Shown here: positions 1 to 45,378 of the stretch, piece after piece
Layout: each line of letters begins with the position of its first letter
How positions within the stretch are numbered: the first letter of the stretch is position 1
Source of the DNA: a virus
Lineage: Duplodnaviria; Heunggongvirae; Uroviricota; Caudoviricetes
Length of the DNA: 45,378 nt
Virus record (IMG/VR): IMGVR_UViG_2563366799_000010
Coordinates: 1-45,378 of that record
Reading direction: 5' to 3' (one strand)
Position numbers and translations under genes: made by a program
Notes under the pieces: model-generated
Seen by the model: the letters and a program-made list of their open reading frames with translations, nothing else
What the model was told of the DNA's origin: nothing
Databases searched by the model: none

Positions 1-933
1 ATGGACAACGACAAAATTGATCAACACAGCGACGAAATTGAAGTTGAGAGCGAAGAAAAAGAGCGCGGCAAAAAAATAGAAATAGATGAAGACCGACTCC
101 CCTCCCGGGCGATGGCAATTCATGAGCATATCCGCCAGGATGGTGAAAAAGAGCTGGAACGCGACGCAATGGCGCTACTGTGGTCAGCCATTGCGGCGGG
201 TCTGTCGATGGGCGCTTCGTTACTGGCAAAAGGGATATTTCATGTCGAACTGGAAGGTGTGCCGGGCAGCTTCTTGCTGGAGAATCTCGGTTATACCTTT
301 GGTTTTATTATCGTCATTATGGCCCGCCAGCAATTATTTACCGAAAATACCGTGACTGCGGTACTACCCGTCATGCAAAAACCGACAATGAGCAACGTCG
401 GCTTACTTATACGGTTATGGGGCGTCGTGCTGCTGGGTAATATTCTCGGGACAGGTATTGCGGCGTGGGCATTTGAATATATGCCTATCTTCAATGAAGA
501 AACTCGCGATGCATTTGTCAAAATCGGCATGGATGTGATGAAGAACACCCCCAGCGAGATGTTTGCCAACGCGATCATTTCCGGCTGGCTGATCGCCACT
601 ATGGTTTGGATGTTTCCTGCAGCGGGTGCGGCAAAGATTGTGGTGATTATATTGATGACCTGGCTTATTGCCCTGGGTGACACCACCCATATCGTGGTCG
701 GTTCTGTTGAAATCCTCTATCTGGTGTTTAACGGTACGCTGCACTGGAGCGATTTCATCTGGCCCTTCGCACTACCTACTTTAGCGGGGAACATCTGCGG
801 CGGCACCTTTATCTTCGCGTTAATGAGTCATGCACAGATTCGTAACGACATGAGCAATAAGCGTAAAGCAGAAGCACGCCAAAAAGCAGAACGTGCGGAA
901 AACATTAAGAAAAATTATAAAAACCCGGCATAA
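1..933 (+). CDS. yfdC: Formate/nitrite transporter (FNT) family inner membrane protein; host gene flanking the prophage
   Basis: 310-aa ORF with multiple hydrophobic helices; recognised as the E. coli gene that neighbours argW/intS. Confidence 0.75.
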   Translation: MDNDKIDQHSDEIEVESEEKERGKKIEIDEDRLPSRAMAIHEHIRQDGEKELERDAMALLWSAIAAGLSMGASLLAKGIFHVELEGVPGSFLLENLGYTFGFIIVIMARQQLFTENTVTAVLPVMQKPTMSNVGLLIRLWGVVLLGNILGTGIAAWAFEYMPIFNEETRDAFVKIGMDVMKNTPSEMFANAIISGWLIATMVWMFPAAGAAKIVVIILMTWLIALGDTTHIVVGSVEILYLVFNGTLHWSDFIWPFALPTLAGNICGGTFIFALMSHAQIRNDMSNKRKAEARQKAERAENIKKNYKNPA

Positions 934-1008
934 ATGGCGAGGGTTTAAGCAATCGAGCGGCAGCGTACTTACCCCGCACTCCATTAGCGGGTATACTCAT
1001 GCCGCATT

Positions 1009-1083
1009 GTCCTCTTAGTTAAATGGATATAACGAGCCCCTCCTAAGGGCTAATTGCAGGTTCGATTCCTGCAGGGGACACCA
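1009..1083 (+). tRNA. argW: tRNA-Arg (anticodon CCU), prophage integration target
   Basis: 75-nt cloverleaf read directly: acceptor GTCCTCT/AGGGGAC, anticodon loop CTCCTAA (anticodon CCT), T-arm GCAGG-TTCGATT-CCTGC, 3' CCA. Confidence 0.85.
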
Positions 1084-1244
1084 TTTATCAGTTCGCCTCC
1101 ATCCGTACCAGTCCGCAAAATCCCCTGAATATCAAGCCTTCCGTAGATTCACAGTTCGTCATGGTTCGCGTCAGATCGTTGACAGCCGCACTCCATGACG
1201 GGTAAAAAGTGGATAAAATAATTTTACCCACCGGATTTTTACCC

Positions 1245-2402
1245 ATGCTCACCGTTAAGCAGATTGAAGCAGCAAAGCCGAAAGAAAAACCATACCGCCT
1301 TCTCGATGGTAATGGCCTGTACCTTTATGTCCCTGTATCAGGGAAAAAGGTATGGCAGCTTCGCTACAAGATTGACGGTAAGGAGAAAATCCTGACCGTA
1401 GGAAAATATCCGCTAATGACTTTGCAGGAAGCAAGAGATAAAGCATGGACCGCGAGGAAAGACATCTCGGTTGGCATCGATCCGGTAAAAGCGAAAAAGG
1501 CTTCGTCTAACAACAATTCCTTTAGTGCCATTTACAAGGAATGGTACGAGCACAAGAAGCAAGTCTGGTCAGTAGGCTATGCAACTGAACTTGCCAAAAT
1601 GTTTGATGACGACATTTTACCCATCATCGGCGGTCTTGAGATTCAGGATATTGAGCCGATGCAACTGCTGGAAGTAATCCGCAGATTTGAAGATCGCGGT
1701 GCAATGGAGCGAGCAAATAAAGCCCGCAGAAGATGCGGCGAGGTTTTCCGTTACGCTATTGTCACCGGCAGGGCTAAATATAACCCGGCACCTGACCTTG
1801 CAGACGCCATGAAAGGATACCGCAAGAAGAACTTCCCGTTTCTTCCTGCAGACCAGATCCCGGCATTCAACAAAGCACTGGCAACATTTTCAGGAAGTAT
1901 CGTATCGCTCATTGCGACCAAAGTTTTACGCTACACAGCCCTAAGAACGAAAGAGCTTCGCTCCATGCAATGGAAGAACGTCGATTTTGAAAACAGGATT
2001 ATCACCATCGACGCCAGTGTGATGAAGGGCCGCAAGATTCATGTTGTTCCTATGTCAGACCAGGTGGTTGAACTTCTCACTACGCTAAGCTCAATCACTA
2101 AACCAGTATCAGAGTTTGTTTTTGCCGGGCGCAACGATAAGAAGAAGCCAATCTGCGAGAACGCGGTATTGCTTGTGATTAAACAAATCGGCTATGAGGG
2201 TCTGGAAAGCGGTCACGGATTCAGGCATGAATTCAGCACGATTATGAACGAGCACGAATGGCCTGCTGACGCTATTGAAGTGCAACTTGCACATGCCAAC
2301 GGCGGATCTGTGCGCGGGATTTACAACCATGCTCAGTATCTAGATAAGCGCAGAGAAATGATGCAATGGTGGGCGGACTGGATTGATGGGAAGGTGGAGT
2401 GA
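1245..2402 (+). CDS. intS: P4-type tyrosine integrase (site-specific recombinase)
   Basis: 385 aa from the internal ATG (ORF track starts at a GTG at 1209); C-terminal HGFRHEF...HAQYL catalytic-type motifs; directly downstream of argW. Confidence 0.85.
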   Translation: MLTVKQIEAAKPKEKPYRLLDGNGLYLYVPVSGKKVWQLRYKIDGKEKILTVGKYPLMTLQEARDKAWTARKDISVGIDPVKAKKASSNNNSFSAIYKEWYEHKKQVWSVGYATELAKMFDDDILPIIGGLEIQDIEPMQLLEVIRRFEDRGAMERANKARRRCGEVFRYAIVTGRAKYNPAPDLADAMKGYRKKNFPFLPADQIPAFNKALATFSGSIVSLIATKVLRYTALRTKELRSMQWKNVDFENRIITIDASVMKGRKIHVVPMSDQVVELLTTLSSITKPVSEFVFAGRNDKKKPICENAVLLVIKQIGYEGLESGHGFRHEFSTIMNEHEWPADAIEVQLAHANGGSVRGIYNHAQYLDKRREMMQWWADWIDGKVE

Positions 2403-2422
2403 TCCACCTTAACTATCGAATG

Positions 2423-2470
2423 ACACAAAGCTTTGCGATCAAGGGCAAAGCTTTGTGTGTTTTAGTTTTG
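2423..2470. terminator. Bidirectional rho-independent terminator between convergent int and tail fiber assembly genes
   Basis: Perfect 14-bp inverted repeat ACACAAAGCTTTGC / GCAAAGCTTTGTGT with 8-nt loop, followed by TTTTAGTTTTG. Confidence 0.55.
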
Positions 2471-2495
2471 TCCTGTGTGCCAGATATTGAATGGC

Positions 2496-3089
2496 CTACG
2501 CCTCCGGCTGTTCAGGCCAGATGATATCCGGCGCGGTGCTGGTATCTGTTGCCGTCACCGCGTCAATGTAATCCAGCACGGCGTTAAGTCGGGTTGTTTC
2601 TGCCTGCGTCAGCTTCCGCCCGGCCTGCAATTTCAGTTGAATCAGACTGATGGAAGCCATTGCAGCATCAATCAGCGACTGGCGCTGTGCTTCTGCCGCG
2701 TCTACTGCGGCACCGTGTTGTGCCTCAGAATCTGTCACCCATTTCTCACCATCCCATTTATCATATGGCGTTGAGGGTGCAGTGCTTGTAAACCCATTCT
2801 TTATGGGGCCAATATAATCGACCATTGATGTATCACCACTTTCAGTTGAGTAAACTGTTTCCCCGCGATAATCTTCCTGCTGCTCCCATCCAATACCAGT
2901 AAATACTGGAATCTTCCCAGCCACTTCATCACCTGGCTCAATATCAGTAGAATGGCCTGGCATGCTCACACCAACATGAATATACTCATCAGACCATCCC
3001 ATGTATTCAAACGTCACCGCGTCGTAGTAATAGCACCGGATTTCACCCGGTTCTGTTGCCAGTCCATTTTCATCGAAAACAGGTTTCAT
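2496..3089 (-). CDS. Tail fiber assembly protein (chaperone)
   Basis: 197-aa ORF directly downstream of the fiber gene; sequence character typical of Tfa-type fiber chaperones. Confidence 0.65.
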   Translation of the reverse strand: MKPVFDENGLATEPGEIRCYYYDAVTFEYMGWSDEYIHVGVSMPGHSTDIEPGDEVAGKIPVFTGIGWEQQEDYRGETVYSTESGDTSMVDYIGPIKNGFTSTAPSTPYDKWDGEKWVTDSEAQHGAAVDAAEAQRQSLIDAAMASISLIQLKLQAGRKLTQAETTRLNAVLDYIDAVTATDTSTAPDIIWPEQPEA

Positions 3090-3844
3090 TATTTAGCCCT
3101 TACTAAAAAGTTGAATGCAATGTTACGTGGGCGTGTTTCGGTGCCGCCTGCATTTTCAATCGCCTGAAGTTGCCCGCCGCCTGGTTGGTTAATGTTGTAA
3201 GTGAGCGTTCCATTTAAACTACTATCAATACCAATAACATTGCCGGTCCCTGCACTACCTGCGCTCATGAGCAATCGGTGCGAGTGGCTTTGATAGGTAT
3301 GACCCTGAGCGCTTAACAGGCCACGGCCTGCATCAACTCCGCGCCCATCATCCCAGATACGAATAAATTCACCCCGTGATTCAGTAAGAACCAGGCCAGG
3401 GAAAACAAGCGCCAGTTTCGGGTAAGTTGTCGCTGAGAATGTCGCCCCGTTGAACTTCAGAAACGCCATATCAGCCCATTCAGTCATTACCGTATTGGGC
3501 ATCGCCGAGGACGGCCAGAAGAACGGAATACCGATAGCTGGCGCGCCAGCTCCCAAACGGAGGTTTGCGATAAGCGCATTCGTGAATTTTGTCACCAGAC
3601 CGTTAACGTCAGCATTGTCCAGAGCATCCGCGCCAGAGTTCGCAATAAACTGGCCCACCAGCGCAGCGATTGTTGTCGCCTGCCGAATTGCTTTGTTGAC
3701 CTGTGCGCTGGATGCTTTGCCTGCCGTAAAACCAGAAAGCAGAGCCGGAAGTGCTTCCCAGTCAGCTTGTGAAGTGACATTAGCGTTCGGATCAAGCGCG
3801 AACGCTTTAAAGTTATTTATTGCCATTAGAGTAAAGTCCCCCAT
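3089..3844 (-). CDS. Tail fiber protein with tail-collar-type C-terminal domain
   Basis: 251 aa; C-terminal region (..KLALVFPGLVLTESRGEFIRIWDDGRGVDAGRG..) resembles the phage tail collar fold; position upstream of Tfa; start may be the internal ATG near 3826. Confidence 0.6.
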   Translation of the reverse strand: MGDFTLMAINNFKAFALDPNANVTSQADWEALPALLSGFTAGKASSAQVNKAIRQATTIAALVGQFIANSGADALDNADVNGLVTKFTNALIANLRLGAGAPAIGIPFFWPSSAMPNTVMTEWADMAFLKFNGATFSATTYPKLALVFPGLVLTESRGEFIRIWDDGRGVDAGRGLLSAQGHTYQSHSHRLLMSAGSAGTGNVIGIDSSLNGTLTYNINQPGGGQLQAIENAGGTETRPRNIAFNFLVRAK

Positions 3845-4506
3845 GCTCCAACATCAAAACCACTGATGAATTCGTTATCCATATCAAAACCAAAAAATTT
3901 AGAACCCTCGGAAGGTGTTTCTACCGAAGGCGTTTCAACATCCCCAGCCCATACGCCAGCTGCTTTAACGGTGAGATAACCCTGTTTGATAGCGGCTATC
4001 AGTTCGAGTGACACATCAGAAATATCAGTCTCGGGAAAAACCCAGACCGATATCGTCATGTCCTGGTTATCGACTATCTGCATTCGCAGTCCGGATCCTG
4101 CTGTTGCCGCGTCAAGAATTACCGGAAGCGAATCATTCCGTCCGTCCCAGTTATTAATCGCAATCTTCGCTTTAAGAATGACACGATAAGTTTCATCGCT
4201 GAGATACATGTATCCTGAATCAGGATCATATGGCCCCTGCCATACCCCCTGATCATATCCAAGCCCGTCGGTATCCCAGCTGAAATAGACACCTGAGATA
4301 GGCTGGCTGACAACACGGCTACGTCCGATCCACAATCCCAGAATGTCAAGTTGCACACCAACCGCAGAGTCAATATCAAATGCAGTAATCAGCCCTCTGG
4401 TGGCAGCCGCAACATCAATAAGTGGCCGGGTCATCAGATCAACATGCGCAAGAAATTTAGGTTTGGTGGCGTGGTAGTTCGTGATTATTTCGGTGTATTT
4501 GCTCAT
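3826..4506 (-). CDS. Baseplate/tail protein (DUF2612-like)
   Basis: 226-aa ORF between the baseplate J-like gene and the fiber gene; overlapping stop/start junctions. Confidence 0.45.
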   Translation of the reverse strand: MSKYTEIITNYHATKPKFLAHVDLMTRPLIDVAAATRGLITAFDIDSAVGVQLDILGLWIGRSRVVSQPISGVYFSWDTDGLGYDQGVWQGPYDPDSGYMYLSDETYRVILKAKIAINNWDGRNDSLPVILDAATAGSGLRMQIVDNQDMTISVWVFPETDISDVSLELIAAIKQGYLTVKAAGVWAGDVETPSVETPSEGSKFFGFDMDNEFISGFDVGAWGTLL

Positions 4507-5702
4507 GACTCCACCGTTATAACGATATTTTCCGGGGTACAGGACGCAGATTCGTTGTATCTGATATCAATGTTTGATGACGACAAAGCCCCCGGGGATT
4601 TCCCAATCGTCAGTTCCTGAATATCGTAATAGCGTGCATTACCGCCACTCACCACGCCAAGATTCGCCGGTGAGTAAATGCGACTTAAAAGGACCGAATC
4701 ACCAATCATCAGACTATTGATATAGTCGGAAATAGCCTGCTGGATCTGCTGCCCTATCTGTGAGGTATAACCCGTAAAAACTTTTAATTTAATCCGGGCA
4801 TAAACAGGTACATCACTGGAACGCGAGAATTTGATTACATGGGGATTGCCGTATTTATCCGGAACCGTAACGGATGTTGTACCGTGAGTGGCTGTCCCCT
4901 GGCCTTTATTCCCTCTGATAGCCTGAGCAATATCCGTCACATCACCGCCATCCACAATTACAGCAACAGAGTGTGGCGGTAACCCGTTACCGTCCTCCGA
5001 ACCAGTATCGTTTTCATAGAGTTTGTGGCGGGTTACACCGGTAACATTAGAAACGGCACCATCCAGTGCTTCAAATGGGGTTATTGATGGCAACGCAACA
5101 CTTTGCGACTGGCGGATACGTAACTCCGCATCAGTTTCTGCTGGAGTGCCTACAGTAGCTGCAGCAGGATTGGTTACCGAAACCCAGCCACGGGTTGGCG
5201 TATTAATTTCAGTGATAGTTCCAGCCAGCGCCGCCACTGCACCACTGACGGAACATTTTGCGGTCGCCATCACTGTACCATCCACGCCGACCACCACTGA
5301 AGCAGGCAAACGCCATATCACATTATTACTGTCTTTCACGCTGCCATTAATGATGGTTGTTCCGGCAGTTCCTGTAAGAAGCAAATCAACCGTAGAGTTC
5401 GTCGCGCCTTTACGTGAAATACCATTTATTTTCACGTTGCTGGTCAGTGCAGCCCCATAGCCGGTTGCCGGTGAAAAACAGTTGTAGACAGTTATCGCCA
5501 TATTATTGGCATCATGAATCGCCAGCGCCATCAGAGCCACCATCTGGCCGTCTTTGCTGTCCGGTTCGAGGTAGGCATCACTGCCATAAACCTGCTGAAA
5601 ATAGCTAATCAGGGTGCTGAGTATCGTCTGATAATCAGGCGCACTGATCCCCTCCGCGGTTACCTTTGCAGATAAACCGAGAGAATCAAGGTTCAGAGCC
5701 AT
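4503..5702 (-). CDS. Baseplate J-like protein
   Basis: 399-aa ORF; size, position and sequence character of baseplate J/gp47-like wedge proteins. Confidence 0.65.
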   Translation of the reverse strand: MALNLDSLGLSAKVTAEGISAPDYQTILSTLISYFQQVYGSDAYLEPDSKDGQMVALMALAIHDANNMAITVYNCFSPATGYGAALTSNVKINGISRKGATNSTVDLLLTGTAGTTIINGSVKDSNNVIWRLPASVVVGVDGTVMATAKCSVSGAVAALAGTITEINTPTRGWVSVTNPAAATVGTPAETDAELRIRQSQSVALPSITPFEALDGAVSNVTGVTRHKLYENDTGSEDGNGLPPHSVAVIVDGGDVTDIAQAIRGNKGQGTATHGTTSVTVPDKYGNPHVIKFSRSSDVPVYARIKLKVFTGYTSQIGQQIQQAISDYINSLMIGDSVLLSRIYSPANLGVVSGGNARYYDIQELTIGKSPGALSSSNIDIRYNESASCTPENIVITVES

Positions 5703-6055
5703 TACGCCTCCGATGTAACAGTCGTTATTCCATAGAGAGTGTCGATTTCAGCGGAAAACATGACACGTCGGGTCGTGGTATCCACCGTCGTATTGAAAGA
5801 GAGGATTGATTTAACGCCCCGCGTTTCCAGAATGCGTTTTCTGATCGCCAGGTTGTAAGTTTCCGGTTTTTGCCTGCCCAGTACGGACTGAATCCACGGT
5901 GTCCCCTCGGTGGTGTCGAGGAACCATTGCCCGTACCATAATTCGAATCGCGTTTTCACGGCCTGCGCCACGGCCTCTGGTGAGTTAATCAGCCAGGTAT
6001 CATCGCCGCTGCCAAAGGTGTAATCACCGTCGGCGTCTTCACGTCTGTATCGCAT
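5702..6055 (-). CDS. Small baseplate protein (gp25/XkdS-like)
   Basis: 117-aa ORF translationally coupled between spike and baseplate J genes. Confidence 0.45.
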   Translation of the reverse strand: MRYRREDADGDYTFGSGDDTWLINSPEAVAQAVKTRFELWYGQWFLDTTEGTPWIQSVLGRQKPETYNLAIRKRILETRGVKSILSFNTTVDTTTRRVMFSAEIDTLYGITTVTSEA

Positions 6056-6810
6056 CAGTTAGGCGCTCCTGTGTTACCGCCGCCGGTCTGTACTCCGCCG
6101 TGCGTGTGCGTCATCAGGCTCTTACCACCAGCTTTTACATCGTTAGTCACCGTGACAGGGCCAAGCATCGTCGCGGTGCCGCCGCTTTCGCCCATCCCCT
6201 GAGAGAGATTCCCGTTTATCGTCACGTTGCCGTTTAGCGTGATGGTGGGTGATGTGATCGTGGTTCCTCCTTCTGCTGTCGCCGTCAGCGCGCCGGGGGT
6301 TTTAACCGTGATGTTATGGCCTGCGGCCACTTCCACAAACGCAGCGCCATCATCAGTACGCAGTTGCGCGGCGCTGGTGCTGATTCCGCTGATTTTCTGC
6401 GCCTGAGACTGCGGACCGACGATACAGAACGCATCCGATAAGTCATGCACCCGGTCGTCGACAGGCTCCTGCACTCCGCCGTTCTGCCACCAGAAATCGA
6501 TGCAGCGATCGGCGAAAATCACCAGGCATTCATCACCGGCTTTAACCGGGAACGTTAGCGTGCATCCCCCGCCGCGCGGAAATACCACCGGTACATCCAC
6601 CAGCAGCGGGTAATTTTTGGTAACGCGGTTCCCGTCGTTATCCGTTTCAACCGAACGGATAGCAGGCTGCACAACCGCCGTAACCGCGTCAGGGTCGAAT
6701 GACTGGACGATGCCAGGCAAAGCGACGCGGATCTGGTTCTTTGTGGTGTCCCTCTCAGATTTGAATGTTTCGGCAAGGTCGCCGCTGCGGGTCTGGTCAG
6801 ATACTGCCAT
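6055..6810 (-). CDS. Baseplate spike / gpV-like protein
   Basis: Gly/Thr-rich C-terminus typical of spike proteins; ORF track start at 6831 is a TTG, ATG at 6810 has a GGAG RBS. Confidence 0.55.
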   Translation of the reverse strand: MAVSDQTRSGDLAETFKSERDTTKNQIRVALPGIVQSFDPDAVTAVVQPAIRSVETDNDGNRVTKNYPLLVDVPVVFPRGGGCTLTFPVKAGDECLVIFADRCIDFWWQNGGVQEPVDDRVHDLSDAFCIVGPQSQAQKISGISTSAAQLRTDDGAAFVEVAAGHNITVKTPGALTATAEGGTTITSPTITLNGNVTINGNLSQGMGESGGTATMLGPVTVTNDVKAGGKSLMTHTHGGVQTGGGNTGAPN

Positions 6811-6828
6811 TTGGTAGGCTCCAGAAAG

Positions 6829-6856
6829 CAAAAAACCCGCCGGGTGGCGGGTTTAT
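6829..6856 (-). terminator. Rho-independent terminator closing the inserted two-gene moron
   Basis: Minus-strand hairpin AAACCCGCC-ACCC-GGCGGGUUU followed by a U-tract; right arm overlaps the stop codon of the 138-aa gene. Confidence 0.55.
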
Positions 6857-7269
6857 GAATCGTAGGTTTTCAATTTTTCGAGTTCATCAGGAGGAAGTTC
6901 TATGAAGGTTTCCTCAGCTAATTTTATCAGCCTGGGAAGCATCGAATCAGCTTGCTGATGAGCGTTTGGGCTGATGATTGCCAATATCTGATAGTGTTCA
7001 TCGACATAAAGATGCTGAGCATATACCAAAAAATTATCACATGTCCGTTCACTCAGAGATGCTTCTGGAGGCCAGGGTTTATCGCCAGGTAGCTTTAAGT
7101 GAATTTTCCTGATGTTGGCAGCCATCGCATCATAGTTACGTTCAAAACCGCCTAACGAACCAAAACACCAGAACTGGGAACCCTTAGAAATATAATCGGC
7201 AAGCATTTGAGCATACTTATGTGCTGCAGCTAAATGACGCAATTCTCCCGTGATACTGACTTTTGCCAT
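6853..7269 (-). CDS. Hypothetical protein (moron gene 2 of 2) inserted in the baseplate module
   Basis: 138-aa ORF, 1-nt gap from upstream gene, own terminator, visibly more AT-rich than flanking tail genes; no recognisable motif. Confidence 0.55.
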   Translation of the reverse strand: MAKVSITGELRHLAAAHKYAQMLADYISKGSQFWCFGSLGGFERNYDAMAANIRKIHLKLPGDKPWPPEASLSERTCDNFLVYAQHLYVDEHYQILAIISPNAHQQADSMLPRLIKLAEETFIELPPDELEKLKTYDS

Positions 7270-7270
7270 G

Positions 7271-7843
7271 TCACATCCATTTAGGGGCGTCGGCTCCCAG
7301 CATCTTATGCGATGTTGAGATCAGTTCAATCGCCTCTTCACGGGTAACATTCTCTGACAAGAGTTCAGCCTGGAAAGGCTGAGATTGCCTAACTTCAGCG
7401 GCCAACTGAGTTGCAGTGTTCTCGACGGCGGTCAATGCACGAACATATTTGCGTTTTAATGGGCGCAACATTTGCAGATGGCCTTGCCACATAGGGGACC
7501 TTTCCGCTTCAGAGAACATATCCACTAAATGACCTTTAGCATTTCGGCATGCCTTAGCAAGACCTTCGAGGTGGGATAAAAACCCTTCCGGAAGCTCATC
7601 AACAATGATTCTTCCATTTCGAAAAGCTTCGAGATGAGACATGCCTTCCTTCGCGGTATTTTCGATTTCTTGAGCGCGTGCAGCAATCGCGGTACAACGA
7701 CGAAATGCCTCTTCAGCATCTAATCGTTGTGGCAGTTCACAAGCATTAGAGATCAGGGGTTTGAAAGCACCGTTAACAGCTTCCTGAACCTGATTCATTT
7801 GTTGTGTAATTGTTGCCAGCGCAAATGCGTAGCTAATCGCCAT
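7271..7843 (-). CDS. Hypothetical alpha-helical protein (moron gene 1 of 2)
   Basis: ORF track start (7849) is a TTG; ATG at 7843 has a GAGGGA RBS; preceded by a 160-bp AT-rich non-coding region. Confidence 0.55.
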   Translation of the reverse strand: MAISYAFALATITQQMNQVQEAVNGAFKPLISNACELPQRLDAEEAFRRCTAIAARAQEIENTAKEGMSHLEAFRNGRIIVDELPEGFLSHLEGLAKACRNAKGHLVDMFSEAERSPMWQGHLQMLRPLKRKYVRALTAVENTATQLAAEVRQSQPFQAELLSENVTREEAIELISTSHKMLGADAPKWM

Positions 7844-8011
7844 ACCCAATCCCTCTGTCGTTTTAAACGACTATACACCACTTATTCAAAGTTAGCTGAG
7901 CGCTAAAAGTTCGCAAAGTTTAGTGATCATGCAACCACCTAGCAAGCGATAAAAAATCATTATTTAGTGAATGTGAACAAACTCAACACTATGCAGAAAT
8001 GTAACTTTTGG

Positions 8012-8365
8012 TTAACCATCAACCTTTTTACACGGGAATGAACCGATGATTTTCGGCGCGTCCATGTTGTTCTGCAGCAGCTGGACGTTCAGGAATCGCG
8101 TTTCGGTACCCGGACGGCGAATGTATTCAAAGCCATAATTGTTGCCATCTTTAGCAGGCATAAGCCCCATATCAGCCTTCATCCCGTTACCGTCACCGAG
8201 GGTTTTAATTTTCTGTGACGTAACGTATTCCCCATTAATCCTAAACATTGAATCAGGAATTAGCTCCAGCTTGTAACCTGCGCATTGCAAGGTTATGCCG
8301 CCACTGTTCGCAGCCAGTGACAATCCCGGCAAGAGGAATAACCCGACTAAAGCCAACCTTTTCAT
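8012..8365 (-). CDS. Secreted/periplasmic small protein with signal peptide
   Basis: N-terminus MKRLALVGLFLLPGLSLA-AN is a classic Sec signal peptide with AxA cleavage site; GGAAGG RBS before the ATG; starts 2 nt after the upstream tail gene. Confidence 0.55.
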   Translation of the reverse strand: MKRLALVGLFLLPGLSLAANSGGITLQCAGYKLELIPDSMFRINGEYVTSQKIKTLGDGNGMKADMGLMPAKDGNNYGFEYIRRPGTETRFLNVQLLQNNMDAPKIIGSFPCKKVDG

Positions 8366-8367
8366 TA

Positions 8368-9432
8368 TCAACCTTCCCGTTGCGAAGACGATGCAGAACG
8401 AAGATCCTGCGCTCCACGCGCTTCACACATCATGTCCATGTACCACGCCTGGCCCCTTGTATCGCCAGTGTACATAATCCCGCGCACAATATAAACGCCA
8501 TCTGTTGCGATACTGGCAGGCTGCGCCGTGGTGCCGCTGAGCGTGATATTTCCGTCCGTGTTCTGGTCGGTGATCTGCCCACCAGCCATAGCGATATCGT
8601 TGTTCGACAACGCGGTGCGATATACGGAAGCCTGATCCAGCTGAATAAGCCCGTTAACCCGGATATTCGGGTTAATCAGCGCGCGGACGTTTACGCCGTT
8701 TCCGATGGTCTGCTGCGGCATGCCGATAAGCCCGGTGGCGCTGTTGAGCACAATCGCGTCGTGAACATACTCGTTATTCGCCACCATCTGCCGCTGGCCG
8801 TCCACGAACTGCCATGTTGCGCCACATTGCCCGGCCACGTTATCCATAAGATGCCGTGTCATGCCGAACAGCACCCGGCCCCGGGGGAATACGGTAGCAG
8901 GCATTTCAGGCGTCAGGCCTTCGGTCGCGCCTTTGGCCTCGAAGTCTTTCATCAGCGCGCGGTTCACGTCTGCAACCGTGTAACCTGCTGCCAGCGTCTG
9001 CGAGGTTATGCTGGTGGCAAACGCCAGATCCGTATCGGCTGCCTGAATCAGGACATAGGAATCAATAGGGCTGTCTTTACCGGTGACCGAGTAGCGAATA
9101 TCGCCGCTGAAAATCAGCCCGTAGTTACGGCCATCACTCTGGCCCACGTCCGAAGCGTCGACTTCGCGCACGGTCCCGACGTCGCTTGCCGCCACCTCCG
9201 GCGCGATACCGTCGTAACCGGCAATCAGCCGCACTTTCGAAAACTCCTGCCCGGTGATGCGGTTCACCGTATCAGCTGACAGGTTGTAGATTTTGAACGT
9301 TCCCACCCGCGACGCGCTGCTGATGTTGAACCAGTCGATCGTAAAGGTCACTTTAAAATCGCTGAGCTCAATCCCCTGCCCGTTATTATCCACGAGCTGC
9401 AGCTCGAAATGTCTCATCCAGTTCTGTGACAT
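8368..9432 (-). CDS. Baseplate hub / tail protein
   Basis: 354-aa ORF in the tail module, translationally coupled to neighbours. Confidence 0.45.
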   Translation of the reverse strand: MSQNWMRHFELQLVDNNGQGIELSDFKVTFTIDWFNISSASRVGTFKIYNLSADTVNRITGQEFSKVRLIAGYDGIAPEVAASDVGTVREVDASDVGQSDGRNYGLIFSGDIRYSVTGKDSPIDSYVLIQAADTDLAFATSITSQTLAAGYTVADVNRALMKDFEAKGATEGLTPEMPATVFPRGRVLFGMTRHLMDNVAGQCGATWQFVDGQRQMVANNEYVHDAIVLNSATGLIGMPQQTIGNGVNVRALINPNIRVNGLIQLDQASVYRTALSNNDIAMAGGQITDQNTDGNITLSGTTAQPASIATDGVYIVRGIMYTGDTRGQAWYMDMMCEARGAQDLRSASSSQREG

Positions 9433-9434
9433 GC

Positions 9435-9737
9435 TTACTCCGTTGATACCAGTAAATGACTACGGCCGCCCAGGTCGGTTTTCGTCGGATAATCCTGTGT
9501 GCTGTCGTCACAGACCACCACCAGCTTAAAGCCGAGCCCCATATAGCCGTACTGCGCCAGCAGGTCAGCGCCCGTGACGAGAGGAATACCGGAGATTACC
9601 GGATCCCCTCTGTCGTTCTGCAGGTCCATAATCCAGTACAGATCTCGCCATATGATGCTAATCCGCCAGGTGGTCCCCGCCAGGATGATGCTGAATTGCT
9701 GGTTATCCGCTGTCAGCGGGATTTCCTGAATTGCCAT
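9435..9737 (-). CDS. Tail/baseplate small protein
   Basis: 100-aa ORF coupled between tail genes. Confidence 0.4.
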   Translation of the reverse strand: MAIQEIPLTADNQQFSIILAGTTWRISIIWRDLYWIMDLQNDRGDPVISGIPLVTGADLLAQYGYMGLGFKLVVVCDDSTQDYPTKTDLGGRSHLLVSTE

Positions 9738-10324
9738 TAGCCGAGCCCCAGTAATGACGCCGCGTTACCCGTGATGCTTTTCAGCAGCGAGGTATTTGGC
9801 GGCTTAGTGGTTTTGTTGCCGGTATTCAGTACCGCCGACGTGCTGGCCCCGTCCTTCATGTTGGTTTTATCCGCGACGGTGATCTGCTGCGTCTGCGAGA
9901 TAAGAACCTCCCTCAGGGTGAGGACGGCGGACAGGACGTTTTCGGTTGTCTTGTCTGTCGTCACTTCCAGCGCGCGGATCAGCATGTTGCTGTACAGCCG
10001 TTTGCCGGTCACCACATCGAAAGGAATACGGCTCGCCTGCAGGTCGAGTATCTCCTGATACGTCTGCTGGGGACTCAGCCCGAGCAGGCTGGTGGCCGTC
10101 AGGTTACTGGCAAAATCCAGCAGCGATCCGCCACCAGCGAAACCGACCTCCATCACCACTTCAGACGGTTTTTTGTAGGCATGATCAGCAATAGCGGCCC
10201 CGACCTCGACAGGGTGCTCTGTTATCTCCAGCGTGTCGGTATGCTTCTCAGAAACAACCACGCTGGGGACAATCATCCCTATTTTCCGGCTCTGCTGCTG
10301 AAAGAGCGTAGAGAGAATATCCAT
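9737..10324 (-). CDS. Tail protein (XkdP-like position, downstream of tape measure)
   Basis: 195-aa ORF overlapping the tape measure stop. Confidence 0.4.
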   Translation of the reverse strand: MDILSTLFQQQSRKIGMIVPSVVVSEKHTDTLEITEHPVEVGAAIADHAYKKPSEVVMEVGFAGGGSLLDFASNLTATSLLGLSPQQTYQEILDLQASRIPFDVVTGKRLYSNMLIRALEVTTDKTTENVLSAVLTLREVLISQTQQITVADKTNMKDGASTSAVLNTGNKTTKPPNTSLLKSITGNAASLLGLG

Positions 10325-12303
10325 TAGCCCACCTTCGTTTGATTACCGCGCATGACCTGGGCGTTTGCCGACTGCTGCCGACGCTCGACCTCGGTACCGA
10401 CAGAACGCGGATCACCCCCACCGTAAATGTGGTAGGTGTTTTGCTGGTTCACGTTTGCCCCGCCAATTCCCGCGACGGCAGCCTTCCCGATTAACTCCTT
10501 CGAATAGATGTTTCGCCCATTCTCATGGTGAATAATGCTACTCATTAATGCTGACATCGTTTGTGGGTCGTTAATATTTAAAGCGGCCTGCGGATTTACT
10601 CCCAGACGTTGGGAAACCGCCTGTATATAGGCTGCTGTGTTGTTATTGTCGGAAGCGGGTGCCCAGGTGGAGATAATTTTCTCCACGCTGTTTATCCCTC
10701 TCCCGGCATACAGCACGAGCTGGCGCGAAAGAGCGCGCAAACCATCAAAGGCGGTTTCGAATCGGGCAAACCTGCCGCCGGGGCGCTCAAGCTCAGCACC
10801 CGCCTGACCAGCAAAATTAAGGTTTCCGGGGTTATTGTTCCGCTCACCTCGCTTTGCAGCCTGCGCATGCTGCTCTGGTTCATCCTCTCCAATGCTCCTT
10901 ATGGTCTGTCCTACACTGCGCGGATCCCAACCGGTTTTATCCTTTATCCATTCCGCCACACTGTTAGCGCTGTCTGTTACCATCGGCATCGCTGACGGGT
11001 TTTCGCTGCCCTGATTAAGCATCTGTTTGCCGATGCTGGCGGCATCAGCCCAGCGGCCATCTTTAATGGCGTTGAGCAGGTCGGCGATCATGTTCAGCAT
11101 TTTGCTGAACTCGCCCATCTGGTCGATAAAGTTGCTGAAATCCCACTTCAGGGACCATGATTTGGGGTCAATATTGAGCAGTTTCGCCAGCGCTTTCGCC
11201 AGTTCGTTAACGGTCGTTTTAAGGTCACGAACCATCTTCAGCGCGGCGTCGACTTCCGGCTTCCACTTGCCCCAGTCAATCAGGCTGTCCCCGCCTTCCT
11301 TCCAGGTCTGATAGTCCTCCCACAGAAGGGCAATCCCCGCCGCCAGCGCGGTAATGAGGCCAATCGGCGACATCCAGAACGTACTGTTCAGAATGCGCAG
11401 CGCAATCGTCAGCGCGCCGAACAACGAGATCAGCTCCCGCGTTTGCTTATCCAGCGATTGCCACCAGTTGATAAGGCTGGATGTCCCCTCAATAAGCCGG
11501 AAGAATAGCCGCCCGATAATGTCCCCGAGCGCCAGAATGCCTTTTATGGCTTTCGTCAGGGTCTGCTCGATGCGCGGGAAGTTATCCAGAATGTGGCGGC
11601 GCAGCGTGTCCAGCGAACCCGCCAGACCACCAGCAAGATTAGAGCCGATTTTGTCACGGGCCATGCCTGCCATCGCGCCGAACTCACGCAGGGAGGTCAT
11701 GAACTTATTGGAGCTTCTGGCCGCCTCGTCAGCATTGAAGCCGATAGCTTTCGCCATTGCGCTGTACTGCCCGGAGAAACCGCCCACCCCCCGGCGCATC
11801 GCCATGAGGGTATTTTCGTCAATGCCCAGCATCTGCGCATACTGGTTAGCCCGGTAATACGGCATGCTGCTGAGCTTCTGACCGACACCCGTAAAGATAG
11901 CGGCCATGTCGCGCATGTTGCCGCTGGCGTCACGGGTCTGTACGCCCAGGCGATTCAGGAAGCCTTCCGCGCCGGGATTGTTACGAACAAACCGGGAGAG
12001 GCTTTCCAGAGAGGTTCGCGCCGCGTCAACGCTGCCGCCCACCTGCGAAACCGCATAGCCAATAGACTGAATCCCCTGAACCGTCGCGCCGGTGCGCTGT
12101 GACGCCCAGTAGAGATTATCCAGCCCCGAGGCGATCTTAGCCGTGAAGGCCACCACGGTAAGCGCGGCACCTTCGACGGCCAGCCCCATTTTGATGGCGT
12201 TTGCGGTCGTACCGGCGAGAACAGAGTCGAGCTTTGACGCGCCTGCTTCATCGATATCAAAACCGAGCGAGACGAGGAAATCTTTAATAGTCTCAGCGTT
12301 CAT
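10324..12303 (-). CDS. Tail tape measure protein
   Basis: About 660 aa, Ala/Gly-rich with helical repeats; ATG at 12303 preceded by a GAGAGG RBS (ORF track extends to 12363). Confidence 0.75.
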   Translation of the reverse strand: MNAETIKDFLVSLGFDIDEAGASKLDSVLAGTTANAIKMGLAVEGAALTVVAFTAKIASGLDNLYWASQRTGATVQGIQSIGYAVSQVGGSVDAARTSLESLSRFVRNNPGAEGFLNRLGVQTRDASGNMRDMAAIFTGVGQKLSSMPYYRANQYAQMLGIDENTLMAMRRGVGGFSGQYSAMAKAIGFNADEAARSSNKFMTSLREFGAMAGMARDKIGSNLAGGLAGSLDTLRRHILDNFPRIEQTLTKAIKGILALGDIIGRLFFRLIEGTSSLINWWQSLDKQTRELISLFGALTIALRILNSTFWMSPIGLITALAAGIALLWEDYQTWKEGGDSLIDWGKWKPEVDAALKMVRDLKTTVNELAKALAKLLNIDPKSWSLKWDFSNFIDQMGEFSKMLNMIADLLNAIKDGRWADAASIGKQMLNQGSENPSAMPMVTDSANSVAEWIKDKTGWDPRSVGQTIRSIGEDEPEQHAQAAKRGERNNNPGNLNFAGQAGAELERPGGRFARFETAFDGLRALSRQLVLYAGRGINSVEKIISTWAPASDNNNTAAYIQAVSQRLGVNPQAALNINDPQTMSALMSSIIHHENGRNIYSKELIGKAAVAGIGGANVNQQNTYHIYGGGDPRSVGTEVERRQQSANAQVMRGNQTKVG

Positions 12304-12532
12304 TATCCTCTCTCCATTTCTCAATGCGCCGCTGGTTGTCTGCCTTAACGGCCAGGTGGTCATTCATCAGCGCGATATCGCACAGATCGACAGATCCATC
12401 CTTCAGCGCGTAATAAGGGATTAACCCGGCGTCAACCGGGTCAAGGAGATAAGACAGCCCGTCAGGCAGGCTGTTGAGGGTTAACCCTGAGGCTGGCCCG
12501 GCGTCGCGCTGGTAGGGCTCACGGGCAAAAAA
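12293..12532 (-). other. Programmed -1 frameshift region: slippery heptamer T_TTT_TTG (12532..12526) plus open -1 frame extending the chaperone to a TGA at about 12293
   Basis: Read directly: the -1 frame from the slippery site is stop-free for about 78 codons and ends just after the tape measure ATG; matches the conserved tail chaperone frameshift arrangement. Confidence 0.5.
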
Positions 12533-12933
12533 TTTCCCAGTGAATCGGCGACCACCCGCGCCACCAGCTGCAGCATGGTCAGCAGATCGATATCATCGAA
12601 CATCAGCTGACCGCTGTTGAATACCGGCGTCCATCCGTCCATGTGTTTGCGTGATACAACGGCCAGGCACGGATGAATAATCGCGTTGGTGTCTTCTTCG
12701 GTCAGGGAAGACAGTTCCTCAGCTATACGCGGGAGCAGGGTTTCAAACACCGGTTTCAGCTGATCGAATTTCACGGTGTCGATTTTGCCATCAGCAGGCA
12801 GCAGGGAGCGAATGCTCCCGAAATCTGACATCATGCCCGCCAGCACCGGCAGCAGTTTGCGGGTCACTTTCAGCTGGTCAAAAACGCTGAGTTTTGCCAC
12901 GCGGTAATCGTGGCCTTTGATTGAGCATTCCAT
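12481..12933 (-). CDS. Tail assembly chaperone (G-like)
   Basis: 150-aa ORF between tube and tape measure genes; slippery site near its 3' end. Confidence 0.55.
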   Translation of the reverse strand: MECSIKGHDYRVAKLSVFDQLKVTRKLLPVLAGMMSDFGSIRSLLPADGKIDTVKFDQLKPVFETLLPRIAEELSSLTEEDTNAIIHPCLAVVSRKHMDGWTPVFNSGQLMFDDIDLLTMLQLVARVVADSLGNFLPVSPTSATPGQPQG

Positions 12934-12936
12934 CTG

Positions 12937-13377
12937 TTAAAACTCTCCGAGAACCTGGTCGATTTTGCCGCAGTCAAACACCCAGGGCATCGTATTACCG
13001 GCTTTAGCGTTGGCGTTATCCGGCTGTTTCTGGAAAGCCACGCTGCGCGCCGTGATAATGTCTCCGCTCACCTTGTTTCGGATCACAATGACGTTGTTTC
13101 CCCAGGTGCCTGAGGACTGACTCTGCGCGTTGTACGCCAGCGACAGCTTTTTGTTTGTCGGCGAGGTCTTCAGCAGGTTGACGGTTACCGTGCCGCTTTT
13201 ATCAGCGTGCAGGCTGTGCATCACTTCGCCGTCAGCGCCGATGGTCATGGTATTTTTGGGTCCGCCCATTGCAACGGTGATCCCCTCCTCTGAACTGGCG
13301 GAACCGTAGCCCAGAACAATCTCGCCGGTCGGGCCGGAGAGGGACGCCGTGACGTCCATAAAAGAATAAGTAGCCAT
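12937..13377 (-). CDS. Tail tube protein
   Basis: 146-aa ORF immediately downstream of the sheath gene. Confidence 0.6.
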   Translation of the reverse strand: MATYSFMDVTASLSGPTGEIVLGYGSASSEEGITVAMGGPKNTMTIGADGEVMHSLHADKSGTVTVNLLKTSPTNKKLSLAYNAQSQSSGTWGNNVIVIRNKVSGDIITARSVAFQKQPDNANAKAGNTMPWVFDCGKIDQVLGEF

Positions 13378-13388
13378 TCATGTTCTCC

Positions 13389-14534
13389 TTAGCGAACGAC
13401 GTTGATCTGCACATCAGCGAAATGAACCGCACCAGCCAGCTTACAGGCCACCTGAATAACCGGTGCCTTACGTGCTTCACGGTCTGCCTGCGCCTGCTCG
13501 GAAATCGGCTGCGCGTAGACGTAATAGCCTTTTGTCAGCGTGTCGCCGGAATCCAGCTGCCCAATCGGGCCACCGTTCCATACGCCAGCAGCCACCAGCC
13601 CGTTCGTGACTGACTGATCCATCGACTGCTCAACATTGGAAAGCAGACGCGTAACGCCAGCATCGGTCTGCGGGACTTTGGTTGTGCTGGTGTAGAGCAG
13701 GTTGTACAGGTTGGTCTGAACGTAGTTCTGCAGCCAGTCGAGCCCGTGGCGTTCGTCGAAGAAATCACCGCTGGACATGACGCCCTGCTGTAGAATGGCC
13801 GTATCGTTCTGGTAGTACACAAATACGTTGCAGTTTTTGGCATCCAGCGCCGCCGCCTGATTGGTGGTCAGGGTTTCATAGGTGATCCCCGGCTCCTGCT
13901 TGAATTTCAGAGTAATGGTGGTGTTGCTGCCGTTGAAATTCACTGTGAACGCGCGACCAAATGCAGACAGTGCGGCGTACTTGCTGCTGGTGGAATACTG
14001 CACAAACGTGCGAGCGTATTTTGCCGCCTTCAGCTTATAAGCCAGGTCGGTAGTGGAGGTCGCGTTTACCGTCTCAGGCTCTGCAGTGGTAATCGCCAGA
14101 ATTCGGCTGAGACTGGAGGCCTCGATCGCAGCGGCCACGCTCAGCCAGTCGGCATCGTCGATATCTTCATCGTCAGCCACGGCCAGACCGTACCAGTTCG
14201 TGTAATTCAGAACGGCGTTCACCGCCTGCAGTAACGTTTCCGTCGAACCGCTTTCAGCCGATACCAGCGTTTTAGCCCAGCGACCGACATACACCTGCTG
14301 CGGTTTCGGTGATTGCGAGAAATACACCGTAGCGGCTTCATATTCCGGGCTATCCACGCCGAAATCTGTGCCGATATCTTCCGGGGATGAGTAGAGGCGA
14401 ATGCGCTCAGAAACCGGGATAACCGTTGAGCTCCCGAGAATGAGCAGCGAACCAAAGTTTCGACCAGTAGCCGCACGCGGCCCAATGATCACGTCGACAT
14501 TCACGACGTTTGAGACAGGTAATCCCTGCGGCAT
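13389..14534 (-). CDS. Contractile tail sheath protein
   Basis: 381-aa ORF upstream of the tube gene; size and sequence character of XkdK-type sheath proteins. Confidence 0.65.
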
Positions 14535-14537
14535 AAT

Positions 14538-15116
14538 TTAGTCTCCGAAAAATGAGACGGGCGCATCTTGCAGCGTCCGGACGTTGTAGGTACGAATGTT
14601 TTTGCGGGACAGCGTGATGGTGAGGTCGTAGCGCCTCACCCACTGGTTATTAATGAGCTCTGGCAGGTTGTAGATAGTCCCGGCCTCCACCAGCGAAAGC
14701 CCCGAGCGATTCAGCTCAGCGTTGTTTTGCTCGACGAATATTCCCGCGCGGAAAGTTGATGCAGTGTTGGCCCCCAGAGGGCCATAGAAGCAGCAAATCA
14801 CCGTTACCTGTTCCCATGTCCATTGCTCGGACTGTTCTTCCGAAACCTGAACATCGGACTGGCTTAACGGCTGAGGAACGGTAGTGATACCGAAGGCGCA
14901 CCACGTTACCCCGTTGTTGGGGATCTGCGGCTGCGGGTCAGTCCATCGGGGGAAAACAAGAGCGGCCGGCAAGCCAGAAACACCACGAATCCACCGGCTG
15001 ATTTCACGCTCCAGCGCCTCGTCATACTGGGGTCTATCCCCGACAGGCGTCAGATAACCGCGCGCGGTGCTGTCGTTACTCAACTGGCGTCCCTCCGTTA
15101 AAATCCACCAGCTCAC
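14538..15116 (-). CDS. Neck / tail completion protein (putative)
   Basis: 192-aa ORF between head-tail joining genes and the sheath. Confidence 0.35.
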   Translation of the reverse strand: MSWWILTEGRQLSNDSTARGYLTPVGDRPQYDEALEREISRWIRGVSGLPAALVFPRWTDPQPQIPNNGVTWCAFGITTVPQPLSQSDVQVSEEQSEQWTWEQVTVICCFYGPLGANTASTFRAGIFVEQNNAELNRSGLSLVEAGTIYNLPELINNQWVRRYDLTITLSRKNIRTYNVRTLQDAPVSFFGD

Positions 15117-15480
15117 AATGTGCCTGGACGAATCCGGCGCCGTAACTGGTGTACGGATCGACGAACGTCACGCGATAGTCGCGTCCGTTATAGGTCACAA
15201 TATCGGCATCAAGTCGCGGGGCGCTGTCTGTACCGGGCTGGCCCTGGGTTAACCTGAACTGCGTCACGATGAGGATCGCCCCGCTGATGTTCTGGCCAGC
15301 TTCCATTCGCCTGGCTTCCAGAGAACGGTCAACCGTCACCACGCCAGAGAATGGGATATCCTGAGCTGTGTTTTTCGTGAAATTGTCCTCATCTACCGTC
15401 TGAACCTGCCGGTGACAAACCAGACTGGTGTCCATGAAGTCGGGATCAAGAAGAACATCGCTCACATCGAGAAGAGGCAT
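15076..15480 (-). CDS. Head-tail joining protein (putative)
   Basis: 134-aa ORF in the head-tail connector block. Confidence 0.35.
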   Translation of the reverse strand: MPLLDVSDVLLDPDFMDTSLVCHRQVQTVDEDNFTKNTAQDIPFSGVVTVDRSLEARRMEAGQNISGAILIVTQFRLTQGQPGTDSAPRLDADIVTYNGRDYRVTFVDPYTSYGAGFVQAHCELVDFNGGTPVE

Positions 15481-15986
15481 TATTTTTTCCTCACGACGTA
15501 GTTAATTGAGCGCAGCAGGTAACCGTGGGCATACAGCGGCTTTTCGCCGGGAATGCCCTCGGCCCTTCTGCGTTCGAGGGTTTTCTCAGAAAGCGGGTGC
15601 AACCGGTCACCAGCACCGATAACGGCTTTTGCAGCGTCACGGGCAATCTGTCCGGCGCTCTCCAGCTCACGCACAGCTGCTTCAGTCTGCCCCTCCAGCG
15701 CGGCGGTTGCCGCTGCCTTGAGGTGTGCAGTGGTTCGGGGTTTTGAATCCTCGATCCCCATATCCAGAAAAGGACGCGGGGGAAGCGTAACTGTCGCACC
15801 GTCGATTTCCACCGTTGCGCCCGTCGAATGGAGGTAGCCCAGTTCCGCGTTATTAATCGGAGAGCCATCCTCACGCCCTGCCTTGTCCTCAGGTATTCCC
15901 ACCAGCACATCCATTCCGGACAGCTGCCGGAGGGATTCCAGAACAGCCACGGCGTTATCAGCACGAACCGTTAACCCGCTTTTCAT
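15480..15986 (-). CDS. Head-tail adaptor / virion morphogenesis protein (putative)
   Basis: ORF in the connector block; start chosen at internal ATG to avoid a long overlap. Confidence 0.35.
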   Translation of the reverse strand: MKSGLTVRADNAVAVLESLRQLSGMDVLVGIPEDKAGREDGSPINNAELGYLHSTGATVEIDGATVTLPPRPFLDMGIEDSKPRTTAHLKAAATAALEGQTEAAVRELESAGQIARDAAKAVIGAGDRLHPLSEKTLERRRAEGIPGEKPLYAHGYLLRSINYVVRKK

Positions 15987-16393
15987 AGCAGCTGCCTGCC
16001 ACCAGCACCGAACATCGACCACCACCAGTAGAACTCGCGACCGTAGGCGGTGCTGTTCCAGAAACCGGCATCCGGATTGATTACCCCGGACACGTCATAG
16101 CTCACTGAAACCTTATCTACGGACTTAGAGGACACGACACCTGCTGCGCCGTTGCTGTTCACACCGCCAGCGGCAGCGGCGGCCAGCGTGCGGCCGCGCA
16201 GCTCCGTATAGTGAGCCGTGAATAGTTCAGCAAGGTAGACGAACTGATCGCCCTGTACGTCCTGATTCAGGAGTGAATCGGCCTGCCCCAGATAGAAATT
16301 CACTGAGGGGTCAGGGTAGCGGATTTTATCGGCGAACTCGGGAAAGTCGGTGCGGAACTGCTCGTTAGTCGGAAGCCTGCTGTTTTTTGGCAT
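15983..16393 (-). CDS. Head-tail connector protein (DUF4054-like)
   Basis: 136-aa ORF directly downstream of the capsid block. Confidence 0.35.
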   Translation of the reverse strand: MPKNSRLPTNEQFRTDFPEFADKIRYPDPSVNFYLGQADSLLNQDVQGDQFVYLAELFTAHYTELRGRTLAAAAAGGVNSNGAAGVVSSKSVDKVSVSYDVSGVINPDAGFWNSTAYGREFYWWWSMFGAGGRQLL

Positions 16394-16775
16394 TTTTCGC
16401 GTCCCCGCCGGTGTTATCGGTTTTGTCCGTGCTGTCGGCAGGTTTACCGCCTGCTGGTGCCTGAGCAGCTGCCAGCTGCGCTTTCAGGTCTGTGTTTTCA
16501 TTCCCCAGCGAGGTGATGGTTTTTTCATGCTCAGCCAGCTGCGCTTTCAGGGTGTTATTTTCTTCTGCCAGGAGAACAAGGCTCGCGGAAAGGTCTTCAT
16601 TGCTCTGCTCGTTCGCCAGGTCGGCTTCGTCAATCGGGCGCGCATAGGCTTTAAAGGCCCAGTGGTCCTTAACTTCTTTCGGGAAAGAGGAACTGTCGTG
16701 GATGCCCGGAGACAGCTCAAATTTAGAACCGTCGGAAAAGCTGAGAGTCGCGCCACCGGAAACAACGTATTTCAT
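16365..16775 (-). CDS. Phage structural protein with coiled-coil C-terminus (putative)
   Basis: 136-aa ORF downstream of the major capsid gene. Confidence 0.35.
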   Translation of the reverse strand: MKYVVSGGATLSFSDGSKFELSPGIHDSSSFPKEVKDHWAFKAYARPIDEADLANEQSNEDLSASLVLLAEENNTLKAQLAEHEKTITSLGNENTDLKAQLAAAQAPAGGKPADSTDKTDNTGGDAKNAKKQQASD

Positions 16776-16820
16776 GTTTTTGCTCCATAAAAAAAGGCGG
16801 GTTTCCCCGCCTGTTTCAGG

Positions 16821-17768
16821 TTAAGACGCCGGAACGTCCAGGTAAGAGATCGTATTGGAATACGGGGTTTCCACCTGGCCCAGCTTGCCGTAGTAAGTGG
16901 TCAACTGCTGCAGGCCGCGATATTCCAGCGGAGTGTTCAGCAGAGGAACCATCGGGAAGCGAACATATTTTTCGTCCTGGGTGTAAGCAACGATACGATG
17001 CGCGCCACCAGCGCCACGCTTGGAGGCCCACTTCATGGAGACGATCTCCAGTGGTGTGCCATTTTCCTGGAACGCGATGGTGTTAATCTTCACGTATTCC
17101 AGCACAGAGATATTCCCTGCAGAGGAAACCTTTTTGCTCGCCAGCAGGCCGAACAGCTCCGGCGCCAGACCGATTTTCGCCGGGCAGACCGCATAACCAG
17201 AACGAACCCAGCCATCAGACAGTACCAGGTTGATATCCTGAACAATCACATCCGGATCGGTGGTTGCGGTCCACGCTGCGGCGGCAGCAACAGGAGTAAC
17301 ATCCGGCAGGTTCAGTAGGCCAGCAACGCCGAGCTCGTTATCACCGATATAAACCTGTTCGTCGGTGTCCATGTTCCACTTCAGCTTCATGCCTTCGTAT
17401 TTCTGGACATCAACAGGACGGCCCAGTTTCTGGGCAGAAGCCAGTTCCGGCACCGTCCAGCTGATTTCCTGCCCCCACAAGGTGAGGTTGTTACGGGTAG
17501 GCTGAATATCGAGCTCGATACCAGGAATGGCAGTGGCTTTTTTACCGATCCAGTTTTTACCGTTAGGGTTTGGACCACCAACGCCGACGAAATCGGTATT
17601 AGTGAAGGATGACACTTCATCAGCGATAGAAATGTCACTGCGCAGCGGCATGTCACGTGACCATTTGTAGGACACTAAAGGCATGTTCAGCGTCTGATCC
17701 ATGCGCTCCAGTTCGCCGACGAGAAACGCGCCGGTGGAGTCGATGGTCGCTCTGTCAATTGTAAACAT
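16821..17768 (-). CDS. Major capsid protein
   Basis: 315-aa ORF following scaffold and decoration-like genes; strong RBS; typical size and position. Confidence 0.65.
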   Translation of the reverse strand: MFTIDRATIDSTGAFLVGELERMDQTLNMPLVSYKWSRDMPLRSDISIADEVSSFTNTDFVGVGGPNPNGKNWIGKKATAIPGIELDIQPTRNNLTLWGQEISWTVPELASAQKLGRPVDVQKYEGMKLKWNMDTDEQVYIGDNELGVAGLLNLPDVTPVAAAAAWTATTDPDVIVQDINLVLSDGWVRSGYAVCPAKIGLAPELFGLLASKKVSSAGNISVLEYVKINTIAFQENGTPLEIVSMKWASKRGAGGAHRIVAYTQDEKYVRFPMVPLLNTPLEYRGLQQLTTYYGKLGQVETPYSNTISYLDVPAS

Positions 17769-17779
17769 TAATTATTCCC

Positions 17780-18283
17780 TCAGATGTTATAAGCGATTTC
17801 AATACGGCCGTCGGCTTCACCCGGCCCCATGACCTCTGCATTTGGCAGCTGAGGTGTATTTGATGCGGTAGAGTCCGGAGACAGCACAAAGGAGCCAACC
17901 GGGCTTTGAGTGGTGCCACCAGCCACGCGAACGTAAACCGGATCGCCTTTTTTCGCGGTCGCCGCGTTGCCTGCTGTAGCAGTTACGCAGATGTAACCGC
18001 GTTTAAGGTTGTCACCAACCTGATTAGCCGTCACACCGATGTAAGCAAGGTCCAGAGCAGAGGTGATCGGGAACGGACGAACCAGAATCCCTTTCACTTT
18101 GCTGATGGTGTCGCCAGATTCCAGCGGAACGAATTTATCGTTCACGTATTTACCTACCAGCCCGTAGGACGCGAACTGCTTCGTGTGGTCCAGGCTAACC
18201 GGCTCGATGGTGAGATCACGAGGACGGGTAACGCCCCCGGCAATGCCCAGGGGCATGCGCGTTAAATATGCAGTACCTGCCAT
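17780..18283 (-). CDS. Capsid-associated / head decoration-like protein
   Basis: 167-aa ORF between scaffold and major capsid genes. Confidence 0.4.
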   Translation of the reverse strand: MAGTAYLTRMPLGIAGGVTRPRDLTIEPVSLDHTKQFASYGLVGKYVNDKFVPLESGDTISKVKGILVRPFPITSALDLAYIGVTANQVGDNLKRGYICVTATAGNAATAKKGDPVYVRVAGGTTQSPVGSFVLSPDSTASNTPQLPNAEVMGPGEADGRIEIAYNI

Positions 18284-18294
18284 GATGATTTACC

Positions 18295-19566
18295 TTATTT
18301 GTTTTTTGCCCAGAATTCGGCGTTGACCTTGTTCAGTTCTGCCGGGGAAAGGTGTTTAGTGCTGATTCCGCTGTCCGTAGTGCGGGTAATGTTATTCAGC
18401 GGGGTCAGCTGATTTTTCGCCTTATGCAGCGCCACAGCGGCAGTAAACACCGCGTCGACCGTAGCCTTAGGCGCTTTGTAGAAATCATCCACCCCGAATG
18501 ATTTCAGGCTGTCACCGGTGCGCATTGCATGATTCAGAACCTGACGCTTAAGGCTCTTATCGCCAGCAGGCTGGAAGCCAGGGCAGATAATTTCCGCATC
18601 GGCGATCAGGTTGCGCTTAAAGGCTGCGTCACCCGTCACTTTGCGGTTTTCTTCTTCGTCTTCGTCGGTGGTCATGTTGCCAGGGTCAGGATCGCCGTCG
18701 GTGGTTTTACCCTCCAGCTTTTCCAGGCGAACCAGCAGCGCTTTCGCCCAGGCCGGGATTTCTTCATCGCCGGTGCCGGTTTTGTCTTTGTTCGGATCGC
18801 CTTCGTCCGTAGTGGTGCGATTGCCTTCAGGTAAGGCTGTGGCCTGTGAAGGAATGTTGATGGTGATAGAGGAACCGGGGATTGAAGGCATGCCATCAGA
18901 CGGCATATCCGGCGCTTCGTCGATGAGTTTTGCCAGTGCATCCTCATCTTTCGTCTTAATGGCCTGAGCCAGTTTTTTAAGCCATGACATTACAGGCTTC
19001 TCCTTTGTTGTTGATGGGATGGAATCCCCGATTGCACAGCGGCCACCAGCACGCCCCCGGTCGATTCCGACAGCGAGGTGGTTACCTGTGATTTGGTATT
19101 GCTTGCCCTTACCGGGTGCCAGCTGCTTGTACTGCGCGTCATAGCCACAGCTGACATCGGTCAGGCCAGAATTCACCGCGTCGATTGCTTCCTGCCGTTT
19201 AATCAGCACGTCAGCAATGAGCAGATCCGATTTATCGCCGGTGCCGCGCCGGACGTTCTGAATGTGTCCGTGTGCCAGCTCTGCGAAGTTAGAAGGGTTC
19301 ACGAAAACGATGTTGCCCAGACTGTCCTCTGGATGCCCCAGCGTGACGGCTACGCCCTCAAAGCTCGCCATCGTCTCCGGGGAAAACACCTCGTCTTCTG
19401 TTCGCCAGACTGTCACCGTGCCGGTGCCGTCCGGTTCAAGGTCGATTTCCTCAGGTAAATAGACCTGCGTCCCTGTGCGTGCGATCGGCACGTCTTTACA
19501 AAGCAGAGAGCCGTCCGCCTGCAGATAGCGCGTTTCGCCCAGGCGTGTAGTGAAGAAATATTTCAT
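18295..19566 (-). CDS. Prohead scaffold / core protein with acidic, low-complexity centre
   Basis: 423-aa ORF upstream of capsid genes with a D/E/T/G-rich central region. Confidence 0.45.
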   Translation of the reverse strand: MKYFFTTRLGETRYLQADGSLLCKDVPIARTGTQVYLPEEIDLEPDGTGTVTVWRTEDEVFSPETMASFEGVAVTLGHPEDSLGNIVFVNPSNFAELAHGHIQNVRRGTGDKSDLLIADVLIKRQEAIDAVNSGLTDVSCGYDAQYKQLAPGKGKQYQITGNHLAVGIDRGRAGGRCAIGDSIPSTTKEKPVMSWLKKLAQAIKTKDEDALAKLIDEAPDMPSDGMPSIPGSSITINIPSQATALPEGNRTTTDEGDPNKDKTGTGDEEIPAWAKALLVRLEKLEGKTTDGDPDPGNMTTDEDEEENRKVTGDAAFKRNLIADAEIICPGFQPAGDKSLKRQVLNHAMRTGDSLKSFGVDDFYKAPKATVDAVFTAAVALHKAKNQLTPLNNITRTTDSGISTKHLSPAELNKVNAEFWAKNK

Positions 19567-19589
19567 GGGTTACCTGCTCGATTACGGGC

Positions 19590-19616
19590 AACAAAAAGGC
19601 CGCCCGGAGGCGACCT
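19590..19616 (-). terminator. Terminator-like hairpin just upstream of the scaffold gene
   Basis: Minus-strand hairpin AGGUCGCC-UCCG-GGCGGCCU followed by UUUUUGUUG, 26 nt before the scaffold ATG. Confidence 0.4.
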
Positions 19617-19827
19617 TGTGAGATGGGAAAAATGTTCGAAATAACGGGCTATTTAACATAAGGGTTCTTACCCGCACCGACGAAAATGGACTCGATTAAA
19701 ATGTCCCCTTAAAGCCGTAAAAGTAGCGATTAACTGGGCTGAAAATCGGTCTTTTCGAATACAACATTTTCATAACATTTCGCGGGTATTGCAGTTCGCA
19801 TGAAATGAATGCTCAAAGCCGTATTTT

Positions 19828-20580
19828 TCATTTTCTCGGTGCAGGAATCTGTACTTCAGGCCAGCATTTGCAGTTCGGCAAACATCCGGCGTGTCCGGTC
19901 ATACCGTCCAGCGTCGGCGGGTTATCCCAGCGCACAAATTTATCTTTCATCTTGCGGTGAGAATCGCGCGTTCCGGCCCCCTCGATACGCCACCAGTAGC
20001 CCTCTGAGCCAACCGAAAGGGCTCTGGCCTGCGTCAGCGCGCCGGTAGCTCGTCCAATCTCTGTGCGGGCAATCAGTTGCGCCCTGCTGGCGGTCACGTC
20101 ACCGGAGGCCATGATCATCTCGTAGAGTTCGTCCGGACGTTCACCAGTGATAACCGCCTGCATTGCGCGCTTTTGTATGTCCATCACGCGATCGGCTGCT
20201 TCCAGCGGCAGGGACTTCATCAGCTGAATCTGGCGGTACACGATATCCTGCGCCACCTGCCCGACGGGGGTATTACCCACCACATCGCGCAGGCCAGCGC
20301 CGATTTCCTCTGATACCGATTTCCACTGATTCCATTCCTCCTGCTCGACCTGGGCAAACATCCTTCGCCCGACCTGCTCTGCCCAGTCGCTGATTACCTC
20401 GGAATAGTCCACCAGCGTTTTCGAAATGCTGTCAGCGCTGGCCTGTGAACCATCGTAGGTACCATCGACGATCTGCCCTATCTGGTTTGCTATCGCCAAC
20501 AGGCTTTTTCGATACTGGATCTCCGAACGACGGCGGAGGGATGGTTTCAGGTTCATCCTCCTGCCACTGGGCCTTCGCAT
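19828..20580 (-). CDS. Head morphogenesis protein (SPP1 gp7 / Mu F-like)
   Basis: 250-aa ORF downstream of portal with C-terminal motifs typical of this family; true start uncertain (overlaps portal 3' end). Confidence 0.6.
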   Translation of the reverse strand: MRRPSGRRMNLKPSLRRRSEIQYRKSLLAIANQIGQIVDGTYDGSQASADSISKTLVDYSEVISDWAEQVGRRMFAQVEQEEWNQWKSVSEEIGAGLRDVVGNTPVGQVAQDIVYRQIQLMKSLPLEAADRVMDIQKRAMQAVITGERPDELYEMIMASGDVTASRAQLIARTEIGRATGALTQARALSVGSEGYWWRIEGAGTRDSHRKMKDKFVRWDNPPTLDGMTGHAGCLPNCKCWPEVQIPAPRK

Positions 20581-21901
20581 CTTCTATGTCCTCATCAGTG
20601 ATAGAACCACCGATCCCAATCACATCAGAAATGTTCCTGAGGTCGTTAAGCGCTGCTGCAGGCGTCATTCCGAGCTCACGAACGGCGGTACCGAGTGCGG
20701 TAACCACATTGTTCGCCATCGCTGCACGGTCCACGTCTGACATCTCCCAGAGCTTGTTAAACTCGAATGTAAAATCGTCAGGCAGTGGTTCACCGAACAG
20801 AGAGCGCCAGGAGATATCGAGCAGCCAGCGGATATGTCGGCGTAAGCGTCTCTCCTGCAGCGAGTTAACCCGGCTGTAGTAGTTTTCCAGATCGCCGTCG
20901 CCGGTGTTGAAACCTGCAGGGGACTGCCCGAACAGACGGACGAGAGGAATTCCCGTCGCGCCGGAAACCTGCTCAGCAAAGCGCAGAAGGACATCAGCGA
21001 TACCCGCAAACGTATAGCTGTGGGTTTCGAACTTATCCTTACCATCCATGATGGTCATGCCTTCGATGGTCTGGAACTGACGTATCATGTCCAGGTGCTT
21101 CATCAGCGCCTTTTCAAGGTCGCCTCCGGTAGCAAGAATCTTGCGCAGGTCTTCAATGCTGTAGGTCCGCAGATGCGCTTTGTGGATCAGCTGTGTGGTG
21201 CCGACGGTCGCAGTATCAAACGCCTCGATACGCTCGAAAATACGCTCCACGACAGACATCCCCCAGCCGTTTTCCGTCTGAGCCTGCTGGAAAGGAAGCG
21301 TATCGCCCTCCATGCGGATAACGCGGCTATGGTGGATCTTCCAGGGGGGAATCCCCTGCTGGTTCGTGATTACCTTGTAATATTTCGGTTTCCCAAAATC
21401 GGGACCGTAATCGGTAACGAGATCGTAATAACTCGGGTTAACCATCCAGCGGTCAAGGCTCATCACGCCCTTAAATTGCCCCTCTTTGATGCGATCCAGT
21501 TTAAGCGGGGAGGACATATCCTGCCCTTCAAGCAGGACCACCAGCACCGCGCCACCGTACAATCGTGACCATTTGAGGTTATCGTTAAGCCCATCCCATA
21601 TAGCGAGCTCATCCCAGAAGGTTTCGAGCTCGCCCTTTTGTCCGGGCTTCAGCTTTGAGCTGATGTTAATCCCCTTGCGGGTCATATCATCGGCCATCGC
21701 ATCCACACCGACACCAACGAGGAACGATGAACGATACGCAAACTCCAGCATCACCCTGTTACGGCTGATGTACCCGGGCATGTACATTCCGCCCGTCTGT
21801 ATGTTTCTGGTGTCGCTGCCAAGTTTGGCCGTGAAATTGTTGTACCCGTCAGCTGTCGCAACGGGCTTTTGTGCGCCGTTCTGGCGTTTCTTACGGGACA
21901 T
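20432..21901 (-). CDS. Portal protein
   Basis: About 490 aa, directly downstream of the large terminase; start at the ATG 2 nt after the terminase stop. Confidence 0.7.
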   Translation of the reverse strand: MSRKKRQNGAQKPVATADGYNNFTAKLGSDTRNIQTGGMYMPGYISRNRVMLEFAYRSSFLVGVGVDAMADDMTRKGINISSKLKPGQKGELETFWDELAIWDGLNDNLKWSRLYGGAVLVVLLEGQDMSSPLKLDRIKEGQFKGVMSLDRWMVNPSYYDLVTDYGPDFGKPKYYKVITNQQGIPPWKIHHSRVIRMEGDTLPFQQAQTENGWGMSVVERIFERIEAFDTATVGTTQLIHKAHLRTYSIEDLRKILATGGDLEKALMKHLDMIRQFQTIEGMTIMDGKDKFETHSYTFAGIADVLLRFAEQVSGATGIPLVRLFGQSPAGFNTGDGDLENYYSRVNSLQERRLRRHIRWLLDISWRSLFGEPLPDDFTFEFNKLWEMSDVDRAAMANNVVTALGTAVRELGMTPAAALNDLRNISDVIGIGGSITDEDIEDAKAQWQEDEPETIPPPSFGDPVSKKPVGDSKPDRADRRWYLRWFTGQR

Positions 21902-21902
21902 G

Positions 21903-23528
21903 TCACGCTCCGGCCAGTTTGGCCCAATTATCAAGAGAGGAATCCATCGGCGCGTAGTTAATCATCACGGCGTCAGCGAGGTTCGGCGACTTGGTGCCGT
22001 CAGGCTGTTTATCAACAACGATTTTCCCCACACCGTTAATGGAATAGGTCGGTTGCGACAGCTCGATGATGAGTTTGTCTTTGCTCGCCATGGCGCTGCT
22101 GATTGAGATAATTTCGTCCGGGTTGTAGGCCATTCCCTCAACCACGGCGCGATAGGTGTTCTGGAAAAGCTTGCGTAATTGCCACCAGCTCTGGGCCTTG
22201 GCGTTAGCAAAGAAGTCCTTGTTCAGGCGGGCGGCCTGTCCGTTGTCGCCGCGCACCGCTTCATCGTCCGGATCAAATACCGCGCCGCTACCACGAAACG
22301 GTGTGGCGAGTATTGACGGTCGGCGCGCTGCGTTACGCAGTTCGTTGATGGCGCGCGCATCGCCGCGAACGCCAGCACCCAGGCCGTCCTCGTCGAAGCG
22401 AAACTCTTCGAGGTTGTCCTGTTCGCAAAAGCCGAAGACCTTCTCAACAGACTGGTAAATGTCGCTGCCAACGCCGGACCATTCACGCACGTTCTCCAGA
22501 AGGAAGCCGTGACGGGTCGAAAAGGCGTTTTTGTCCCGGCCTTCGTCGGCGACGTCCATCGCGCCCAGTCGCTTGCCCGTTGGCTGAATACCAAGTTTGA
22601 TATGCGCGTCGACGGCAGCCTGTACCCAATCGGACGGGATCAGGACGCCTTCCGCAGATGCGCTGTAGTTCAGGTCAAGTTCCTGCGCCACCACCACCGG
22701 ATTGTCGATTTTCTCGCACTCCCTGCGATACCACTCTTCATCCTTGCGCGGGTCATCTCGCCAGTGGAACGTGAATACTGGTATTTTTCCGCCGTGGCGC
22801 TTCTGCGCGAACGGGTTCGCCATGCCATTAACCGAGCTCAGGTCAATACGGCAACGGGTGGTTTGCGACAGCGCCGCATCAATCAACAGAGGACGCTGGA
22901 GGAATGCAGCTTCATCCACCAGGTAGAGCGTGGTACGGTCACCACGTCCGATATTGTCGCCAGCCTCGCCTTTGATAACCGCGCCAGTATCTGGAAACTC
23001 AACGCGCATATAAGGCGCATGCTTCTTCTCGTCCCACGAGCCACGAAACTCGATGGGCAGTGTTTCCACGAACTTTCGCGCCTTCCAGAACAGCGCCTTC
23101 GGGTCACCGGTGCTGTCGACGTATTCCTCTTTACGGGAGCCGAAACCGATAACCATTTCTTTGTTGAAGAGGCAGAGCGAACAGGCCAGCCCGATCGCCG
23201 TCCAGCTGAGCCCCATTTCGCGGCTCTTTTCGGTGATGCCGTTCTCCAGTCGTTCGCGCCGCTCCATGATCCAGTGAATCCACTCTTCCTGTTTCGGGAA
23301 CAGCAGAAAAGGGATGGTGACCGGCAGGCCATAATCGATGTTACGCGGGTCAGTAGTCATACCCCAGTCGATGATGAACTGTGCCGGGTTGGTGCGGTAA
23401 AACTGCTTTAGCGCTGGCAGCATTTCAGGGTTCTGGCGAATGCGCTGTAAGCGCTCCATCCGCCATTCAAAAACCATCTGGTAATCAGGGTTTCTGAAAT
23501 CGAATTCAAACGGGAGAGGCATGATCAC
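21903..23528 (-). CDS. Terminase large subunit
   Basis: 541-aa ORF with an N-terminal ATPase region and C-terminal nuclease-like region; overlaps the small subunit stop by 4 nt. Confidence 0.8.
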
Positions 23529-24154
23529 CCCATCATCTTGCGGTAAATCTCTGCGGCCTGATCTGCGGTGAGGTTGGTCGTCTCGGTCTTGATCGGGCCG
23601 CCATCCGCACCAGTCAGTTCGGTTTTCTTAGGTGCTTCCCACCCCTGCAACTCAGCCAACTGCTTTATTGCTGCCTTCGGGTCGTGCATCTTCAGTTTGA
23701 TACCATCTTTCCCTGAGATCAGCTCTGATACTGCGCTCATCGCGTCAGGGTCCTGAAGGGAAGAATCCTTGAAGCTCCAGACGGCTTGATAGACAGGATT
23801 TCCTTCTTCATCCTCCCCCACGATGCTGTTACTAAACTCGGCGATATCGGCGATAGAAGCACGGCCCATTTTAGACAAACGCTTAAGAGCTTCATCGCGG
23901 GTCATAATGGCCTCGTCGATGATTTCACCTTGAACAGACTTAATGAACGCCTGAACGTCGCAATTTGTCGCAATTACGTGCGCAGCTTTGCGGAGGTTGT
24001 CCCCCTTCGCTTTCCCTCCTGCTTTGCGGTAAGCCTCGGTCTGATTCTTGCCCTTGATAATGGCTAAGCTGAATCTTTTCTGGAGCGGAGTCAGCACATC
24101 GAAAAGGCGCTGCTGTTCCGCCGTTAGCTTTTTCGATGCCATGATGGTTTCCAT
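23525..24154 (-). CDS. Terminase small subunit
   Basis: 209-aa ORF immediately upstream of and coupled to the large terminase. Confidence 0.65.
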
Positions 24155-24208
24155 AAGTTGTTAACATTATCGAAGCCCCTCATAGAGAAGGGCTCCTGTA
24201 ATGCCCGG

Positions 24209-24940
24209 TCAGTCCTTAATGAACTCTTCCGTGTGAATGCCGATTTCACCAGTAAGCAGCTGAGCACTGGTTGCGTCGATGCTCACTGATGTATGAGGGT
24301 TGGCGTTTTCGTTAAGCCATTTGATTACCGGATTCACTACGTCTTCGAAGGAGGAGCTGCGAGCCTTATTAACGTCGGAAACGTGGCAGTCACCAAGGCA
24401 TGGGCCTTTATCGGAAAAACAGTTAACGCAGGAATGATCGTGGATTTTCTCAGGGACGCTAAAAGTCTCATGAAAACCATGGCCTTCTTGGTACCAGCGC
24501 CAACAAGCGCGATATTCATAATCGACCGCCTCGTCATGCAACTGCCAAAGCAGATCAGGATTGCTAATGAGCTCATGGCAGATTTTAGGCTGATAGCCTT
24601 CCCCAATGGCCTGCTTGATATATTCAATCATGGCCTCGCGTGAGGGTGGCTTAGTCTGCTCTTCCTGAGTCCCGTCAGTTTCATCATCATATTCAAACAC
24701 CGGGAAGCAACGCACACTGTCAACGAGGTGGTCACGAAAGATACGGGTTTCCAGCGAATCGGGCGCTGTAAACAACTCAATATTTACTCCGGAACCGAGG
24801 TTAATTTTCGGTTTATCTTTCGAGTACCCCTCAAACAACAGGCTTTCGACCAGATTGTGGGCGTTGATAATGCCGGGAAGCTTGCCGGAAGGCTGAGAAA
24901 GCTGCAGAAGCTGAACTTTCCAATACTTGATAACTTTCAT
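24209..24940 (-). CDS. Hypothetical Cys/His-rich protein between lysis cassette and terminase
   Basis: ATG at 24940 with an AAGGAA RBS; C-terminal cluster HDHSCVNCFSDKGPCLGDCH suggests metal binding; function unknown. Confidence 0.5.
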   Translation of the reverse strand: MKVIKYWKVQLLQLSQPSGKLPGIINAHNLVESLLFEGYSKDKPKINLGSGVNIELFTAPDSLETRIFRDHLVDSVRCFPVFEYDDETDGTQEEQTKPPSREAMIEYIKQAIGEGYQPKICHELISNPDLLWQLHDEAVDYEYRACWRWYQEGHGFHETFSVPEKIHDHSCVNCFSDKGPCLGDCHVSDVNKARSSSFEDVVNPVIKWLNENANPHTSVSIDATSAQLLTGEIGIHTEEFIKD

Positions 24941-25077
24941 GCTGTTTTCCTTTAGATGTGAGCCTGTCGTACAGGAACGCCGCCCGAGAGAGGTCGCCAC
25001 CTTTAACGGCGTTCCTCAGGCTCACGACTGAAAGACTCTCGATGGTTTGCGTGTACGATACGCATAAAAAAGCCCCG

Positions 25078-25401
25078 CTATTGCGAGGCTCTTGATGATT
25101 CGATTTTCCTGATTGCTGCCTTATCCAGATTGCACTGCCCCAGCGCCGTGTAGAGCTGAGCGTTTAACTCCAGACTTGCCTGCCACGTGAACGGAACCGT
25201 CATTCCGGGGATCGGCGTGTCAGCTGTCAGGTCAGCGCTTATCGGCACCACCGGGGCCGGAACGTAAACTGTTTTGGTATTCCCGCAGGCTGTCAGCAGC
25301 GGCAGCAGGAACAAGCTGGTTAGCACACGGATCGCCTTCAAGCGCCTGCCTGATGTAGACAATGCGTGTCTCGCCTTTTTTGGCCAGTTCGTTCTTTGCA
25401 T
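25078..25401 (-). CDS. Rz1: o-spanin (Rz1-like outer membrane lipoprotein), overlapping the 3' end of Rz in another frame
   Basis: Lipobox LLTAC and a Pro-rich mature region; start ambiguous (ATG at 25401, or TTG at 25341 / GTG at 25326). Confidence 0.5.
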
Positions 25402-25609
25402 TCTGGGTAGCCTGTGAGATGTCACGGATGAGGTTCATCGTGGTGATCACGTTTCTGGTGATCGCCTCCGATGTGTCTGCCCTGACCGTCGCCTTGTCAC
25501 GCTGTTCTTTGTAGGCGATGGCGTTATCACGGTAATGATTAACAGCCCATGACAGACAGACGATGATGCAGATAACCAGAGCGGAGATAATCGCGGTGAC
25601 TCTGCTCAT
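25232..25609 (-). CDS. Rz: i-spanin (Rz-like), N-terminal membrane anchor
   Basis: First about 31 residues match lambda Rz as recalled, then the sequence diverges; coupled to R. Confidence 0.65.
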
Positions 25610-26082
25610 ACCTCAATCTCTCTGACCGTTCCGCCAGCTTCTTTGAATTTTGCAATCAGGCTGTCAGCCTTATGCTCGAACTGACCATAACCAGCGCCCG
25701 GCAGTGAAGCCCAGATATTGCTGCAACGGTCGATAGCCTGACGAATATCACCGCGATCAATCATCGGCAAAGCGCCACGTTCCTTAATCTGCTGCAATGC
25801 CACAGCGTCCTGGCTTTTCGGAGAGAAATCTTTCAGGCCAAGTTGCTTACGGTAGGCATCCCACCAACGGGAAAGAAGCTGGTAACGTCCGGCTGCTGTT
25901 GATTTGAGTTTTGGGTTTAGCGTGACAAGTTTGCGAGGGTGATCTGAGTAATCAGTGAATAGCTCTCCGCCAACAATGACGTCATAACCATGATTTCTGG
26001 TTTTCTGTCGTCCGTTATCTGTTCCCTCTGACCACGCCAGCATATCTAGGAACGCCTTACGTTGATTATTGATTTCCACCAT
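25606..26082 (-). CDS. R: Endolysin (lambda R-type lytic transglycosylase)
   Basis: 158-aa protein essentially matching lambda R as recalled. Confidence 0.9.
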
Positions 26083-26389
26083 CTTCTACTCCGGCTTTTT
26101 TAGCAGCGAAGCGTTTGATAAGCGAACCAATCGAGTCAGTACCGATGTAGCCGATGAACACGCTCGTTATATAAGCGAGATTGCTACTTAGTCCGGCGAA
26201 GTCGAGAAGGTCACGAATGAACCAGGCGATAATGGCGCACATCGTTGCGTCGATTACTGTTTTTGTAAACGCACCACCATTATATCTGCCGCGAAGGTAC
26301 GCCATTGCAAACGCAAGGATTGCCCCGATGCCTTGTTCCTTTGCCGCGAGAATGGCGGCTAACAGGTCATTTTTTTCTGGCATCTTCAT
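26066..26389 (-). CDS. S: Holin (lambda S type, dual-start MKM motif)
   Basis: 107-aa protein essentially matching lambda S as recalled; overlaps the R start. Confidence 0.9.
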
Positions 26390-27284
26390 GTCTTACCCCC
26401 AATAAGGGGACTTGCTCTATTTAATTAGGAATAAGGTCGATTACTGATAGAACAAATCCAGGCTACTGTGTTTAGTAATCAGATTTGTTCGTGACCGATA
26501 TGCACGGGCAAAACGGCAGGATGTTGTTAGCGCAACCTCTTGCCACCCGCTTTCACGAAGGTCATGTGTAGAAGGCAGAAGCGTAACTATCACTAATGAA
26601 TTCAGGCCAGACAGTGGCTACGGCTCAGTTTGGGTTGTGCTGTTGCTGGGCGGCGATGACGCCTGTACGCATTTGGTGATCCGGTTCTGCTTCCGGTATT
26701 CGCTTAATTCAGCACAACGGAAAGAGCATTTATGGCTCGCATCGCGGGAAAAAACCCACGGTAGAGAGTCGAACTCTACAAATACTCTTACCTGCTGTGC
26801 GCTCCGTTTCGTGGAGCTAACGGCAACGACATTACCGGATTATTCGCTGCACCCTTGAGGGATTTACTAAGGCGACATGCCCGTTGTTACCCACGAATGA
26901 AAGCTCTATCTTTCGAACAGACTTTGCGCGCAAGAACGACGATAAATCATAAAGCTCTCATTGGTGGGTGCCCATTATTAATCACAGCGGGCCACTGCGC
27001 CGAATTTGTTCACAAGGAATCGGAAGACCTTGCTGACTTACAGGCTATTACGCCGCCATCAGAACAACATCATCGTTTGCATTTATCTTTGTGGTCAGTT
27101 TCTAAAAACCCGCAAAGTCGCCAACTCTGACGAAAACTATCGTTGTGCTGCCACAACGATAAGAGCACTCGGTGCATTTAAGCCAAGCCCCATAAGGGAG
27201 AATGCTCTTACCTGTTGTGCAAACGCAAAAAGCCCCGAGCTATTAACTCAGGGCTTTATTTAACGAGTGCATTTATCCATCGTT

Positions 27285-27320
27285 GAGTCAAATTTACCCA
27301 ACTTTATTCAATAAGTCAAT
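27285..27320 (-). promoter_or_regulatory. Late promoter pR' with Q-utilisation (qut) region
   Basis: Minus strand reads TTGACT-17 nt-TAAATT immediately downstream of Q, the arrangement recalled for lambda pR'. Confidence 0.7.
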
Positions 27321-27361
27321 ATCATGCCGTTAATATGTTGCCATCCGTGGCAATCATGCTG

Positions 27362-27985
27362 CTAACGTGTGACCGCATTCAAAATATTGTCTGCGATTGA
27401 CTCTTCCTTGTGGCATTGCACCACCAGAGCGTCATACAGCGGCTTAACAGTGCGTGACCAGGTGGGTTGGGTAAGGTTTGGGATTAGCATCGTCACAGCG
27501 CGATATGCTGCGCTTGCTGGCATCCTTGAATAGCCGACGCCTTTGCATCTTCCGCACTCTTTCTCGACAACTCTCCCCCACTGCTCTGTTTTGGCTATAT
27601 CAACCGCACGGCCTGTACCGTGGCAATCTCTGCATCTTGCGCCCGGCGTCGCGGCACTACGGCAATAATCCGCATAAGCGAATGTTGCGAGCACTTGCAG
27701 TACCTTTGCCTTAGTATTTCCTTCAAGTTTTGCAACGCCACGGTATTTCCCCGATACCTTGTGTGCAAATTGCATCAGATAGTTGATAGCCTTTTGTTTG
27801 TCGTTCTGGCTGAGTTCATGCTTACCGCAGAATGCAGCCATTCCGAATCCGGCTTGTGATTGCGCCATCCCCATAGCAGCCATCACATCAGTACCGGAAA
27901 GAGAGTCAGAAGCCGTAGCCCGTGGTGAGTCGCTCATCATCGGGCTTTTTGGCGAATGAAATTTAGCTACGCTTTCGAGTCTCAT
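27362..27985 (-). CDS. Q: Late gene antiterminator Q
   Basis: 207-aa protein essentially matching lambda Q as recalled, including the Cys-rich zinc-binding region. Confidence 0.9.
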
Positions 27986-28647
27986 GCGCCTTCTCCCTGT
28001 ACCTGAATCAATGTGAGATTTCCGCAGAACACTGCGCCGGTATCGATATACATTTGGTTGGCAAATTTAAGTGGTTTCACTGCTGGCGTATGACCAAAGA
28101 TAAACGTGTCCGCGCCTTTAATTTCTTTCACGATCCCGTCTTGTGAGTTGCTGATTCGTTCGCGGTTCCAGATTACCTGCTGATGATCAACTGGCTTTCC
28201 AAATTCGTATTCGTCACAAGGATAATCGGCGTGGCAGATGACATATTTTTTACCTTTGCTCACCAGTTCGATGATTAACGGAAGTTCTTCTGCTTTATGG
28301 GCAAGAGCTTTAGCCAGAATTTCTTTGTCGTAATCGAGATTAAAGAACCAGCCACCGCCATTAAGCAGCCAGTGATTGACGCTTCCGCGCTCTGATAAGC
28401 CATCAATCATCATTTGCTCATGGTTTCCACGTACAGCTCTGAACCAGGGGAATGTGATTAATTCCAGGCATTCAACGTTCTCTGCACCACGATCAACCAA
28501 ATCGCCAACCGAGATAAGCAGGTCTTTTTTGGTGTCGAATCCTATCGTCTCCAGTTTTTTCATCAGGTTCGTGTAGCATCCGTGCAGATCGCCAACTACC
28601 CAAATATTTCGGTATTTGCTGCCATCAATTCTTTCGTAATAGCGCAT
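27982..28647 (-). CDS. ninI: Ser/Thr protein phosphatase (lambda orf221 / NinI)
   Basis: Metallophosphatase motifs GDLHG, GDLVDRG, GNHE; start at the internal ATG giving about 221 aa. Confidence 0.8.
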
Positions 28648-28831
28648 CTCTTTCACTCCATCCGCGATGAACCATAAGAACGTCGTTGACGATGGCGTGC
28701 ATTTTCCCGTCTTTATCATCAACGTATTTTCTTACCGTGCCGCGACTACATTTCAGTCTGCGTGCCACTTCTGTCTGGTTTCCGTATGCTTCAACGAGCA
28801 TGTCTGGAATGGTTTTTACTGAGAACGTCAT
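28625..28831 (-). CDS. ninH: NinH
   Basis: 68 aa from the internal ATG; matches lambda NinH as recalled. Confidence 0.7.
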
Positions 28832-29223
28832 GCGGCCTCCAGTAGCTCTGTAATCATTGGCAAACTCCCGCATGTTTCAGTCACAACCAACACAAGCATT
28901 CCACCTTTAATCGCCTGATAGCGCTTGATGCGCATATCGTCTATCTGACCGTCATCCAGCCAGAAGCCCGCACTGGTGAGTGCGTCAAAAACGGCTTTGG
29001 GCAGATTGTCCAAATCTCGTTTGCGGTTATCGGGAGGTGCTGCGTGGATGGTTATTCTGATGCGAGGTGTGATTTTGATGTCTAGCTGTTGTTGCTGGAT
29101 TATTTCGATTACTTCTTTTCGGTATCTCTTCCCCCAGTCGCTGATGTAGTGGATCCCTCTTGAGTGTCGCCAATATCGGTTGTTTGAAGGAGGCCACGGC
29201 AATTTTATTCGGTAGGTTTTCAT
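28828..29223 (-). CDS. rusA: RusA-family Holliday junction resolvase
   Basis: N-terminal LPWPPSNNRYWRH and ..RDLDNL..FWLDD.. motifs typical of RusA. Confidence 0.7.
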   Translation of the reverse strand: MKTYRIKLPWPPSNNRYWRHSRGIHYISDWGKRYRKEVIEIIQQQQLDIKITPRIRITIHAAPPDNRKRDLDNLPKAVFDALTSAGFWLDDGQIDDMRIKRYQAIKGGMLVLVVTETCGSLPMITELLEAA

Positions 29224-29510
29224 GACTTAATCTTCCCCTCCTTCAGCAGTATCGCCTGCGTCCTGATCACGCCTTCGAGGTGGTAAAGTCTGGCGTCTTT
29301 GTTGTCGATATTATGGGTGCGTCGGTCGATTTCATCGTGACACGCGCTACAAGCCCATGCGCCGATCAGGTCGTCAGGTTTCATTCCCGTTCCGCAAATT
29401 CCAGCCATCCGGTAATGTGCCAGAACTGTAGTTTCAGGATTACCATTGCATACGCCGTAAATACGTACCTGGCATTCTCTGTTGCGCGCTTCTTTGCGTA
29501 GGTTAGCCAT
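29220..29510 (-). CDS. DUF1364-family (YbcO-like) Cys-rich protein
   Basis: 96-aa ORF with conserved Cys/His pattern, in the usual position next to rusA. Confidence 0.5.
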   Translation of the reverse strand: MANLRKEARNRECQVRIYGVCNGNPETTVLAHYRMAGICGTGMKPDDLIGAWACSACHDEIDRRTHNIDNKDARLYHLEGVIRTQAILLKEGKIKS

Positions 29511-30232
29511 TAAGCAGCCTCCCCTGTTACTTTCAGCATTCCGTTATCGAGCAGCTTTCTGGTCAGCCACTGTTGACCACGGCCGGTGATTTTTGTGGTG
29601 AACGATATCTGTATTCCGTGATTTGTGTTGACCGCTGTTTCTTTCACTGTGAAATAGCCGCGCTCCATATATTCCTGCATTGGCACATTGCGCCGGGAAC
29701 CTGAAGCAATAAGGATTTTGTGATCGCGCATCCACGCAAACAGTTTGTTTGGACCAATTCCAACAACCTTTGCAAAGTTTCCAATCAAAATTCCGCTGGC
29801 CTCGCCAACGCGATCGGCAAACTCAACTTTAGGTGCGGCAATTGCGAGCTGGTTTTCCAGTTGCATTTTCTGCTCAGCAAGATCAGCAGCAAGGCGCAAC
29901 GCTTCTGGTAGCGTTTTGGGGATATTAACCGCAGTTTCTTCAAGCTCTCGCCAGCGGTCAACAAGGCGAGCGGTGAACTCTGGCGACAACTGGGCAACAA
30001 CAACAATACTATCTCGCTTACCTTGTTCGCCTTCGAAGACGTAATGCTCGTACTGAACATTGAACCCTAAGTTATTGATTCTTTCGGAAACCTCAATTTG
30101 AGGAAGCCGGATAACACCATTTTTAGCCAGCGTTTCGATGGTACGTTTCACATTGTCATGACGCTTACCCACCAAATAAGCGATTTCAATGCTTGTCATT
30201 TTGATGGCATTGCCATTTATTAACTCATTCAT
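29510..30232 (-). CDS. Phage antirepressor (Rha-like N-terminus, KilA-C-like C-terminus)
   Basis: 240-aa ORF; domain organisation inferred from sequence character. Confidence 0.55.
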   Translation of the reverse strand: MNELINGNAIKMTSIEIAYLVGKRHDNVKRTIETLAKNGVIRLPQIEVSERINNLGFNVQYEHYVFEGEQGKRDSIVVVAQLSPEFTARLVDRWRELEETAVNIPKTLPEALRLAADLAEQKMQLENQLAIAAPKVEFADRVGEASGILIGNFAKVVGIGPNKLFAWMRDHKILIASGSRRNVPMQEYMERGYFTVKETAVNTNHGIQISFTTKITGRGQQWLTRKLLDNGMLKVTGEAA

Positions 30233-30395
30233 CGTCTTCTTCCTCGTACATTGAGCTATTCGGATCGCTCATCAGTTCTGCGCAGCAATCGGAGCACACG
30301 TGAACTTCCAGCACATGCAGCTTCTGACCGCAGTTAGCGCACGTTAAAGCCCGCTCGACGCTTTCTTGTTCGTAACTTCGATTTGGGTCAATCAC
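30225..30395 (-). CDS. ninD: NinD (GTG start)
   Basis: 56-aa ORF below the ORF-track size cutoff, found by hand translation; matches lambda NinD as recalled; coordinates +/-1 nt. Confidence 0.55.
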
Positions 30396-30574
30396 CTTGT
30401 TTTCCTCGCACGTTCTCTAAGCCACCGGATATCCCACAGGTGAGCCGTGTAGTTGAAGGTTTTTACGTCAGATTCTTTTGGGATTGGCTTGCGTTTATTT
30501 CTGGAGCGTTTCGTTGGAAGGTATTTGCAGTTTTCACAGATGATGTCGGTGATACTTCGTCGCTGTCGTCTCAT
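30392..30574 (-). CDS. ninE: NinE
   Basis: 60 aa from the internal ATG; matches lambda NinE as recalled. Confidence 0.7.
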
Positions 30575-31101
30575 GCCGCCCTCCTGACGCCCTGCCCGAT
30601 CGCCATCAATGCCGCTTTGGATACGGTAGTAAACATCCGTCGAGGACTGATGAACGGTCGCCAAATCAGCAGCATGGAGCCTTTGCTGTTTCCCTTCTTC
30701 TCCAGCCCTGTCGATGGTTCGATAAAATTAATCCGTCCATCAGTGATAATGCGAACTTCGTCGACACTCTCCAGAGCCTTGCTGAACCATCCGACAGACA
30801 TATCCTCTGGCACAAGCATCACTACCGTCTGTCGCTGTTGTATGCACTGCTCAGCTGCTTTTTCCACCCACGGCCTGATATTGCTGTACGGTGGGTTATT
30901 CCAGATTGCACCGTGACTTACCCACTCAGAATTGAGCGCGTCGTCGGCCTCAGTTAGCCAGTGAGCGCACAGAGCATTTTTGTCGCTCGCTGCCGAATCC
31001 AGCCAGAATCCAAACTCAATATCCAGTGCATCAAAAAGCCAGAGCGGCGTTTGCCAGCAGTCTCTAACTTCTTTTGGTGTTTCTGATTTATGCTTAATCA
31101 T
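30571..31101 (-). CDS. DNA N6-adenine methyltransferase (orphan, phage Dam-like)
   Basis: NPPY catalytic motif present; no adjacent restriction partner recognised. Confidence 0.65.
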
Positions 31102-31625
31102 TCACCCCTCGCATATTGTCCGTGATATTTGTTGATAGCCTCACTGGCAACCAAACCAGCAAGCTCAAGATCTTCATAGAACCCAAAATGCAACCGGCCA
31201 AAATCTGTGCGCACTTGAACGGCCCATTTATTTTTTTGCTTGTTCCATAAAACATTTTTTATTCCAGAACGGCTATTGCACTTAGTTTTCTGATTTCGGC
31301 TGTTTGCTATCCGGCTTGCCTCCCTAAGATTTTTTGGGGAATTGTCCAGCCTGTTTCCGTTAATATGGTCAATATTTTTCAATGGCATTCTTTTGTTGTG
31401 CAGCGCAAAAACAACTACGTGAACAAACATCTGAATGCCTGCAAAACACACCTGTCTATACCCAGATCCATTTATCGATGTTTTAATTTCATCTCCGGCC
31501 CGGTGGCTGTGGTTGGGGTGTTTTAGCGAGTCCTTTTTGTATCTGACTGTATCTCCGTCTAAATACAGATAATCCTCAATAAGCCGATACCTATCTGACG
31601 CTGGCGTATTTGATTTGATAGTCAT
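31098..31625 (-). CDS. HNH homing-type endonuclease
   Basis: HINGNRLDNSPKNL HNH motif; start at the internal ATG overlapping the ninB stop. Confidence 0.6.
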   Translation of the reverse strand: MTIKSNTPASDRYRLIEDYLYLDGDTVRYKKDSLKHPNHSHRAGDEIKTSINGSGYRQVCFAGIQMFVHVVVFALHNKRMPLKNIDHINGNRLDNSPKNLREASRIANSRNQKTKCNSRSGIKNVLWNKQKNKWAVQVRTDFGRLHFGFYEDLELAGLVASEAINKYHGQYARGE

Positions 31626-32062
31626 GCAGCCCGATCTCCCCATCGCGCTTTCCATTCGAGAGCCAGTCGCGCTTCGTCTGACCACTTAACGCCACGCTCT
31701 GTACCGAATGCCTGTATAAGCTCTAATAGCTCCGCAAATTCGCTTACACGCATCCTGCTGGTTGACTGGCCTATTACCACAAAGCCATTCCCGGCAAGGT
31801 TAGGAACAACATCCTGCTGCTTTAATGCTGCGGTAAACACACACTTCCAGCTTTCTGCATCCAGCCAGCGCCCATGCCATTCAACCTGACGAGAGACGTC
31901 ACCAAGGCAAGCCCAAAGCTTTCGATTCTGGTCTAAGCTGCGGTTGCGTTCCTGAATGGTTACTACGATTGGTTTGGTTGGGTCTGGAAGAATTTGCTGT
32001 ACCTCGTGAATAGCGTTTTGCTGATGTGCTGGAGATCGAATTTCAAAGGTCAGTTTTTTCAT
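31622..32062 (-). CDS. ninB: NinB recombination protein
   Basis: 146-aa protein essentially matching lambda NinB as recalled. Confidence 0.8.
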   Translation of the reverse strand: MKKLTFEIRSPAHQQNAIHEVQQILPDPTKPIVVTIQERNRSLDQNRKLWACLGDVSRQVEWHGRWLDAESWKCVFTAALKQQDVVPNLAGNGFVVIGQSTSRMRVSEFAELLELIQAFGTERGVKWSDEARLALEWKARWGDRAA

Positions 32063-32255
32063 GACTTCCCTCTCTAACAGATTTCAGGTTATTCCACTCC
32101 GTTACCGCACTGCGATAATTCGCTGCCGCCACAGCGGCGTGGTTAGCGCAGTAGATTTGGCACCCGCTCTCCATGTCGAATATTGTCGGTGATTTTCCGC
32201 ATTTACATTTTTTGGCACGCGGTGCGTCTGAACACATTCCGTTAACGGTGTCCAT
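32043..32255 (-). CDS. Small Cys-rich hypothetical protein
   Basis: 70-aa ORF with CKCG..C..YC pattern, overlapping the ninB start. Confidence 0.3.
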   Translation of the reverse strand: MDTVNGMCSDAPRAKKCKCGKSPTIFDMESGCQIYCANHAAVAAANYRSAVTEWNNLKSVREGSHEKTDL

Positions 32256-32280
32256 CAGGATCCCCCTCGTTCTTAATCCA

Positions 32281-32310
32281 ATAAAAAAGGGCTACTGTGT
32301 AAATAGCCCC
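32281..32310 (-). terminator. Rho-independent terminator downstream of ren (tR2-equivalent)
   Basis: Minus-strand hairpin GGGCUA-loop-UAGCCC followed by UUUUUUAUU. Confidence 0.55.
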
Positions 32311-32336
32311 TGTTATTAGCTCAGTGATGTAGATGG

Positions 32337-32627
32337 TCATTGCCTTACCTCCATAAGCGCCCTATTAATAAACGCCGTCATTGGATTTGCACATCCCCAC
32401 CCCGTACCATCTGGATTTCTTTTAATTGGCTCCTTCTTCACTTTGCGTTTTGCATAAATAACCGTCTTCCACTTACGCTCAACAACACTCAAATGTCCTT
32501 GTTTCACCATATGCCTTGCTGCTTTAGCGATTCTGTTATTTGGTATTCCGGTGATCAGTGCTAATTCATGTGGGGAGAATTGTTCATGAGTTTTCAGATA
32601 TTCCAGGATGATTTCTTTTCCAGTCAC
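32337..32627 (-). CDS. Ren-like protein
   Basis: 96 aa, starts MTGKE like lambda Ren as recalled, same size and position; overlaps the DnaC-like gene stop. Confidence 0.45.
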   Translation of the reverse strand: MTGKEIILEYLKTHEQFSPHELALITGIPNNRIAKAARHMVKQGHLSVVERKWKTVIYAKRKVKKEPIKRNPDGTGWGCANPMTAFINRALMEVRQ

Positions 32628-33517
32628 GATCTGCTCCTGTAACTATCCCATGTAAACGCAAGAGTGCACCCTCCGCCATCATTCATCCTGTCAATAACAC
32701 GCTCACCAATGAATGCCGAAAGTTCATCTTTGCTCTGATTACTAATCAGGATTGTTGGCTTCATGTATTCATATCTGGTGTTGATAATTTCGAACATGAT
32801 TAGCTTTTCAGCATCACTGCCGAACTGCACGCCAACCTCATCGATTATTAACAAGTCAGGATGCGTAAATTGCCTAATGACTTCTTCTTCAGTTCTGGTT
32901 GCGGCCTTAGACCATGTTGATTTGTACTCTCTGGCAATTTTCAACGCAGTGGTAAATATCACAGAGCTTTGATGCTCGATAATGGCGTGCCTAGCGATAG
33001 CCAGTGCAAGGTGGTTCTTTCCAGTTCCAGGCTTACCACACATGACCAGTCCGCCACCTTTCTGAAGGCGTTCAGGCCACTTACTGGCATATGCCTGGCA
33101 TACCTTAAGAACTCGCTTTGCATCATCGTTAACAGGCTCATAATTCTGAAGAGTGCAATTTTTGAACCTCTCTGGAATATTGAGAGAATTCAACAAATAT
33201 TCAATTTTTGATTGTCTTGCTCTTTGTTCTGCCTGCTCACGTTCAATCTCTTTCTTACGAATTTTCTCCTCAAGGCACTGTGGGCACTCAGATTTACTTG
33301 AAGTAATTCTTTTTCCTGAGATGGTCAGATATTTCTCATAGGAAGTATATTTACCGTGTTTCTCGCACTCTTCCACTGTGCTGGTAACTGACATTCCATC
33401 TGATGCTGATCCAATTTTGCTAAACTCAAGTTTCTGTTTCAGATCAGAAATGTCATTGATTTTTGAGTCTACAAGTTGCCTTTGCAGTGCCAGATTGTAA
33501 CCATTTGTCGTATTCAT
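32624..33517 (-). CDS. DnaC-like helicase loader (AAA+ ATPase)
   Basis: Walker A GKPGTGKNHLA and Walker B LLIIDEVG; ORF track start is at 33535. Confidence 0.7.
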   Translation of the reverse strand: MNTTNGYNLALQRQLVDSKINDISDLKQKLEFSKIGSASDGMSVTSTVEECEKHGKYTSYEKYLTISGKRITSSKSECPQCLEEKIRKKEIEREQAEQRARQSKIEYLLNSLNIPERFKNCTLQNYEPVNDDAKRVLKVCQAYASKWPERLQKGGGLVMCGKPGTGKNHLALAIARHAIIEHQSSVIFTTALKIAREYKSTWSKAATRTEEEVIRQFTHPDLLIIDEVGVQFGSDAEKLIMFEIINTRYEYMKPTILISNQSKDELSAFIGERVIDRMNDGGGCTLAFTWDSYRSRS

Positions 33518-33519
33518 AT

Positions 33520-34365
33520 TCACTCCTGCGCCCATGAAGGCATTTCAGTTTGCCCGTAATCTTTGGCGGCAAAGTTTTCCTGCATAGCTCGCTGCTGCGG
33601 CCTCGGTTGAGATTTCCCCTTTGGAGTCTTGGGTTCAAAAATCCCCTGCCAACCACTGGCGATGCTCTGGTTTATAATTTCTTCAGGTGTATATCCCTTC
33701 TCCAGACTTCTGCTTAGAACGTTGATAGCCTGAGTGACGCTTTGCTTAGACTTGATCGACTTACCTATCTCCTTGCGATAGGTAACCCACGACAACCATG
33801 TTTCTGCCGATAACCAATCAGGCAACTCTGTTTCTAGCGGGTCGAACTTCTGAGAAATTTTTTTGGGGGATATAGGGGGTTTATTAATATTTTCTTTTGT
33901 CTTTAAAGAATGTCTTTTGTGTGTCTCTAACTTCGAGACATTGAGTGTCTCTAATTTGGAGACATTTTTTGTCTCTAACTTCGAGACAAAGTTGCTAACT
34001 TGGAGACACTTGCTGAATTGCCACGCAGATACCTCCCTGTTTACACCGATTTGATTTCCATCCATAAACAGGCAATTCATTGAAATCAGTTCTTTTTTAG
34101 CCTTGTTAACATTCTGCCTTGATAGTCCTGTTAACTGAGCAATTTGCTCATCGGCTATTCGATCTGTTTTCTTATTGAATCCATATGTTTTCCGGACGTA
34201 GGCCAGCATAACTTTCAACTGGCGAGCGGTTAAATCGGCACTTGCGATAGCTTCCAGCAGCTCGTTAGCGAATCTGGTGTAACCATCATCGATATCAGCC
34301 ACTCTTAGCTCCTGTTCGGCAAAGTTACCTCTGCCGAAGTTGAGTATTTTTGCTGTATTTGTCAT
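33520..34365 (-). CDS. Replication initiator (lambda O-like)
   Basis: 281-aa ORF; internal repeats VSKLET x3 are encoded by origin iterons lying inside the gene. Confidence 0.7.
   Translation of the reverse strand: MTNTAKILNFGRGNFAEQELRVADIDDGYTRFANELLEAIASADLTARQLKVMLAYVRKTYGFNKKTDRIADEQIAQLTGLSRQNVNKAKKELISMNCLFMDGNQIGVNREVSAWQFSKCLQVSNFVSKLETKNVSKLETLNVSKLETHKRHSLKTKENINKPPISPKKISQKFDPLETELPDWLSAETWLSWVTYRKEIGKSIKSKQSVTQAINVLSRSLEKGYTPEEIINQSIASGWQGIFEPKTPKGKSQPRPQQRAMQENFAAKDYGQTEMPSWAQE
33922..34008. repeat. Replication origin: four 19-bp iterons (TGTCTCTAACTTCGAGACA-like) at 24-bp spacing, flanked by an AT-rich tract (33850-33920)
   Basis: Read directly: copies at 33922, 33946, 33970 and a degenerate one near 33990, each an inverted repeat TGTCTC...GAGACA. 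Confidence 0.65.
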
Positions 34366-34397
34366 AATGACTCCTGTGGATTGATCCAGTAATTACC

Positions 34398-34694
34398 TCA
34401 GAATTGCATATCAATTTGCTTAAAATCCTCGGTGGCGGCCGGGGATTTTTTCTTTGTGATTTCATCAAGCGCATACTTAAAAGCCCTGCTAATCGGACTG
34501 ATGTCTGATGCCATTCCGAAAGCACACAAGACCGAAGCAATAAATCTCCAGTCCGTTCTGCTTATCTTCGATTCATGACAGCCAATCATCTTTGCCAGAC
34601 CGCGCTGGGTAAGCGTTGACAGGTTGATGAGTAAATCTGTTTCTGCGCGATCAATTTCTCGCTGTGTTGGCTTGCTGTAACTTGCTTGTGTCAT
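34398..34694 (-). CDS. CII-like transcriptional activator
   Basis: 98 aa; C-terminal KKKSPAATEDFKQIDMQF resembles the lambda CII C-terminus as recalled; position downstream of cro. Confidence 0.55.
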   Translation of the reverse strand: MTQASYSKPTQREIDRAETDLLINLSTLTQRGLAKMIGCHESKISRTDWRFIASVLCAFGMASDISPISRAFKYALDEITKKKSPAATEDFKQIDMQF

Positions 34695-34778
34695 TTGTTA
34701 ATTTTCCAATAGTGAATAGTTAGTTGAAAGGTATGCGTGGAAACACATATGGCCTTAGTTGGTCAGATATCTTGGGGC

Positions 34779-34823
34779 TCGCTTTGTCAGCGACGTAGGA
34801 CGAATGTCCATTGTGAAAAGAGC
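34779..34823 (-). promoter_or_regulatory. nutR-like site (boxA-like CGCTCTTTTCA and boxB hairpin UCGCUGACAAAGCGA)
   Basis: Read on the minus strand between cro and cII; boxB has a GACAA pentaloop like the P22-type boxB upstream of N. Confidence 0.4.
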
Positions 34824-34831
34824 GGTGTTAC

Positions 34832-35065
34832 TTATGCTGCTGATGCTCTACGCGATACGAACACCAGGTTTTCCTTTTTCACGGGTTTATAGGCCGTGAA
34901 ATTACGAGTAGCTTCTTCGATTGCATTCGCTTTATCAGGGGAAGCTCTTCGAAATCCATATGCAATCTGGTCAAGATAGCCAACTGAAGTTTTCGCTAAT
35001 GCGGCGAGTCGCTTCCATTCCTCACTAGAAGCCTCTTTTCGCCAGCGTAGTAGTTCATTACTCAT
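34832..35065 (-). CDS. Cro-like repressor
   Basis: 77-aa ORF divergent from cI with a GGAGG RBS. Confidence 0.55.
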   Translation of the reverse strand: MSNELLRWRKEASSEEWKRLAALAKTSVGYLDQIAYGFRRASPDKANAIEEATRNFTAYKPVKKENLVFVSRRASAA

Positions 35066-35178
35066 TAGTGCCTCCGTTTATCATACAGAATAACTTTACC
35101 ATTTTGATAAATCAACCGCAATGTAAATTTATCATATTGCGTATTTATCCATTTGCTAAATAGAGGGAAAATTGTGAG
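35066..35178. promoter_or_regulatory. Right operator region with divergent promoters for cI and cro
   Basis: Four TTTATCA-type operator-like motifs including the palindrome TTGATAAATCAA; candidate -10 TAAAGT on the minus strand. Confidence 0.5.
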
Positions 35179-35883
35179 ATGGAAAACAAAGATATTCGCA
35201 AATCGAATCTGGCGTTTTTGCTAGATGAGCATAAAAAAATCGCGGGTAACACTAATGCAAGCTTTGCCGATAAGCTTGGGGTTAGCCCTTCTCAACTCAC
35301 GCAAGTCTCCGGTGAAAAAAGCACTCGAAACATAGGGGATAAACTAGCAAGAAAATTTGAAGCCGCACTTGGGTTACCTAATGGGTGGCTTGATTTGGTA
35401 CATGATGTAACACCAATTGCATCATGCTCAGATTCTTTAACTTTTGTCGGTCAGGTAAGAAAAGGGTTAGTGCGCGTGGTTGGTGAGGCAATTCTTGGTG
35501 TTGATGGTGCCATCGAGATGACCGAAGAGCGCGATGGGTGGCTCAAAATTTATAGCGATGATCCAGATGCCTTTGGCCTTCGTGTGAAAGGAGACAGCAT
35601 GTGGCCTAGAATAAAATCAGGAGAATATGTACTCATTGAGCCTAACACCAAAGTATTCCCGGGTGATGAGGTGTTTGTCAGAACCGTTGAAGGACACAAC
35701 ATGATTAAGGTTCTTGGCTATGACAGAGATGGAGAATACCAATTTACAAGCATCAACCAAGACCACAGGCCAATAACGTTGCCTTATCATCAAGTAGCAA
35801 AGGTGGAGTATGTGGCTGGTATTCTGAAGCAATCTCGCCATCTGGATGACATCGAGGCAAGGGAGTGGCTGAAAAGTTCGTGA
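35179..35883 (+). CDS. CI-type repressor (HTH plus S24 LexA-like autopeptidase)
   Basis: N-terminal HTH region; C-terminal S24 motif GDSMWPRIKSGEYVLIEPN with the catalytic Ser/Lys pattern. Confidence 0.85.
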   Translation: MENKDIRKSNLAFLLDEHKKIAGNTNASFADKLGVSPSQLTQVSGEKSTRNIGDKLARKFEAALGLPNGWLDLVHDVTPIASCSDSLTFVGQVRKGLVRVVGEAILGVDGAIEMTEERDGWLKIYSDDPDAFGLRVKGDSMWPRIKSGEYVLIEPNTKVFPGDEVFVRTVEGHNMIKVLGYDRDGEYQFTSINQDHRPITLPYHQVAKVEYVAGILKQSRHLDDIEAREWLKSS

Positions 35884-36083
35884 CTTCATCGTCCCATAGC
35901 TGATAGCCAGTGGCCTGAAGAGACGTTTGGGTGATGGGCAAGGTGTTCTGGTCGGCGCATAGCTGGTGAAAAAATTATTTAATGCGGTGTATTGGCTGAT
36001 TGTAACCCCATGTAACATCTTGCCGTCACCATTTCGGTGGTTAGATTTTTAATAAAAAAAACAAATGTATAGCAAGGTTTTTT

Positions 36084-36563
36084 ATGGATAAAATTAATTA
36101 CCCACCCCTGTTTGAGCCAGGGTTCCATGACATGGATGAAGCTGGATTAAAATCGTATTGTGTCGATTGCTTTCCTTCATCATCCAGGCGAGGCATGCTA
36201 TACTGTAATTTTATACAGCTACTCGAATCTATTCGAGAATTATCTGCTCAATATGGCTGTTTTACAGAAATATGGGTTGATGGTTCATACACCACGTCTA
36301 AACCAGAGCCTGATGATATTGATATTTTGTTGGTATGTGACTATAGCAATATAAACTCAATACCTGTCATGCTTCGGGGCCGCGTCGATAATTTGCTTGA
36401 CCGAAACTACATCAAACAAAACTACAAAATTGATGTCCTACTACTCATGAAGAATTTAGATGACCCTAACTATGATTATGAGTACTGGCGTAGCTACTGG
36501 CGCGGTTGGTTTGGTTTTGATCGCAGTGAAAACCCGAAAGGGTTAGTGAGGATTTTTTTATGA
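36084..36563 (+). CDS. Small nucleotidyltransferase-fold protein (minimal NTase-like), gene 1 of a cargo operon
   Basis: Motif ...WVDGSYTTSKPEPDDIDILLV (GS at residues 67-68, DxD at 78-80) fits the Pol-beta NTase signature; AAGG RBS; AT-rich. Confidence 0.55.
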   Translation: MDKINYPPLFEPGFHDMDEAGLKSYCVDCFPSSSRRGMLYCNFIQLLESIRELSAQYGCFTEIWVDGSYTTSKPEPDDIDILLVCDYSNINSIPVMLRGRVDNLLDRNYIKQNYKIDVLLLMKNLDDPNYDYEYWRSYWRGWFGFDRSENPKGLVRIFL

Positions 36564-37492
36564 ATGATAAATCAATGTTTAAAAATTGCGATAAACGCAT
36601 TGATTTCATTCAAAAAGAAGTCGATGCAATGAAGCAAAACAAAACCAGGTCCTTTGCTGACATGCTTCTTTATCGCTCCATGGATTCTCATCTGAGCGAT
36701 TTGAAGGCCGAAAAATTAAAGCAAGATAGTCGGCACCCACTTATCGATTTTTTTGAGCTGCGGCTGAAAGGCTCTGAGGTTGACTTTGGCTCTATTCCTT
36801 TAGAGCTGCTTGGGGCTATTTCAACAAATCTTGCAGCGCTAATACAAAGAGCAACACACAAAATTGCCTCAGGCAAGGACTCAAAAAAAGTTCCCTACGA
36901 CGTGAAAAGCTCCTTAAACCTCAGGCTGGCTGATTTATCCCCTGGGTCTACAAAATTGGGCGTCACCTTCTCTACAGGAATAGCAGAATTAGTAGAAACA
37001 GTACCCAGCAAGGCTGTAAAAGGCATATTCGATTTGTTGTTAAGCGATGACGACAACAACTTCATGAATCACGTCGCTGAAATTGGATACAATTCCACTG
37101 TAAGCCTTAAGAGAATCGTAGAGGAATGCGATAAACACAACTTAACATTTGATGCAAGTTGGACCGGTCCATTTAGTAATGGCACCAAGGTGGCAACTAT
37201 TGACTCCAATAAAATTAAGTACTTGGTGAGTAGACTTACATCAACCATTTCATCCCCTCCCATTACTGAAACGGTTACAGGCGAACTGGTCGTTCTATCC
37301 AAATATGGGAAGCTGGAGCTTGATGTTGGTGGTGAACATTTAAAGGCTTCCTATCCGATTGAAATGCTAGATTTAATACAAAAAAAACACAAGGTCGGAC
37401 AGATTGTTTCTCTTTTAGTGGAGACTACTGAGATTCACAATGATCGCATAGGTCTGTACCGTAAAAACCATCTTGTTAAATCGGTTCTTTAA
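36560..37492 (+). CDS. Hypothetical 310-aa protein, gene 2 of the cargo operon
   Basis: ATGA start/stop overlap with gene 1 implies translational coupling; soluble, mixed alpha/beta character, no recognisable motif. Confidence 0.55.
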   Translation: MNDKSMFKNCDKRIDFIQKEVDAMKQNKTRSFADMLLYRSMDSHLSDLKAEKLKQDSRHPLIDFFELRLKGSEVDFGSIPLELLGAISTNLAALIQRATHKIASGKDSKKVPYDVKSSLNLRLADLSPGSTKLGVTFSTGIAELVETVPSKAVKGIFDLLLSDDDNNFMNHVAEIGYNSTVSLKRIVEECDKHNLTFDASWTGPFSNGTKVATIDSNKIKYLVSRLTSTISSPPITETVTGELVVLSKYGKLELDVGGEHLKASYPIEMLDLIQKKHKVGQIVSLLVETTEIHNDRIGLYRKNHLVKSVL

Positions 37493-37499
37493 TATCTCA

Positions 37500-37526
37500 C
37501 CCGGCCTCAGCGCCGGGTTTTCTTTG
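37500..37526 (+). terminator. Rho-independent terminator ending the cI-cargo operon
   Basis: CCCGGC-CTCAGC-GCCGGG hairpin followed by TTTTCTTTG, 8 nt after the stop codon. Confidence 0.65.
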
Positions 37527-37704
37527 CCTCTCGATCCCCCACCTAAAAAAACATAACTCATTGTATTTATTGAAGAACTGATTGATACAACTTGCTAAAC
37601 CACGCAATCCAGATCTCCCTCAAATCTCTTTATTTATCCTGTCGAATTCCTACAACAAAATAAAACACCATAAGAATCAATACGATATTTGAAAATCAAA
37701 AGAA

Positions 37705-37760
37705 TTTATCATTTTGCTATTGCCATTAATTTATCATTCCGATAAAGTTTACCCATCAGC
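37705..37760 (+). promoter_or_regulatory. Left operator / pL candidate
   Basis: TTGCCA-17 nt-TAAAGT (37720..37748) overlapping TTTATCA-type operator motifs like those at the right operator. Confidence 0.4.
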
Positions 37761-37816
37761 AGGACGCACTACTCACCAGGGCGGTGAATATACAACGATT
37801 CGAATATGAATCTACG

Positions 37817-37831
37817 GCGCTGACAAAGCGC
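37817..37831 (+). promoter_or_regulatory. nutL boxB hairpin (GCGCUGACAAAGCGC)
   Basis: Perfect 5-bp stem with GACAA pentaloop, matching the P22-type boxB as recalled; upstream of the N-like gene. Confidence 0.5.
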
Positions 37832-38092
37832 AATAACCAAAGTGAACTTTGGGGTGTGGTGAAGCCAGCTAGTCACTGGCAAGTGCTTACCTACTGTTGA
37901 GCGGTGAAGCGCTCCCAACGCTAGCAATAGCGTGGACGAGATGGGGAGCCGCGGGCGATAAGGCCGCCATAACGCGCACGTTGTCGCATGGAAAAATCAC
38001 TGGGGTGCCGGTTATACCCCTCCGAATGAGACTCAACAAGCTGGAGCTAGACTACCAGCCACCACACCACCAAAGTTCATCAGGAGGTCTAT

Positions 38093-38476
38093 ATGACACG
38101 CAGAACTCAGTTCAAAGGCAATTCACGTTCTCGTCGTCGTGAGCGTTTAAAGGCAAAGGCATTAGCTAACGGCGTACTGGCCCGCGAAGAAGCAATAAGT
38201 TCAGAAGTATTACACCGCCCTACTCTAAGCAGAGCGCAGATTCAGGCTAAAGGTACTCACGAAACGCCTGAGCGCATAGAAGACGCTAAGCCAATTAAGT
38301 TCATGGCACAGGACGTGATCTGGCAACATAAAGAATACAGACGCAATCTGGAGAGAGCGGCCATTGTGTACGCGAATGATTTTGGACATAAGCAACCAGA
38401 AACTGGTGTATGTCTTCCAAACGTAGCCATTTACGCGGCAGGATACCGGAAATCAAAACAACTGACAGCGAGGTAA
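38093..38476 (+). CDS. N-like transcription antiterminator (P22 gp24-like)
   Basis: N-terminal Arg-rich motif TRRTQFKGNSRSRRRERLK; C-terminus LPNVAIYAAGYRKSKQLTAR resembles P22 gp24 as recalled. Confidence 0.65.
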   Translation: MTRRTQFKGNSRSRRRERLKAKALANGVLAREEAISSEVLHRPTLSRAQIQAKGTHETPERIEDAKPIKFMAQDVIWQHKEYRRNLERAAIVYANDFGHKQPETGVCLPNVAIYAAGYRKSKQLTAR

Positions 38477-38479
38477 GTG

Positions 38480-38704
38480 ATGAATCAGACATACATTCCA
38501 TCATGCTTGAGAAATCTGCCAAAGCAGAAAGCAAAGCCCCGCAAGCAAGCCATAAAGGACGCTAAGGCAGAGGTTATTGATCAAGCAATACAATTGCTCA
38601 GGAAGGAGTTAAGAAGTGGCAAGCTCGAAGGAATGATGATGCCCTATCAGCGCGGATATCTATCGGCGATTAGTAAGTTGGAAGTATTGAAGAGTGAATT
38701 ATGA
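38480..38704 (+). CDS. Small hypothetical early protein (ral-position)
   Basis: 74-aa ORF starting right after the N-like gene stop. Confidence 0.35.
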   Translation: MNQTYIPSCLRNLPKQKAKPRKQAIKDAKAEVIDQAIQLLRKELRSGKLEGMMMPYQRGYLSAISKLEVLKSEL

Positions 38705-38766
38705 ACTATCTGGAATTTCCGGATGGTTCATTGTTTTGGCAGCAAACCACTTATTTGAGGTGAGAT

Positions 38767-39216
38767 ATGGAAGAACAAGCAAACAAGATTCTCGTAGAGC
38801 TACTGCAAAAAGCCAGTAATGGAATAGACGCGGCTGTTTCATTCAGCCAGGCACAGATTCCTGATGTTGTTCATCAGTTGCTGCTATGGAATATGGTTGA
38901 CAGTCTGATTAAAACATTAATGGCCATTCTAACAATCCCACTGGTTTTCTGGTTTATGAAGAAGCAGTGCCAAAGAGTTGAGACAGGTAAAATCGGTGAT
39001 GAAGGATATTCATGGGAGAAAGGAAATCCCAAATACATGCCGACAATGGTTTGGGATAGCAAAGGTGATATTAATCTTCTTATCATGCCATTGGTTGTAG
39101 TTTTGACTCTGTGGGGGATTTTTATTATTGGTGTAGTAACCAATATGACTTGGTTAAAAATTTGGCTGGCCCCAAAGCTTTACCTTATCGAATATGCAGC
39201 ATCATTGGTTAAGTAA
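38767..39216 (+). CDS. Membrane protein with two predicted transmembrane helices (sieB-position)
   Basis: Hydrophobic segments at about residues 50-70 and 105-130. Confidence 0.45.
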   Translation: MEEQANKILVELLQKASNGIDAAVSFSQAQIPDVVHQLLLWNMVDSLIKTLMAILTIPLVFWFMKKQCQRVETGKIGDEGYSWEKGNPKYMPTMVWDSKGDINLLIMPLVVVLTLWGIFIIGVVTNMTWLKIWLAPKLYLIEYAASLVK

Positions 39217-39262
39217 TTTCAGGCCGCATAGTCGGCCTTTATTTTGGGCATAAACAACAGAG

Positions 39263-39550
39263 GTGAATATGAAAGAGTTTAAGGGTACGCCTGGTAAATG
39301 GAAGTACACGGTTAGAAACGTCAACGAGATGATGACTACGTTCCATGGTGTGACGATTGGTGACACATACATTGAAGCAGCAACAAGAAATGAAAGGGAG
39401 GATGCGCTACTGATAGCAGCAGCTCCTGATTTGCTTGAAGCTCTGCAAGCGATGCTAAACAAGGCATACAAGCAAAACTGGAATGACCATTATCCTGATG
39501 AAGTATCGAAAGCACAGTCAGCAATTAGCAAAGCTCTTGGGGATAAGTAA
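39263..39550 (+). CDS. Hypothetical early protein
   Basis: 95-aa ORF with a GAGG RBS. Confidence 0.4.
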   Translation: MNMKEFKGTPGKWKYTVRNVNEMMTTFHGVTIGDTYIEAATRNEREDALLIAAAPDLLEALQAMLNKAYKQNWNDHYPDEVSKAQSAISKALGDK

Positions 39551-39738
39551 TGAAAGTAAAAATAACTGCTTCTAATACCAGTTTTGTTAGTGTTGGTGAT
39601 ATTACAGAAGTAATAACAAACCATGATGGAACCCAAGTTATGTGGTCTGATTTTTGTAAAAGATATGAGCGAGTCACTTGGTGTAAACTCGTATGGGGCG
39701 TCGAATACGAAGAATTACCTGAAATGCATGACGAATAA
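39550..39738 (+). CDS. Small hypothetical protein
   Basis: 62-aa ORF with ATGA-type coupling to the upstream gene. Confidence 0.3.
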   Translation: MKVKITASNTSFVSVGDITEVITNHDGTQVMWSDFCKRYERVTWCKLVWGVEYEELPEMHDE

Positions 39739-39869
39739 GCACTGTGTATTCATTCCAACGAGTGAATACACGGAGCAATGTCGCTCGTAACTAAACAGGA
39801 GCCGACTTGTTCTGATTATTGGAAATCTTCTTTGCCCTCCAATGTGAGGGCGATTTTTTTGATGGAGGA

Positions 39870-40841
39870 TATATGAGTGAAGTAACAGATTTAGTTGTTA
39901 TTGAAAAAGCAAATGCAATGATTGTATTTCAGTCTGCTGACCAGATTGAAGAAATTCTCCAAAAGGTTGAACGTGAAGTTATGTCCTTTGTGCCTGATAT
40001 CACAACGGCAAAGGGCAGAAAGGAGATCGCTTCTCTGGCGTATAAAGTTGCGCAGACGAAAACATATCTCGATGGTCTTGGCAAAGACCTTGTTGCTGAA
40101 CTGAAGGAAATTCCAAAGCTAATTGATGCCAACCGCAAGACAGTGCGTGATCGCCTTGATGAGCTGAAAGCCAAGGCACGCCAGCCTCTTACTGATTATG
40201 AGGAAGAACAGGCGCGGATTAAAGCCGAAGAAGAAGCTAAGGCAGCAGCTGAAGCTCTCGCAAAGCAAATTGAGTCTGACCATGAAATAGCTATTTTGAT
40301 GGATCGCGAATTTGACCGCCAAAGAGAAGAGGCAAGACTCAAAGCGGAGCAGGAAAAGCGAGAGCATGAAGAACGCTTAAAAAGAGAAGCTGAAGAGAAA
40401 GCCAGAGCAGAAGCCGAAGCAAAGGCAAAAGCCGAAATTGAAGCAGCAGCAAGGCGAGAAGCAGAAGCTAAGGCCGCAGCGGAACGTGCAGAGCGTGAAC
40501 GCATTGAAGCCGAGCAACGAGCACAGCGCGAAGCAAAAGAGGCAGCAGAACGAGCTGAAAGAGAAAAGCAGGCAGCAATTGAAGCAGAACGCAGAAAAGC
40601 ACAGGAGGAGGCTGAACGAATCCGTCGCGAGGCTGAAGCAAAAGAGCAAGCCAGAATCGCAGAAGAAAAAAGAATCAAGGACGAAGAAGAGCACAGAGCA
40701 AAGGATAAAGCTCGCCGGAAAGAAGTAAATAACAAAATACTTGCTGACCTTATCAAGGTTGGCGCATCAGAAGATGTTGCTAAAAATATCATAACAGCCA
40801 TCGTAAAAGGCGAAGTATTCGCAACAAAAATAACCTACTAA
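39870..40841 (+). CDS. Coiled-coil protein with long E/A/K/R-rich repeat region
   Basis: Start at the internal ATG with a GGAGG RBS; residues about 120-290 are charged low-complexity repeats (AEAKAKAE...). Confidence 0.5.
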   Translation, partial: YMSEVTDLVVIEKANAMIVFQSADQIEEILQKVEREVMSFVPDITTAKGRKEIASLAYKVAQTKTYLDGLGKDLVAELKEIPKLIDANRKTVRDRLDELKAKARQPLTDYEEEQARIKAEEEAKAAAEALAKQIESDHEIAILMDREFDRQREEARLKAEQEKREHEERLKREAEEKARAEAEAKAKAEIEAAARREAEAKAAAERAERERIEAEQRAQREAKEAAERAEREKQAAIEAERRKAQEEAERIRREAEAKEQARIAEEKRIKDEEEHRAKDKARRKEVNNKILADLIKVGASEDVAKNIITAIVKGEVFATKITY

Positions 40842-40865
40842 TAAAACCAACATAAGGAACCACCC

Positions 40866-41012
40866 ATGATTTACGCAATCGCGGGAGGCGCTCGCATGGG
40901 TGCCTTCCAACTAAATGAATCTTTACTTGAACGAATCACCCGTAAATTACGTGACGGATGGAAACGACTCATCGACGTACTTAATCAGCCAGGAGTTCCA
41001 AAAAATGGATAA
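40866..41012 (+). CDS. cIII: CIII (FtsH inhibitor)
   Basis: 48-aa ORF found by hand translation; core ESLLERITRKLRDGWKRLIDVLNQPGVPKNG matches lambda CIII as recalled. Confidence 0.7.
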   Translation: MIYAIAGGARMGAFQLNESLLERITRKLRDGWKRLIDVLNQPGVPKNG

Positions 41013-41118
41013 AACACTTATGGCTATTCAGACTAAATTCACTATCGCCACTTTTATTGGCGATGAAAAGATGTTTCGTGAGGCCGTCGAAGCCTACAGA
41101 AAATGGAGGTCTAAATGA
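41005..41118 (+). CDS. kil: Kil-like small protein
   Basis: 37 aa; resembles lambda Kil N-terminus as recalled; overlaps the cIII stop. Confidence 0.5.
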   Translation: MDKTLMAIQTKFTIATFIGDEKMFREAVEAYRKWRSK

Positions 41119-41303
41119 TTCCGGTAGAGCTGGCGAAAACTCCAGAGTTAAGTCGATTAAAAAGAGAATATCACATTGCTGAGGCTCGTTACTGGCGTAA
41201 AGCGGGAGATAAATCAAAGAAACAACTTTGTTTATGGCAAGCACAAAGAGAGCGCATGAATGAGCGCGAATTTCTTTCCTCCCCATCCGAATTACCATTC
41301 TGA
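41115..41303 (+). CDS. Small hypothetical protein
   Basis: 62-aa ORF coupled to the upstream gene. Confidence 0.3.
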   Translation: MIPVELAKTPELSRLKREYHIAEARYWRKAGDKSKKQLCLWQAQRERMNEREFLSSPSELPF

Positions 41304-41311
41304 GGTGAATT

Positions 41312-42019
41312 ATGGATTTGAACAAATTCGATGAGCCATTCAGCCCTGAAGATATCGAATGGCGAATACAGCAAAGCGGTAAAACACGCGATGGCAAGGT
41401 GTGGGCTATGGTGCTGGCTTATGTCACGAACCGGGCAATCATGAAGCGCCTGGACGATGTTTGCGGCAAAGCAGGATGGCGCAATGAATACCGCGATATT
41501 CCCAACAACGGCGGAGTTGAATGCGGCATATCAATCAAGATTGATTCCGAATGGGTAACCAAATGGGATGCTGCTGAAAACACGCAGGTAGAAGCCGTCA
41601 AAGGTGGTCGTTCCGGTGCAATGAAGCGCGCTGCCGTTCAGTGGGGAATCGGTCGGTATCTGTATAACCTTGAGGAAGGTTTCGCACAAACATCTCTCGA
41701 TAAAAAGCAGGGATGGCACAGGGCAAAACTCAAGGATGGAACAGGATTTTACTGGCTCCCTCCATCGCTGCCGGGATGGGCAATCCCAGCATCAGATAAC
41801 AAACCATCACCAGAAAATACCAACCAGAAATCTCCATCGGTTGACTGCGAACAAATCCTGAAAGACTTCAGCGATTATGCATCAACAGAAACTGACAAGA
41901 AAAAACTCATCGAGCGTTATCAGCGTGACTGGCAATTAATGGCTGGCAACGAGGAGGCGCAGGCTAAATGCGTTCAGGTAATGAACATCAGAGTTAACGA
42001 ACTAAAACAGGCGGCATAA
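41312..42019 (+). CDS. Putative ssDNA-annealing recombinase (Rad52/Erf-like)
   Basis: 235-aa ORF in the position of lambda bet/exo, immediately upstream of ssb. Confidence 0.4.
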   Translation: MDLNKFDEPFSPEDIEWRIQQSGKTRDGKVWAMVLAYVTNRAIMKRLDDVCGKAGWRNEYRDIPNNGGVECGISIKIDSEWVTKWDAAENTQVEAVKGGRSGAMKRAAVQWGIGRYLYNLEEGFAQTSLDKKQGWHRAKLKDGTGFYWLPPSLPGWAIPASDNKPSPENTNQKSPSVDCEQILKDFSDYASTETDKKKLIERYQRDWQLMAGNEEAQAKCVQVMNIRVNELKQAA

Positions 42020-42493
42020 ATGGCAAGCAGAGGCGTAAATAAGGTGATTATCCTTGGTCGGGTAGGACAAGACCCGGAAGTTCGATACTCACCATCAGGA
42101 ACAGCGTTCGCTAACCTGACAATAGCCACGTCAGAACAATGGCGAGATAAAAATACTGGCGAGCAAAAGGAGCAGACGGAGTGGCACCGCGTGGTAATGA
42201 GCGGGAAACTGGCAGAAATTGCCAGCGAATATCTGCGAAAAGGCTCTGAGGTTTATCTTGAAGGCAAATTGCGGACAAGAAAATGGCAGGATCAAAGCGG
42301 ACAGGATCGGTTCACTACCGAAGTTATCGTAGGCGTTGATGGAACCATGCAAATGCTTGGTGGCAAGCAAGGAGGCAATGAACAGTCTTCACCTCAGCGA
42401 AATAACGGTCAGCAACAAAGACAGCAATCTCAGCAGCAGGGGAATCACAGCGAACCACCTATGAACTTCGACGATTCGGATATTCCGTTCTAG
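42020..42493 (+). CDS. ssb: Single-stranded DNA-binding protein
   Basis: OB-fold N-terminus, Gly/Gln-rich linker and acidic C-terminal tail DDSDIPF. Confidence 0.85.
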
Positions 42494-42502
42494 GAGCTGA
42501 AT

Positions 42503-42982
42503 ATGAAAATCTGCTCAAGATGCCATCAACAGAAGGAAGAAATGGACTTTCAAATCAGAAGAGCATCCAGAGATGGATTAACTGCCGCTTGCCGGGCTTG
42601 CCTGGCTGAATACGACAAAGAACGCGCTGGATTGCCACATCGAGTATCAGCAAGGAGAGAATATCAATCATCGGAACGCGGAAGAGAACGGTGTAACGCA
42701 GCCAAAAAGCGGTTCATTCAGAGCAACCCATGGAAAAGAAAAGCCCACATCATTGTGGGTAATTTTTTGCGCGACGGTAAGCTAATCCGACCACCACAAT
42801 GTGAGTGCTGCGGATCAGAATGTAAACCACAGGCGCACCACTGCGACTACAGCAAACCAACCGATGTGATGTGGCTCTGCAAGTCATGTCATGTCGAGTG
42901 GCACAAACATAACAAACCTATCTACCCAGACGAGGAACCAGTAACTCTCCCCTTCCCTCGTCACGCTATTCACGCAATTTAA
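42503..42982 (+). CDS. Zinc-finger protein, possible HNH-type nuclease
   Basis: Several CxxC pairs and an AHHCDY...CKSCH..WH segment. Confidence 0.35.
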   Translation: MKICSRCHQQKEEMDFQIRRASRDGLTAACRACLAEYDKERAGLPHRVSARREYQSSERGRERCNAAKKRFIQSNPWKRKAHIIVGNFLRDGKLIRPPQCECCGSECKPQAHHCDYSKPTDVMWLCKSCHVEWHKHNKPIYPDEEPVTLPFPRHAIHAI

Positions 42983-42995
42983 TCAGGAGAAAATC

Positions 42996-43289
42996 ATGCC
43001 AGCGCCTCTGTATGGTGCGGATGACGCGCGCCGCTGTTCCGGCAATTCCGTATCGGAGGTGCTGGATAAATTCAGGAAAAACTACGACCAGATAATGTCT
43101 CTACCGCAGGAAACGAAAGATGAAAAGGAATTTCGCCACTGTATATGGCTTGCAGAGAAAGAAGAACGCGAGCGAATTTACCAGACATCAATCCGACCAT
43201 TCCGCAAAGCCACATATACCCACTTCCCTGAAATTGACCCGCGCCTGCGTAATTACCGCTCACGCTATGGCGCTATCAGTAATGACTGA
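42996..43289 (+). CDS. Hypothetical protein
   Basis: 97-aa ORF with an AGGAG RBS. Confidence 0.4.
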
Positions 43290-43299
43290 GGAATTTACC

Positions 43300-43464
43300 A
43301 TGAGAGGACTTGCATACAATCCCGGCATTCTTCCGGCAGAAATGATTATTCGCCAACGCGTAAAGCCAATGCCATCAAGAGAGGAATTGCTTAAGAGAAA
43401 TTCTTTTCCATCAGTGAATCAAAACAAATATCTGAATGCGATGTGGCGGAGTGGGAAGAAATGA
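43300..43464 (+). CDS. Small hypothetical protein
   Basis: Internal ATG with a GAGGAA RBS; stop overlaps the next start (ATGA). Confidence 0.3.
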
Positions 43465-44177
43465 AACAAATGTCACTAATTGAGATGGATGGATTTCTGA
43501 AAGGAAAATGCATCCCGCGAGACTTAAAGGTTAACGAAACAAACGCTGAATATCTGGTGCGTAAATTTGGTGAGCTTGAATCAAAGATTGCATTACTTGA
43601 AGTGCAATTAAAGCTATCGGAAGCAGCAGAAAGAGCATGGGAGTCATCAATGATGCAGGCTTGCGGCGAAGACGGGCCGAAATCAGTGGCTGATAAGTTT
43701 GCCGAACTTGAAGCCAAGTGCGCGGCGCTGGCTGCTGAAAGCTCGGCTACAAATGACCGGCTGCAGAAGCTCATTCAAATCATCAGCAATGCTGACAACG
43801 ACTACTGCATGTGTGGTGATGCGATGAAAAGCCACGTTCACGGAGGATGCGGACACCCTACGGGAATGTTTGATTATCACTACAATCAGTGGCTTCAAGC
43901 TGAAAATCAAACCCCATCGGCCATCGACGCTTTCCTGGCTGAAGTGAAGACTGAAGCACGCAAGGAGGGAGCTTACTTTGTGGCGAACAGAATGCTGGCT
44001 GCCTGGGAAGCTGGTTTTATTGATGATACTGCGAAGAACGCCGCTGATATTGCCCGGATGATTCTTACCTCTACTGAGTTTATGGCTAATGCGCCGGAAG
44101 GCGATTTTGACCGCTCATTCTCTGATGGCGTACTCGAAGACATCGCTGCCCAGCTTCGCAAAGGAGTGCAGTCATGA
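43461..44177 (+). CDS. Hypothetical protein with coiled-coil N-terminus and Cys/His cluster
   Basis: About 238-aa ORF containing [18 protein letters not shown]. Confidence 0.4.
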
Positions 44178-44434
44178 GCATTCTTGAAATTCTAAACACT
44201 GGCCTCGCTCTGATGGGGTGGTTATTCATCATGTTCAAAACGGGCCAGTGGTTTATCTCCATTGCGCTAAAGCAGTGGGATAAGCGTAGAAAGCTATCTC
44301 GTAGACAGAAGGCAGTAAACGAATTTTACGATGCGTTTGACCTGTCCAGCATCGAACCAGGAACAACGGTGCGCCTGGCGACTAAAGGCGATCTGACAAT
44401 CATGATGTATCGCACAGAAGGATCCGCCCAATGA
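44174..44434 (+). CDS. Small membrane protein
   Basis: 86 aa with one N-terminal transmembrane helix; ATGA coupling. Confidence 0.4.
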   Translation: MSILEILNTGLALMGWLFIMFKTGQWFISIALKQWDKRRKLSRRQKAVNEFYDAFDLSSIEPGTTVRLATKGDLTIMMYRTEGSAQ

Positions 44435-45030
44435 GCAACATCAACAAACAGGCGCTGCGTGGTCAGAGCGTCGAAGGTTCGTATTACCTGGCAGAATGTG
44501 GTCATTGTGGCGAGATGTACCCAAGTAACAAGCTGGATGGAGGTGAGTCGCTATTTTCCGGCGATTACGGTGAATGCTTCTGCCACCTCTGTGGCGCTGA
44601 TGATTCTGATATTGCAGATAACGGCGCGTGGGGTTCTGAGGCTGTAACAGCATGGAATTATCAGCAGAAGCGTATCGAAGCGCTGCTGGATGAGAACTAC
44701 AGGCTGACTGCGGAGCGTGATGCTCTGCGAGAAAACATAGGCGGTGACAACACCCGTGCAGCTGCTGATATTTACTTCCAACTGGTCGAGGAGTGCGAAA
44801 TTCCTGCTGGCGGATCTCTGGTCGAATACGTTGATGATATGCGCGAGAAGCTGGAAGCCGCAGAGAAGCGCATTGCAGAACTGGAAGCACGGGAAATATC
44901 GCTCCCAGAACGTAGCAGCATGCTTCATCGAACAGATTTCCACGAGGATTACCAAACGGTAATGGCATACAAAGTTTCTGAAGTCATCGCTGCAATCCGC
45001 GCTGCAGGCATTCGCATCAAAGGAGAGTGA
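44431..45030 (+). CDS. Hypothetical protein with N-terminal Cys cluster and C-terminal coiled coil
   Basis: 199-aa ORF (CGHCG...CHLCG). Confidence 0.4.
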   Translation: MSNINKQALRGQSVEGSYYLAECGHCGEMYPSNKLDGGESLFSGDYGECFCHLCGADDSDIADNGAWGSEAVTAWNYQQKRIEALLDENYRLTAERDALRENIGGDNTRAAADIYFQLVEECEIPAGGSLVEYVDDMREKLEAAEKRIAELEAREISLPERSSMLHRTDFHEDYQTVMAYKVSEVIAAIRAAGIRIKGE

Positions 45031-45110
45031 TATGAGCACTGGATGATATGGGCGCAGATAGCACATGCAGACGTAACCAATATTCGAATTGAAGAACTGA
45101 AAGAACACCA

Positions 45111-45133
45111 AGCCGCCTGATGGCGGTTTTTTA
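45111..45133 (+). terminator. Rho-independent terminator-like hairpin
   Basis: AGCCGCC-TGAT-GGCGGTT stem-loop followed by TTTTTTATTG. Confidence 0.45.
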
Positions 45134-45177
45134 TTGCCTGATTTGCAGGTTCGATTCCCTATTCGGAGATAGCACTC

Positions 45178-45378
45178 ATGCAACACGAACTACAGCCTGA
45201 TTCACTGGTTGATTTGAAATTCATCATGGCCGATACTGGCTTCGGTAAAACCTTCATCTATGACCGGATTAAGTCCGGGGACCTGCCTAAAGCCAAAGTT
45301 ATCCACGGGCGAGCAAGATGGTTATATCGTGACCATTGTGAATTCAAAAATAAGCTCTTAAGCCGCGCCAATGGGTAA
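45178..45378 (+). CDS. AlpA-family DNA-binding regulator / putative excisionase
   Basis: 66-aa ORF with an AlpA-type helix-turn-helix region; located at the prophage end distal to int. Confidence 0.5.
   Translation: MQHELQPDSLVDLKFIMADTGFGKTFIYDRIKSGDLPKAKVIHGRARWLYRDHCEFKNKLLSRANG

Follow-up and report, generated by a model that had tools for sequence, protein, structure and literature searches.

Morons of lambdoid phages are extra genes that carry their own promoter and terminator inside late operons. The toxin YafO of Escherichia coli, a ribosome-dependent mRNA endonuclease, attaches to the 50S subunit and causes the mRNA to be cut 11–13 nt downstream of the start codon; in K-12 it is encoded together with its 97-aa partner YafN in the SOS-regulated dinB operon (dinB-yafN-yafO-yafP) (PMC7781912). 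In a survey published in 2011, YafO toxins were paired with Phd-type antitoxins or with uncharacterised partners identified by adjacency, and none was found on phages or plasmids (PMC3141249).

P2-like phages have an anti-phage hotspot at the gpA–gpQ locus (PMC9122126), and the P2 gpA–portal locus is likewise described as one in PMC13586616. Among the systems listed for E. coli in Table S5 of Rousset et al. (2022) is a two-gene 'YafO_toxin' system, no. 123, with 24 occurrences; the table marks 'protein 1' of this system in an unlabelled column, and the system is absent from the table of evaluated systems (PMC9122126).

The window analysed here (the whole stretch of DNA, 45,378 nucleotides) belongs to a lambdoid-regulated, SEN34/Brunovirus-like myovirus prophage of E. 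coli. Its baseplate block contains, between the hub and small secreted-protein genes and the spike gene, a cassette of two genes, the second of which encodes a YafO-family protein. In our judgement the cassette is, with a probability of about 0.7, a moron that is expressed in the lysogen and encodes a type II-like toxin–antitoxin pair, the antitoxin belonging to a new family. All genes of the locus lie on the minus strand, and the features discussed below are the following:

8012..8371, minus strand: small secreted-protein gene (119-aa ORF), upstream context, coupled to the hub gene
7844..8011, minus strand: AT-rich regulatory region and 5' leader, 168 bp, G+C 0.37
7959..7986, minus strand: second promoter-like site, further upstream, TTGAGT-16-AATAAT, 9/12 match to consensus
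7917..7945, minus strand: promoter-like element, -35 TTGCTA (7945..7940), 17-nt spacer, -10 TAAACT (7922..7917)
7892..7906, minus strand: hairpin 1, palindrome TTAGC-N5-GCTAA, just past the predicted transcription start
7857..7871, minus strand: hairpin 2 (GTCGTTTAAAACGAC), immediately 5' of the Shine-Dalgarno sequence
7271..7843, minus strand: ORF190, putative antitoxin or partner, 190 aa
6853..7269, minus strand: YafO-family toxin gene, 138 aa
6823..6855, minus strand: intrinsic terminator, stem 6854..6833, T-run 6832..6827, conserved GCTTTCT tail
6055..6822, minus strand: baseplate spike gene, downstream context, GGAG 6822..6819, ATG 6810
27362..27985, minus strand: Q-type antiterminator of the same prophage (PF03589, 192 bits; tblastn match to SEN34 Q)

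The cassette and its slot in the baseplate block

The initial annotation had placed the insert between a 354-aa tail gene and the spike gene. This is correct in outline, but the 119-aa ORF (8371..8012), which encodes a signal peptide, separates the 354-aa hub gene from the AT-rich gap. Because this ORF is conserved in all relatives and overlaps the hub gene (ATGA), it is, on comparative grounds, part of the backbone and outside the insert, and the insertion boundary lies directly after its stop codon (8014..8012). The insert was also described as more AT-rich than its neighbours, and it is: the G+C content is 0.454 in the cassette coding sequence and 0.369 in the gap, compared with 0.571 in the hub gene and 0.585 in the spike gene (0.37–0.45 against 0.57–0.59), a difference in composition of the kind that marks a moron.

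That the insert is a moron had been proposed from its layout, and the comparison with related prophages bears this out. No conserved homologues of the pair occur at this position in SEN34, YP3 and vB_EcoM-606R2, which carry unrelated genes in the same slot; the slot is empty in E. coli DX6, and it is filled with DUF4282, DUF2335 or other cargo in further E. coli relatives, so that in close relatives the cassette is either absent or replaced at the same junction. The slot gene of SEN34, which also encodes 138 residues, was considered as a possible YafO homologue because of this equal length, and was rejected since its product is unrelated and has a hydrophobic N-terminal segment. The baseplate module is present in approximately 322 of 5426 E. 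coli genomes, that is in about 6% of the complete genomes, with many alternative cargos, and only 34–37 of those 322 contain the cassette. Judged from these comparisons, 6855..8011 represents a moron, a mobile cassette of two cargo genes that has been inserted into a variable slot. The slot lies between the hub-coupled secreted-protein gene and the backbone terminator preceding the spike gene; by the same evidence, the hub/secreted-protein to spike junction of SEN34-like prophages is a cargo hotspot.

The two-gene unit was found in at least five unrelated phage contexts. It occurs in siphovirus tails (flanked by the chaperone and tape-measure genes), in lambdoid nin regions and in a second myovirus baseplate. 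Remote homologous pairs are located in the P2-type gpA–portal hotspot, one homologous pair lies beside a cI-like repressor, and another lies at a locus that does not look phage-derived. An ORF190-type hypothetical protein is encoded in dozens of prophages of E. coli, Salmonella, Klebsiella, Serratia and Pantoea. From this distribution, the cassette is seen to recur as an intact mobile unit across unrelated phages.

Terminator, promoter-like element and leader

The terminator consists of a 9-bp G+C stem followed by T6, and its stem overlaps the TAA stop codon of the toxin gene (6855..6853), as had been noted initially. Its calculated folding energy is -17.9 kcal/mol (z = -3.3), and none of 200 shuffled sequences folded as well. 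The idea that the cassette brings its own terminator had to be abandoned, because E. coli DX6, whose slot is empty, already has an identical terminator there, and the same element follows every alternative cargo; by this comparison it is a backbone feature of the slot that is common to other cargos. Copies of the cassette in other contexts end at equivalent terminators. The other half of the proposal stands, in that the promoter-like motif travels with the pair. The own promoter and terminator of a moron are seen here at the sequence level only, with a terminator that pre-exists in the backbone.

The spike gene starts at ATG 6810, with a GGAG ribosome-binding site, about 16 nt past the T-run of the terminator. 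This leaves no room for a promoter of its own, and therefore the spike gene must be transcribed through the terminator. The Q antiterminator encoded in the window would allow such late transcription through 6854..6827.

The stretch 7850–8011 had been indicated as the place to look for a promoter. A consensus scan missed the element TTGCTA/TAAACT because it matches the consensus at only 8 of 12 positions. The pattern TTGnnn-N17/18-TA[A/C]ACT occurred in each of the 24 distinct cassette variants, including those with as little as 36% identity of the partner protein, at a distance of 70–78 nt (once 100 nt) from the ATG; the TTG and TA-ACT columns are invariant, while the spacer varies. The predicted transcription start is at about 7910. 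The core, from the -35 element to the ATG, is 89–91% identical to those of loci L032 and L033, compared with differences at 51–68% of the synonymous sites in the adjacent genes. The conservation of the second promoter-like site is limited to cassette copies that share 90% identity or more, and this site is weaker evidence because the region contains fewer such sites than shuffled sequence. A further candidate -10 element, TATAGT (7875..7870), was rejected, as it has no -35 element upstream and is not conserved.

The leader downstream of TTGCTA/TAAACT contains two conserved hairpins. For hairpin 1, 100% of 69 cells were paired across 14 distinct sequences, compared with 9–44% in slid controls; in one clade a G-C pair has become T-A through changes in both arms, and the sequence of the loop is free to vary. 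Hairpin 1 is a candidate for either an operator or a 5'-terminal RNA stem-loop. Hairpin 2 is kept across the variants, its inner pair alternating between U-A, U-G and A-U, whereas the variants that diverge most have a G+C-rich stem and then a U-run in its place. It should be noted that the compensatory changes in the leader come from one or a few clades, and thus represent few independent events. No Rfam family matched, a chance hit to P9 remaining below threshold (20.8 vs 43 bits). On the strength of its conservation, the cassette is credited with its own promoter-like element and a structured leader.

The locus resembles lambdoid morons in its presence or absence at a fixed junction, its distinct composition, its own promoter-like element, the terminator that follows, and its position in a Q-antiterminated late operon. 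It differs from them in that its terminator comes from the backbone slot and serves all cargos, in that this slot is situated between hub and spike in the baseplate block of a myovirus, and in that the identical unit moves between phages of at least five architectures.

The YafO-family protein and its partner

The 138-aa protein matches the Pfam family PF13957 (YafO) with 63 bits, against a gathering cut-off of 25 (E = 2.9e-17), over 87 of the 101 profile positions, and is 25% identical to K-12 YafO over 125 residues (E = 5e-7). H57, R75, H86 and H104 make up a conserved face of the protein. Structure prediction, which the initial annotation had recommended, gave a RelE/HigB-like fold, as in the ribosome-dependent mRNA interferases of the RelE/ParE superfamily (HigB, YafQ, RelE, YoeB); by profile match and predicted fold, the protein belongs to a recognised toxin superfamily, as the toxin of a type II system would. 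The earlier guess of a toxin–antitoxin system is thus upheld for its toxin half, and the description of the module as of unknown type no longer applies, since the toxin is already named by the NCBI annotation. The cut-off of the NCBIfam equivalog model for YafO (NF007377) was clearly missed (31.8 vs 153 bits). By these scores the 138-aa protein is a member of a distant YafO subfamily and not an orthologue of K-12 YafO, and because the equivalog score is so far below the cut-off, the biochemical details of YafO may not transfer to it. Cleavage of the YafO type falls directly 3' of the initiating ribosome, and cleavage of the RelE/HigB type falls in the A site.

The partner, ORF190, most likely starts at ATG 7843, because the resulting length of 190 aa is that of nearly all its homologues and agrees with the PGAP call; the alternative start, TTG 7849, would give 192 aa. 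A Shine-Dalgarno sequence, AGAGGG (7856..7851), lies 7 nt upstream of ATG 7843. With this start, the upstream gap is 168 bp and not 160 bp long as first stated, although its AT-richness is real. The coupling of the two ORFs reported initially (7849/7843..7271 and 7269..6853) is correct: the junction reads TGA-C-ATG, and therefore the spacing is exactly 1 nt. The same spacing was found in all 61 analysed loci containing both genes; in the remote pairs, the genes overlap or are separated by 2–3 nt.

Every ORF190 homologue examined, down to about 22% identity, is encoded directly upstream of a YafO gene, and this extends to homologues recovered only by profile (E ~1e-4). By this co-occurrence, ORF190 is an obligate and tightly coupled partner of the toxin gene. 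The ORF190 family is tiny, unannotated and from Enterobacterales. The protein is all-alpha, with an invariant C-terminal S-H...P-x-W motif, a tail that suggests a binding peptide; it is longer than the 138-aa toxin and than typical antitoxins, and diverges faster than the toxin. The ratio dN/dS is about 0.05 for both genes, a value at which both are to be regarded as under strong purifying selection.

Searches of Pfam, NCBIfam, PADLOC and PDB sequences with ORF190 returned nothing meaningful; a match to DUF3335 (E = 0.024) was rejected because only a single member gave it. When 1.84 billion representatives were searched exhaustively with the profile, no annotated relatives were retrieved, and the same was true of a second profile search that included remote members. 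No recognisable DNA-binding domain was found in ORF190. In family searches, neither ORF190 nor the 138-aa protein matched a virion family, in agreement with the initial impression that neither is virion-like, and no match for either was found among the defence models of PADLOC-DB v2 at E <= 0.1.

The pair invites comparison with two known systems. Like K-12 YafN-YafO, it consists of a toxin in PF13957 and a tightly coupled partner gene immediately upstream. Unlike the 97-aa YafN, which is of the Phd/YefM family, the partner has 190 aa, is all-helical and shows no similarity to YafN (hhalign of the ORF190 profile with YafN, probability 0.2%); furthermore, the pair is phage-borne and has its own promoter-like element, whereas the K-12 pair is part of the SOS-regulated dinB operon (PMC7781912). 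System no. 123 has the same architecture: here too, in an accessory hotspot of a phage, the gene for a YafO-family toxin is preceded by that for an unannotated protein of about 197 aa. The two toxins are 34% identical (E = 2e-24), and hhalign matches the C-terminal 64 residues of the no. 123 partner with the ORF190 profile (E = 2e-4, probability 47%), the aligned part including the tail LI-x-S-x-H-K-x-L-G...P-x-[W/F]. However, system no. 123 belongs to another phage family and locus, and the N-terminal two-thirds of its partner have no detectable similarity to ORF190. In the literature on YafO in prophages and on SEN34/Brunovirus, no description of the ORF190-YafO pair was found.

The arrangement is that typical of type II systems: both genes are small and point the same way within a single operon, and the putative antitoxin gene precedes the toxin gene, to which it is translationally coupled. 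ORF190 is probably the antidote to the YafO-family toxin.

Possible functions of the pair

If the cassette is a toxin–antitoxin moron, it would be transcribed in the lysogen from its own sigma-70 promoter; the terminator would stop the transcript, and therefore the spike gene would stay silent. By analogy with E. coli YafO, the 138-aa protein would be a ribosome-dependent mRNA endonuclease, an activity with which its predicted RelE/HigB-like fold agrees. Co-translated ORF190 would bind it directly and keep it inactive, most likely through the invariant C-terminal tail. Loss or inactivation of the partner, possibly triggered when a different phage infects, when host transcription is shut off or when the prophage is lost, would free the toxin and arrest translation, with abortive-infection-type protection or prophage addiction as the outcome. 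In lytic growth, Q-modified RNA polymerase would pass the terminator, and the spike and later baseplate genes would be expressed.

Selection of the cassette for anti-phage defence by abortive infection is a tenable, if tentative, explanation. A competing phage would deplete or inactivate ORF190, and the freed YafO-type RNase would halt translation before the invader finishes its cycle. The cassette is found only in temperate-phage accessory hotspots, its promoter-like element fits expression from the prophage, and remote homologous pairs lie in the P2 gpA–portal locus, an established anti-phage hotspot (PMC9122126; PMC13586616) in which the related pair was catalogued 24 times. The proposed logic is that of gop-beta-cII of P4, in which growth arrest by a toxin–antitoxin pair located in a mobile-element hotspot protects the lysogen (PMC9122126), although the two are unrelated in sequence and a defence role of ORF190-YafO is only proposed. 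However, hotspots also harbour non-defence cargo, no PADLOC model matched, ORF190 has no sensor-like domain, and the related P2-hotspot system is missing from the evaluated systems (PMC9122126).

A bolder version, which we regard as rather doubtful, is that ORF190-YafO represents an unrecognised abortive-infection family, with ORF190 acting both as antidote and as infection sensor. The unit would shuttle among accessory hotspots (Brunovirus baseplate, siphovirus tail, lambdoid nin and P2 gpA–portal), a movement that may be driven by recombination at shared terminator ends, and would be controlled by its conserved structured leader, attenuator-like in some lineages, rather than by operator autorepression.

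It appears unlikely that the cassette is a purely selfish addiction or stabilisation module, which would kill cells losing the prophage or the cassette and provide no benefit against other phages. The classical type II architecture, the strong purifying selection on both genes and the spread over many phage backbones, independent of any single host function, would all suit such a module. However, an integrated prophage is rarely lost, so that segregational killing would gain little, and the preference for known defence and accessory hotspots would be left unexplained.

We think it improbable that ORF190 is not a protein antitoxin at all, and acts instead as a co-effector, adaptor or regulator, the YafO-like protein being controlled by the leader RNA or by attenuation, or being intrinsically non-toxic. 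There is a precedent in PARIS, another two-gene defence system, which needs each of its genes although no antitoxin is among them (PMC9122126). The absence of an antitoxin-like or DNA-binding domain, the size of ORF190 relative to the toxin, the two leader hairpins and, in divergent variants, the terminator-like stem and U-run before the ribosome-binding site would agree with this; on the other hand, the upstream position, the 1-nt coupling, the strict and deep co-occurrence and the faster divergence of ORF190 are the classical signature of an antitoxin, and the invariant tail suggests a binding peptide. Finally, a role in the lytic cycle (host translation shut-off or tail assembly) as part of the late operon is very improbable, since the pair, although co-oriented with the late genes and within reach of Q-antiterminated read-through, is lacking in the majority of close relatives as well as in the empty-slot prophage, occurs also in nin regions and non-tail contexts, has its own conserved promoter-like element, and matches no virion family.

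What is new here is the partner protein and the mobility of the unit; the kind of element is well known and the toxin was already annotated automatically, and for these reasons the advance would be more than incremental only if a role in defence or an unusual mode of control were shown. If ORF190 is confirmed as the antidote, it would represent a new antitoxin family for the small YafO toxin superfamily, and a function would be provided for phrog_35514 and for the hypothetical protein of the dozens of prophages mentioned above. In addition, lysogenic-conversion or defence genes could be sought at the hub/secreted-protein to spike junction, as they have been at the P2 and P4 hotspots.

The junction between the hub and spike genes

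The cassette, consisting of ORF190, a gene for a YafO-family toxin and their upstream region, lies in a region where all the genes are on the minus strand. In order of transcription, the features are:

12363..10324, minus strand, tape-measure gene
between the tape-measure and baseplate-plug genes, minus strand, Dit-like gene
between the Dit-like and hub genes, minus strand, baseplate-plug gene
9432..8368, minus strand, hub gene (354 aa)
8371..8012, minus strand, 119-aa ORF with a Sec-type signal peptide, joined to the hub gene by an ATGA overlap
8011..7844, minus strand, non-coding gap
ATG at 7843, stop codon at 7273..7271, minus strand, ORF190 (190 aa)
7269..6853, minus strand, toxin ORF (138 aa), beginning 1 nt after ORF190
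stem 6854..6833, then T6, minus strand, intrinsic terminator, the stem starting within the TAA stop codon of the toxin gene
ATG at 6810, preceded by GGAG, minus strand, spike gene

The initial annotation had correctly described a two-ORF insert, with a non-coding stretch and a terminator, between the 354-aa hub gene and the spike gene. Its first ORF of about 190 aa is retained with the start now placed at ATG 7843, and the gap that it had set next to the hub gene exists, with the 119-aa gene intervening. The insert is indeed more AT-rich than its neighbours: the gap has a G+C content of 0.37 and the two ORFs one of 0.45, as compared with 0.57 for the hub gene and 0.585 for the spike gene.

The 119-aa secreted protein is kept in all the relatives and is therefore part of the backbone, not cargo. 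It matches phrog_3443 (function unknown), and a Pfam search returned no family. The phages SEN34, YP3 and vB_EcoM-606R2 and the E. coli relatives share its C-terminal half (GLMPAKDGNNYGFEYIRRPG...FPCKK), while the N-terminus is variable. In Brunovirus-like contigs carrying 62-65% diverged cassettes, another gene occupies this position (L048, L050 and L051, about 5115-5759; L038, 5535-5777), encoding either a 214-aa putative lipoprotein (LAGC lipobox) or an 80-aa Thr/Ser-rich secreted peptide.

That the cassette is an insertion at this junction, as had been proposed, is borne out by the relatives, which carry other genes at exactly the same place, and by E. coli DX6, in which the slot is empty. 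The slot holds a 140-aa protein with a hydrophobic N-terminal segment in SEN34, a 266-aa protein in Yersinia phage YP3 and a 170-aa protein in vB_EcoM-606R2. The baseplate module, in which the phrog_3443 gene and the spike gene bound the slot (L066-L068, L075), is found in 322 of 5426 complete E. coli genomes (about 6%), but this YafO cargo in only 34-37; other E. coli cargos are a DUF4282 protein, a DUF2335 protein, or a pair of unrelated hypothetical genes. In DX6, about 20 nt separate the end of the secreted-protein gene (its stop codon) from the identical terminator and spike leader, and the inserted segment is therefore about 6855..8011.

Two further observations concern the relatives. 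In YP3, the 266-aa cargo gene is flanked by a perfect 124-nt direct repeat (2607-2730 and 3531-3654 of L001) that takes in the spike leader with its ribosome-binding site and ATG, an arrangement suggestive of insertion through duplication of the target region. In the deposited vB_EcoM-606R2 genome, the hub gene is split in two ORFs of 212 and 139 aa (3513-4577 of L003), which could reflect a frameshift or a sequencing error.

The predicted toxin and its companion

The 138-aa protein matches Pfam YafO_toxin with 63 bits (cut-off 25) and is 25% identical to E. coli K-12 YafO (E = 5e-7). Because it scores far under the threshold of the NCBI YafO equivalog model, it is classified, from sequence, as a distant YafO subfamily member and not as an orthologue. 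The AlphaFold2 model, for which 19 homologues were used, is confident (pLDDT 93.8). E. coli YafO is an enzyme that attaches to the 50S subunit, and the cleavage that it induces falls 11-13 nt 3' of the start codon (PMC7781912).

ORF190 has no match in Pfam, NCBIfam, PADLOC or PDB, and is assigned to phrog_35514, of unknown function. It is modelled as a bundle made up entirely of helices (pLDDT 73), and its structural neighbours are all generic. A relationship with YafN was ruled out, the two proteins being unrelated on comparison. The family is tiny: clustering at 90% identity gives 33 clusters, and a set of 1.84 billion proteins contains 15 representatives. All members with a source name come from Enterobacterales, and all are annotated 'hypothetical'. 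The C-terminal S-H...P-x-W tail is invariant and, because it is kept even in remote homologues, is the likeliest candidate for the toxin-binding element.

Public assemblies, IMG/VR and GTDB genomes yielded 62 loci with ORF190 homologues, the window included. In all the loci holding both genes (61/61), exactly 1 nt separates the ORF190 homologue from a YafO-family gene downstream. Purifying selection on both cassette genes is strong (dN/dS about 0.05). Among variants, the identity of the partner drops to 36-49% while that of the toxin is still 49-65%, so the partner diverges faster, as is usual for antitoxins.

The pair occurs in the Brunovirus slot (including the 62-65% diverged variants, which have an extra upstream gene). 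In a second myovirus baseplate it has baseplate J on one side and a spike-like gene plus a 115-aa gene on the other, in siphovirus tails it is flanked by the assembly-chaperone and tape-measure genes, and it is also present in the nin region of Klebsiella lambdoid prophages. Four relatives of ORF190 detected only by profile (E = 3e-4 to 1e-34, about 21-25% identity) each lie directly upstream of a YafO gene: one adjoins a transposase, one is on a short contig holding the pair alone, one adjoins a cI-like repressor, and one is in a P2-like Hafnia alvei prophage, between gpA and the portal gene (L073/L074, 4001-5026).

Promoter-like element, predicted leader and terminator

Upstream of ORF190, the window contains the following elements:

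7945..7940, minus strand, promoter-like hexamer TTGCTA
7922..7917, minus strand, promoter-like hexamer TAAACT
7906..7892, minus strand, hairpin 1, TTAGC-N5-GCTAA
7871..7857, minus strand, hairpin 2, just 5' of the Shine-Dalgarno sequence

The pattern TTGnnn-N17/18-TA[A/C]ACT is present in 24/24 distinct upstream sequences, 70-78 nt (once 100 nt) before the ATG. The hexamers match the consensus at only 8/12 positions. When 14 distinct sequences are aligned, TTG and TA-ACT stand out as invariant columns around a variable spacer, as would be expected of a working sigma-70 promoter. Over the 102 nt from the -35 hexamer to the ATG, the window and the L032/L033 variants share 89-91% identity, and 51-68% of the synonymous sites of the adjacent genes differ.

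The predicted leader has two conserved hairpins and no Rfam match. Hairpin 1 (100% of cells paired, one double change from G-C to T-A, loop free) could be an operator or a 5'-terminal stem-loop, while hairpin 2 tolerates U-A, U-G and A-U as alternative pairs. Among the variants that diverge most (L005, L054, L008-L010, L058-L060), hairpin 2 is a G+C-rich stem followed by a U-run, resembling an intrinsic terminator, with no space for a promoter downstream of the stem; it may be an attenuator of the toxin–antitoxin operon.

The terminator (AACCCGCC-ACCC-GGCGGG-T6-GCTTTCT) folds with -17.9 kcal/mol, a value equalled by 0/200 shuffles. Its stem overlaps the toxin stop codon, as initially annotated, but it belongs to the backbone slot rather than to the cassette, being common to every cargo. 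With its GCTTTCT tail (6823-6854 in the window), it stands behind each differing cargo and in the empty slot (L002, L003, L066-L068, L075), and the nin-region and siphovirus YafO cassettes (L049, L058-L060) end in a near-identical terminator and tail, which may provide the homology by which cassettes are exchanged.

Because the spike gene starts only about 16 nt past the T-run, it cannot have a promoter of its own. The window encodes a Q-type antiterminator (27985..27362; PF03589, 192 bits), and SEN34 has a lambdoid regulatory layout. In a lysogen, the terminator would halt transcription from both the cassette and the hub operon; during lytic growth, Q-modified polymerase would read through it. 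A Metallophos (calcineurin-like phosphoesterase) gene (27982-28722, minus strand) lies directly upstream of the Q gene and overlaps it.

Proposed function and distribution of the module

The best-supported reading of the cassette is a type II-like toxin–antitoxin module, in which ORF190, co-translated with a YafO-family RNase, would neutralise it. In a 2011 survey, the partners of YafO toxins were either Phd-type antitoxins or uncharacterised sequences recognised by their adjacency, and no YafO toxin was found on a phage (PMC3141249).

As to its role, which is less certain, the gpA-gpQ locus of P2 is well established as a hotspot of anti-phage functions (PMC9122126; PMC13586616), and remote pairs of ORF190-like and YafO genes are found in the gpA-portal defence hotspot of P2-like phages. 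Table S5 of Rousset et al. 2022 (PMC9122126) lists a two-gene 'YafO_toxin' (system 123, 24 occurrences in E. coli), whose toxin is 34% identical to the 138-aa toxin and whose partner shares the C-terminal motif with ORF190; system 123 is absent from the table of evaluated systems in that paper. By analogy, the cassette might act in abortive-infection defence, a suggestion made through guilt by association, and addiction or selfish maintenance is a live alternative.

The toxin had already been named by NCBI annotation, and a moron with a toxin–antitoxin pair is a textbook kind of element. What is new is the recognition that the ORF190 family is an obligate partner to one YafO subfamily, that the place where the hub/secreted-protein genes meet the spike gene is a cargo hotspot with an empty-site comparator, that the cassette bears a promoter-like element and a predicted leader, and that it shuttles among at least five phage architectures.

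Follow-up and report, generated by a model that had tools for sequence, protein, structure and literature searches.

What kind of spanin pair closes the lysis cassette of this prophage, and where did its two genes come from? The window, the whole stretch of 45,378 nucleotides analysed here, carries at 25078–25609 an inner-membrane spanin (i-spanin) gene that opens like lambda Rz and then departs from it, followed by an overlapping lipoprotein (o-spanin) gene with several candidate start codons. We read this region, with a probability of roughly 0.85, as a two-component spanin that forms the last unit of the lysis cassette of a lambdoid prophage and is a recombinant gene pair. The family of the two proteins, the position and origin of the joint, and the start of the lipoprotein are considered in turn below.

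All genes of the cassette lie on the minus strand, in the order holin S (26389–26066), endolysin R (26082–25606), i-spanin Rz (25609–25232), and o-spanin Rz1 (25341–25078). The holin is of lambda type (Pfam Phage_holin_3_1, 2.4e-30; phrog_126, 1.4e-40), as is the endolysin, a protein of 158 aa that matches the phrog_90 endolysin family at 1.6e-63. The stop codon of R overlaps the start codon of Rz (ATGA), and the spanin pair directly follows holin and endolysin at the end of the cassette. Elsewhere in the window, a tRNA-Arg(CCT) gene at 1009–1083 is followed by an integrase gene, and there are lambda-like early and nin/Q genes together with genes for terminase, portal, major head protein, tail sheath, tape measure, and baseplate. 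Taken together, these genes describe a lambdoid prophage that has a contractile tail and is broadly of the SfV/SfIV kind.

The i-spanin is a 125-aa protein encoded from ATG 25609 to a stop codon ending at 25232. Its match to phrog_214 (“Rz-like spanin”; 1.1e-36) extends over residues 6–124, and the lambda-type family phrog_13 covers residues 1–77 only. Pfam PF10828 (DUF2570) scored 18.9 bits against a gathering score of 26.6 and is thus below threshold (E = 0.0015). No Pfam Rz-family profile matched the i-spanin at E ≤ 0.1, and NCBIfam gave no match at E ≤ 0.01 for Rz, Rz1, R, or the ORF downstream. An identical protein from E. coli is named “DUF2570 domain-containing protein” by NCBI. The transmembrane segment corresponds to residues 4–22, the best 19-aa Kyte-Doolittle window (mean 2.63), and a second hydrophobic segment is absent, the Kyte-Doolittle maximum after residue 30 being 0.29. 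In an AlphaFold2 model built from the single sequence, with a mean pLDDT of 76 (moderate confidence), helices span residues 3–91 and 102–116, with a break at residues 92–95 (GDPC, including Cys95). The periplasmic domain is accordingly predicted, with moderate confidence, to be mainly alpha-helical and interrupted by that break. Outside and before its overlap with the o-spanin gene, Rz has a pN/pS of 0.23–0.26 across relatives, which indicates purifying selection.

The lipoprotein ORF reads in the +1 frame of Rz and is open from GTG 25425 to its stop at 25078, with an LLTAC lipobox whose Cys codon occupies 25287–25285. All candidate starts, from 25425 to 25311, fall within Rz, and the gene ends only after Rz has terminated at 25232. 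This agrees with the preliminary description, in which the lipoprotein ORF overlapped the 3′-end of Rz in another frame and ran past it. Counted from TTG 25341, the two genes share 110 nt at the end of Rz, and a further 154 nt of the lipoprotein gene follow the Rz stop. The product matches Pfam PF23793 (LysC, Rz1-like lysis system protein LysC) with 52.7 bits against a cut-off of 27 (E = 4e-14), over profile positions 2–67 of 69, and phrog_456 at 1.1e-24. With both proteins hitting spanin families strongly (phrog_214, phrog_456, Pfam LysC), the matches are not due to chance. The family to which the i-spanin body and the o-spanin belong is a known one (phrog_214/phrog_456, Pfam LysC), and PGAP annotates it as “DUF2570 + LysC”. 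The overlapped spanin class is reportedly also credited to Summer et al. 2007. Its architecture, exemplified by P2 LysB/LysC, has been described in detail (Kongari et al., 2018; PMC6139136), and the pair in the window belongs to it rather than to the embedded layout of lambda.

A putative lipoprotein signal peptide of 18 aa (25341–25288), recognized by a pattern match to the lipobox L-T-A-C, precedes a mature part of 69 aa (CGNTKTVY…; 25287–25081). The mature o-spanin has Gly and not Asp at position +2 and one internal Cys at mature position 52. A residue other than Asp after the lipobox Cys directs lipoproteins to the outer membrane. The o-spanin is a predicted outer-membrane lipoprotein, 69 aa long when mature, and its mature part has a pN/pS of 0.09–0.10 across relatives, again indicating purifying selection. 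Its TAG stop codon (25080–25078) lies within a hairpin that, together with a U-run, straddles the end of the gene at 25093–25062 and resembles an intrinsic terminator. The hairpin has an 11-bp stem and a folding energy of −17 kcal/mol (z = −3.67), which was matched by none of 200 shuffled sequences. It was found by direct folding and was not reported by a simple consensus terminator scan. Its sequence is kept, together with the body, in Enterobacter phage CobraSix and E. coli ES3.

The preliminary description had noted that Rz matches lambda for about 31 residues, then diverges and is shorter, and had taken this as a sign of a recombination joint inside the gene. BLASTP against lambda Rz (153 aa) aligned residues 1–39 with 37 of 39 identical, the first 31 all being so, and found nothing significant in the i-spanin after residue 39. 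When the lysis cassette was compared by megablast with 50,697 phage records, 318 matched. For all 30 of these that were listed, the match over S, R, and the start of Rz was 96.5–97.5% identical and ended at query positions 901–914, equivalent to 25500–25487 in the window; PDP110P1 was the only one of the 30 with an extra, separate second piece further downstream. In 50-nt segments compared with lambda, HK140, and CUS-3, identity is mostly 94–100% (lowest 86–92%) down to about 25521, past which identity to lambda-type phages falls to 54% or less. The holin gene is 98–100% identical in nucleotide sequence to those of lambda and HK140, and the endolysin gene, in 50-nt segments, 90–100% identical to those of lambda, HK140, and CUS-3.

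The position of the switch was narrowed with informative sites that distinguish 11 lambda-type sequences from 22 unique other-family sequences of equal gene length. All 20 consecutive informative sites from 25603 to 25526 are lambda-type, whereas from 25493 onward they follow the other family, with a single exception at 25469. Since 25526 is the last lambda-type site and 25493 the first of the other family, the crossover lies within the 32 nt from 25525 to 25494 (codons 29–39), where the two parental families are near-identical. The joint within Rz is thereby borne out by both the drop in identity and the switch of informative sites, and is placed at codons 29–39 rather than exactly at codon 31.

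On either side of this interval, the closest sequences come from different lineages. Upstream, E. coli SCPM-O-B-8794 is identical to the window from 25637 to about 25506 and has one mismatch (at 25638) across 25700–25506. Downstream, Enterobacter phage CobraSix matches the region 25500–25060 at 95.2% identity, stop codon and hairpin included, and E. coli, Enterobacter, Citrobacter, and Kosakonia prophages and Klebsiella phages match it at 82–94%. The parents of the chimera were deduced from such relatives rather than from exact parental sequences. On this basis, the comparisons support a probable derivation of S, R, and Rz codons 1–28 (25609–25526) from an E. coli lambda-type phage. They likewise support the assignment of Rz from codon 40 (the DUF2570/phrog_214-type periplasmic body, codons 40–125, 25493–25232), the whole o-spanin, and the hairpin to the DUF2570/LysC-type family, which is common in Enterobacter, Klebsiella, and Citrobacter phages.

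A lambda-like N-terminus could in principle also reflect common descent, with the i-spanin being a divergent member of a single family that kept the anchor it shares by ancestry with lambda Rz and underwent no recent recombination. Full-length relatives from E. coli M37H and Enterobacter prophages do begin with MSRLTAIICAVVICLL…, which is recognisably lambda-like. These relatives nevertheless differ from the lambda type at the 20 diagnostic sites in codons 1–28, at each of which the window is lambda-type, and the lambda-type block, 96–100% identical to those phages, continues upstream through R and S. Other members of the family carry unrelated anchors (ALVKRYWLQLL…, SLLKKLWLPVV…, ISSWKATAALL…) on the same body. 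We regard common descent without recent exchange as highly improbable. The preliminary description would have had the joint fall on full-length similarity to a known spanin pair with an unambiguous start, which is only half the case; relatives of 125 aa with a lambda-like N-terminus do exist, as in M37H, but the N-terminus in the window clearly comes from the E. coli lambda-type lineage and not from the lineage of its body. Its picture of a lambda N-terminus fused to a divergent body holds insofar as the two parts stem from different lineages, but a lambda-like N-terminus is the norm in this family and not a one-off. As M37H-like relatives combine this body with a lambda-like anchor of their own, the two families share an old N-terminal module. 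What the comparisons support for the window is a more recent replacement of that anchor by the E. coli lambda-type version, together with S and R.

The crossover interval coincides with the motif NHYRDNAI(A/T)YK(E/D/A)QRDK, which is common to lambda-type Rz and other-family i-spanins. It occurs with at least four anchors (MSRLTAIICA… and the three named above), and the same motif behind at least four anchor types in other-family i-spanins shows that the anchor is a module repeatedly exchanged at this point. The motif is near-identical at the DNA level and is present in i-spanins that differ in both anchor and body. These observations allow the tentative and rather doubtful suggestion that this 16-residue membrane-proximal motif is a maintained exchange joint, a “boundary sequence” of modular phage evolution. 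Were this true, it would let endolysin-linked anchor modules and periplasmic-domain/o-spanin modules reshuffle without breakage. The motif may also play a separate role at the surface of the membrane. As a possible documented joint, the “bsq3 boundary sequence” of the CUS-3 annotation was considered and rejected, because it is located upstream of S and not in Rz.

An assembly chimera was likewise considered and rejected, since the identical 125-aa protein is present in NCBI on 97 contigs from several sources; the exact chimera on 97 E. coli contigs points to a circulating sequence and not to an artefact. A related concern is that the chimeric pair might be a non-functional remnant of a decaying prophage, and the score of the hybrid i-spanin below the Pfam DUF2570 threshold could be taken in that sense. 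Both ORFs are intact, however, and the joint falls within a motif that the two parents share. A single parent supplied both the periplasmic domain and the o-spanin, the exact protein recurs on all of those contigs, and in the prophage around the pair the genes for early functions, lysis, packaging, head, and tail look complete. Decay into a remnant is accordingly very unlikely.

For a working pair, the following sequence of events may be proposed. The i-spanin would be anchored in the inner membrane through its N-terminal transmembrane helix, with a mostly helical domain reaching into the periplasm. The o-spanin would be made, most probably from TTG 25341, as a precursor that signal peptidase II cleaves between LTA and C. 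By analogy with lambda Rz/Rz1 (PMC6139136), the two proteins would bind each other through their C-terminal parts and so span the periplasm. Once the endolysin has removed the murein, they would, on the same lambda model, fuse the inner and outer membranes as the last step of lysis; it is by this analogy that we infer outer-membrane disruption by the present pair. The crossover in the shared motif would have swapped the membrane anchor and left the periplasmic domain together with its cognate o-spanin. Because these two come from one parent, a working pair is to be expected.

The remaining question is where translation of the o-spanin begins. ATG 25401, TTG 25341, and GTG 25326 are in frame ahead of LLTAC, as the preliminary description had listed them, and its uncertainty about the start is shared by the databases. 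Public calls for related o-spanins give products of 57, 78, 79, 85, 87–89, and 93–94 aa, from at least six different starts, and some of them cut into the signal peptide or remove it. Wrongly assigned starts are a frequent problem for o-spanin genes (Kongari et al., 2018; PMC6139136). Through cleavage between LTA and C, all candidate starts would lead to one and the same mature lipoprotein of 69 aa.

We consider TTG 25341, which gives a precursor of 87 aa (25341–25078), to be the probable start. It is kept in 64 of 66 and 72 of 74 unique relatives, a conservation that requires the Leu codon of Rz to be CTT each time, and the distant SfIV and Mulock genes likewise have a TTG at −18 from the Cys. 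PGAP and other annotators call the same TTG in several relatives. A Shine-Dalgarno-like AGGCAGG (25351–25345) precedes it, made up of the rare Arg codon AGG and CAG-G of Rz; the AGG is kept in 70 and the CAG in 67 of 74 unique relatives. The duplex of this sequence with the 3′-end of 16S rRNA is estimated at −6.5 kcal/mol, compared with −6.2 for Rz and −6.1 for R. Lipoprotein precursors are expected to have a lipobox, a Cys at position 15–35, and a Lys or Arg among the first seven residues (PROSITE PDOC00013). From TTG 25341, the Cys is at position 19 and two of the first seven residues are Lys or Arg. Among the three named starts, this is the only one to conform to the rule, although translation from a non-canonical ATC at 25332 would conform as well.

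Patterns of diversity among relatives bear on the same point. Synonymous diversity in the Rz frame is 0.28 before ATG 25401, stays undiminished at 0.28 between ATG and TTG, and is 0.05 after 25342. In the o-spanin frame, pN/pS is 1.38 before the ATG and 0.99 between ATG and TTG; it drops to 0.52 for the signal peptide and to about 0.1 for the mature sequence. Diversity is concentrated at the third codon position of Rz up to 25342 and at that of the o-spanin from 25311. The switch is blurred in the first 30 nt past TTG 25341 because signal-peptide residues tolerate change. Codon-position diversity thus points to a start at 25341 or just downstream. Two divergent relatives have neither this TTG nor its Shine-Dalgarno sequence, and in these the start must be elsewhere, so that start sites drift in this spanin family.

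The further upstream ATG 25401 would give a precursor of 107 aa with a 38-aa signal peptide, and could be used alone or alongside TTG 25341. It is kept in 66 of 66 relatives and also in the SfV/SfIV/Mulock clade, where it has GAGG or GGAGG upstream and was taken as the start in the annotations of Mulock (CPT locus tags) and SfIV. This conservation, however, is forced by the Rz residues Q-N/H-A-K, whose conserved codons AAT GCA or CAT GCA contain the ATG. The interval between ATG and TTG also has no in-frame stops in 74 relatives, but it is so heavily constrained by Rz that their absence is uninformative, and the o-spanin-frame pN/pS and undiminished Rz-frame diversity given above for this interval speak against its translation as o-spanin. 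The Shine-Dalgarno duplex of ATG 25401 is weak at −2.5 kcal/mol, equal to the background mean, and the Cys would be at position 39, beyond the range of 15–35. A start at ATG 25401 is therefore unlikely. The use of both starts, yielding two o-spanin precursors, appears less likely than the maintained exchange joint suggested above.

GTG 25326 is the start at which PGAP annotated the identical E. coli o-spanin sequence (82 aa). An AAGG located 8 nt before it would form a duplex of −4.3 kcal/mol, and the GTG is retained at this position in both relatives that lack the TTG. It is nevertheless replaced by GCG (Ala) in 43 of 66 and 52 of 74 unique relatives, and translation from it would leave a signal peptide without Lys or Arg and with the Cys at position 14. 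We consider this start improbable. The practical value of the locus lies in annotation, with the comparative evidence favouring the TTG start, which would give MKAIR…LLTA ahead of the cleavage site.

The gene pair is a product of routine phage gene shuffling and involves nothing outside known phage biology. The spanin family, the overlapped layout, mosaic joints in lambdoid lysis genes, and the exact protein sequence are all already on record. What the pair illustrates is that a spanin anchor can be swapped provided that the periplasmic domain keeps its cognate lipoprotein.

Compared with known spanin systems, the window is like lambda, and the variants in HK140, HK022, HK620, and CUS-3, in S, R, Rz residues 1–39, gene order, and the lipoprotein in the +1 frame. 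The N-terminus of some E. coli lambda-type Rz proteins is identical to that in the window in 41 of 41 residues. The i-spanin has 125 aa, however, compared with 145–153 aa in lambda-type phages, and lambda Rz1 is wholly inside Rz, whereas the o-spanin here runs past it. In the alignment to lambda Rz and Rz1 proposed in the preliminary description, only the first 39 residues of Rz were alike, and BLASTP of the o-spanin against lambda Rz1 was not significant (E = 0.77). The pair is not a lambda-type Rz/Rz1 (phrog_13, embedded), as the i-spanin does not resemble lambda Rz over its full length and the o-spanin is not embedded.

P2 LysB/LysC has the same overlapped +1-frame architecture, and P2 LysC shares 28% identity over 83 aa with the o-spanin, including the region of the conserved internal Cys. 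The context differs, the P2 lysis cassette comprising Y, K, and lysA. P2 LysB was considered as a relative of the i-spanin body and rejected (E = 0.42). The o-spanins of SfV, SfIV, and Klebsiella phage Mulock, placed by Kongari et al. (2018; PMC6139136) in their “Mu” family, have 67–70% nucleotide identity to that of the window and the same overlapped layout; as here, a TTG stands at −18 relative to the Cys, with an ATG further upstream. They are far more divergent, their anchors differ, and their annotators chose the far upstream ATG. Spanins of the phrog_214/phrog_456 type are the norm in phages of the SfV/SfIV kind.

The closest counterparts are a prophage of E. coli M37H and Enterobacter phage vB_EclS_CobraSix. 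The M37H pair (WP_313751523.1/WP_494348071.1, annotated by PGAP as DUF2570 family protein and Rz1-like lysis system protein LysC) has a 125-aa i-spanin with about 89% nucleotide identity, and its LysC is annotated as starting at the counterpart of TTG 25341, so that the genes overlap by 110 nt. At the N-terminus, the i-spanin has the version native to its family instead of the E. coli lambda type, and it is preceded by a class II holin and a different lysozyme. CobraSix gp78/gp77 (NC_071003, both named “Rz-like spanin”) have the same overlapped +1-frame layout. From codon 40 of the i-spanin, nucleotide identity to the window is 95.2%, and this stretch takes in the entire o-spanin with its stop codon and the hairpin behind it. 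In the CobraSix record, the o-spanin is called from a TTG equivalent to 25317, too short for a signal peptide, and the i-spanin is extended upstream. Its anchor differs from that in the window, being of the family's own MSRLTAIICAFVICLL type, and its holin and endolysin are not lambda S and R.

In the Lambdavirus PDP110P1 (OZ035751.1), an o-spanin gene of LysC type is present as a 3′ fragment at positions 3119–3225 of its locus, corresponding to 25224–25118 in the window. The fragment shares 89.7% nucleotide identity with the window over 107 nt, encodes a stretch of 43 residues, and has neither a lipobox nor a start; a complete lambda-type Rz/Rz1 pair sits upstream of it. The fragment resembles a remnant of the alternative spanin type, one that an older replacement at this locus would have left behind.

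Several copies of these genes are annotated with incorrect starts in related genomes. In E. coli ES3 (NZ_CM184350.1), the LysC gene at locus positions 3290–3463 is called by PGAP from a GTG located 3′ of the lipobox, resulting in a protein of 57 aa without a signal peptide. Both spanin starts are miscalled in the Enterobacter phage CobraSix (locus positions 2685–2921 and 2288–2767), where the annotated o-spanin start is a TTG within the hydrophobic core and the i-spanin annotation begins 34 codons 5′ of the conserved MSRLTAI start. The calls for ES3 LysC and for both CobraSix spanins are annotation errors. A Kosakonia cowanii copy differs from all other family members in the alignment by a 1-base deletion inside the Rz/Rz1 overlap (aligned to window position ~25273), which would shift the frame of both Rz and Rz1 from there onward. 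Either an error in sequencing or decay of this copy could account for the deletion.

Genome contigs with 99.7–100% identity to phage lambda 45.0–46.8 kb (L030–L058 and others among the DNA search matches) are assigned to organisms that are unrelated, including Kitasatospora, Brevibacillus, Pedobacter, Flavobacterium, Cohnella, and Arcanobacterium. Several are ~3.5 kb long and start at one common lambda position, and the Arcanobacterium contig is a 3566 bp “plasmid unnamed1”. These contigs look like control or spike-in lambda DNA remaining in assemblies rather than real genes of the named organisms, the source possibly being linked to a sequencing control amplicon.

An ORF of ~243–263 aa on the minus strand (24209–25000), which probably starts at ATG 24941, separates the lysis cassette from the small terminase subunit. 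This ORF had no match in Pfam or NCBIfam, and its sole match was phrog_16206 (function unknown; 9e-60). Relatives instead have HNH endonuclease or Rha-type genes at this location.

A tRNA-Arg gene with anticodon CCT (1009–1083, plus strand) is followed directly downstream by a tyrosine-integrase gene (1209–2402, plus strand; phrog_1, 7e-82). Together they resemble one prophage end, suggestive of integration at an argW-type tRNA gene. Comparison of the minus-strand region 2496–21934 with 27362–35883 shows a composite prophage. It joins a contractile-tail structural module, including genes for tail sheath (13389–14534), tape measure (10324–12363), and baseplate (4503–5702 and 8368–9432), to the lambda S/R lysis genes and to genes of a lambda-like kind (regulation, replication, nin/Q). 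The same lambdoid-myovirus combination is present in SfV/SfIV-like phages.

What the first reader, a model, noticed from the sequence alone, without database searches (positions are those of the whole stretch)
34779..37831. P22-type boxB hairpins (GACAA pentaloop) at both nut positions
Seen in sequence: GCGCUGACAAAGCGC upstream of the N-like gene (37817-37831) and UCGCUGACAAAGCGA downstream of cro on the minus strand (34779-34793), the latter preceded by a boxA-like CGCTCTTTTCA. Established knowledge: N proteins recognise cognate boxB via their Arg-rich motif. This pairs a P22-type N/nut system with a lambda-type Q late switch.
Basis: partly seen in the sequence, partly recalled or inferred. 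Interest (0 to 1): 0.25.

Follow-up and report, generated by a model that had tools for sequence, protein, structure and literature searches.

The report
Known H-19B-type nut sites, P22-like boxB
The two small RNA hairpins are real and are the loading sites (nutL and nutR) for the phage's N antitermination protein, but they are the already studied sites of Shiga-toxin phage H-19B/933W, so the finding is correct and ordinary.

Summary
Both 15-mers are exactly where reported: GCGCTGACAAAGCGC at 37817-37831 (+) and TCGCTGACAAAGCGA at 34779-34793 (-). They share a 13-mer found nowhere else in the window (0.01 expected by chance). Each folds as a 5-bp stem with a GACAA loop, and the outer pair changes G-C to U-A. 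One lies between PL and N, the other between cro and cII, as in lambda. The immunity region is that of phage H-19B: cI 234/234, cro 75/77, N 122/127, nutL region identical, and nutR differs by one base across boxA, spacer and boxB. N carries the ARM 12-RSRRRER-18 used in published H-19B N/nutR experiments. The nutL boxB is also the exact RNA of the solved P22 N-peptide/boxB complex (PDB 1A4T). N falls in the same Pfam family as P22 gp24, not lambda N. About 100 related contigs keep both hairpins unchanged. Across the wider family the stem covaries. Q is 206/207 identical to lambda Q, but P22's own gp23 is 98% identical too, so "P22-type N with lambda-type Q" is what P22 itself has. Verdict: already known. 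One side observation may deserve follow-up: in this N family the ARM class tracks a GACAA pentaloop versus a GAAA tetraloop.

The parts
37817..37831 (+). nutL boxB: GCGCUGACAAAGCGC, 5-bp stem with GACAA pentaloop
   Evidence: Identical to P22 nutL boxB, to H-19B, 933W and BP-4795 nutL and to the 1A4T RNA. Unchanged in 76 of 76 IMG/VR relatives with enough upstream sequence.
37797..37812 (+). nutL spacer hairpin GAUUC-GAAUAU-GAAUC, followed by UACG (37813-37816) directly before boxB
   Evidence: Predicted in the MFE folds. In relatives the stem is constant while the loop varies: GAAUAU, AAAUAU, AAGCAA, AAACAU, AGUGAU. VT2-Sakai has a different stem, GUCGA..UCGAC, at the same place.
37773..37787 (+). 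First nutL hairpin CACC-AGGGCGG..GGUG, at the position where other nut sites have boxA; no boxA consensus here
   Evidence: Folds. Side-by-side reading with VT2-Sakai nutL, which has GCTCTTTAAACAACG where the window has GGTGAATATACAACG.
37720..37748 (+). PL-like promoter TTGCCA-17-TAAAGT overlapping repeated operator-like AATTTATCATT; inferred transcript start about 37755 (AUCAGCAGGACGC, as in lambda and P22)
   Evidence: The ATCAGCAGGACGC motif is shared with P22 PL. The start site is inferred, not measured.
34779..34793 (-). nutR boxB: UCGCUGACAAAGCGA, 5-bp stem with GACAA pentaloop
   Evidence: Identical in H-19B, 933W and BP-4795. Unchanged in 65 of 77 IMG/VR N-bearing relatives; nutR was not found in the other 12, most of which have little sequence upstream of N.
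34798..34809 (-). nutR spacer hairpin GGAC-AUUC-GUCC, followed by UACG (34794-34797) before boxB
   Evidence: Centroid fold and MFE fold. Present in every relative examined. [quoted passage not shown]
34814..34824 (-). nutR boxA-like CGCUCUUUUCA
   Evidence: H-19B, 933W and BP-4795 have CGCUAUUUUCA. This is the most variable part of nutR in the family.
38093..38476 (+). N antitermination protein, 127 aa, ARM 12-RSRRRER-18
   Evidence: Pfam PF25694, E 2.5e-15. 122/127 identical to H-19B N, with no difference before residue 60. 98.4% identical to 933W and phi24B N. The ARM string matches PMC3526286.
37842..38080 (+). N leader: a 20-bp long-range helix (37842-37861 with 38060-38080) enclosing a variable interior and ending just 5' of the N Shine-Dalgarno sequence
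   Evidence: 339-nt leader fold, z -4.1. The consensus fold of six relatives keeps the helix, and 11 of its 27 pairs show compensatory changes.
34832..35065 (-). cro (77 aa), upstream of nutR
   Evidence: 75/77 identical to H-19B Cro.
35179..35883 (+). cI repressor (234 aa, Peptidase_S24)
   Evidence: 234/234 identical to H-19B cI. Pfam hit.
34398..34694 (-). cII (98 aa), downstream of nutR
   Evidence: Pfam Phage_CII, E 4e-33. 89/98 identical to H-19B cII.
27362..27985 (-). Q late antiterminator, lambda type (207 aa)
   Evidence: 206/207 identical to lambda Q and 202/207 to P22 gp23. Pfam PF03589. DNA from before Q through its downstream flank (PR'/qut position) is 97% identical to lambda, and 95.6% to P22 through its annotated late terminator.

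Best explanation
The two hairpins are the boxB elements of nutL and nutR of a lambdoid prophage that carries the immunity and N module of Shiga-toxin phage H-19B (also found in 933W, phi24B and BP-4795). Inferred steps, by analogy with lambda and P22: transcripts from PL and PR contain the nut RNA, the N-terminal arginine-rich helix of N binds the GACAA loop, and that loop adopts a GNRA-like fold with the C looped out, as in the solved P22 complex. Steps shown experimentally for H-19B in the literature: N together with NusA (helped by NusG) occupies the spacer and boxB, and its C-terminal region modifies RNA polymerase so that it reads through downstream terminators, including the Rho-dependent tR1 that overlaps nutR. 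The RNA target is P22-like. The spacer hairpins and the weak or absent boxA are H-19B-specific. The late switch is a separate lambda/P22-type Q module.
For: Sequence and position. Identity with H-19B: cI 234/234, cro 75/77, N 122/127; the nutL stretch compared is identical; nutR differs by one base (in boxA) across boxA, spacer and boxB, plus two bases just 3' of boxB. Published H-19B work uses exactly this ARM. Mutations R3H, S11F, R15C/P and R18P abolish antitermination, and these residues are all present here. N plus NusA/NusG protect the spacer and boxB of H-19B nutR but not boxA, and nutR has two hairpins (PMC3526286). P22 link: the nutL 15-mer equals P22 nutL boxB and the 1A4T RNA, with the C looped out of GACAA (PMC12550061); N and gp24 are in the same Pfam family. 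Conservation: both boxB are unchanged in about 100 loci that encode this N. Structure: over 10 distinct boxB of the family 96% of cells pair, 3 of 5 pairs show double changes, and the covariation score is 0.636 against 0.144 in shuffles (0 of 500 reach it) and at most 0.133 when the partner is slid. Within the window the outer pair is G-C in nutL and U-A in nutR.
Against: Nothing in the window argues against it. Limits: no binding or antitermination assay was done on this particular sequence. The window N differs from H-19B N at five residues (60, 79, 80, 96, 113), all outside the ARM. BLASTP does not align the ARM with P22 gp24, and ungapped ARM identity is only 8 of 20. The RRRER core is shared with lambda N too (from memory of the lambda N sequence), so it does not on its own mark the ARM as P22-type. 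The statements that H-19B N needs NusA but not NusB/S10 and that BOXA is dispensable rest on my memory of Neely & Friedman 2000, which I could not read.
Confidence: 0.95

Rival explanations
1. The hairpins are boxB sites, but the resemblance to P22 is only in the RNA. H-19B-type N would then read GACAA in its own way and would not be interchangeable with P22 gp24, so 'P22-type N/nut system' overstates the relationship.
For: N and gp24 share 40% identity in the alignment and BLASTP aligns only the last 30 residues. The ARM is 8/20 identical. The nut architecture differs: spacer hairpins, a 22-nt spacer at nutR against 8 nt in P22, and no boxA at nutL.
Against: The 15-nt nutL boxB is identical in the two phages. 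Both N proteins belong to PF25694. The gp24 residues reported to touch the looped-out C or the G-A step are K16, H20, R24 and I28. In helical register they are R12, R16, K20 and L24 here. Relatives with a GAAA tetraloop have Ala at position 20 and Asn or Ser at position 24.
Confidence: 0.3
2. The hairpins are chance inverted repeats or ordinary intrinsic terminators, not protein-binding sites.
For: They are short. In 51-76 nt context the folding z-scores are only -1.3 and -0.6.
Against: The shared 13-mer has a chance expectation of 0.01. Neither hairpin is followed by a U-run (AAUAACC and GCCCCAAG follow them), and neither is in the terminator scan. They sit at the two canonical nut positions. 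They are invariant in about 100 relatives while neighbouring bases vary. The stem covaries across the family.
Confidence: 0.01
3. The nutL hairpin serves mainly in translational autoregulation of N together with the long leader helix, as reported for lambda (N bound at nutL represses N translation and RNase III cleavage of the leader relieves this). This would be an added function, not a replacement for antitermination.
For: A 20-bp helix (37842-37861 with 38060-38080) ends just before the N Shine-Dalgarno sequence and is kept by compensatory changes in relatives. The lambda precedent is from memory and was not checked here.
Against: No data here on RNase III or on translation. It does not explain nutR, which has the same boxB.
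Confidence: 0.3

Closest known systems
Phage H-19B (and 933W, phi24B, BP-4795) N-nutL/nutR system
   Same: Essentially the same element. cI is 100%, cro 97% and N 96% identical. nutL is identical over the stretch compared. In nutR the spacer hairpin and boxB are identical. The ARM RSRRRER is the one used in the published H-19B experiments.
   Different: One base in the nutR boxA: CGCUCUUUU here, CGCUAUUUU in H-19B. Both variants are common among relatives. N has five substitutions outside the ARM. The cassette between cI and PL is different. Q is a different family: lambda-type PF03589 here, PF06530 in H-19B.
Phage P22 gp24 (N)-boxB, PDB 1A4T
   Same: The nutL boxB 15-mer is identical and the loop is GACAA at both sites. 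N is in the same Pfam family, and 20 of the last 30 residues are identical. P22 also has the lambda-type Q.
   Different: The ARM is only 8/20 identical. P22 nut sites have a canonical boxA 6-8 nt upstream and no spacer hairpin. P22 nutR has a C.C-closed CGACAAC loop on a different stem.
Phage lambda N-boxB
   Same: Same gene order, same nut positions, an ARM helix binding a GNRA-like pentaloop, a long N leader, and the same Q.
   Different: Lambda boxB loops are GAAAA and GAAGA, with the fourth base extruded (from memory). Lambda N is in a different Pfam family, PF11438. Lambda requires boxA and NusB/NusE (PMC2800207 abstract).
VT2-Sakai-type and epsilon34/g341c-type N-nut
   Same: Same N family, and the same nutR scaffold: spacer hairpin GGACAUUCGUCC, then UACG, then the stem UCGCU..AGCGA.
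   Different: The loop is a GAAA tetraloop, i.e. it lacks the C. The ARM classes differ: FNGSAAGRRRERRAALQN and FKGTAASRRRARRANLQS.

Membership tests
H-19B/933W-type N-nut antitermination system | N protein of the H-19B type with ARM 12-RSRRRER-18 | tested here: met
   122/127 identical to H-19B N (AF034975), with no difference before residue 60. The ARM string is as quoted in PMC3526286.
H-19B/933W-type N-nut antitermination system | nutR = boxA-like, then spacer hairpin, then GACAA boxB, downstream of cro | tested here: met
   One base differs from H-19B, 933W and BP-4795 across boxA, spacer and boxB. [quoted passage not shown]
H-19B/933W-type N-nut antitermination system | nutL between PL and N with the same boxB loop and a spacer hairpin | tested here: met
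   The stretch from PL to past boxB that was compared is identical to H-19B.
H-19B/933W-type N-nut antitermination system | Antitermination depends on NusA, with a reduced need for boxA and NusB/S10 | not testable with these tools
   Needs genetics or in vitro transcription. Indirect support only: boxA varies or is absent in relatives, and boxA was not protected in H-19B footprints.
P22-type boxB (GNRA-like pentaloop with the third base looped out) | 5-bp stem with loop G-A-C-A-A | tested here: met
   The nutL 15-mer equals P22 nutL and the 1A4T RNA.
P22-type boxB (GNRA-like pentaloop with the third base looped out) | Cognate N homologous to gp24 | tested here: met
   Both hit PF25694 above its cut-off, at 57.2 and 152.2 bits. 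Lambda N does not.
P22-type boxB (GNRA-like pentaloop with the third base looped out) | ARM residues that contact the loop in 1A4T are conserved | tested here: inconclusive
   In ungapped register K16, H20, R24 and I28 of gp24 correspond to R12, R16, K20 and L24, all conservative changes. MAFFT puts a gap after position 21, so the I28/L24 match depends on the register assumed.
P22-type boxB (GNRA-like pentaloop with the third base looped out) | P22 nut layout: canonical boxA 6-8 nt upstream of boxB | tested here: not met
   nutL has no boxA consensus. nutR has a 22-nt spacer with a hairpin. The boxB is P22-type; the nut site as a whole is not.
P22-type boxB (GNRA-like pentaloop with the third base looped out) | Functional interchangeability with gp24 and P22 nut | not testable with these tools
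   Needs a reporter assay.
Lambda-type Q late switch | Q protein of the lambda family | tested here: met
   206/207 identical to lambda Q. Pfam PF03589 for both.
Lambda-type Q late switch | Lambda-like PR'/qut directly downstream of Q | tested here: met
   97% DNA identity to lambda runs from before Q to about 100 bp past it, and 95.6% to P22 through its annotated late terminator.

The most novel reading that the evidence does not exclude
Within the N family that ends ...YAAG[HY]RKSKQ[LI]TAR, two natural RNA-specificity classes differ by a one-base indel in the boxB loop, placed on an otherwise identical nutR scaffold: G-N-C-A-A pentaloop versus GAAA tetraloop. The indel tracks ARM positions 20 and 24, which are Lys/Arg and Leu/Ile with the pentaloop and Ala and Asn/Ser with the tetraloop. 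In P22 these are the positions that touch the looped-out C. If this is causal, the family offers a minimal, naturally evolved specificity switch for an ARM-RNA pair, and it predicts that H-19B N and P22 gp24 cross-recognise each other's boxB.
Probability: 0.45. Interest if true: 0.35.

Novelty: already known. Interest (0 to 1): 0.1.

Why it matters
For this window it matters little: it confirms that the prophage has a complete early antitermination module of the H-19B/933W type, next to a lambda/P22-type Q. This N/nut module controls early gene expression in many Shiga-toxin phages, so seeing it on a non-Stx backbone with myovirus-like structural genes illustrates how freely it moves between phages. 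The family-wide link between ARM class and loop type could be useful for RNA-peptide recognition work and for designing orthogonal N/boxB tethering pairs.

Tried and rejected
Several checks gave nothing:
- Rfam at gathering thresholds found only a tRNA (1009-1080); no nut or boxB family matched.
- A PDB sequence search with N gave no match even at E = 10, so the 1A4T link rests on the RNA sequence and on Pfam, not on a peptide hit.
- BLASTP of N against gp24 aligned only the C-terminus. The ARM comparison therefore used MAFFT and an ungapped register.
- Neely & Friedman 2000 is not held.
- The supplement of PMC3526286 has the nut-site figure only as an image, so the H-19B nutR sequence was taken from GenBank AF034975 instead.
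- The first IMG/VR scan, with a family alignment, returned only near-identical relatives. Diversity came from three further scans with P22, g341c and Sakai N.

Readings considered and rejected: the hairpins as terminators (no U-run, and absent from the scan), and a chance repeat.

The MAFFT alignment of boxB placed the tetraloop gap in the stem. I redid it with N at the looped-out position before counting pairs.
Full report
**Observation**

GCGCTGACAAAGCGC is at 37817-37831 on the + strand and TCGCTGACAAAGCGA is at 34779-34793 on the - strand. Their common 13-mer CGCTGACAAAGCG occurs only at these two places in the window. The chance expectation is 0.01, and none of 100 shuffles gave two copies. 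Each 15-mer folds as a 5-bp stem with a GACAA loop, at -7.1 and -5.6 kcal/mol with z -3.2 and -3.8. The outermost pair is G-C in one copy and U-A in the other, a compensatory change within one genome. The boxA-like CGCTCTTTTCA is at 34814-34824 on the - strand.

**Context**

The region has lambda gene order, inverted in the window.
- - strand: O-like 33520-34365, cII 34398-34694 (Pfam Phage_CII), nutR, cro 34832-35065.
- + strand: cI 35179-35883 (Peptidase_S24), two extra genes 36084-37492, a terminator at 37499-37518, then the PL-like promoter TTGCCA-17-TAAAGT (37720-37748) overlapping repeated AATTTATCATT operators. After that come nutL, a 262-nt leader and N at 38093-38476.
- N hits Pfam PF25694 'Transcriptional antitermination N peptide'.

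By analogy with lambda and P22, whose transcripts start with the same AUCAGCAGGACGC, the PL transcript starts near 37755. That places boxB-L at about +63 to +77. This start site is inferred.

**What it is**

N is 98.4% identical to the N of 933W, phi24B, Min27 and many Stx1/Stx2 phages, and 96% identical to BP-4795 N. A direct comparison with the H-19B GenBank record AF034975 gives:
- cI 234/234, cro 75/77, cII 89/98 and N 122/127, with all N differences at or after residue 60.
- The stretch from PL through boxB-L that was compared is identical.
- nutR differs by one base in boxA (CGCTCTTTT against CGCTATTTT) and by two bases just 3' of boxB.

This is therefore the H-19B immunity and N module.

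That system has been studied experimentally. PMC3526286 gives the ARM as 12-RSRRRER-18, which is exactly what is encoded here. It reports that R3H, S11F, R15C/P and R18P abolish antitermination at H-19B nutR/tR1; all four residues are present here. It also states that nutR has two hairpins, and that N plus NusA/NusG protect the spacer and boxB but not boxA. The second hairpin is visible in the window at 34798-34809 (GGAC-AUUC-GUCC). nutL has an analogous one at 37797-37812 (GAUUC-GAAUAU-GAAUC).

From memory of Neely & Friedman 2000 (cited as reference 31 in PMC3526286; not readable here), these spacer dyads were described for H-19B, together with independence from BOXA, NusB and S10. What I see is consistent with that. 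nutL has no boxA consensus, and the nutR boxA is the most variable segment among relatives.

**Is it 'P22-type'?**

In the P22 reference genome nutL reads CGCTCTTTAAC-ttcgatga-TGCGCTGACAAAGCGCG and nutR reads CGCTCTTTACC-aatctga-ACCGCCGACAACGCGGT. The window's nutL boxB is thus identical over all 15 nt to P22 boxB-left. That sequence is also the RNA in the solved complex PDB 1A4T (PMC11480772). In that complex the C is looped out of a GNRA-like GACAA fold (PMC12550061).

P22 gp24 and this N both belong to PF25694, whereas lambda N belongs to PF11438. Overall similarity is modest. It is 40% in the alignment, and BLASTP aligns only the last 30 residues at 67% identity. In ungapped register the ARMs share 8 of 20 residues.

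The gp24 residues reported to touch G6/A7 or the looped-out C are K16, H20, R24 and I28. They correspond here to R12, R16, K20 and L24. 'P22-type boxB' is therefore accurate. 'P22-type nut site' is only partly accurate, because P22 has a canonical boxA close to boxB and no spacer hairpins.

**Conservation**

- Among the 77 of 80 IMG/VR loci in which this N was found, 76 of 76 with enough upstream sequence have the identical boxB-L. Sixty-five have the identical boxB-R; the rest mostly lack the sequence.
- Variation falls in the loop of the nutL spacer hairpin and in boxA, not in boxB.
- About 240 further loci, found with P22, g341c and VT2-Sakai N, extend the picture. Every N class has a matching hairpin at both nut positions.
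- Ten distinct boxB sequences of the family give 96% paired cells and three of five pairs with changes on both sides. The covariation score is 0.636, against 0.144 in shuffles (0 of 500 reach it) and at most 0.133 when the partner is slid.

The hairpins are conserved and structurally constrained.

**The Q statement**

The Q at 27362-27985 is 206/207 identical to lambda Q and 202/207 identical to P22 gp23. The DNA from before Q through its downstream flank, where lambda has PR'/qut, matches lambda at 97%. It matches P22 at 95.6% through its annotated late terminator. The statement is therefore true. P22 itself combines a GACAA-boxB N system with this Q, so the combination is not unusual. The real mosaic point is that H-19B carries a different Q family (PF06530).

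**Mechanism, and what is shown**

Shown here:
- sequence, position and fold of the two hairpins;
- conservation and stem covariation;
- identity with H-19B;
- identity of boxB-L with the 1A4T RNA.

Shown in the literature for H-19B:
- ARM-dependent antitermination at nutR/tR1;
- occupancy of the spacer and boxB by N plus NusA/NusG;
- a C-terminal RNAP-binding region.

Inferred:
- this N, which has five substitutions outside the ARM, behaves in the same way;
- the loop adopts the P22-like fold when bound by this N;
- the transcript start sites.

**Rivals**

A chance repeat or a terminator is excluded: there is no U-run, neither hairpin appears in the terminator scan, and the chance expectation is 0.01. 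A narrower rival remains open without an assay: the RNA is P22-like but the protein reads it in its own way and is not interchangeable with gp24. An added role of nutL in N autoregulation is plausible. It would act through the conserved 20-bp leader helix (37842-37861 with 38060-38080). It was not tested.

**Side observation**

ARM class and loop type go together at both nut sites.
- The H-19B, SPN9CC, P22 and one FKGSSAA class have G-N-C-A-A. SPN9CC nutL has GUCAA in a C.C-closed loop like P22 nutR.
- The g341c/epsilon34 and VT2-Sakai classes have a plain GAAA tetraloop on the same nutR scaffold.
- ARM positions 20 and 24 are Lys/Arg and Leu/Ile in the first group, and Ala and Asn/Ser in the second.

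This rests on only about six independent classes, so it is suggestive rather than proven. The epsilon34 genome paper predicted 'a novel BoxB specificity' for its N but does not discuss the nut sites or give a boxB sequence in its text (PMC2629481). My literature searches found no description of the tetraloop class.

**Verdict**

The element is the already characterised H-19B/933W N-nut system with a P22-identical boxB. Interest is low.

Noticed in passing
window 34779-34793 and 37817-37831; loci L003-L007 and L010-L328: In the N family ending ...YAAGxRKSKQxTAR, ARM class and boxB loop type co-vary at both nut sites. The H-19B, SPN9CC, P22 and one FKGSSAA class have a G-N-C-A-A pentaloop. The g341c/epsilon34 and VT2-Sakai classes have a GAAA tetraloop on the same nutR scaffold, so the difference is a 1-nt indel. 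ARM positions 20 and 24 are K/R and L/I versus A and N/S. This rests on only about six independent classes.
   Followed up: partly
window 36084-37492 (+): A two-gene cassette sits between cI and PL, in the position of lambda rexAB. It encodes a DUF6932 protein (159 aa) and a 310-aa protein with no Pfam hit. They match PADLOC candidate defence system PDC-M63A and PDC-M63B (E 1.8e-41 and 7.5e-45). H-19B, BP-4795 and mEp506 carry other genes here. The cassette is present at 80% coverage or more in 18 of 5,426 complete E. coli genomes.
   Followed up: partly
window 37842-37861 paired with 38060-38080: A long-range 20-bp helix in the N leader encloses a highly variable interior and ends just 5' of the N Shine-Dalgarno sequence. 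The leader fold has z -4.1. The helix is kept in 933W, BP-4795, SPN9CC, SI5 and P22, and 11 of the 27 consensus-fold pairs are compensatory. It resembles the RNase III site of the lambda N leader (from memory).
   Followed up: partly
window 37773-37787 (+): nutL has no boxA consensus. Where VT2-Sakai has GCTCTTTAAACAACG the window has GGTGAATATACAACG, preceded by a small hairpin CACC-loop-GGUG. That stem is conserved and its loop varies in the Salmonella relatives.
   Followed up: partly
window 34340-34449 (+): An oop-like antisense unit lies opposite the 3' end of cII. It has a promoter-like TTGAGT-17-CATAAT with an extended TG (34340-34368) and a terminator-like hairpin with a T-run (34422-34449). 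Rfam gave no match.
   Followed up: no
window 1009-1080 (+) and 1209-2402 (+): A tRNA gene (Rfam 63.4 bits) lies next to a 397-aa ORF at the left end of the window. This may be a prophage or island junction. The ORF was not examined.
   Followed up: no
window 2400-27000: The structural genes are not lambda-like or Stx-phage-like. The best matches carry baseplate annotations typical of contractile-tailed phages: Yersinia phage YP3 (62% coverage, 90% identity), E. coli vB_EcoM phages and Salmonella SEN34. The prophage is therefore a mosaic of an H-19B immunity/N module, a lambda/P22 Q and an apparently myovirus-type virion module.
   Followed up: partly
L001 (BP-4795, AJ556162) 4919-5368: The deposited BP-4795 N CDS starts 66 nt upstream of the ATG that corresponds to the H-19B and 933W N start (MTRRTQF...). 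VT2-Sakai N is likewise annotated with a 24-residue N-terminal extension. These are probably over-extended start calls that hide the ARM's N-terminal position.
   Followed up: no
L003 (SPN9CC) 4883-4897: SPN9CC-type phages have a nutL boxB GCUC-C-GUCAA-C-GAGC. The loop is GUCAA rather than GACAA and is closed by a C.C mismatch like P22 nutR. Their nutR is UCGCU-GACAA-GGCGA, with a U.G closing pair.
   Followed up: partly

Follow-up and report, generated by a model that had tools for sequence, protein, structure and literature searches.

The window (the whole 45,378-nucleotide stretch of viral DNA analysed here) carries, downstream of a cI-type repressor gene, two open reading frames that we refer to as genes A and B. 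They and the features around them are as follows:

Left of cI-A-B, minus strand: cII, O and a DnaC-like gene
35095-35160: OR, operator-like repeats of the AATTTATCAT type
35179-35883, plus strand: cI-type repressor (Peptidase_S24, 3.8e-16; weak HTH_3 match), context outside the mobile cassette
35908-36083, plus strand: upstream non-coding part of the cassette, 99.5% shared with phage mEpX1
36084-36563, plus strand: gene A, open reading frame of 159 aa
36560-37492, plus strand: gene B, open reading frame of 310 aa
37499-37526, plus strand: intrinsic terminator, a 7-pair stem (6 GC pairs) at 37499-37518 followed by a T-run, TTTCTTTGCC
37703-37738, plus strand: OL, operator-like repeats with AATTTATCATT twice, at the right edge of the slot
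37720-37748, plus strand: pL-like promoter, at the right edge of the slot
38093-38476: N antiterminator (PF25694, 2.5e-15)

A preliminary description of this DNA had reported two same-strand genes after cI, coupled through an ATGA and ended by a terminator, and this layout is borne out. The stop codon of A overlaps the start codon of B by 4 nt (ATGA at 36560-36563), and the terminator marks the end of the cI-A-B transcription unit. About 7 nt ahead of the ATG of A stands a short Shine-Dalgarno-like sequence, AAGG; further upstream, within the gap between cI and A, is a weak hairpin (36022-36041) that was listed as terminator-like. A promoter scan of this gap returned nothing above threshold, and no convincing promoter belonging to the cassette was seen. 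Most likely, A and B are transcribed together with cI in the lysogen and are translationally coupled.

In lambda, cI-rexA-rexB is bracketed by OR and OL; in the window, OR and OL bracket cI-A-B, and the placement of the pair in the equivalent of the rexAB slot is correct. The adjoining region, described earlier as pL/nutL/N-like, does contain a pL-like promoter and N, but a pattern search for a boxA-like nutL element gave nothing above chance. A search of positions 34000-39000 against Rfam gave no credible RNA family. Windowed GC content agrees with the claim that the block is AT-rich relative to its neighbors: GC is 39.6% in A, 40.5% in B and 40.8% across the cassette, compared to 44.7% in cI, 47.7% in N and 50.0% in the window. 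The cassette lies at the 1st percentile among windows of the same size; its AT-richness is genuine yet moderate.

Gene A matches Pfam DUF6932 (PF22014) with 87.3 bits against a cutoff of 27, over model positions 7-141/142, and corresponds to phrog_9194. The Pol-beta signature first read in A as GS-x9-DxD is present as G67-S68-x9-D78-I-D80, in agreement with the motif hG[GS]-x9-13-Dh[DE]h, and is strongly conserved: among 67 distinct homologs G67, S68 and D78 are found in 100%, D80 in 66 and D117, the third catalytic carboxylate, in 63. Structure prediction, run as a check on the nucleotidyltransferase fold, supports it: the model has a confident nucleotidyltransferase alpha/beta core, with D117 at the start of strand 116-123, and its best structural neighbors are all Pol-beta nucleotidyltransferases. 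MNT antitoxins and minimal nucleotidyltransferases are among the nearest structures, and ANT-type antibiotic nucleotidyltransferases also occur among the neighbors. Near the C-terminus is a family-specific motif, R136-SYWRGWFGF-145, and a set of aromatic and basic residues is invariant (W139, Y138, R140 and F143, plus R36, W64 and K73). Tyr138 was considered as a counterpart of the C-terminal priming tyrosine of HalB and rejected, being located in a helix and not in a C-terminal tail. Judged by motif and modelled fold, A is a divergent minimal Pol-beta-type nucleotidyltransferase, and it looks like an active enzyme.

Gene B is less easily characterized. The soluble protein it encodes lacks Pfam domains, membrane segments and any catalytic signature, and conserved catalytic residues were not found. 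In the structure model, residues from about 1 to 57 form a helical hairpin at the N-terminus. This is followed by a middle domain (roughly 58-150), which shares homology with the N-terminal part of another PADLOC candidate, PDC-M32A, by a helical region at 148-192 and by a beta region, the last portion of which (roughly 235-309) is a C-terminal OB fold. When the middle domain served as profile query for other architectures, a single fragment came back. This domain carries the invariant pair G129-S130, with Ser130 in a low-confidence loop of the model; the conserved positions of B are otherwise mainly Gly, Ser, Pro and aromatics, together with D/E63, R68 and R122. The OB fold resembles those that bind ssDNA and tRNA anticodons; however, the domain is electrically neutral on average, which means that nucleic-acid binding is not assured. 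The types of residue conserved, the OB fold and the fact that B diverges faster than A (see below) suggest a regulated binder rather than an enzyme.

B had been cast as an effector, a role for which no recognisable toxic or effector domain was found: nuclease, membrane, TIR and HEPN features are all absent, and what can be recognised instead is the OB fold. The idea of a membrane effector was rejected for want of a transmembrane segment. An RSMDSH motif at 39-44 was considered as a HEPN site and likewise rejected, as it is not conserved, with R39 and H44 varying even among close homologs; across 53 members HEPN Pfam models gave no consistent match, and no conserved Arg...His pair was seen.

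The module had been proposed as undescribed. Comparison to PADLOC overturned this: A matches PDC-M63A (PDLC04744, 1.8e-41, residues 1-158/159) and B matches PDC-M63B (PDLC04749, 7.5e-45, residues 23-304, with five more PDC-M63B models matching), in addition to the Pfam and PHROG assignments, which for B is phrog_6603. On these profile matches the window pair is a member of PADLOC PDC-M63 (PDC-M63A plus PDC-M63B), adjacent and co-oriented, from which it shows no family-level difference; the identity of the cassette and its status as accessory cargo we regard as close to certain. PDC-M63 is a guilt-by-embedding candidate (Payne et al., bioRxiv 10.1101/2024.01.29.577857); the genes from which the PDC candidates, PDC-M63 included, were drawn lay inside BREX, DISARM or type I restriction-modification (RM) systems. 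NCBIfam gave no match to either protein, and searches of PDB sequences with single sequences and profiles gave noise only (flavodoxin, an LPXTG protein, keratin, AAV capsid and SAVED at E = 1.2). In the literature searched there was no functional account of DUF6932/PF22014, the PHROG families, WP_016063143, mEp506 or PDC-M32/M02, and papers that mention mEpX1 leave the A and B genes undiscussed. A Tn-seq paper on Pectobacteriaceae, considered as evidence for the essentiality of a homolog, was rejected: it concerns AbiE, not PDC-M63.

To determine whether the two genes belong together we looked at their arrangement in other genomes. In all 25 genome and metagenome loci and all 80 viral loci, about 105 in total, the two are direct neighbors with a shared orientation and A first; the genome-locus search with one family alignment gave 5 loci. 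In 10 of 11 lineages the stop of A overlaps the start of B, with an overlap of either 4 or 14 nt. The two proteins co-diverge (r = 0.86), with B the faster: in distant pairs B shares 22-27% identity compared to 34-43% for A. Judged by arrangement and co-divergence, A and B are an obligate pair.

The surroundings of the pair are far less constant. A same-strand S24 repressor lies no more than 1.5 kb upstream of A in at least 53 of the 80 viral loci, among them relatives that share 30-40% identity, and the near-identical cassette is found downstream of 10 different repressor clusters. In mEpX1 the cI gene differs from that of the window, and the megablast match begins at window position 35908. 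Left junctions in other carriers fall 22 to 177 nt upstream of A, and the approximately 22 nt immediately upstream are the only stretch that every carrier of the near-identical cassette shares. Right mosaic junctions fall in or just past the terminator; most of the 16 carriers compared have theirs 14-43 nt beyond the stop codon of B, and in one of the 16 similarity extends 70 nt past it. The cI of the window is itself found in mEp506, BP-4795 and AU5Stx1, each with different cargo: the slot between cI and N holds an operon annotated HicA/HicB/HicC (TAC-like) in the sibling phage mEp506, three other open reading frames in BP-4795, and is almost empty in AU5Stx1. A and B, then, are variable cargo and not a core phage function: they constitute a promoterless, horizontally mobile two-gene cassette that a lambdoid prophage carries between its cI gene and OL/pL. 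Strict adjacency, the upstream S24 gene, the 10 repressor types and the exchange of slot contents in mEp506 together point to mobile cargo that is probably expressed in the lysogen and probably anti-phage.

The likeness to lambda RexA/RexB is positional only. The two modules share the position between cI and OL/pL, the orientation of cI and a terminator before OL, but no sequence or domain relation, and PADLOC gave no Rex match. RexB is a membrane protein, whereas B is without membrane segments. In 933W the slot downstream of cI is reportedly occupied by Stk. Published work treats this slot as a defence locus of variable content, whose occupants include BstA and HigBAC.

Copies outside prophages gave partial support to the expectation that homologs sit in defence islands. 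A-B adjoins a type I RM system and a YoeB/YefM toxin-antitoxin (TA) pair at locus L009, an Hhe/PDC-S37 helicase at L027 and a NACHT protein at L024; loci L007 and L022 have no clear defence neighbors, although the open reading frame upstream of A in L022 gives a weak match to a TIR effector (E 2e-6). Set against this is the deletion of PDC-M63AB from its native prophage in E. coli NILS69, which left the plating of 10 virulent dsDNA phages unchanged (PMC12409345); this is the only published PDC-M63 experiment, and the NILS69 copy possibly belongs to another subfamily than that of the window. An anti-phage function for A-B has, in our judgement, slightly better than even odds. With the family already catalogued and the sole experiment negative, the value of the present analysis lies in guiding a better-designed test and not in discovery.

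Membership of MNT/HEPN, AbiE or CBASS systems, to which the pair had been likened, fails in each case on a defining feature. The MNT-HEPN pair MntA-HepT (type VII TA) also has a small minimal nucleotidyltransferase first and an overlapping downstream partner; that partner, however, is an RNase of the HEPN type bearing an Rx4-6H motif, which B lacks, its recognisable fold being an OB fold. AbiE (AbiEi/AbiEii, type IV TA) is likewise a two-gene nucleotidyltransferase module on mobile elements tied to phage resistance. AbiEii is a DUF1814-type nucleotidyltransferase of approximately 290 aa, encoded second, after the wHTH antitoxin AbiEi; for A-B there is no AbiE/DUF1814 match in Pfam or PADLOC, and with A first the gene order is reversed. 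CBASS combines an SMODS-type CD-NTase of approximately 300 aa with a signal-sensing effector (SAVED, STING or similar), a combination that A-B does not show; at 159 aa, A has roughly half the length of the CD-NTases of solved structure that it matches (290-370 residues). In common with CBASS, Hailong (HalB plus HalA), Clover (CloB plus CloA) and Panoptes, the pair joins a Pol-beta-superfamily nucleotidyltransferase to a partner that is regulated or looks non-enzymatic, and by analogy a nucleotidyltransferase product that restrains its partner would fit the OB fold of B and its conserved Arg and Ser pocket residues. HalA, however, is a membrane ion channel, and B, having no transmembrane segment, does not qualify the pair as Hailong; CloA is an HD dNTPase, whereas B has no Pfam match; and the structures of HalB and CloB are absent from the top structural matches of A.

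The reading we prefer is that the lysogen expresses A-B as an anti-phage or abortive-infection module, with B under the control of the small enzyme A; to this explanation, taken as a whole, we assign a probability of roughly 0.5. A would either nucleotidylylate B, with the G129-S130 loop a candidate site of modification, or make a nucleotide or oligonucleotide to which B binds. B would serve as sensor or executor by way of its coiled-coil N-terminus, its novel middle domain and the OB fold at its C-terminus; it might, for example, bind nucleic acid when infection upsets the balance between A and B. On the other side, in E. coli KL53 ISVsa5 interrupts A while B is intact and the strain is viable, which speaks weakly against the idea that B is a toxin made constitutively and kept in check by A. 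That a nucleotidyltransferase controls its partner in this specific manner is a tentative proposition, and on balance a doubtful one.

Three further explanations account for some of the same observations. The pair may be a type VII TA module in the style of MNT/HEPN that serves mainly to stabilise the prophage: A, the antitoxin, would AMPylate the toxin B, and loss of the prophage or of A would set B free. The nucleotidyltransferase-first order and translational coupling are as in mntA-hepT, the MNT antitoxins lie close to A in structure, the invariant Ser130 sits in its low-confidence loop, and in mEp506 the slot is filled by an operon whose annotation resembles a TA-chaperone system. We consider this explanation unlikely. 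The roles may also be reversed, such that A is a toxic effector like AbiEii or MenT, adding nucleotides to the 3' ends of tRNA or other nucleic acid or modifying a phage or host protein, and B, as an OB-fold sensor or antitoxin, sets A free or switches it on when infection occurs. The invariant aromatic and basic residues of A could hold a nucleic-acid end or a nucleotide, the OB fold of B has its parallels among ssDNA- and anticodon-binding folds, and the faster evolution of B is that expected of a sensor in an arms race. Yet the AbiEii and MenT toxins are much larger and unrelated in sequence, neither PADLOC nor Pfam gave an AbiE match, an antitoxin-first rule would place B first and, to our knowledge, the small MNT-like nucleotidyltransferases characterised to date are antitoxins; we consider a toxic A improbable.

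It is also conceivable that the cassette is lysogen cargo unconnected with defence: a modulator of the lysis-lysogeny decision or of host physiology, or an enzyme that nucleotidylylates a small molecule (an antibiotic, for instance) with B as helper. Modulation of the switch or of host physiology has been proposed as part of the function of RexA/RexB. In its favor, the NILS69 deletion gave no defence phenotype, ANT-type enzymes are structural neighbors of A, the association with repressor genes stays close even among deeply diverged relatives, and some homologs reside in plain chromosomal contexts. Strict pairing with a 310-aa OB-fold protein is, however, unlike ANT enzymes, and free exchange of the cassette among unrelated repressors means that it is not tuned to one switch. 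Moreover, non-prophage copies adjoin RM, TA and helicase defence genes, and the PDC candidates come from defence-embedded genes. We give cargo of this kind little credence.

A more novel reading treats PDC-M63 as an inhibitory-signal guard, similar in concept to Hailong, Clover and Panoptes but built from unrelated parts; drawn by analogy, it is a long shot. A would hold B inactive, either by the constant synthesis of a nucleotide or short oligonucleotide or by the constant nucleotidylylation of Ser130 in B. A superinfecting phage, probably a temperate or lambdoid one outside the NILS69 test, would deplete or reverse the mark; B, once freed, would attach to intermediates of replication or recombination and abort the infection. 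Recurrent siting on the repressor transcript would then make the pair a lysogen-specific immune module. Several points of the present analysis were not found in the literature searched: the strict A-B pairing and co-divergence, the recurrent siting downstream of S24 repressors, the promoterless cassette boundaries and the domain map of B, including its link to PDC-M32A. Should PDC-M63 work in defence, it would represent a mechanistically new pairing in nucleotidyltransferase-based immunity, a 150-aa enzyme with an OB-fold partner lacking any known effector domain, specialised to ride prophage repressor transcripts across very distant phage lineages.

The region between the repressor and N carries what the preliminary description had proposed, namely two genes on one strand immediately after cI, coupled by an ATGA (36560-36563) in which the stop codon of A overlaps the start codon of B, and closed by a terminator. 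The features of the locus are as follows.

Left of cI, − strand: cro-like ORF, cII (PF05269), O and a DnaC-like loader
35095-35160: OR, operator-like AATTTATCAT repeats
35179..35883, upstream of A and B: cI-type repressor (Peptidase_S24, 3.8e-16; HTH_3, weak)
36084..36563, + strand: A, ORF of 159 aa
36560..37492, + strand: B, ORF of 310 aa
37499-37518: intrinsic terminator, a 7-pair stem with 6 GC pairs, then TTTCTTTGCC
37703-37738: OL, operator-like AATTTATCAT repeats
37720-37748: pL-like promoter
38093..38476, downstream of A and B: N antiterminator (PF25694, 2.5e-15)

The resulting order, cro / OR / cI / A / B / terminator / OL-pL / N, parallels that of the lambda immunity region (cro / OR / cI / rexA / rexB / OL-pL / N). 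Of the pL/nutL/N-like region originally described, the promoter and N were recovered, but a pattern search confirmed no nutL/boxA element. The suspected AT-richness is borne out: GC-content is 40.8% in the cassette, against 44.7% in cI, 47.7% in N and 50.0% in the window, which places the cassette in the lowest 1% of windows of the same size.

Three further features lie to the right. Between pL and the start codon of N, the leader is spanned by a long-range inverted repeat (37843-37861 versus 38060-38079, some 200 nt apart; complementarity 86% over 14 nt and 100% over 10 nt), which could be an N-leader RNA structure. Downstream of N, a 149-aa ORF (38767-39216) with hydrophobic, membrane-like segments and no Pfam match occupies a position similar to that frequently taken by superinfection-exclusion genes in lambdoid phages. 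Within the pL operon, a 340-aa ORF (39819-40841), also with no Pfam match, is extremely rich in E, A, K and R; its long charged stretch is probably a coiled-coil.

Protein A matches Pfam DUF6932 (87 bits; cutoff 27), PADLOC PDC-M63A (1.8e-41) and phrog_9194. The Pol-beta nucleotidyltransferase (NTase) signature first noticed in the sequence stands: an AlphaFold model built from 42 homologs is very confident (pLDDT 96.1) and shows an NTase fold in which the catalytic triad is conserved. Among 67 distinct homologs, drawn from 105 loci, G67, S68 and D78 are invariant, as are R36, W64, K73 and W139; D80 is kept in 66 and D117 in 63. This pattern points to A being, by prediction, an active enzyme. 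A further motif, R136-SYWRGWFGF-145, is specific to the family.

Protein B matches PADLOC PDC-M63B (7.5e-45) and five further models, together with phrog_6603; it has no family match in Pfam or NCBIfam, and 53 divergent members show no consistent Pfam match. An exhaustive HMMER search (E <= 1e-3) recovered 265 homolog clusters, defined at 50% identity, nearly all of 300-325 aa and of a single architecture. The model (pLDDT 82.8) begins with a helical hairpin, continues through a mixed domain with a low-confidence loop (residues ~125-150) and a helical region, and ends in a beta-rich domain of classic beta1-3/alpha/beta4-5 OB topology, uncharged on average. No transmembrane segment was found in B, which is a soluble OB-fold protein without a catalytic signature. 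Across distant members G129-S130 is 100% conserved, and D/E63, R68, R122, several Gly and Pro, and aromatics at 157, 201, 212 and 265 are also conserved; these positions form no obvious catalytic set. Residues 58-150 (window 36731-37009) share homology with the N-terminal ~90 residues of the PADLOC candidate PDC-M32A (376 aa), which is matched by 18 of the 38 family members with a best E of 1.2e-8; a weaker relationship extends to PDC-M02B. This is a domain common to otherwise different candidate systems.

The two genes are an obligate unit. As immediate neighbors on the same strand, A first, they occur in all 25 genome and metagenome loci and in all 80 viral contigs, the latter retrieved via either A or B. 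In 10 of 11 lineages the end of A overlaps the beginning of B, by 4 or 14 nt, and pairwise identities of A and B are correlated (r = 0.86), as befits a co-evolving pair; B diverges faster (22-27% identity in distant pairs, compared with 34-43% for A).

The cassette is mobile cargo of the repressor-downstream slot, rather than a core phage function. Phage mEpX1 carries an identical cassette (99.5% DNA identity, from window 35908 to ~37528) behind a different cI. Conversely, three phages that share the window's cI and N differ in the slot: in mEp506 (PV340542.1 5697-6827, equivalent to window 35908-37528) it holds an operon annotated as HicA/HicB/HicC toxin-antitoxin-chaperone-like, in BP-4795 three unrelated hypothetical ORFs, and in AU5Stx1 it is nearly empty. 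Of 5426 complete E. coli genomes, 18 carry the cassette; across 50,697 phage records it was seen in just three distinct phages, namely mEpX1, Erwinia phage vB_EhrS_59 and PhiR30_1. Upstream repressors of 17 carriers (>=98% identity) fall into 10 clusters sharing <90% identity with one another. In at least 53 of the 80 viral loci, an S24 repressor is encoded on the same strand no more than 1.5 kb upstream; the loci with this arrangement take in relatives whose identity is only 30-40%, as well as an unrelated prophage type (L026).

Similarity among carriers begins 22 to 177 nt upstream of A and ends 14-43 nt past the B stop codon, in or just after the terminator, in 15 of 16 carriers; in the remaining one it continues for 70 nt. 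From these varying junctions the unit common to all carriers comprises RBS, A, B and terminator, with no promoter, which favours read-through from the repressor transcript as the mode of expression. The cassette sits on the repressor transcription unit and is most likely transcribed with cI.

The proposal of an undescribed module does not hold: PDC-M63A/B already cover both proteins, and A-B is most aptly placed in PDC-M63, a family that is catalogued but uncharacterised. PDC-M63 is one of 145 'phage defence candidates' proposed from genes located inside BREX, DISARM or type I RM systems, and entered PADLOC untested (Payne et al., 10.1101/2024.01.29.577857). The only experimental report we found is from E. 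coli NILS69, where deletion of PDC-M63AB from its own prophage left the infectivity of 10 virulent dsDNA phages unchanged, the authors acknowledging the narrowness of their panel (PMC12409345); a search of the literature found nothing more on DUF6932 or on either protein. Membership tests excluded the module from MNT/HEPN, AbiE, CBASS, Hailong and RexAB.

To read the pair as an accessory module with an NTase in the rex slot is reasonable, but a role in defence is unproven, and the one test of it was negative. Distant homologs outside prophages lie in the contexts listed here.

L009: YoeB/YefM on one side, a type I RM system on the other
L027: adjoining an Hhe/PDC-S37 helicase
L024: adjoining a NACHT protein
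L010: in a mobile element that also carries Lar, RadC and a DNA methyltransferase
L007, L022: unremarkable chromosomal contexts (upstream of A in L022, an ORF with only a weak PADLOC TIR-effector match, E 2e-6)

We put the probability of an anti-phage function at about 0.55. More tentatively, A would control B, either by nucleotidylylation, with the invariant G129-S130 loop as candidate site, or by synthesising a ligand, either a nucleotide or an oligonucleotide; B would act as sensor or executor, possibly through nucleic-acid binding, and a superinfecting phage would be excluded. It seems improbable that the pair is an MNT/HEPN-like toxin-antitoxin system serving prophage stability, and we similarly doubt a toxic NTase of AbiEii/MenT type with B as sensor or antitoxin. 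A lysogenic function other than defence is an equally long shot. If functional, the PDC-M63 family would add a new variant to the two-gene systems based on NTases.

In E. coli KL53 (NZ_CP030919.1 1787544-1790013) the IS4-like element ISVsa5 lies inside A, ~160 nt into the gene; a 111-aa remnant retains the catalytic motif, B is intact and the strain is viable, a weak argument against B being a constitutively active toxin. The viral homolog of A in L089 (3850-5243; pairing with B confirmed by eye) has lost the RSYWRGWFGF motif, reading DYWLELFGTL, and keeps GS...DxD with B downstream; its upstream neighbor is an HTH-only protein without an S24 domain. On two JGI metagenome contigs (L010 and L011, ~6001-7390) a distant A-B pair (34% and 27% identity) is found within a run of small same-strand genes, together with Lar (restriction alleviation), RadC and an N6/N4 DNA methyltransferase; the setting resembles a mobile element's early or leading region, not an immunity region.

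Follow-up and report, generated by a model that had tools for sequence, protein, structure and literature searches.

The closest described relatives of the locus analyzed here belong to the site-specific recombination module shared by the K-12 prophage KplE1 (CPS-53) and the phages HK620, Sf6, CUS-3, and Kapi1. In the free phage the module is ordered torI, attP, int, whereas in the prophage int and torI lie at opposite ends (PMC8787464, PMC2951348). In KplE1, expression of intS is constitutive, low, and autoregulated, the excision switch is the expression of the recombination directionality factor (RDF), and the promoter of the RDF gene, PtorI, is called uncharacterised (PMC2951348). The motif 'TAAA' is the arm-type motif (PMC2951348), and a 135-bp attR is sufficient for excision in vitro (PMC3509656). 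Operators for IntS and TorI have been mapped experimentally over PintS in attL; they occupy the P' arm beside intS, belong to the substrate of recombination, and double as regulatory operators of a gene of the module (Panis et al. 2010, PMC2951348). For prophages of the KplE1/HK620/Sf6 type, control of excision is generally ascribed to the expression of the RDF. Rho-controlled read-through reportedly drives the expression of torI. PMC11551753 carries a secondary citation for such Rho-controlled read-through of torI.

The window, i.e. the whole stretch of DNA that was analyzed (45,378 nucleotides), runs from argW and attL to the torI stop codon, with which it ends. Its left flank (200-1083) shares 99.9% identity with the yfdC-argW region of K-12, and the DNA at 1085-2402 is 96-97% identical with the attL arm and int of K-12 and Sf6. 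As in the KplE1/HK620/Sf6 module, a P4-family integrase reads away from argW, its promoter lies inside attL, and the P' arm carries the expected sites, with a TTGACA -35 element and five TorI boxes at the published spacings. The argW 3'-end core and the TAAA arm-type repeats are likewise those of the reference group. The product of the last gene is 100% identical to TorI/HkaC/gp18, the RDF of KplE1/HK620/Sf6. No Pfam or NCBIfam family scores above threshold for TorI, and its match to Pfam AlpA reaches 12.7 bits against a cut-off of 21; the original prediction, which placed a repeat between a terminator and an AlpA-like gene, was right about the terminator and about the position, and its 'AlpA-like' holds only loosely. 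The coordinates of the features are collected in Table 1.

Table 1. Features of the window that bear on the argW/torI repeat. All lie on the plus strand; positions are those of the window.
Feature	Position	Strand	Basis
argW, tRNA-Arg(CCT), integration target	1009..1083	+	ARAGORN
argW copy of the 16-mer (5' T-stem, T-loop, CC)	1054..1069	+	pattern search
attL core CTGCAGGGGACACCAT, 16-nt duplicated core of KplE1/HK620/Sf6	1069..1084	+	PMC2951348; Sf6/HK620 annotation
attL P' arm, five published TorI boxes	1089..1179	+	sizes, spacings, and mutated pentamers of PMC2951348 mapped onto the window
TorI box I1 CAGTTCGC	1089-1096	+	mapped from PMC2951348
TorI box I2 CAGTCCGC	1109-1116	+	mapped from PMC2951348
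TorI box I3 CAGTTCGT	1152-1159	+	mapped from PMC2951348
TorI box I4 TGGTTCGC	1162-1169	+	mapped from PMC2951348
TorI box I5 CAGATCGT	1172-1179	+	mapped from PMC2951348
PintS -35 TTGACA	1179-1184	+	after TorI boxes
intS-type integrase, 385 aa, P4-family; arm-binding, central, and catalytic domains	1245..2402	+	Pfam PF13356, PF22022, PF00589
Intrinsic terminator, hairpin AAGCCGCC-TGAT-GGCGGTTT + T-run, closes early-left genes	45110..45135	+	hairpin 45110-45129
Conserved junction block ATTGCCTGAT, start of shared module	45133..45142	+	alignment of relatives
Far copy of the argW T-arm segment, torI leader	45143..45158	+	exact 16-nt match
Spacer + Shine-Dalgarno CTATTCGGAGAT	45159..45170	+	sequence
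torI, recombination directionality factor (RDF), 66 aa	45178..45378	+	100% identity
Left end of functional attR	45355..45378	+	primer attR-IHF2 = 45355-45374 (PMC3509656)

The module differs from the reference members in its carrier. Here it resides in a myovirus-like prophage with baseplate and tape-measure genes, related to SEN34 and vB_EcoM-611R5, whereas the reference carriers are P22-like podoviruses of the HK620/Sf6 type or the 10-kb KplE1 remnant. The core of attR lies outside the window, which breaks off within the first IntS arm-type repeat (GGGTAAAAT), begun at 45373. The attP core annotated in Sf6 and HK620 is found 74 nt past the torI stop; in APEC_AN-25 and K-12 the same core occupies the same place and is followed by the dsdC flank, and most other relatives with DNA reaching far enough are arranged likewise. 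Based on these relatives, the attR core of this prophage is expected about 74 nt beyond 45378, where AATAGCGGGTAAAAT... would be followed by CTGCAGGGGACACCAT.

A pattern search of the window finds exactly two exact copies of the 16-mer TTGCAGGTTCGATTCC, one at 1054-1069 and the other at 45143-45158. Both are on the plus strand, and two occurrences were found in none of 100 shuffled windows. The far copy, in the leader of about 50 nt between the intrinsic terminator and torI, is real and sits where the original prediction had put it; the tRNA copy, assigned there to about 1058-1073, lies 4 nt further left. In argW the 16-mer is made up of the last two bases of the variable region, the 5' T-stem GCAGG, the T-loop TTCGATT, and the first CC of the 3' T-stem. 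The last base common to the two copies is C1069/C45158, short of the tRNA 3' end, as had been noticed; from there the tRNA reads on as TGCAGGGGACACCA and the far copy as CTATTCGG. ARAGORN reports argW as the sole tRNA of the window and does not call the far 16-mer as a tRNA. Resemblance to the T-arm at the level of RNA finds no footing in the leader: RNAalifold predicts 0 conserved pairs among 16 leaders, thus no conserved RNA structure, and beyond the terminator the fold of the window leader is no better than that of shuffled sequences (z = -1.43). An RNA-level mimic of the T-arm and a hairpin sequestering the Shine-Dalgarno sequence (AUUCC:GGAG) were rejected on these grounds.

How improbable such a match is depends on what is compared. 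Between the 75-nt tRNA and all other DNA of the window, about 0.0012 common 16-mers are expected, and a tRNA match of at least 16 nt arose in 2 of 1000 Markov simulations. When all positions are compared with all others, about 0.24 exact 16-mers are expected in the window by our own arithmetic, and another exact repeat, an unrelated 17-mer, does occur at 1598-1614 and 4569-4585. The statistical case therefore needs the tRNA as one partner, and the earlier statement that a 16-mer match is unlikely by chance in 45 kb holds with the tRNA so fixed and is weaker for an all-against-all comparison. The statistic alone is not decisive; stronger support comes from the comparative data.

The far 16-mer is not an attachment site, either of the present or of an earlier integration. 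The crossover core CTGCAGGGGACACCAT is a different sequence; in argW the 16-mer directly abuts this core on its 5' side, with C1069 as the single base common to both, and the matched part of the tRNA is therefore the segment 5' of the core, which is absent from a normal attR. An attachment site would be expected at a junction, but the far 16-mer has phage DNA on both sides, and in relatives the host flank starts only after the core, 74 nt past torI. It would also be expected within the DNA used for recombination, but the 135-bp attR excludes the 16-mer, which by the mapping of primer attR-IHF2 lies 197 nt from it. A hybrid argW-16mer-torI query, at a coverage of at least 80%, was matched in 0 of 5426 complete E. 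coli genomes, and a T-arm contiguous with the core was found in no phage, all 14 of 14 full-length hits consisting of two pieces about 385 nt apart. Finally, the virion genomes of Sf6 and HK620, and those of other free phages, contain the same 16-mer between the same flanks, as does KplE1. Because virion DNA has it as well, the 16-mer was not left behind by a previous or tandem integration in this host. The two interpretations offered first, a remnant of an earlier integration and a secondary or tandem attachment site, are thereby lost. The third, 'part of the phage attachment region', survives in the loose sense of a constant component of the xis-attP-int module, and not in the sense of the functional site, since it lies outside the 135-bp attR. 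In relatives the argW 3' end is indeed repeated, as a canonical direct repeat, to the right of the 16-mer, as the original prediction had foreseen for the event of its being wrong, while the 16-mer, whose absence from related phages it had coupled with this, is present in them.

Comparison with the reference members instead shows the 16-mer to be a fixed component of the module. In the KplE1/HK620/Sf6 group it occupies the same position upstream of torI: in Sf6, HK620, and KplE1 of K-12, terminator or otherwise unrelated DNA is followed by ATT[G/A]CCTGAT, the 16-mer, 19 nt, and the torI ATG. The E. coli-type set examined comprises 49 IMG/VR loci with identical TorI and a locatable start; these display 32 distinct upstream sequences, and the 16-mer is nearly invariant among them. 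At least three unrelated upstream flanks with different terminator hairpins are all joined at TTTTTTATT[G/A]CCTGAT, just 5' of the 16-mer. The terminator hairpin varies among relatives and the sequence from the T-run on is common. The element itself had been sequenced before: it is a constant part of a well-known module, which is found here in a new phage background.

The 16-mer adjoins the core directly in argW, whereas in the phage they are about 290 nt apart, with torI and the P arm between them. The module thus holds a 31-nt fragment of the argW 3' end that is split by the RDF gene. This arrangement points to a tRNA-derived origin, which could be, for example, an ancestral attP that shared more sequence with the tRNA, or a deletion after a tandem array had formed at argW, and the location of torI between segments that are contiguous in argW is a clue to how the module was assembled. 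A decayed copy of the full tRNA 3' end in the leader was also considered (GGAGATAGCA versus GGGGACACCA, 7/10 by eye with a 2-nt offset) and was discarded as too weak.

The conservation of the leader extends well beyond E. coli. Modules from about ten Enterobacterales genera were compared, the torI loci being collected with diverged TorI queries from contigs representing one genome per species and from viral contigs. The motif GTTCGATT[C/T]C occurs in 28 of 42 distinct TorI variants, and its carriers include Escherichia, Enterobacter, Citrobacter, Serratia, Pantoea, Edwardsiella, and others. In most lineages its first base lies 28-29 nt upstream of the ATG (range 26-42). In an alignment of the leaders of 17 lineages (Escherichia, Enterobacter, Citrobacter, Serratia, Pantoea, Edwardsiella, and metagenomic phages), the sole invariant non-coding columns are those of GTTCGATT.C, which is T-loop sequence and corresponds to 45149-45156 and 45158 of the window, and the leader positions around it vary freely, near saturation. 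The 5' flank TTGCAGG is confined to the E. coli lineage, others having TTCCAGG, GACAGG, TTTACAGG, etc.; that all 16 bases agree with argW in the E. coli lineage may mean either that they were kept or that the outer ones match by chance. Some leaders retain more of the T-arm. For example, the Serratia leader keeps part of the 3' T-stem (...GATTCCTG), its TTCCAGGTTCGATTCCTG matching the T-arm at 17 of 18 positions, and the Edwardsiella leader contains a full hairpin, GACAGGTTCGATTCCCTGTC. Tandem copies of the motif are present in the loci L127/128/130, L124, and L009 and in Erwinia phage Midgardsormr38.

The distribution of the motif is informative in two further respects. In Erwinia phage phiEt88, whose core is of the argW type, the integrase shares 74% identity with IntS and the RDF 39% with TorI, and TAGGTTCGATTCCC stands in the leader 29 nt upstream of the ATG. 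The P' arm of phiEt88 contains no GTTCG boxes; TGTAA, CGTTA, and CGTAA stand at I3-I5, and the arm-type repeats are GCGGGCATA. The locus g341c likewise carries the motif next to an RDF of about 51% identity. Conversely, the motif is missing in 14 of the 42 TorI variants and in phages Chronis and EhrS_49, which still have argW-type cores, and it is therefore dispensable. The host argW T-arm was invariant in 80 of 80 viral-contig loci examined, and the GATTTC variant of the tRNA was found in none of those loci. As the edges of the leader element have drifted, its centre is fixed, and the host T-arm is invariant, the pattern reflects constraint on the centre and not recurrent copying from the tRNA. 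Presence of the motif does not correlate with the sequence of the phage C site.

Taken as a whole, these comparisons suggest that the 16-mer is probably a constitutive cis-element of the IntS/TorI module rather than an attachment site, and that it most likely binds a protein and acts on torI expression. The 50 nt between the terminator and the torI Shine-Dalgarno sequence contain a conserved element, and PtorI is described as uncharacterised, which makes the element a reasonable candidate regulator. As to the protein, the sequence GTTCGATTCC at 45149-45158 equals 1060-1069, the last base of which is also the first of the core; it is the left flank of attB and abuts TGCAGG. On the phage side of the core most relatives have a similar sequence, TTCGATGT|TGCAGG, compared with TTCGATTCC|TGCAGG in argW. 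The invariant centre equals the bacterial half of the integrase core site, and for this reason integrase-binding is the most likely model: the element would be a candidate site for the core-binding and catalytic domains of the integrase, a copy of the left (B-type) half-site of attB. The preferred model is also suggested by the fact that the motif appears to follow the target of the integrase, argW, rather than the specificity of the RDF, being present in phiEt88 and g341c; across argW-type modules it is absent from a third.

A protein bound at the ribosome-binding region of torI could link RDF production to the recombination proteins; it might, for instance, damp read-through expression of torI in lysogens. 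More specifically, it is possible, and we offer this only tentatively, that by mimicking the argW T-loop the torI leader gives the integrase or a partner protein a means of sensing and setting RDF expression, and that the element is the missing cis-regulator of PtorI. If so, it would be a conserved feedback element that decides the timing of excision of argW prophages across Enterobacterales. A parallel within the module is offered by the operators over PintS, which resemble the leader element in that a TorI-type pentamer is present in it and in that the element equals the left flank of attB, a recombination sequence. The leader element differs from these operators in its location, at torI and outside the minimal attR, and in being a putative site. 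Several observations do not fit easily with integrase binding. A single half-site with no recognisable inverted partner would be an unusual target for an integrase, the C site of the E. coli phage itself (GTAGATGT) is unlike the motif, and a third of argW modules dispense with the motif. The conservation could alternatively stem from a function at the RNA level or of a host factor, or from horizontal spread of one leader cassette.

Among the other explanations, one holds that the element is a binding site for TorI itself (box GTTCG) and mediates negative autoregulation of torI, paralleling the repression of intS by TorI at attL. We consider this unlikely, and less likely than binding of the integrase. 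The published boxes contain GTTCG, GATCG, or GTCCG in 8-mers such as TGGTTCGC (PMC2951348), with the context YRG....Y, and the 16-mer offers AGGTTCGA, with a G[TA][TC]CG pentamer at 45149-45153 and 6 of 8 positions in common with I4. A second TorI-like box follows the first after 12 nt, over the Shine-Dalgarno sequence; it reads CAGTCCGG in L125/L129, TAGTTCGG in L009, and CTGTCCGG and CTGTTCGG in Edwardsiella and P. stewartii, the leader boxes of L125 match its own P'-arm boxes well, and tandem duplication of a motif is typical of RDF arrays. The second box is nevertheless poor in E. coli, including the window, where CTATTCGG in the spacer and Shine-Dalgarno region is a weak match, and in the L010/L012 group (CAAACYGG), and the spacing is 12 rather than 10 or 20. 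Moreover, a TorI box is shorter than GTTCGATT.C, which has A where the five mapped boxes have C or T. The motif also fails to co-vary with the box specificity of the RDF: phiEt88 keeps it (GGTTCGATTCCC) despite its 39% identical RDF and a P' arm devoid of GTTCG boxes.

It could also be reasoned that the element has no function, being a neutral fossil or mosaic boundary, i.e. a degenerate duplicate of the argW 3' part that an ancestor acquired and that has spread by horizontal exchange of one leader cassette. The contiguity of 16-mer and core in argW, the larger T-arm remnants in the Serratia and Edwardsiella leaders, the annotation of the region in Sf6 as a boundary sequence (bsq2), the frequency of tandem islands at argW, and the lack of the motif in a third of the lineages are all in keeping with such a history. 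Yet nine central positions are invariant in 17 lineages while their flanks are near saturated and RDF identity falls to 39-51%, the distance to the ATG is fixed, and independent tandem duplications keep the same centre. A tract of 16 nt is, in addition, too short for recurrent conversion from argW, and the leader variants differ from the invariant host T-arm. A functionless fossil is for these reasons doubtful, whereas a neutral origin with later exaptation is compatible with the preferred reading of the 16-mer as a cis-element of the module.

The existing annotation of the torI leader is of a different kind. The HK620 record marks a 'promoter, phage integration' and binding of 'cII protein' here and the Sf6 record marks 'pI', according to which TTGC-N-TTGC over the start of the 16-mer would bind CII and drive the integrase during lysogenisation. 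The locus does resemble a lambda-type pI in its proximity to xis and int, in having two TTGC tetramers (TTGCCTGATTTGC at 45134-45146), and in the CII homologue (PF05269) that the prophage encodes. It departs from one in the spacing of the tetramers, which is N5 instead of the canonical N6; N5 boxes occur in the window at or below the chance level (2 found versus 3.5 expected), and an N6 box is found at a pRE-like position, 34672-34685, in the 5' end of cII. The half-sites are polymorphic: the first, which is the TTGC of ATTGCCTGAT and is annotated in HK620 as the first half of the 'cII box', alternates between TTGC and TTAC and is TTAC in K-12 and many relatives, the second is TTCC, TGAC, TTAC, or CCAC elsewhere, and the conserved part, the T-loop block, lies downstream of them. 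No sigma-70-like -10/-35 pair was detected with them, intS already has a mapped promoter in attL, and a promoter placed ahead of torI would also produce the RDF at the time of integration. The cII/pI annotation is accordingly unlikely, and a CII-activated pI was rejected on these grounds. A sigma-70 promoter of torI's own was rejected as well, as a promoter scan detected none between the terminator and the torI ATG. By eye, relatives show a -10-like TAAAAC, from which transcription would start within the torI ORF.

Hardly credible, in view of the virion genomes, the separate core, and the 5426 E. coli genomes described above, is a secondary or remnant attachment site left in this host by an earlier or tandem integration at argW, for which one could cite the exact identity with the tRNA, the position near the prophage end, and the standing of argW as a hotspot with tandem elements. 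The contrast with pawZ, the argW pseudo-copy at the KplE1 attR of K-12, is instructive. Both are short exact copies of part of argW at the torI end, but repeats of the pawZ type comprise the core and the tRNA 3' end and lie at the junction of phage and host, whereas the 16-mer matches the T-arm segment 5' of the core and is internal to phage DNA. Annotators should therefore not take a short, perfect match to a tRNA close to the end of a prophage for the attachment site; a prophage boundary drawn at the 16-mer would lose torI and attR.

The literature searched contains no mention of the T-arm identity of the torI-leader sequence. Within it, the tRNA identity, the invariance across genera, and the independence from RDF specificity appear to be new. 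For a switch thought to lie in RDF expression, the comparative data single out one invariant block of 9-10 nt, which is a concrete and cheap target for mutagenesis and binding assays (e.g. GTTCGATT to CAAGCTAA). As a side observation, attR is in relatives often followed at once by tandem islands that carry other integrases.

The boundaries of the window (1 and 45378) look like the product of a prophage call made at gene boundaries that trimmed off attR. In many IMG/VR prophage contigs, L195, L208, L214, L215 and L249 among them, the argW T-arm is located precisely at 1059-1079 and the contig, like the window, ends at the stop codon of the excisionase gene torI. Among the related loci, a second, unrelated integrase gene is often found directly downstream of the attR core, giving rise to tandem islands at argW (L161/L140, L124/L132, and L116/L149). 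In L161/L140, a T-loop-like sequence, CTGGTTCGATTG, lies 25 nt upstream of the ATG of the second integrase. Loci L137 and L256 belong to the same contig, IMGVR_UViG_3300045988_145575, in which an intact argW T-arm and core apparently precede torI by only ~1.9 kb and share its strand. This points to either a minimal int-torI remnant or an atypical arrangement.

The structural genes of the window (2400-27000) are myovirus-like, encoding baseplate and tape measure proteins, and their best matches are Yersinia phage YP3, vB_EcoM-611R5, and Salmonella SEN34. Therefore, the int-torI module of Sf6, HK620, and KplE1 is mosaic across phage morphotypes. Enterobacterial-type torI modules with the argW core are also present on contigs binned in an 'Actinomycetes' MAG (L010, JAEWEJ010000341.1) and a 'Parachlamydiaceae' MAG (L027, JBKEAL010000209.1); both contigs are probably mis-binned or contaminating. 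In Salmonella phage g341c (L176), the CDS of the RDF homologue (1735-1998) is annotated from a GTG located 61 nt upstream of an ATG at 1796, the likely true start, and as a result the annotated ORF reads through the conserved leader motif GTTCGATTCCC and the SD.

The canonical cII box of the window served as an internal control for the N5 'box' near torI. It lies within the 5' end of cII and faces an S24-type repressor gene (35179-35883), the same arrangement as in lambda pRE.

Features of the window outside the torI leader
Feature	Position	Strand	Location
Canonical cII box, TTGCTGTAACTTGC, N6 spacing	34672-34685	+	Within 5' end of cII gene
cII gene	34398-34694	-	
CCTGCAGGGGAC, 12 nt of att core region	~20913-20924		Inside structural gene
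Exact 17-nt direct repeat, AATGTTTGATGACGACA	1598-1614 and 4569-4585		intS; ORF 4503-5702 (-)
Three 24-nt tandem repeats	33917-33988		ORF 33520-34365 (-)

The second occurrence of a segment of the att core region, CCTGCAGGGGAC, is no more than chance would give: in ~20% of simulations, the longest match reaches at least 12 nt. The direct repeat AATGTTTGATGACGACA, shared by the integrase gene and a minus-strand ORF, is longer than the 16-mer identical to part of the argW T-arm and may be a chance occurrence. The 24-nt tandem repeats, each of which contains the palindrome GTCTC...GAGAC, look like lambdoid origin iterons inside a replication-initiator gene.
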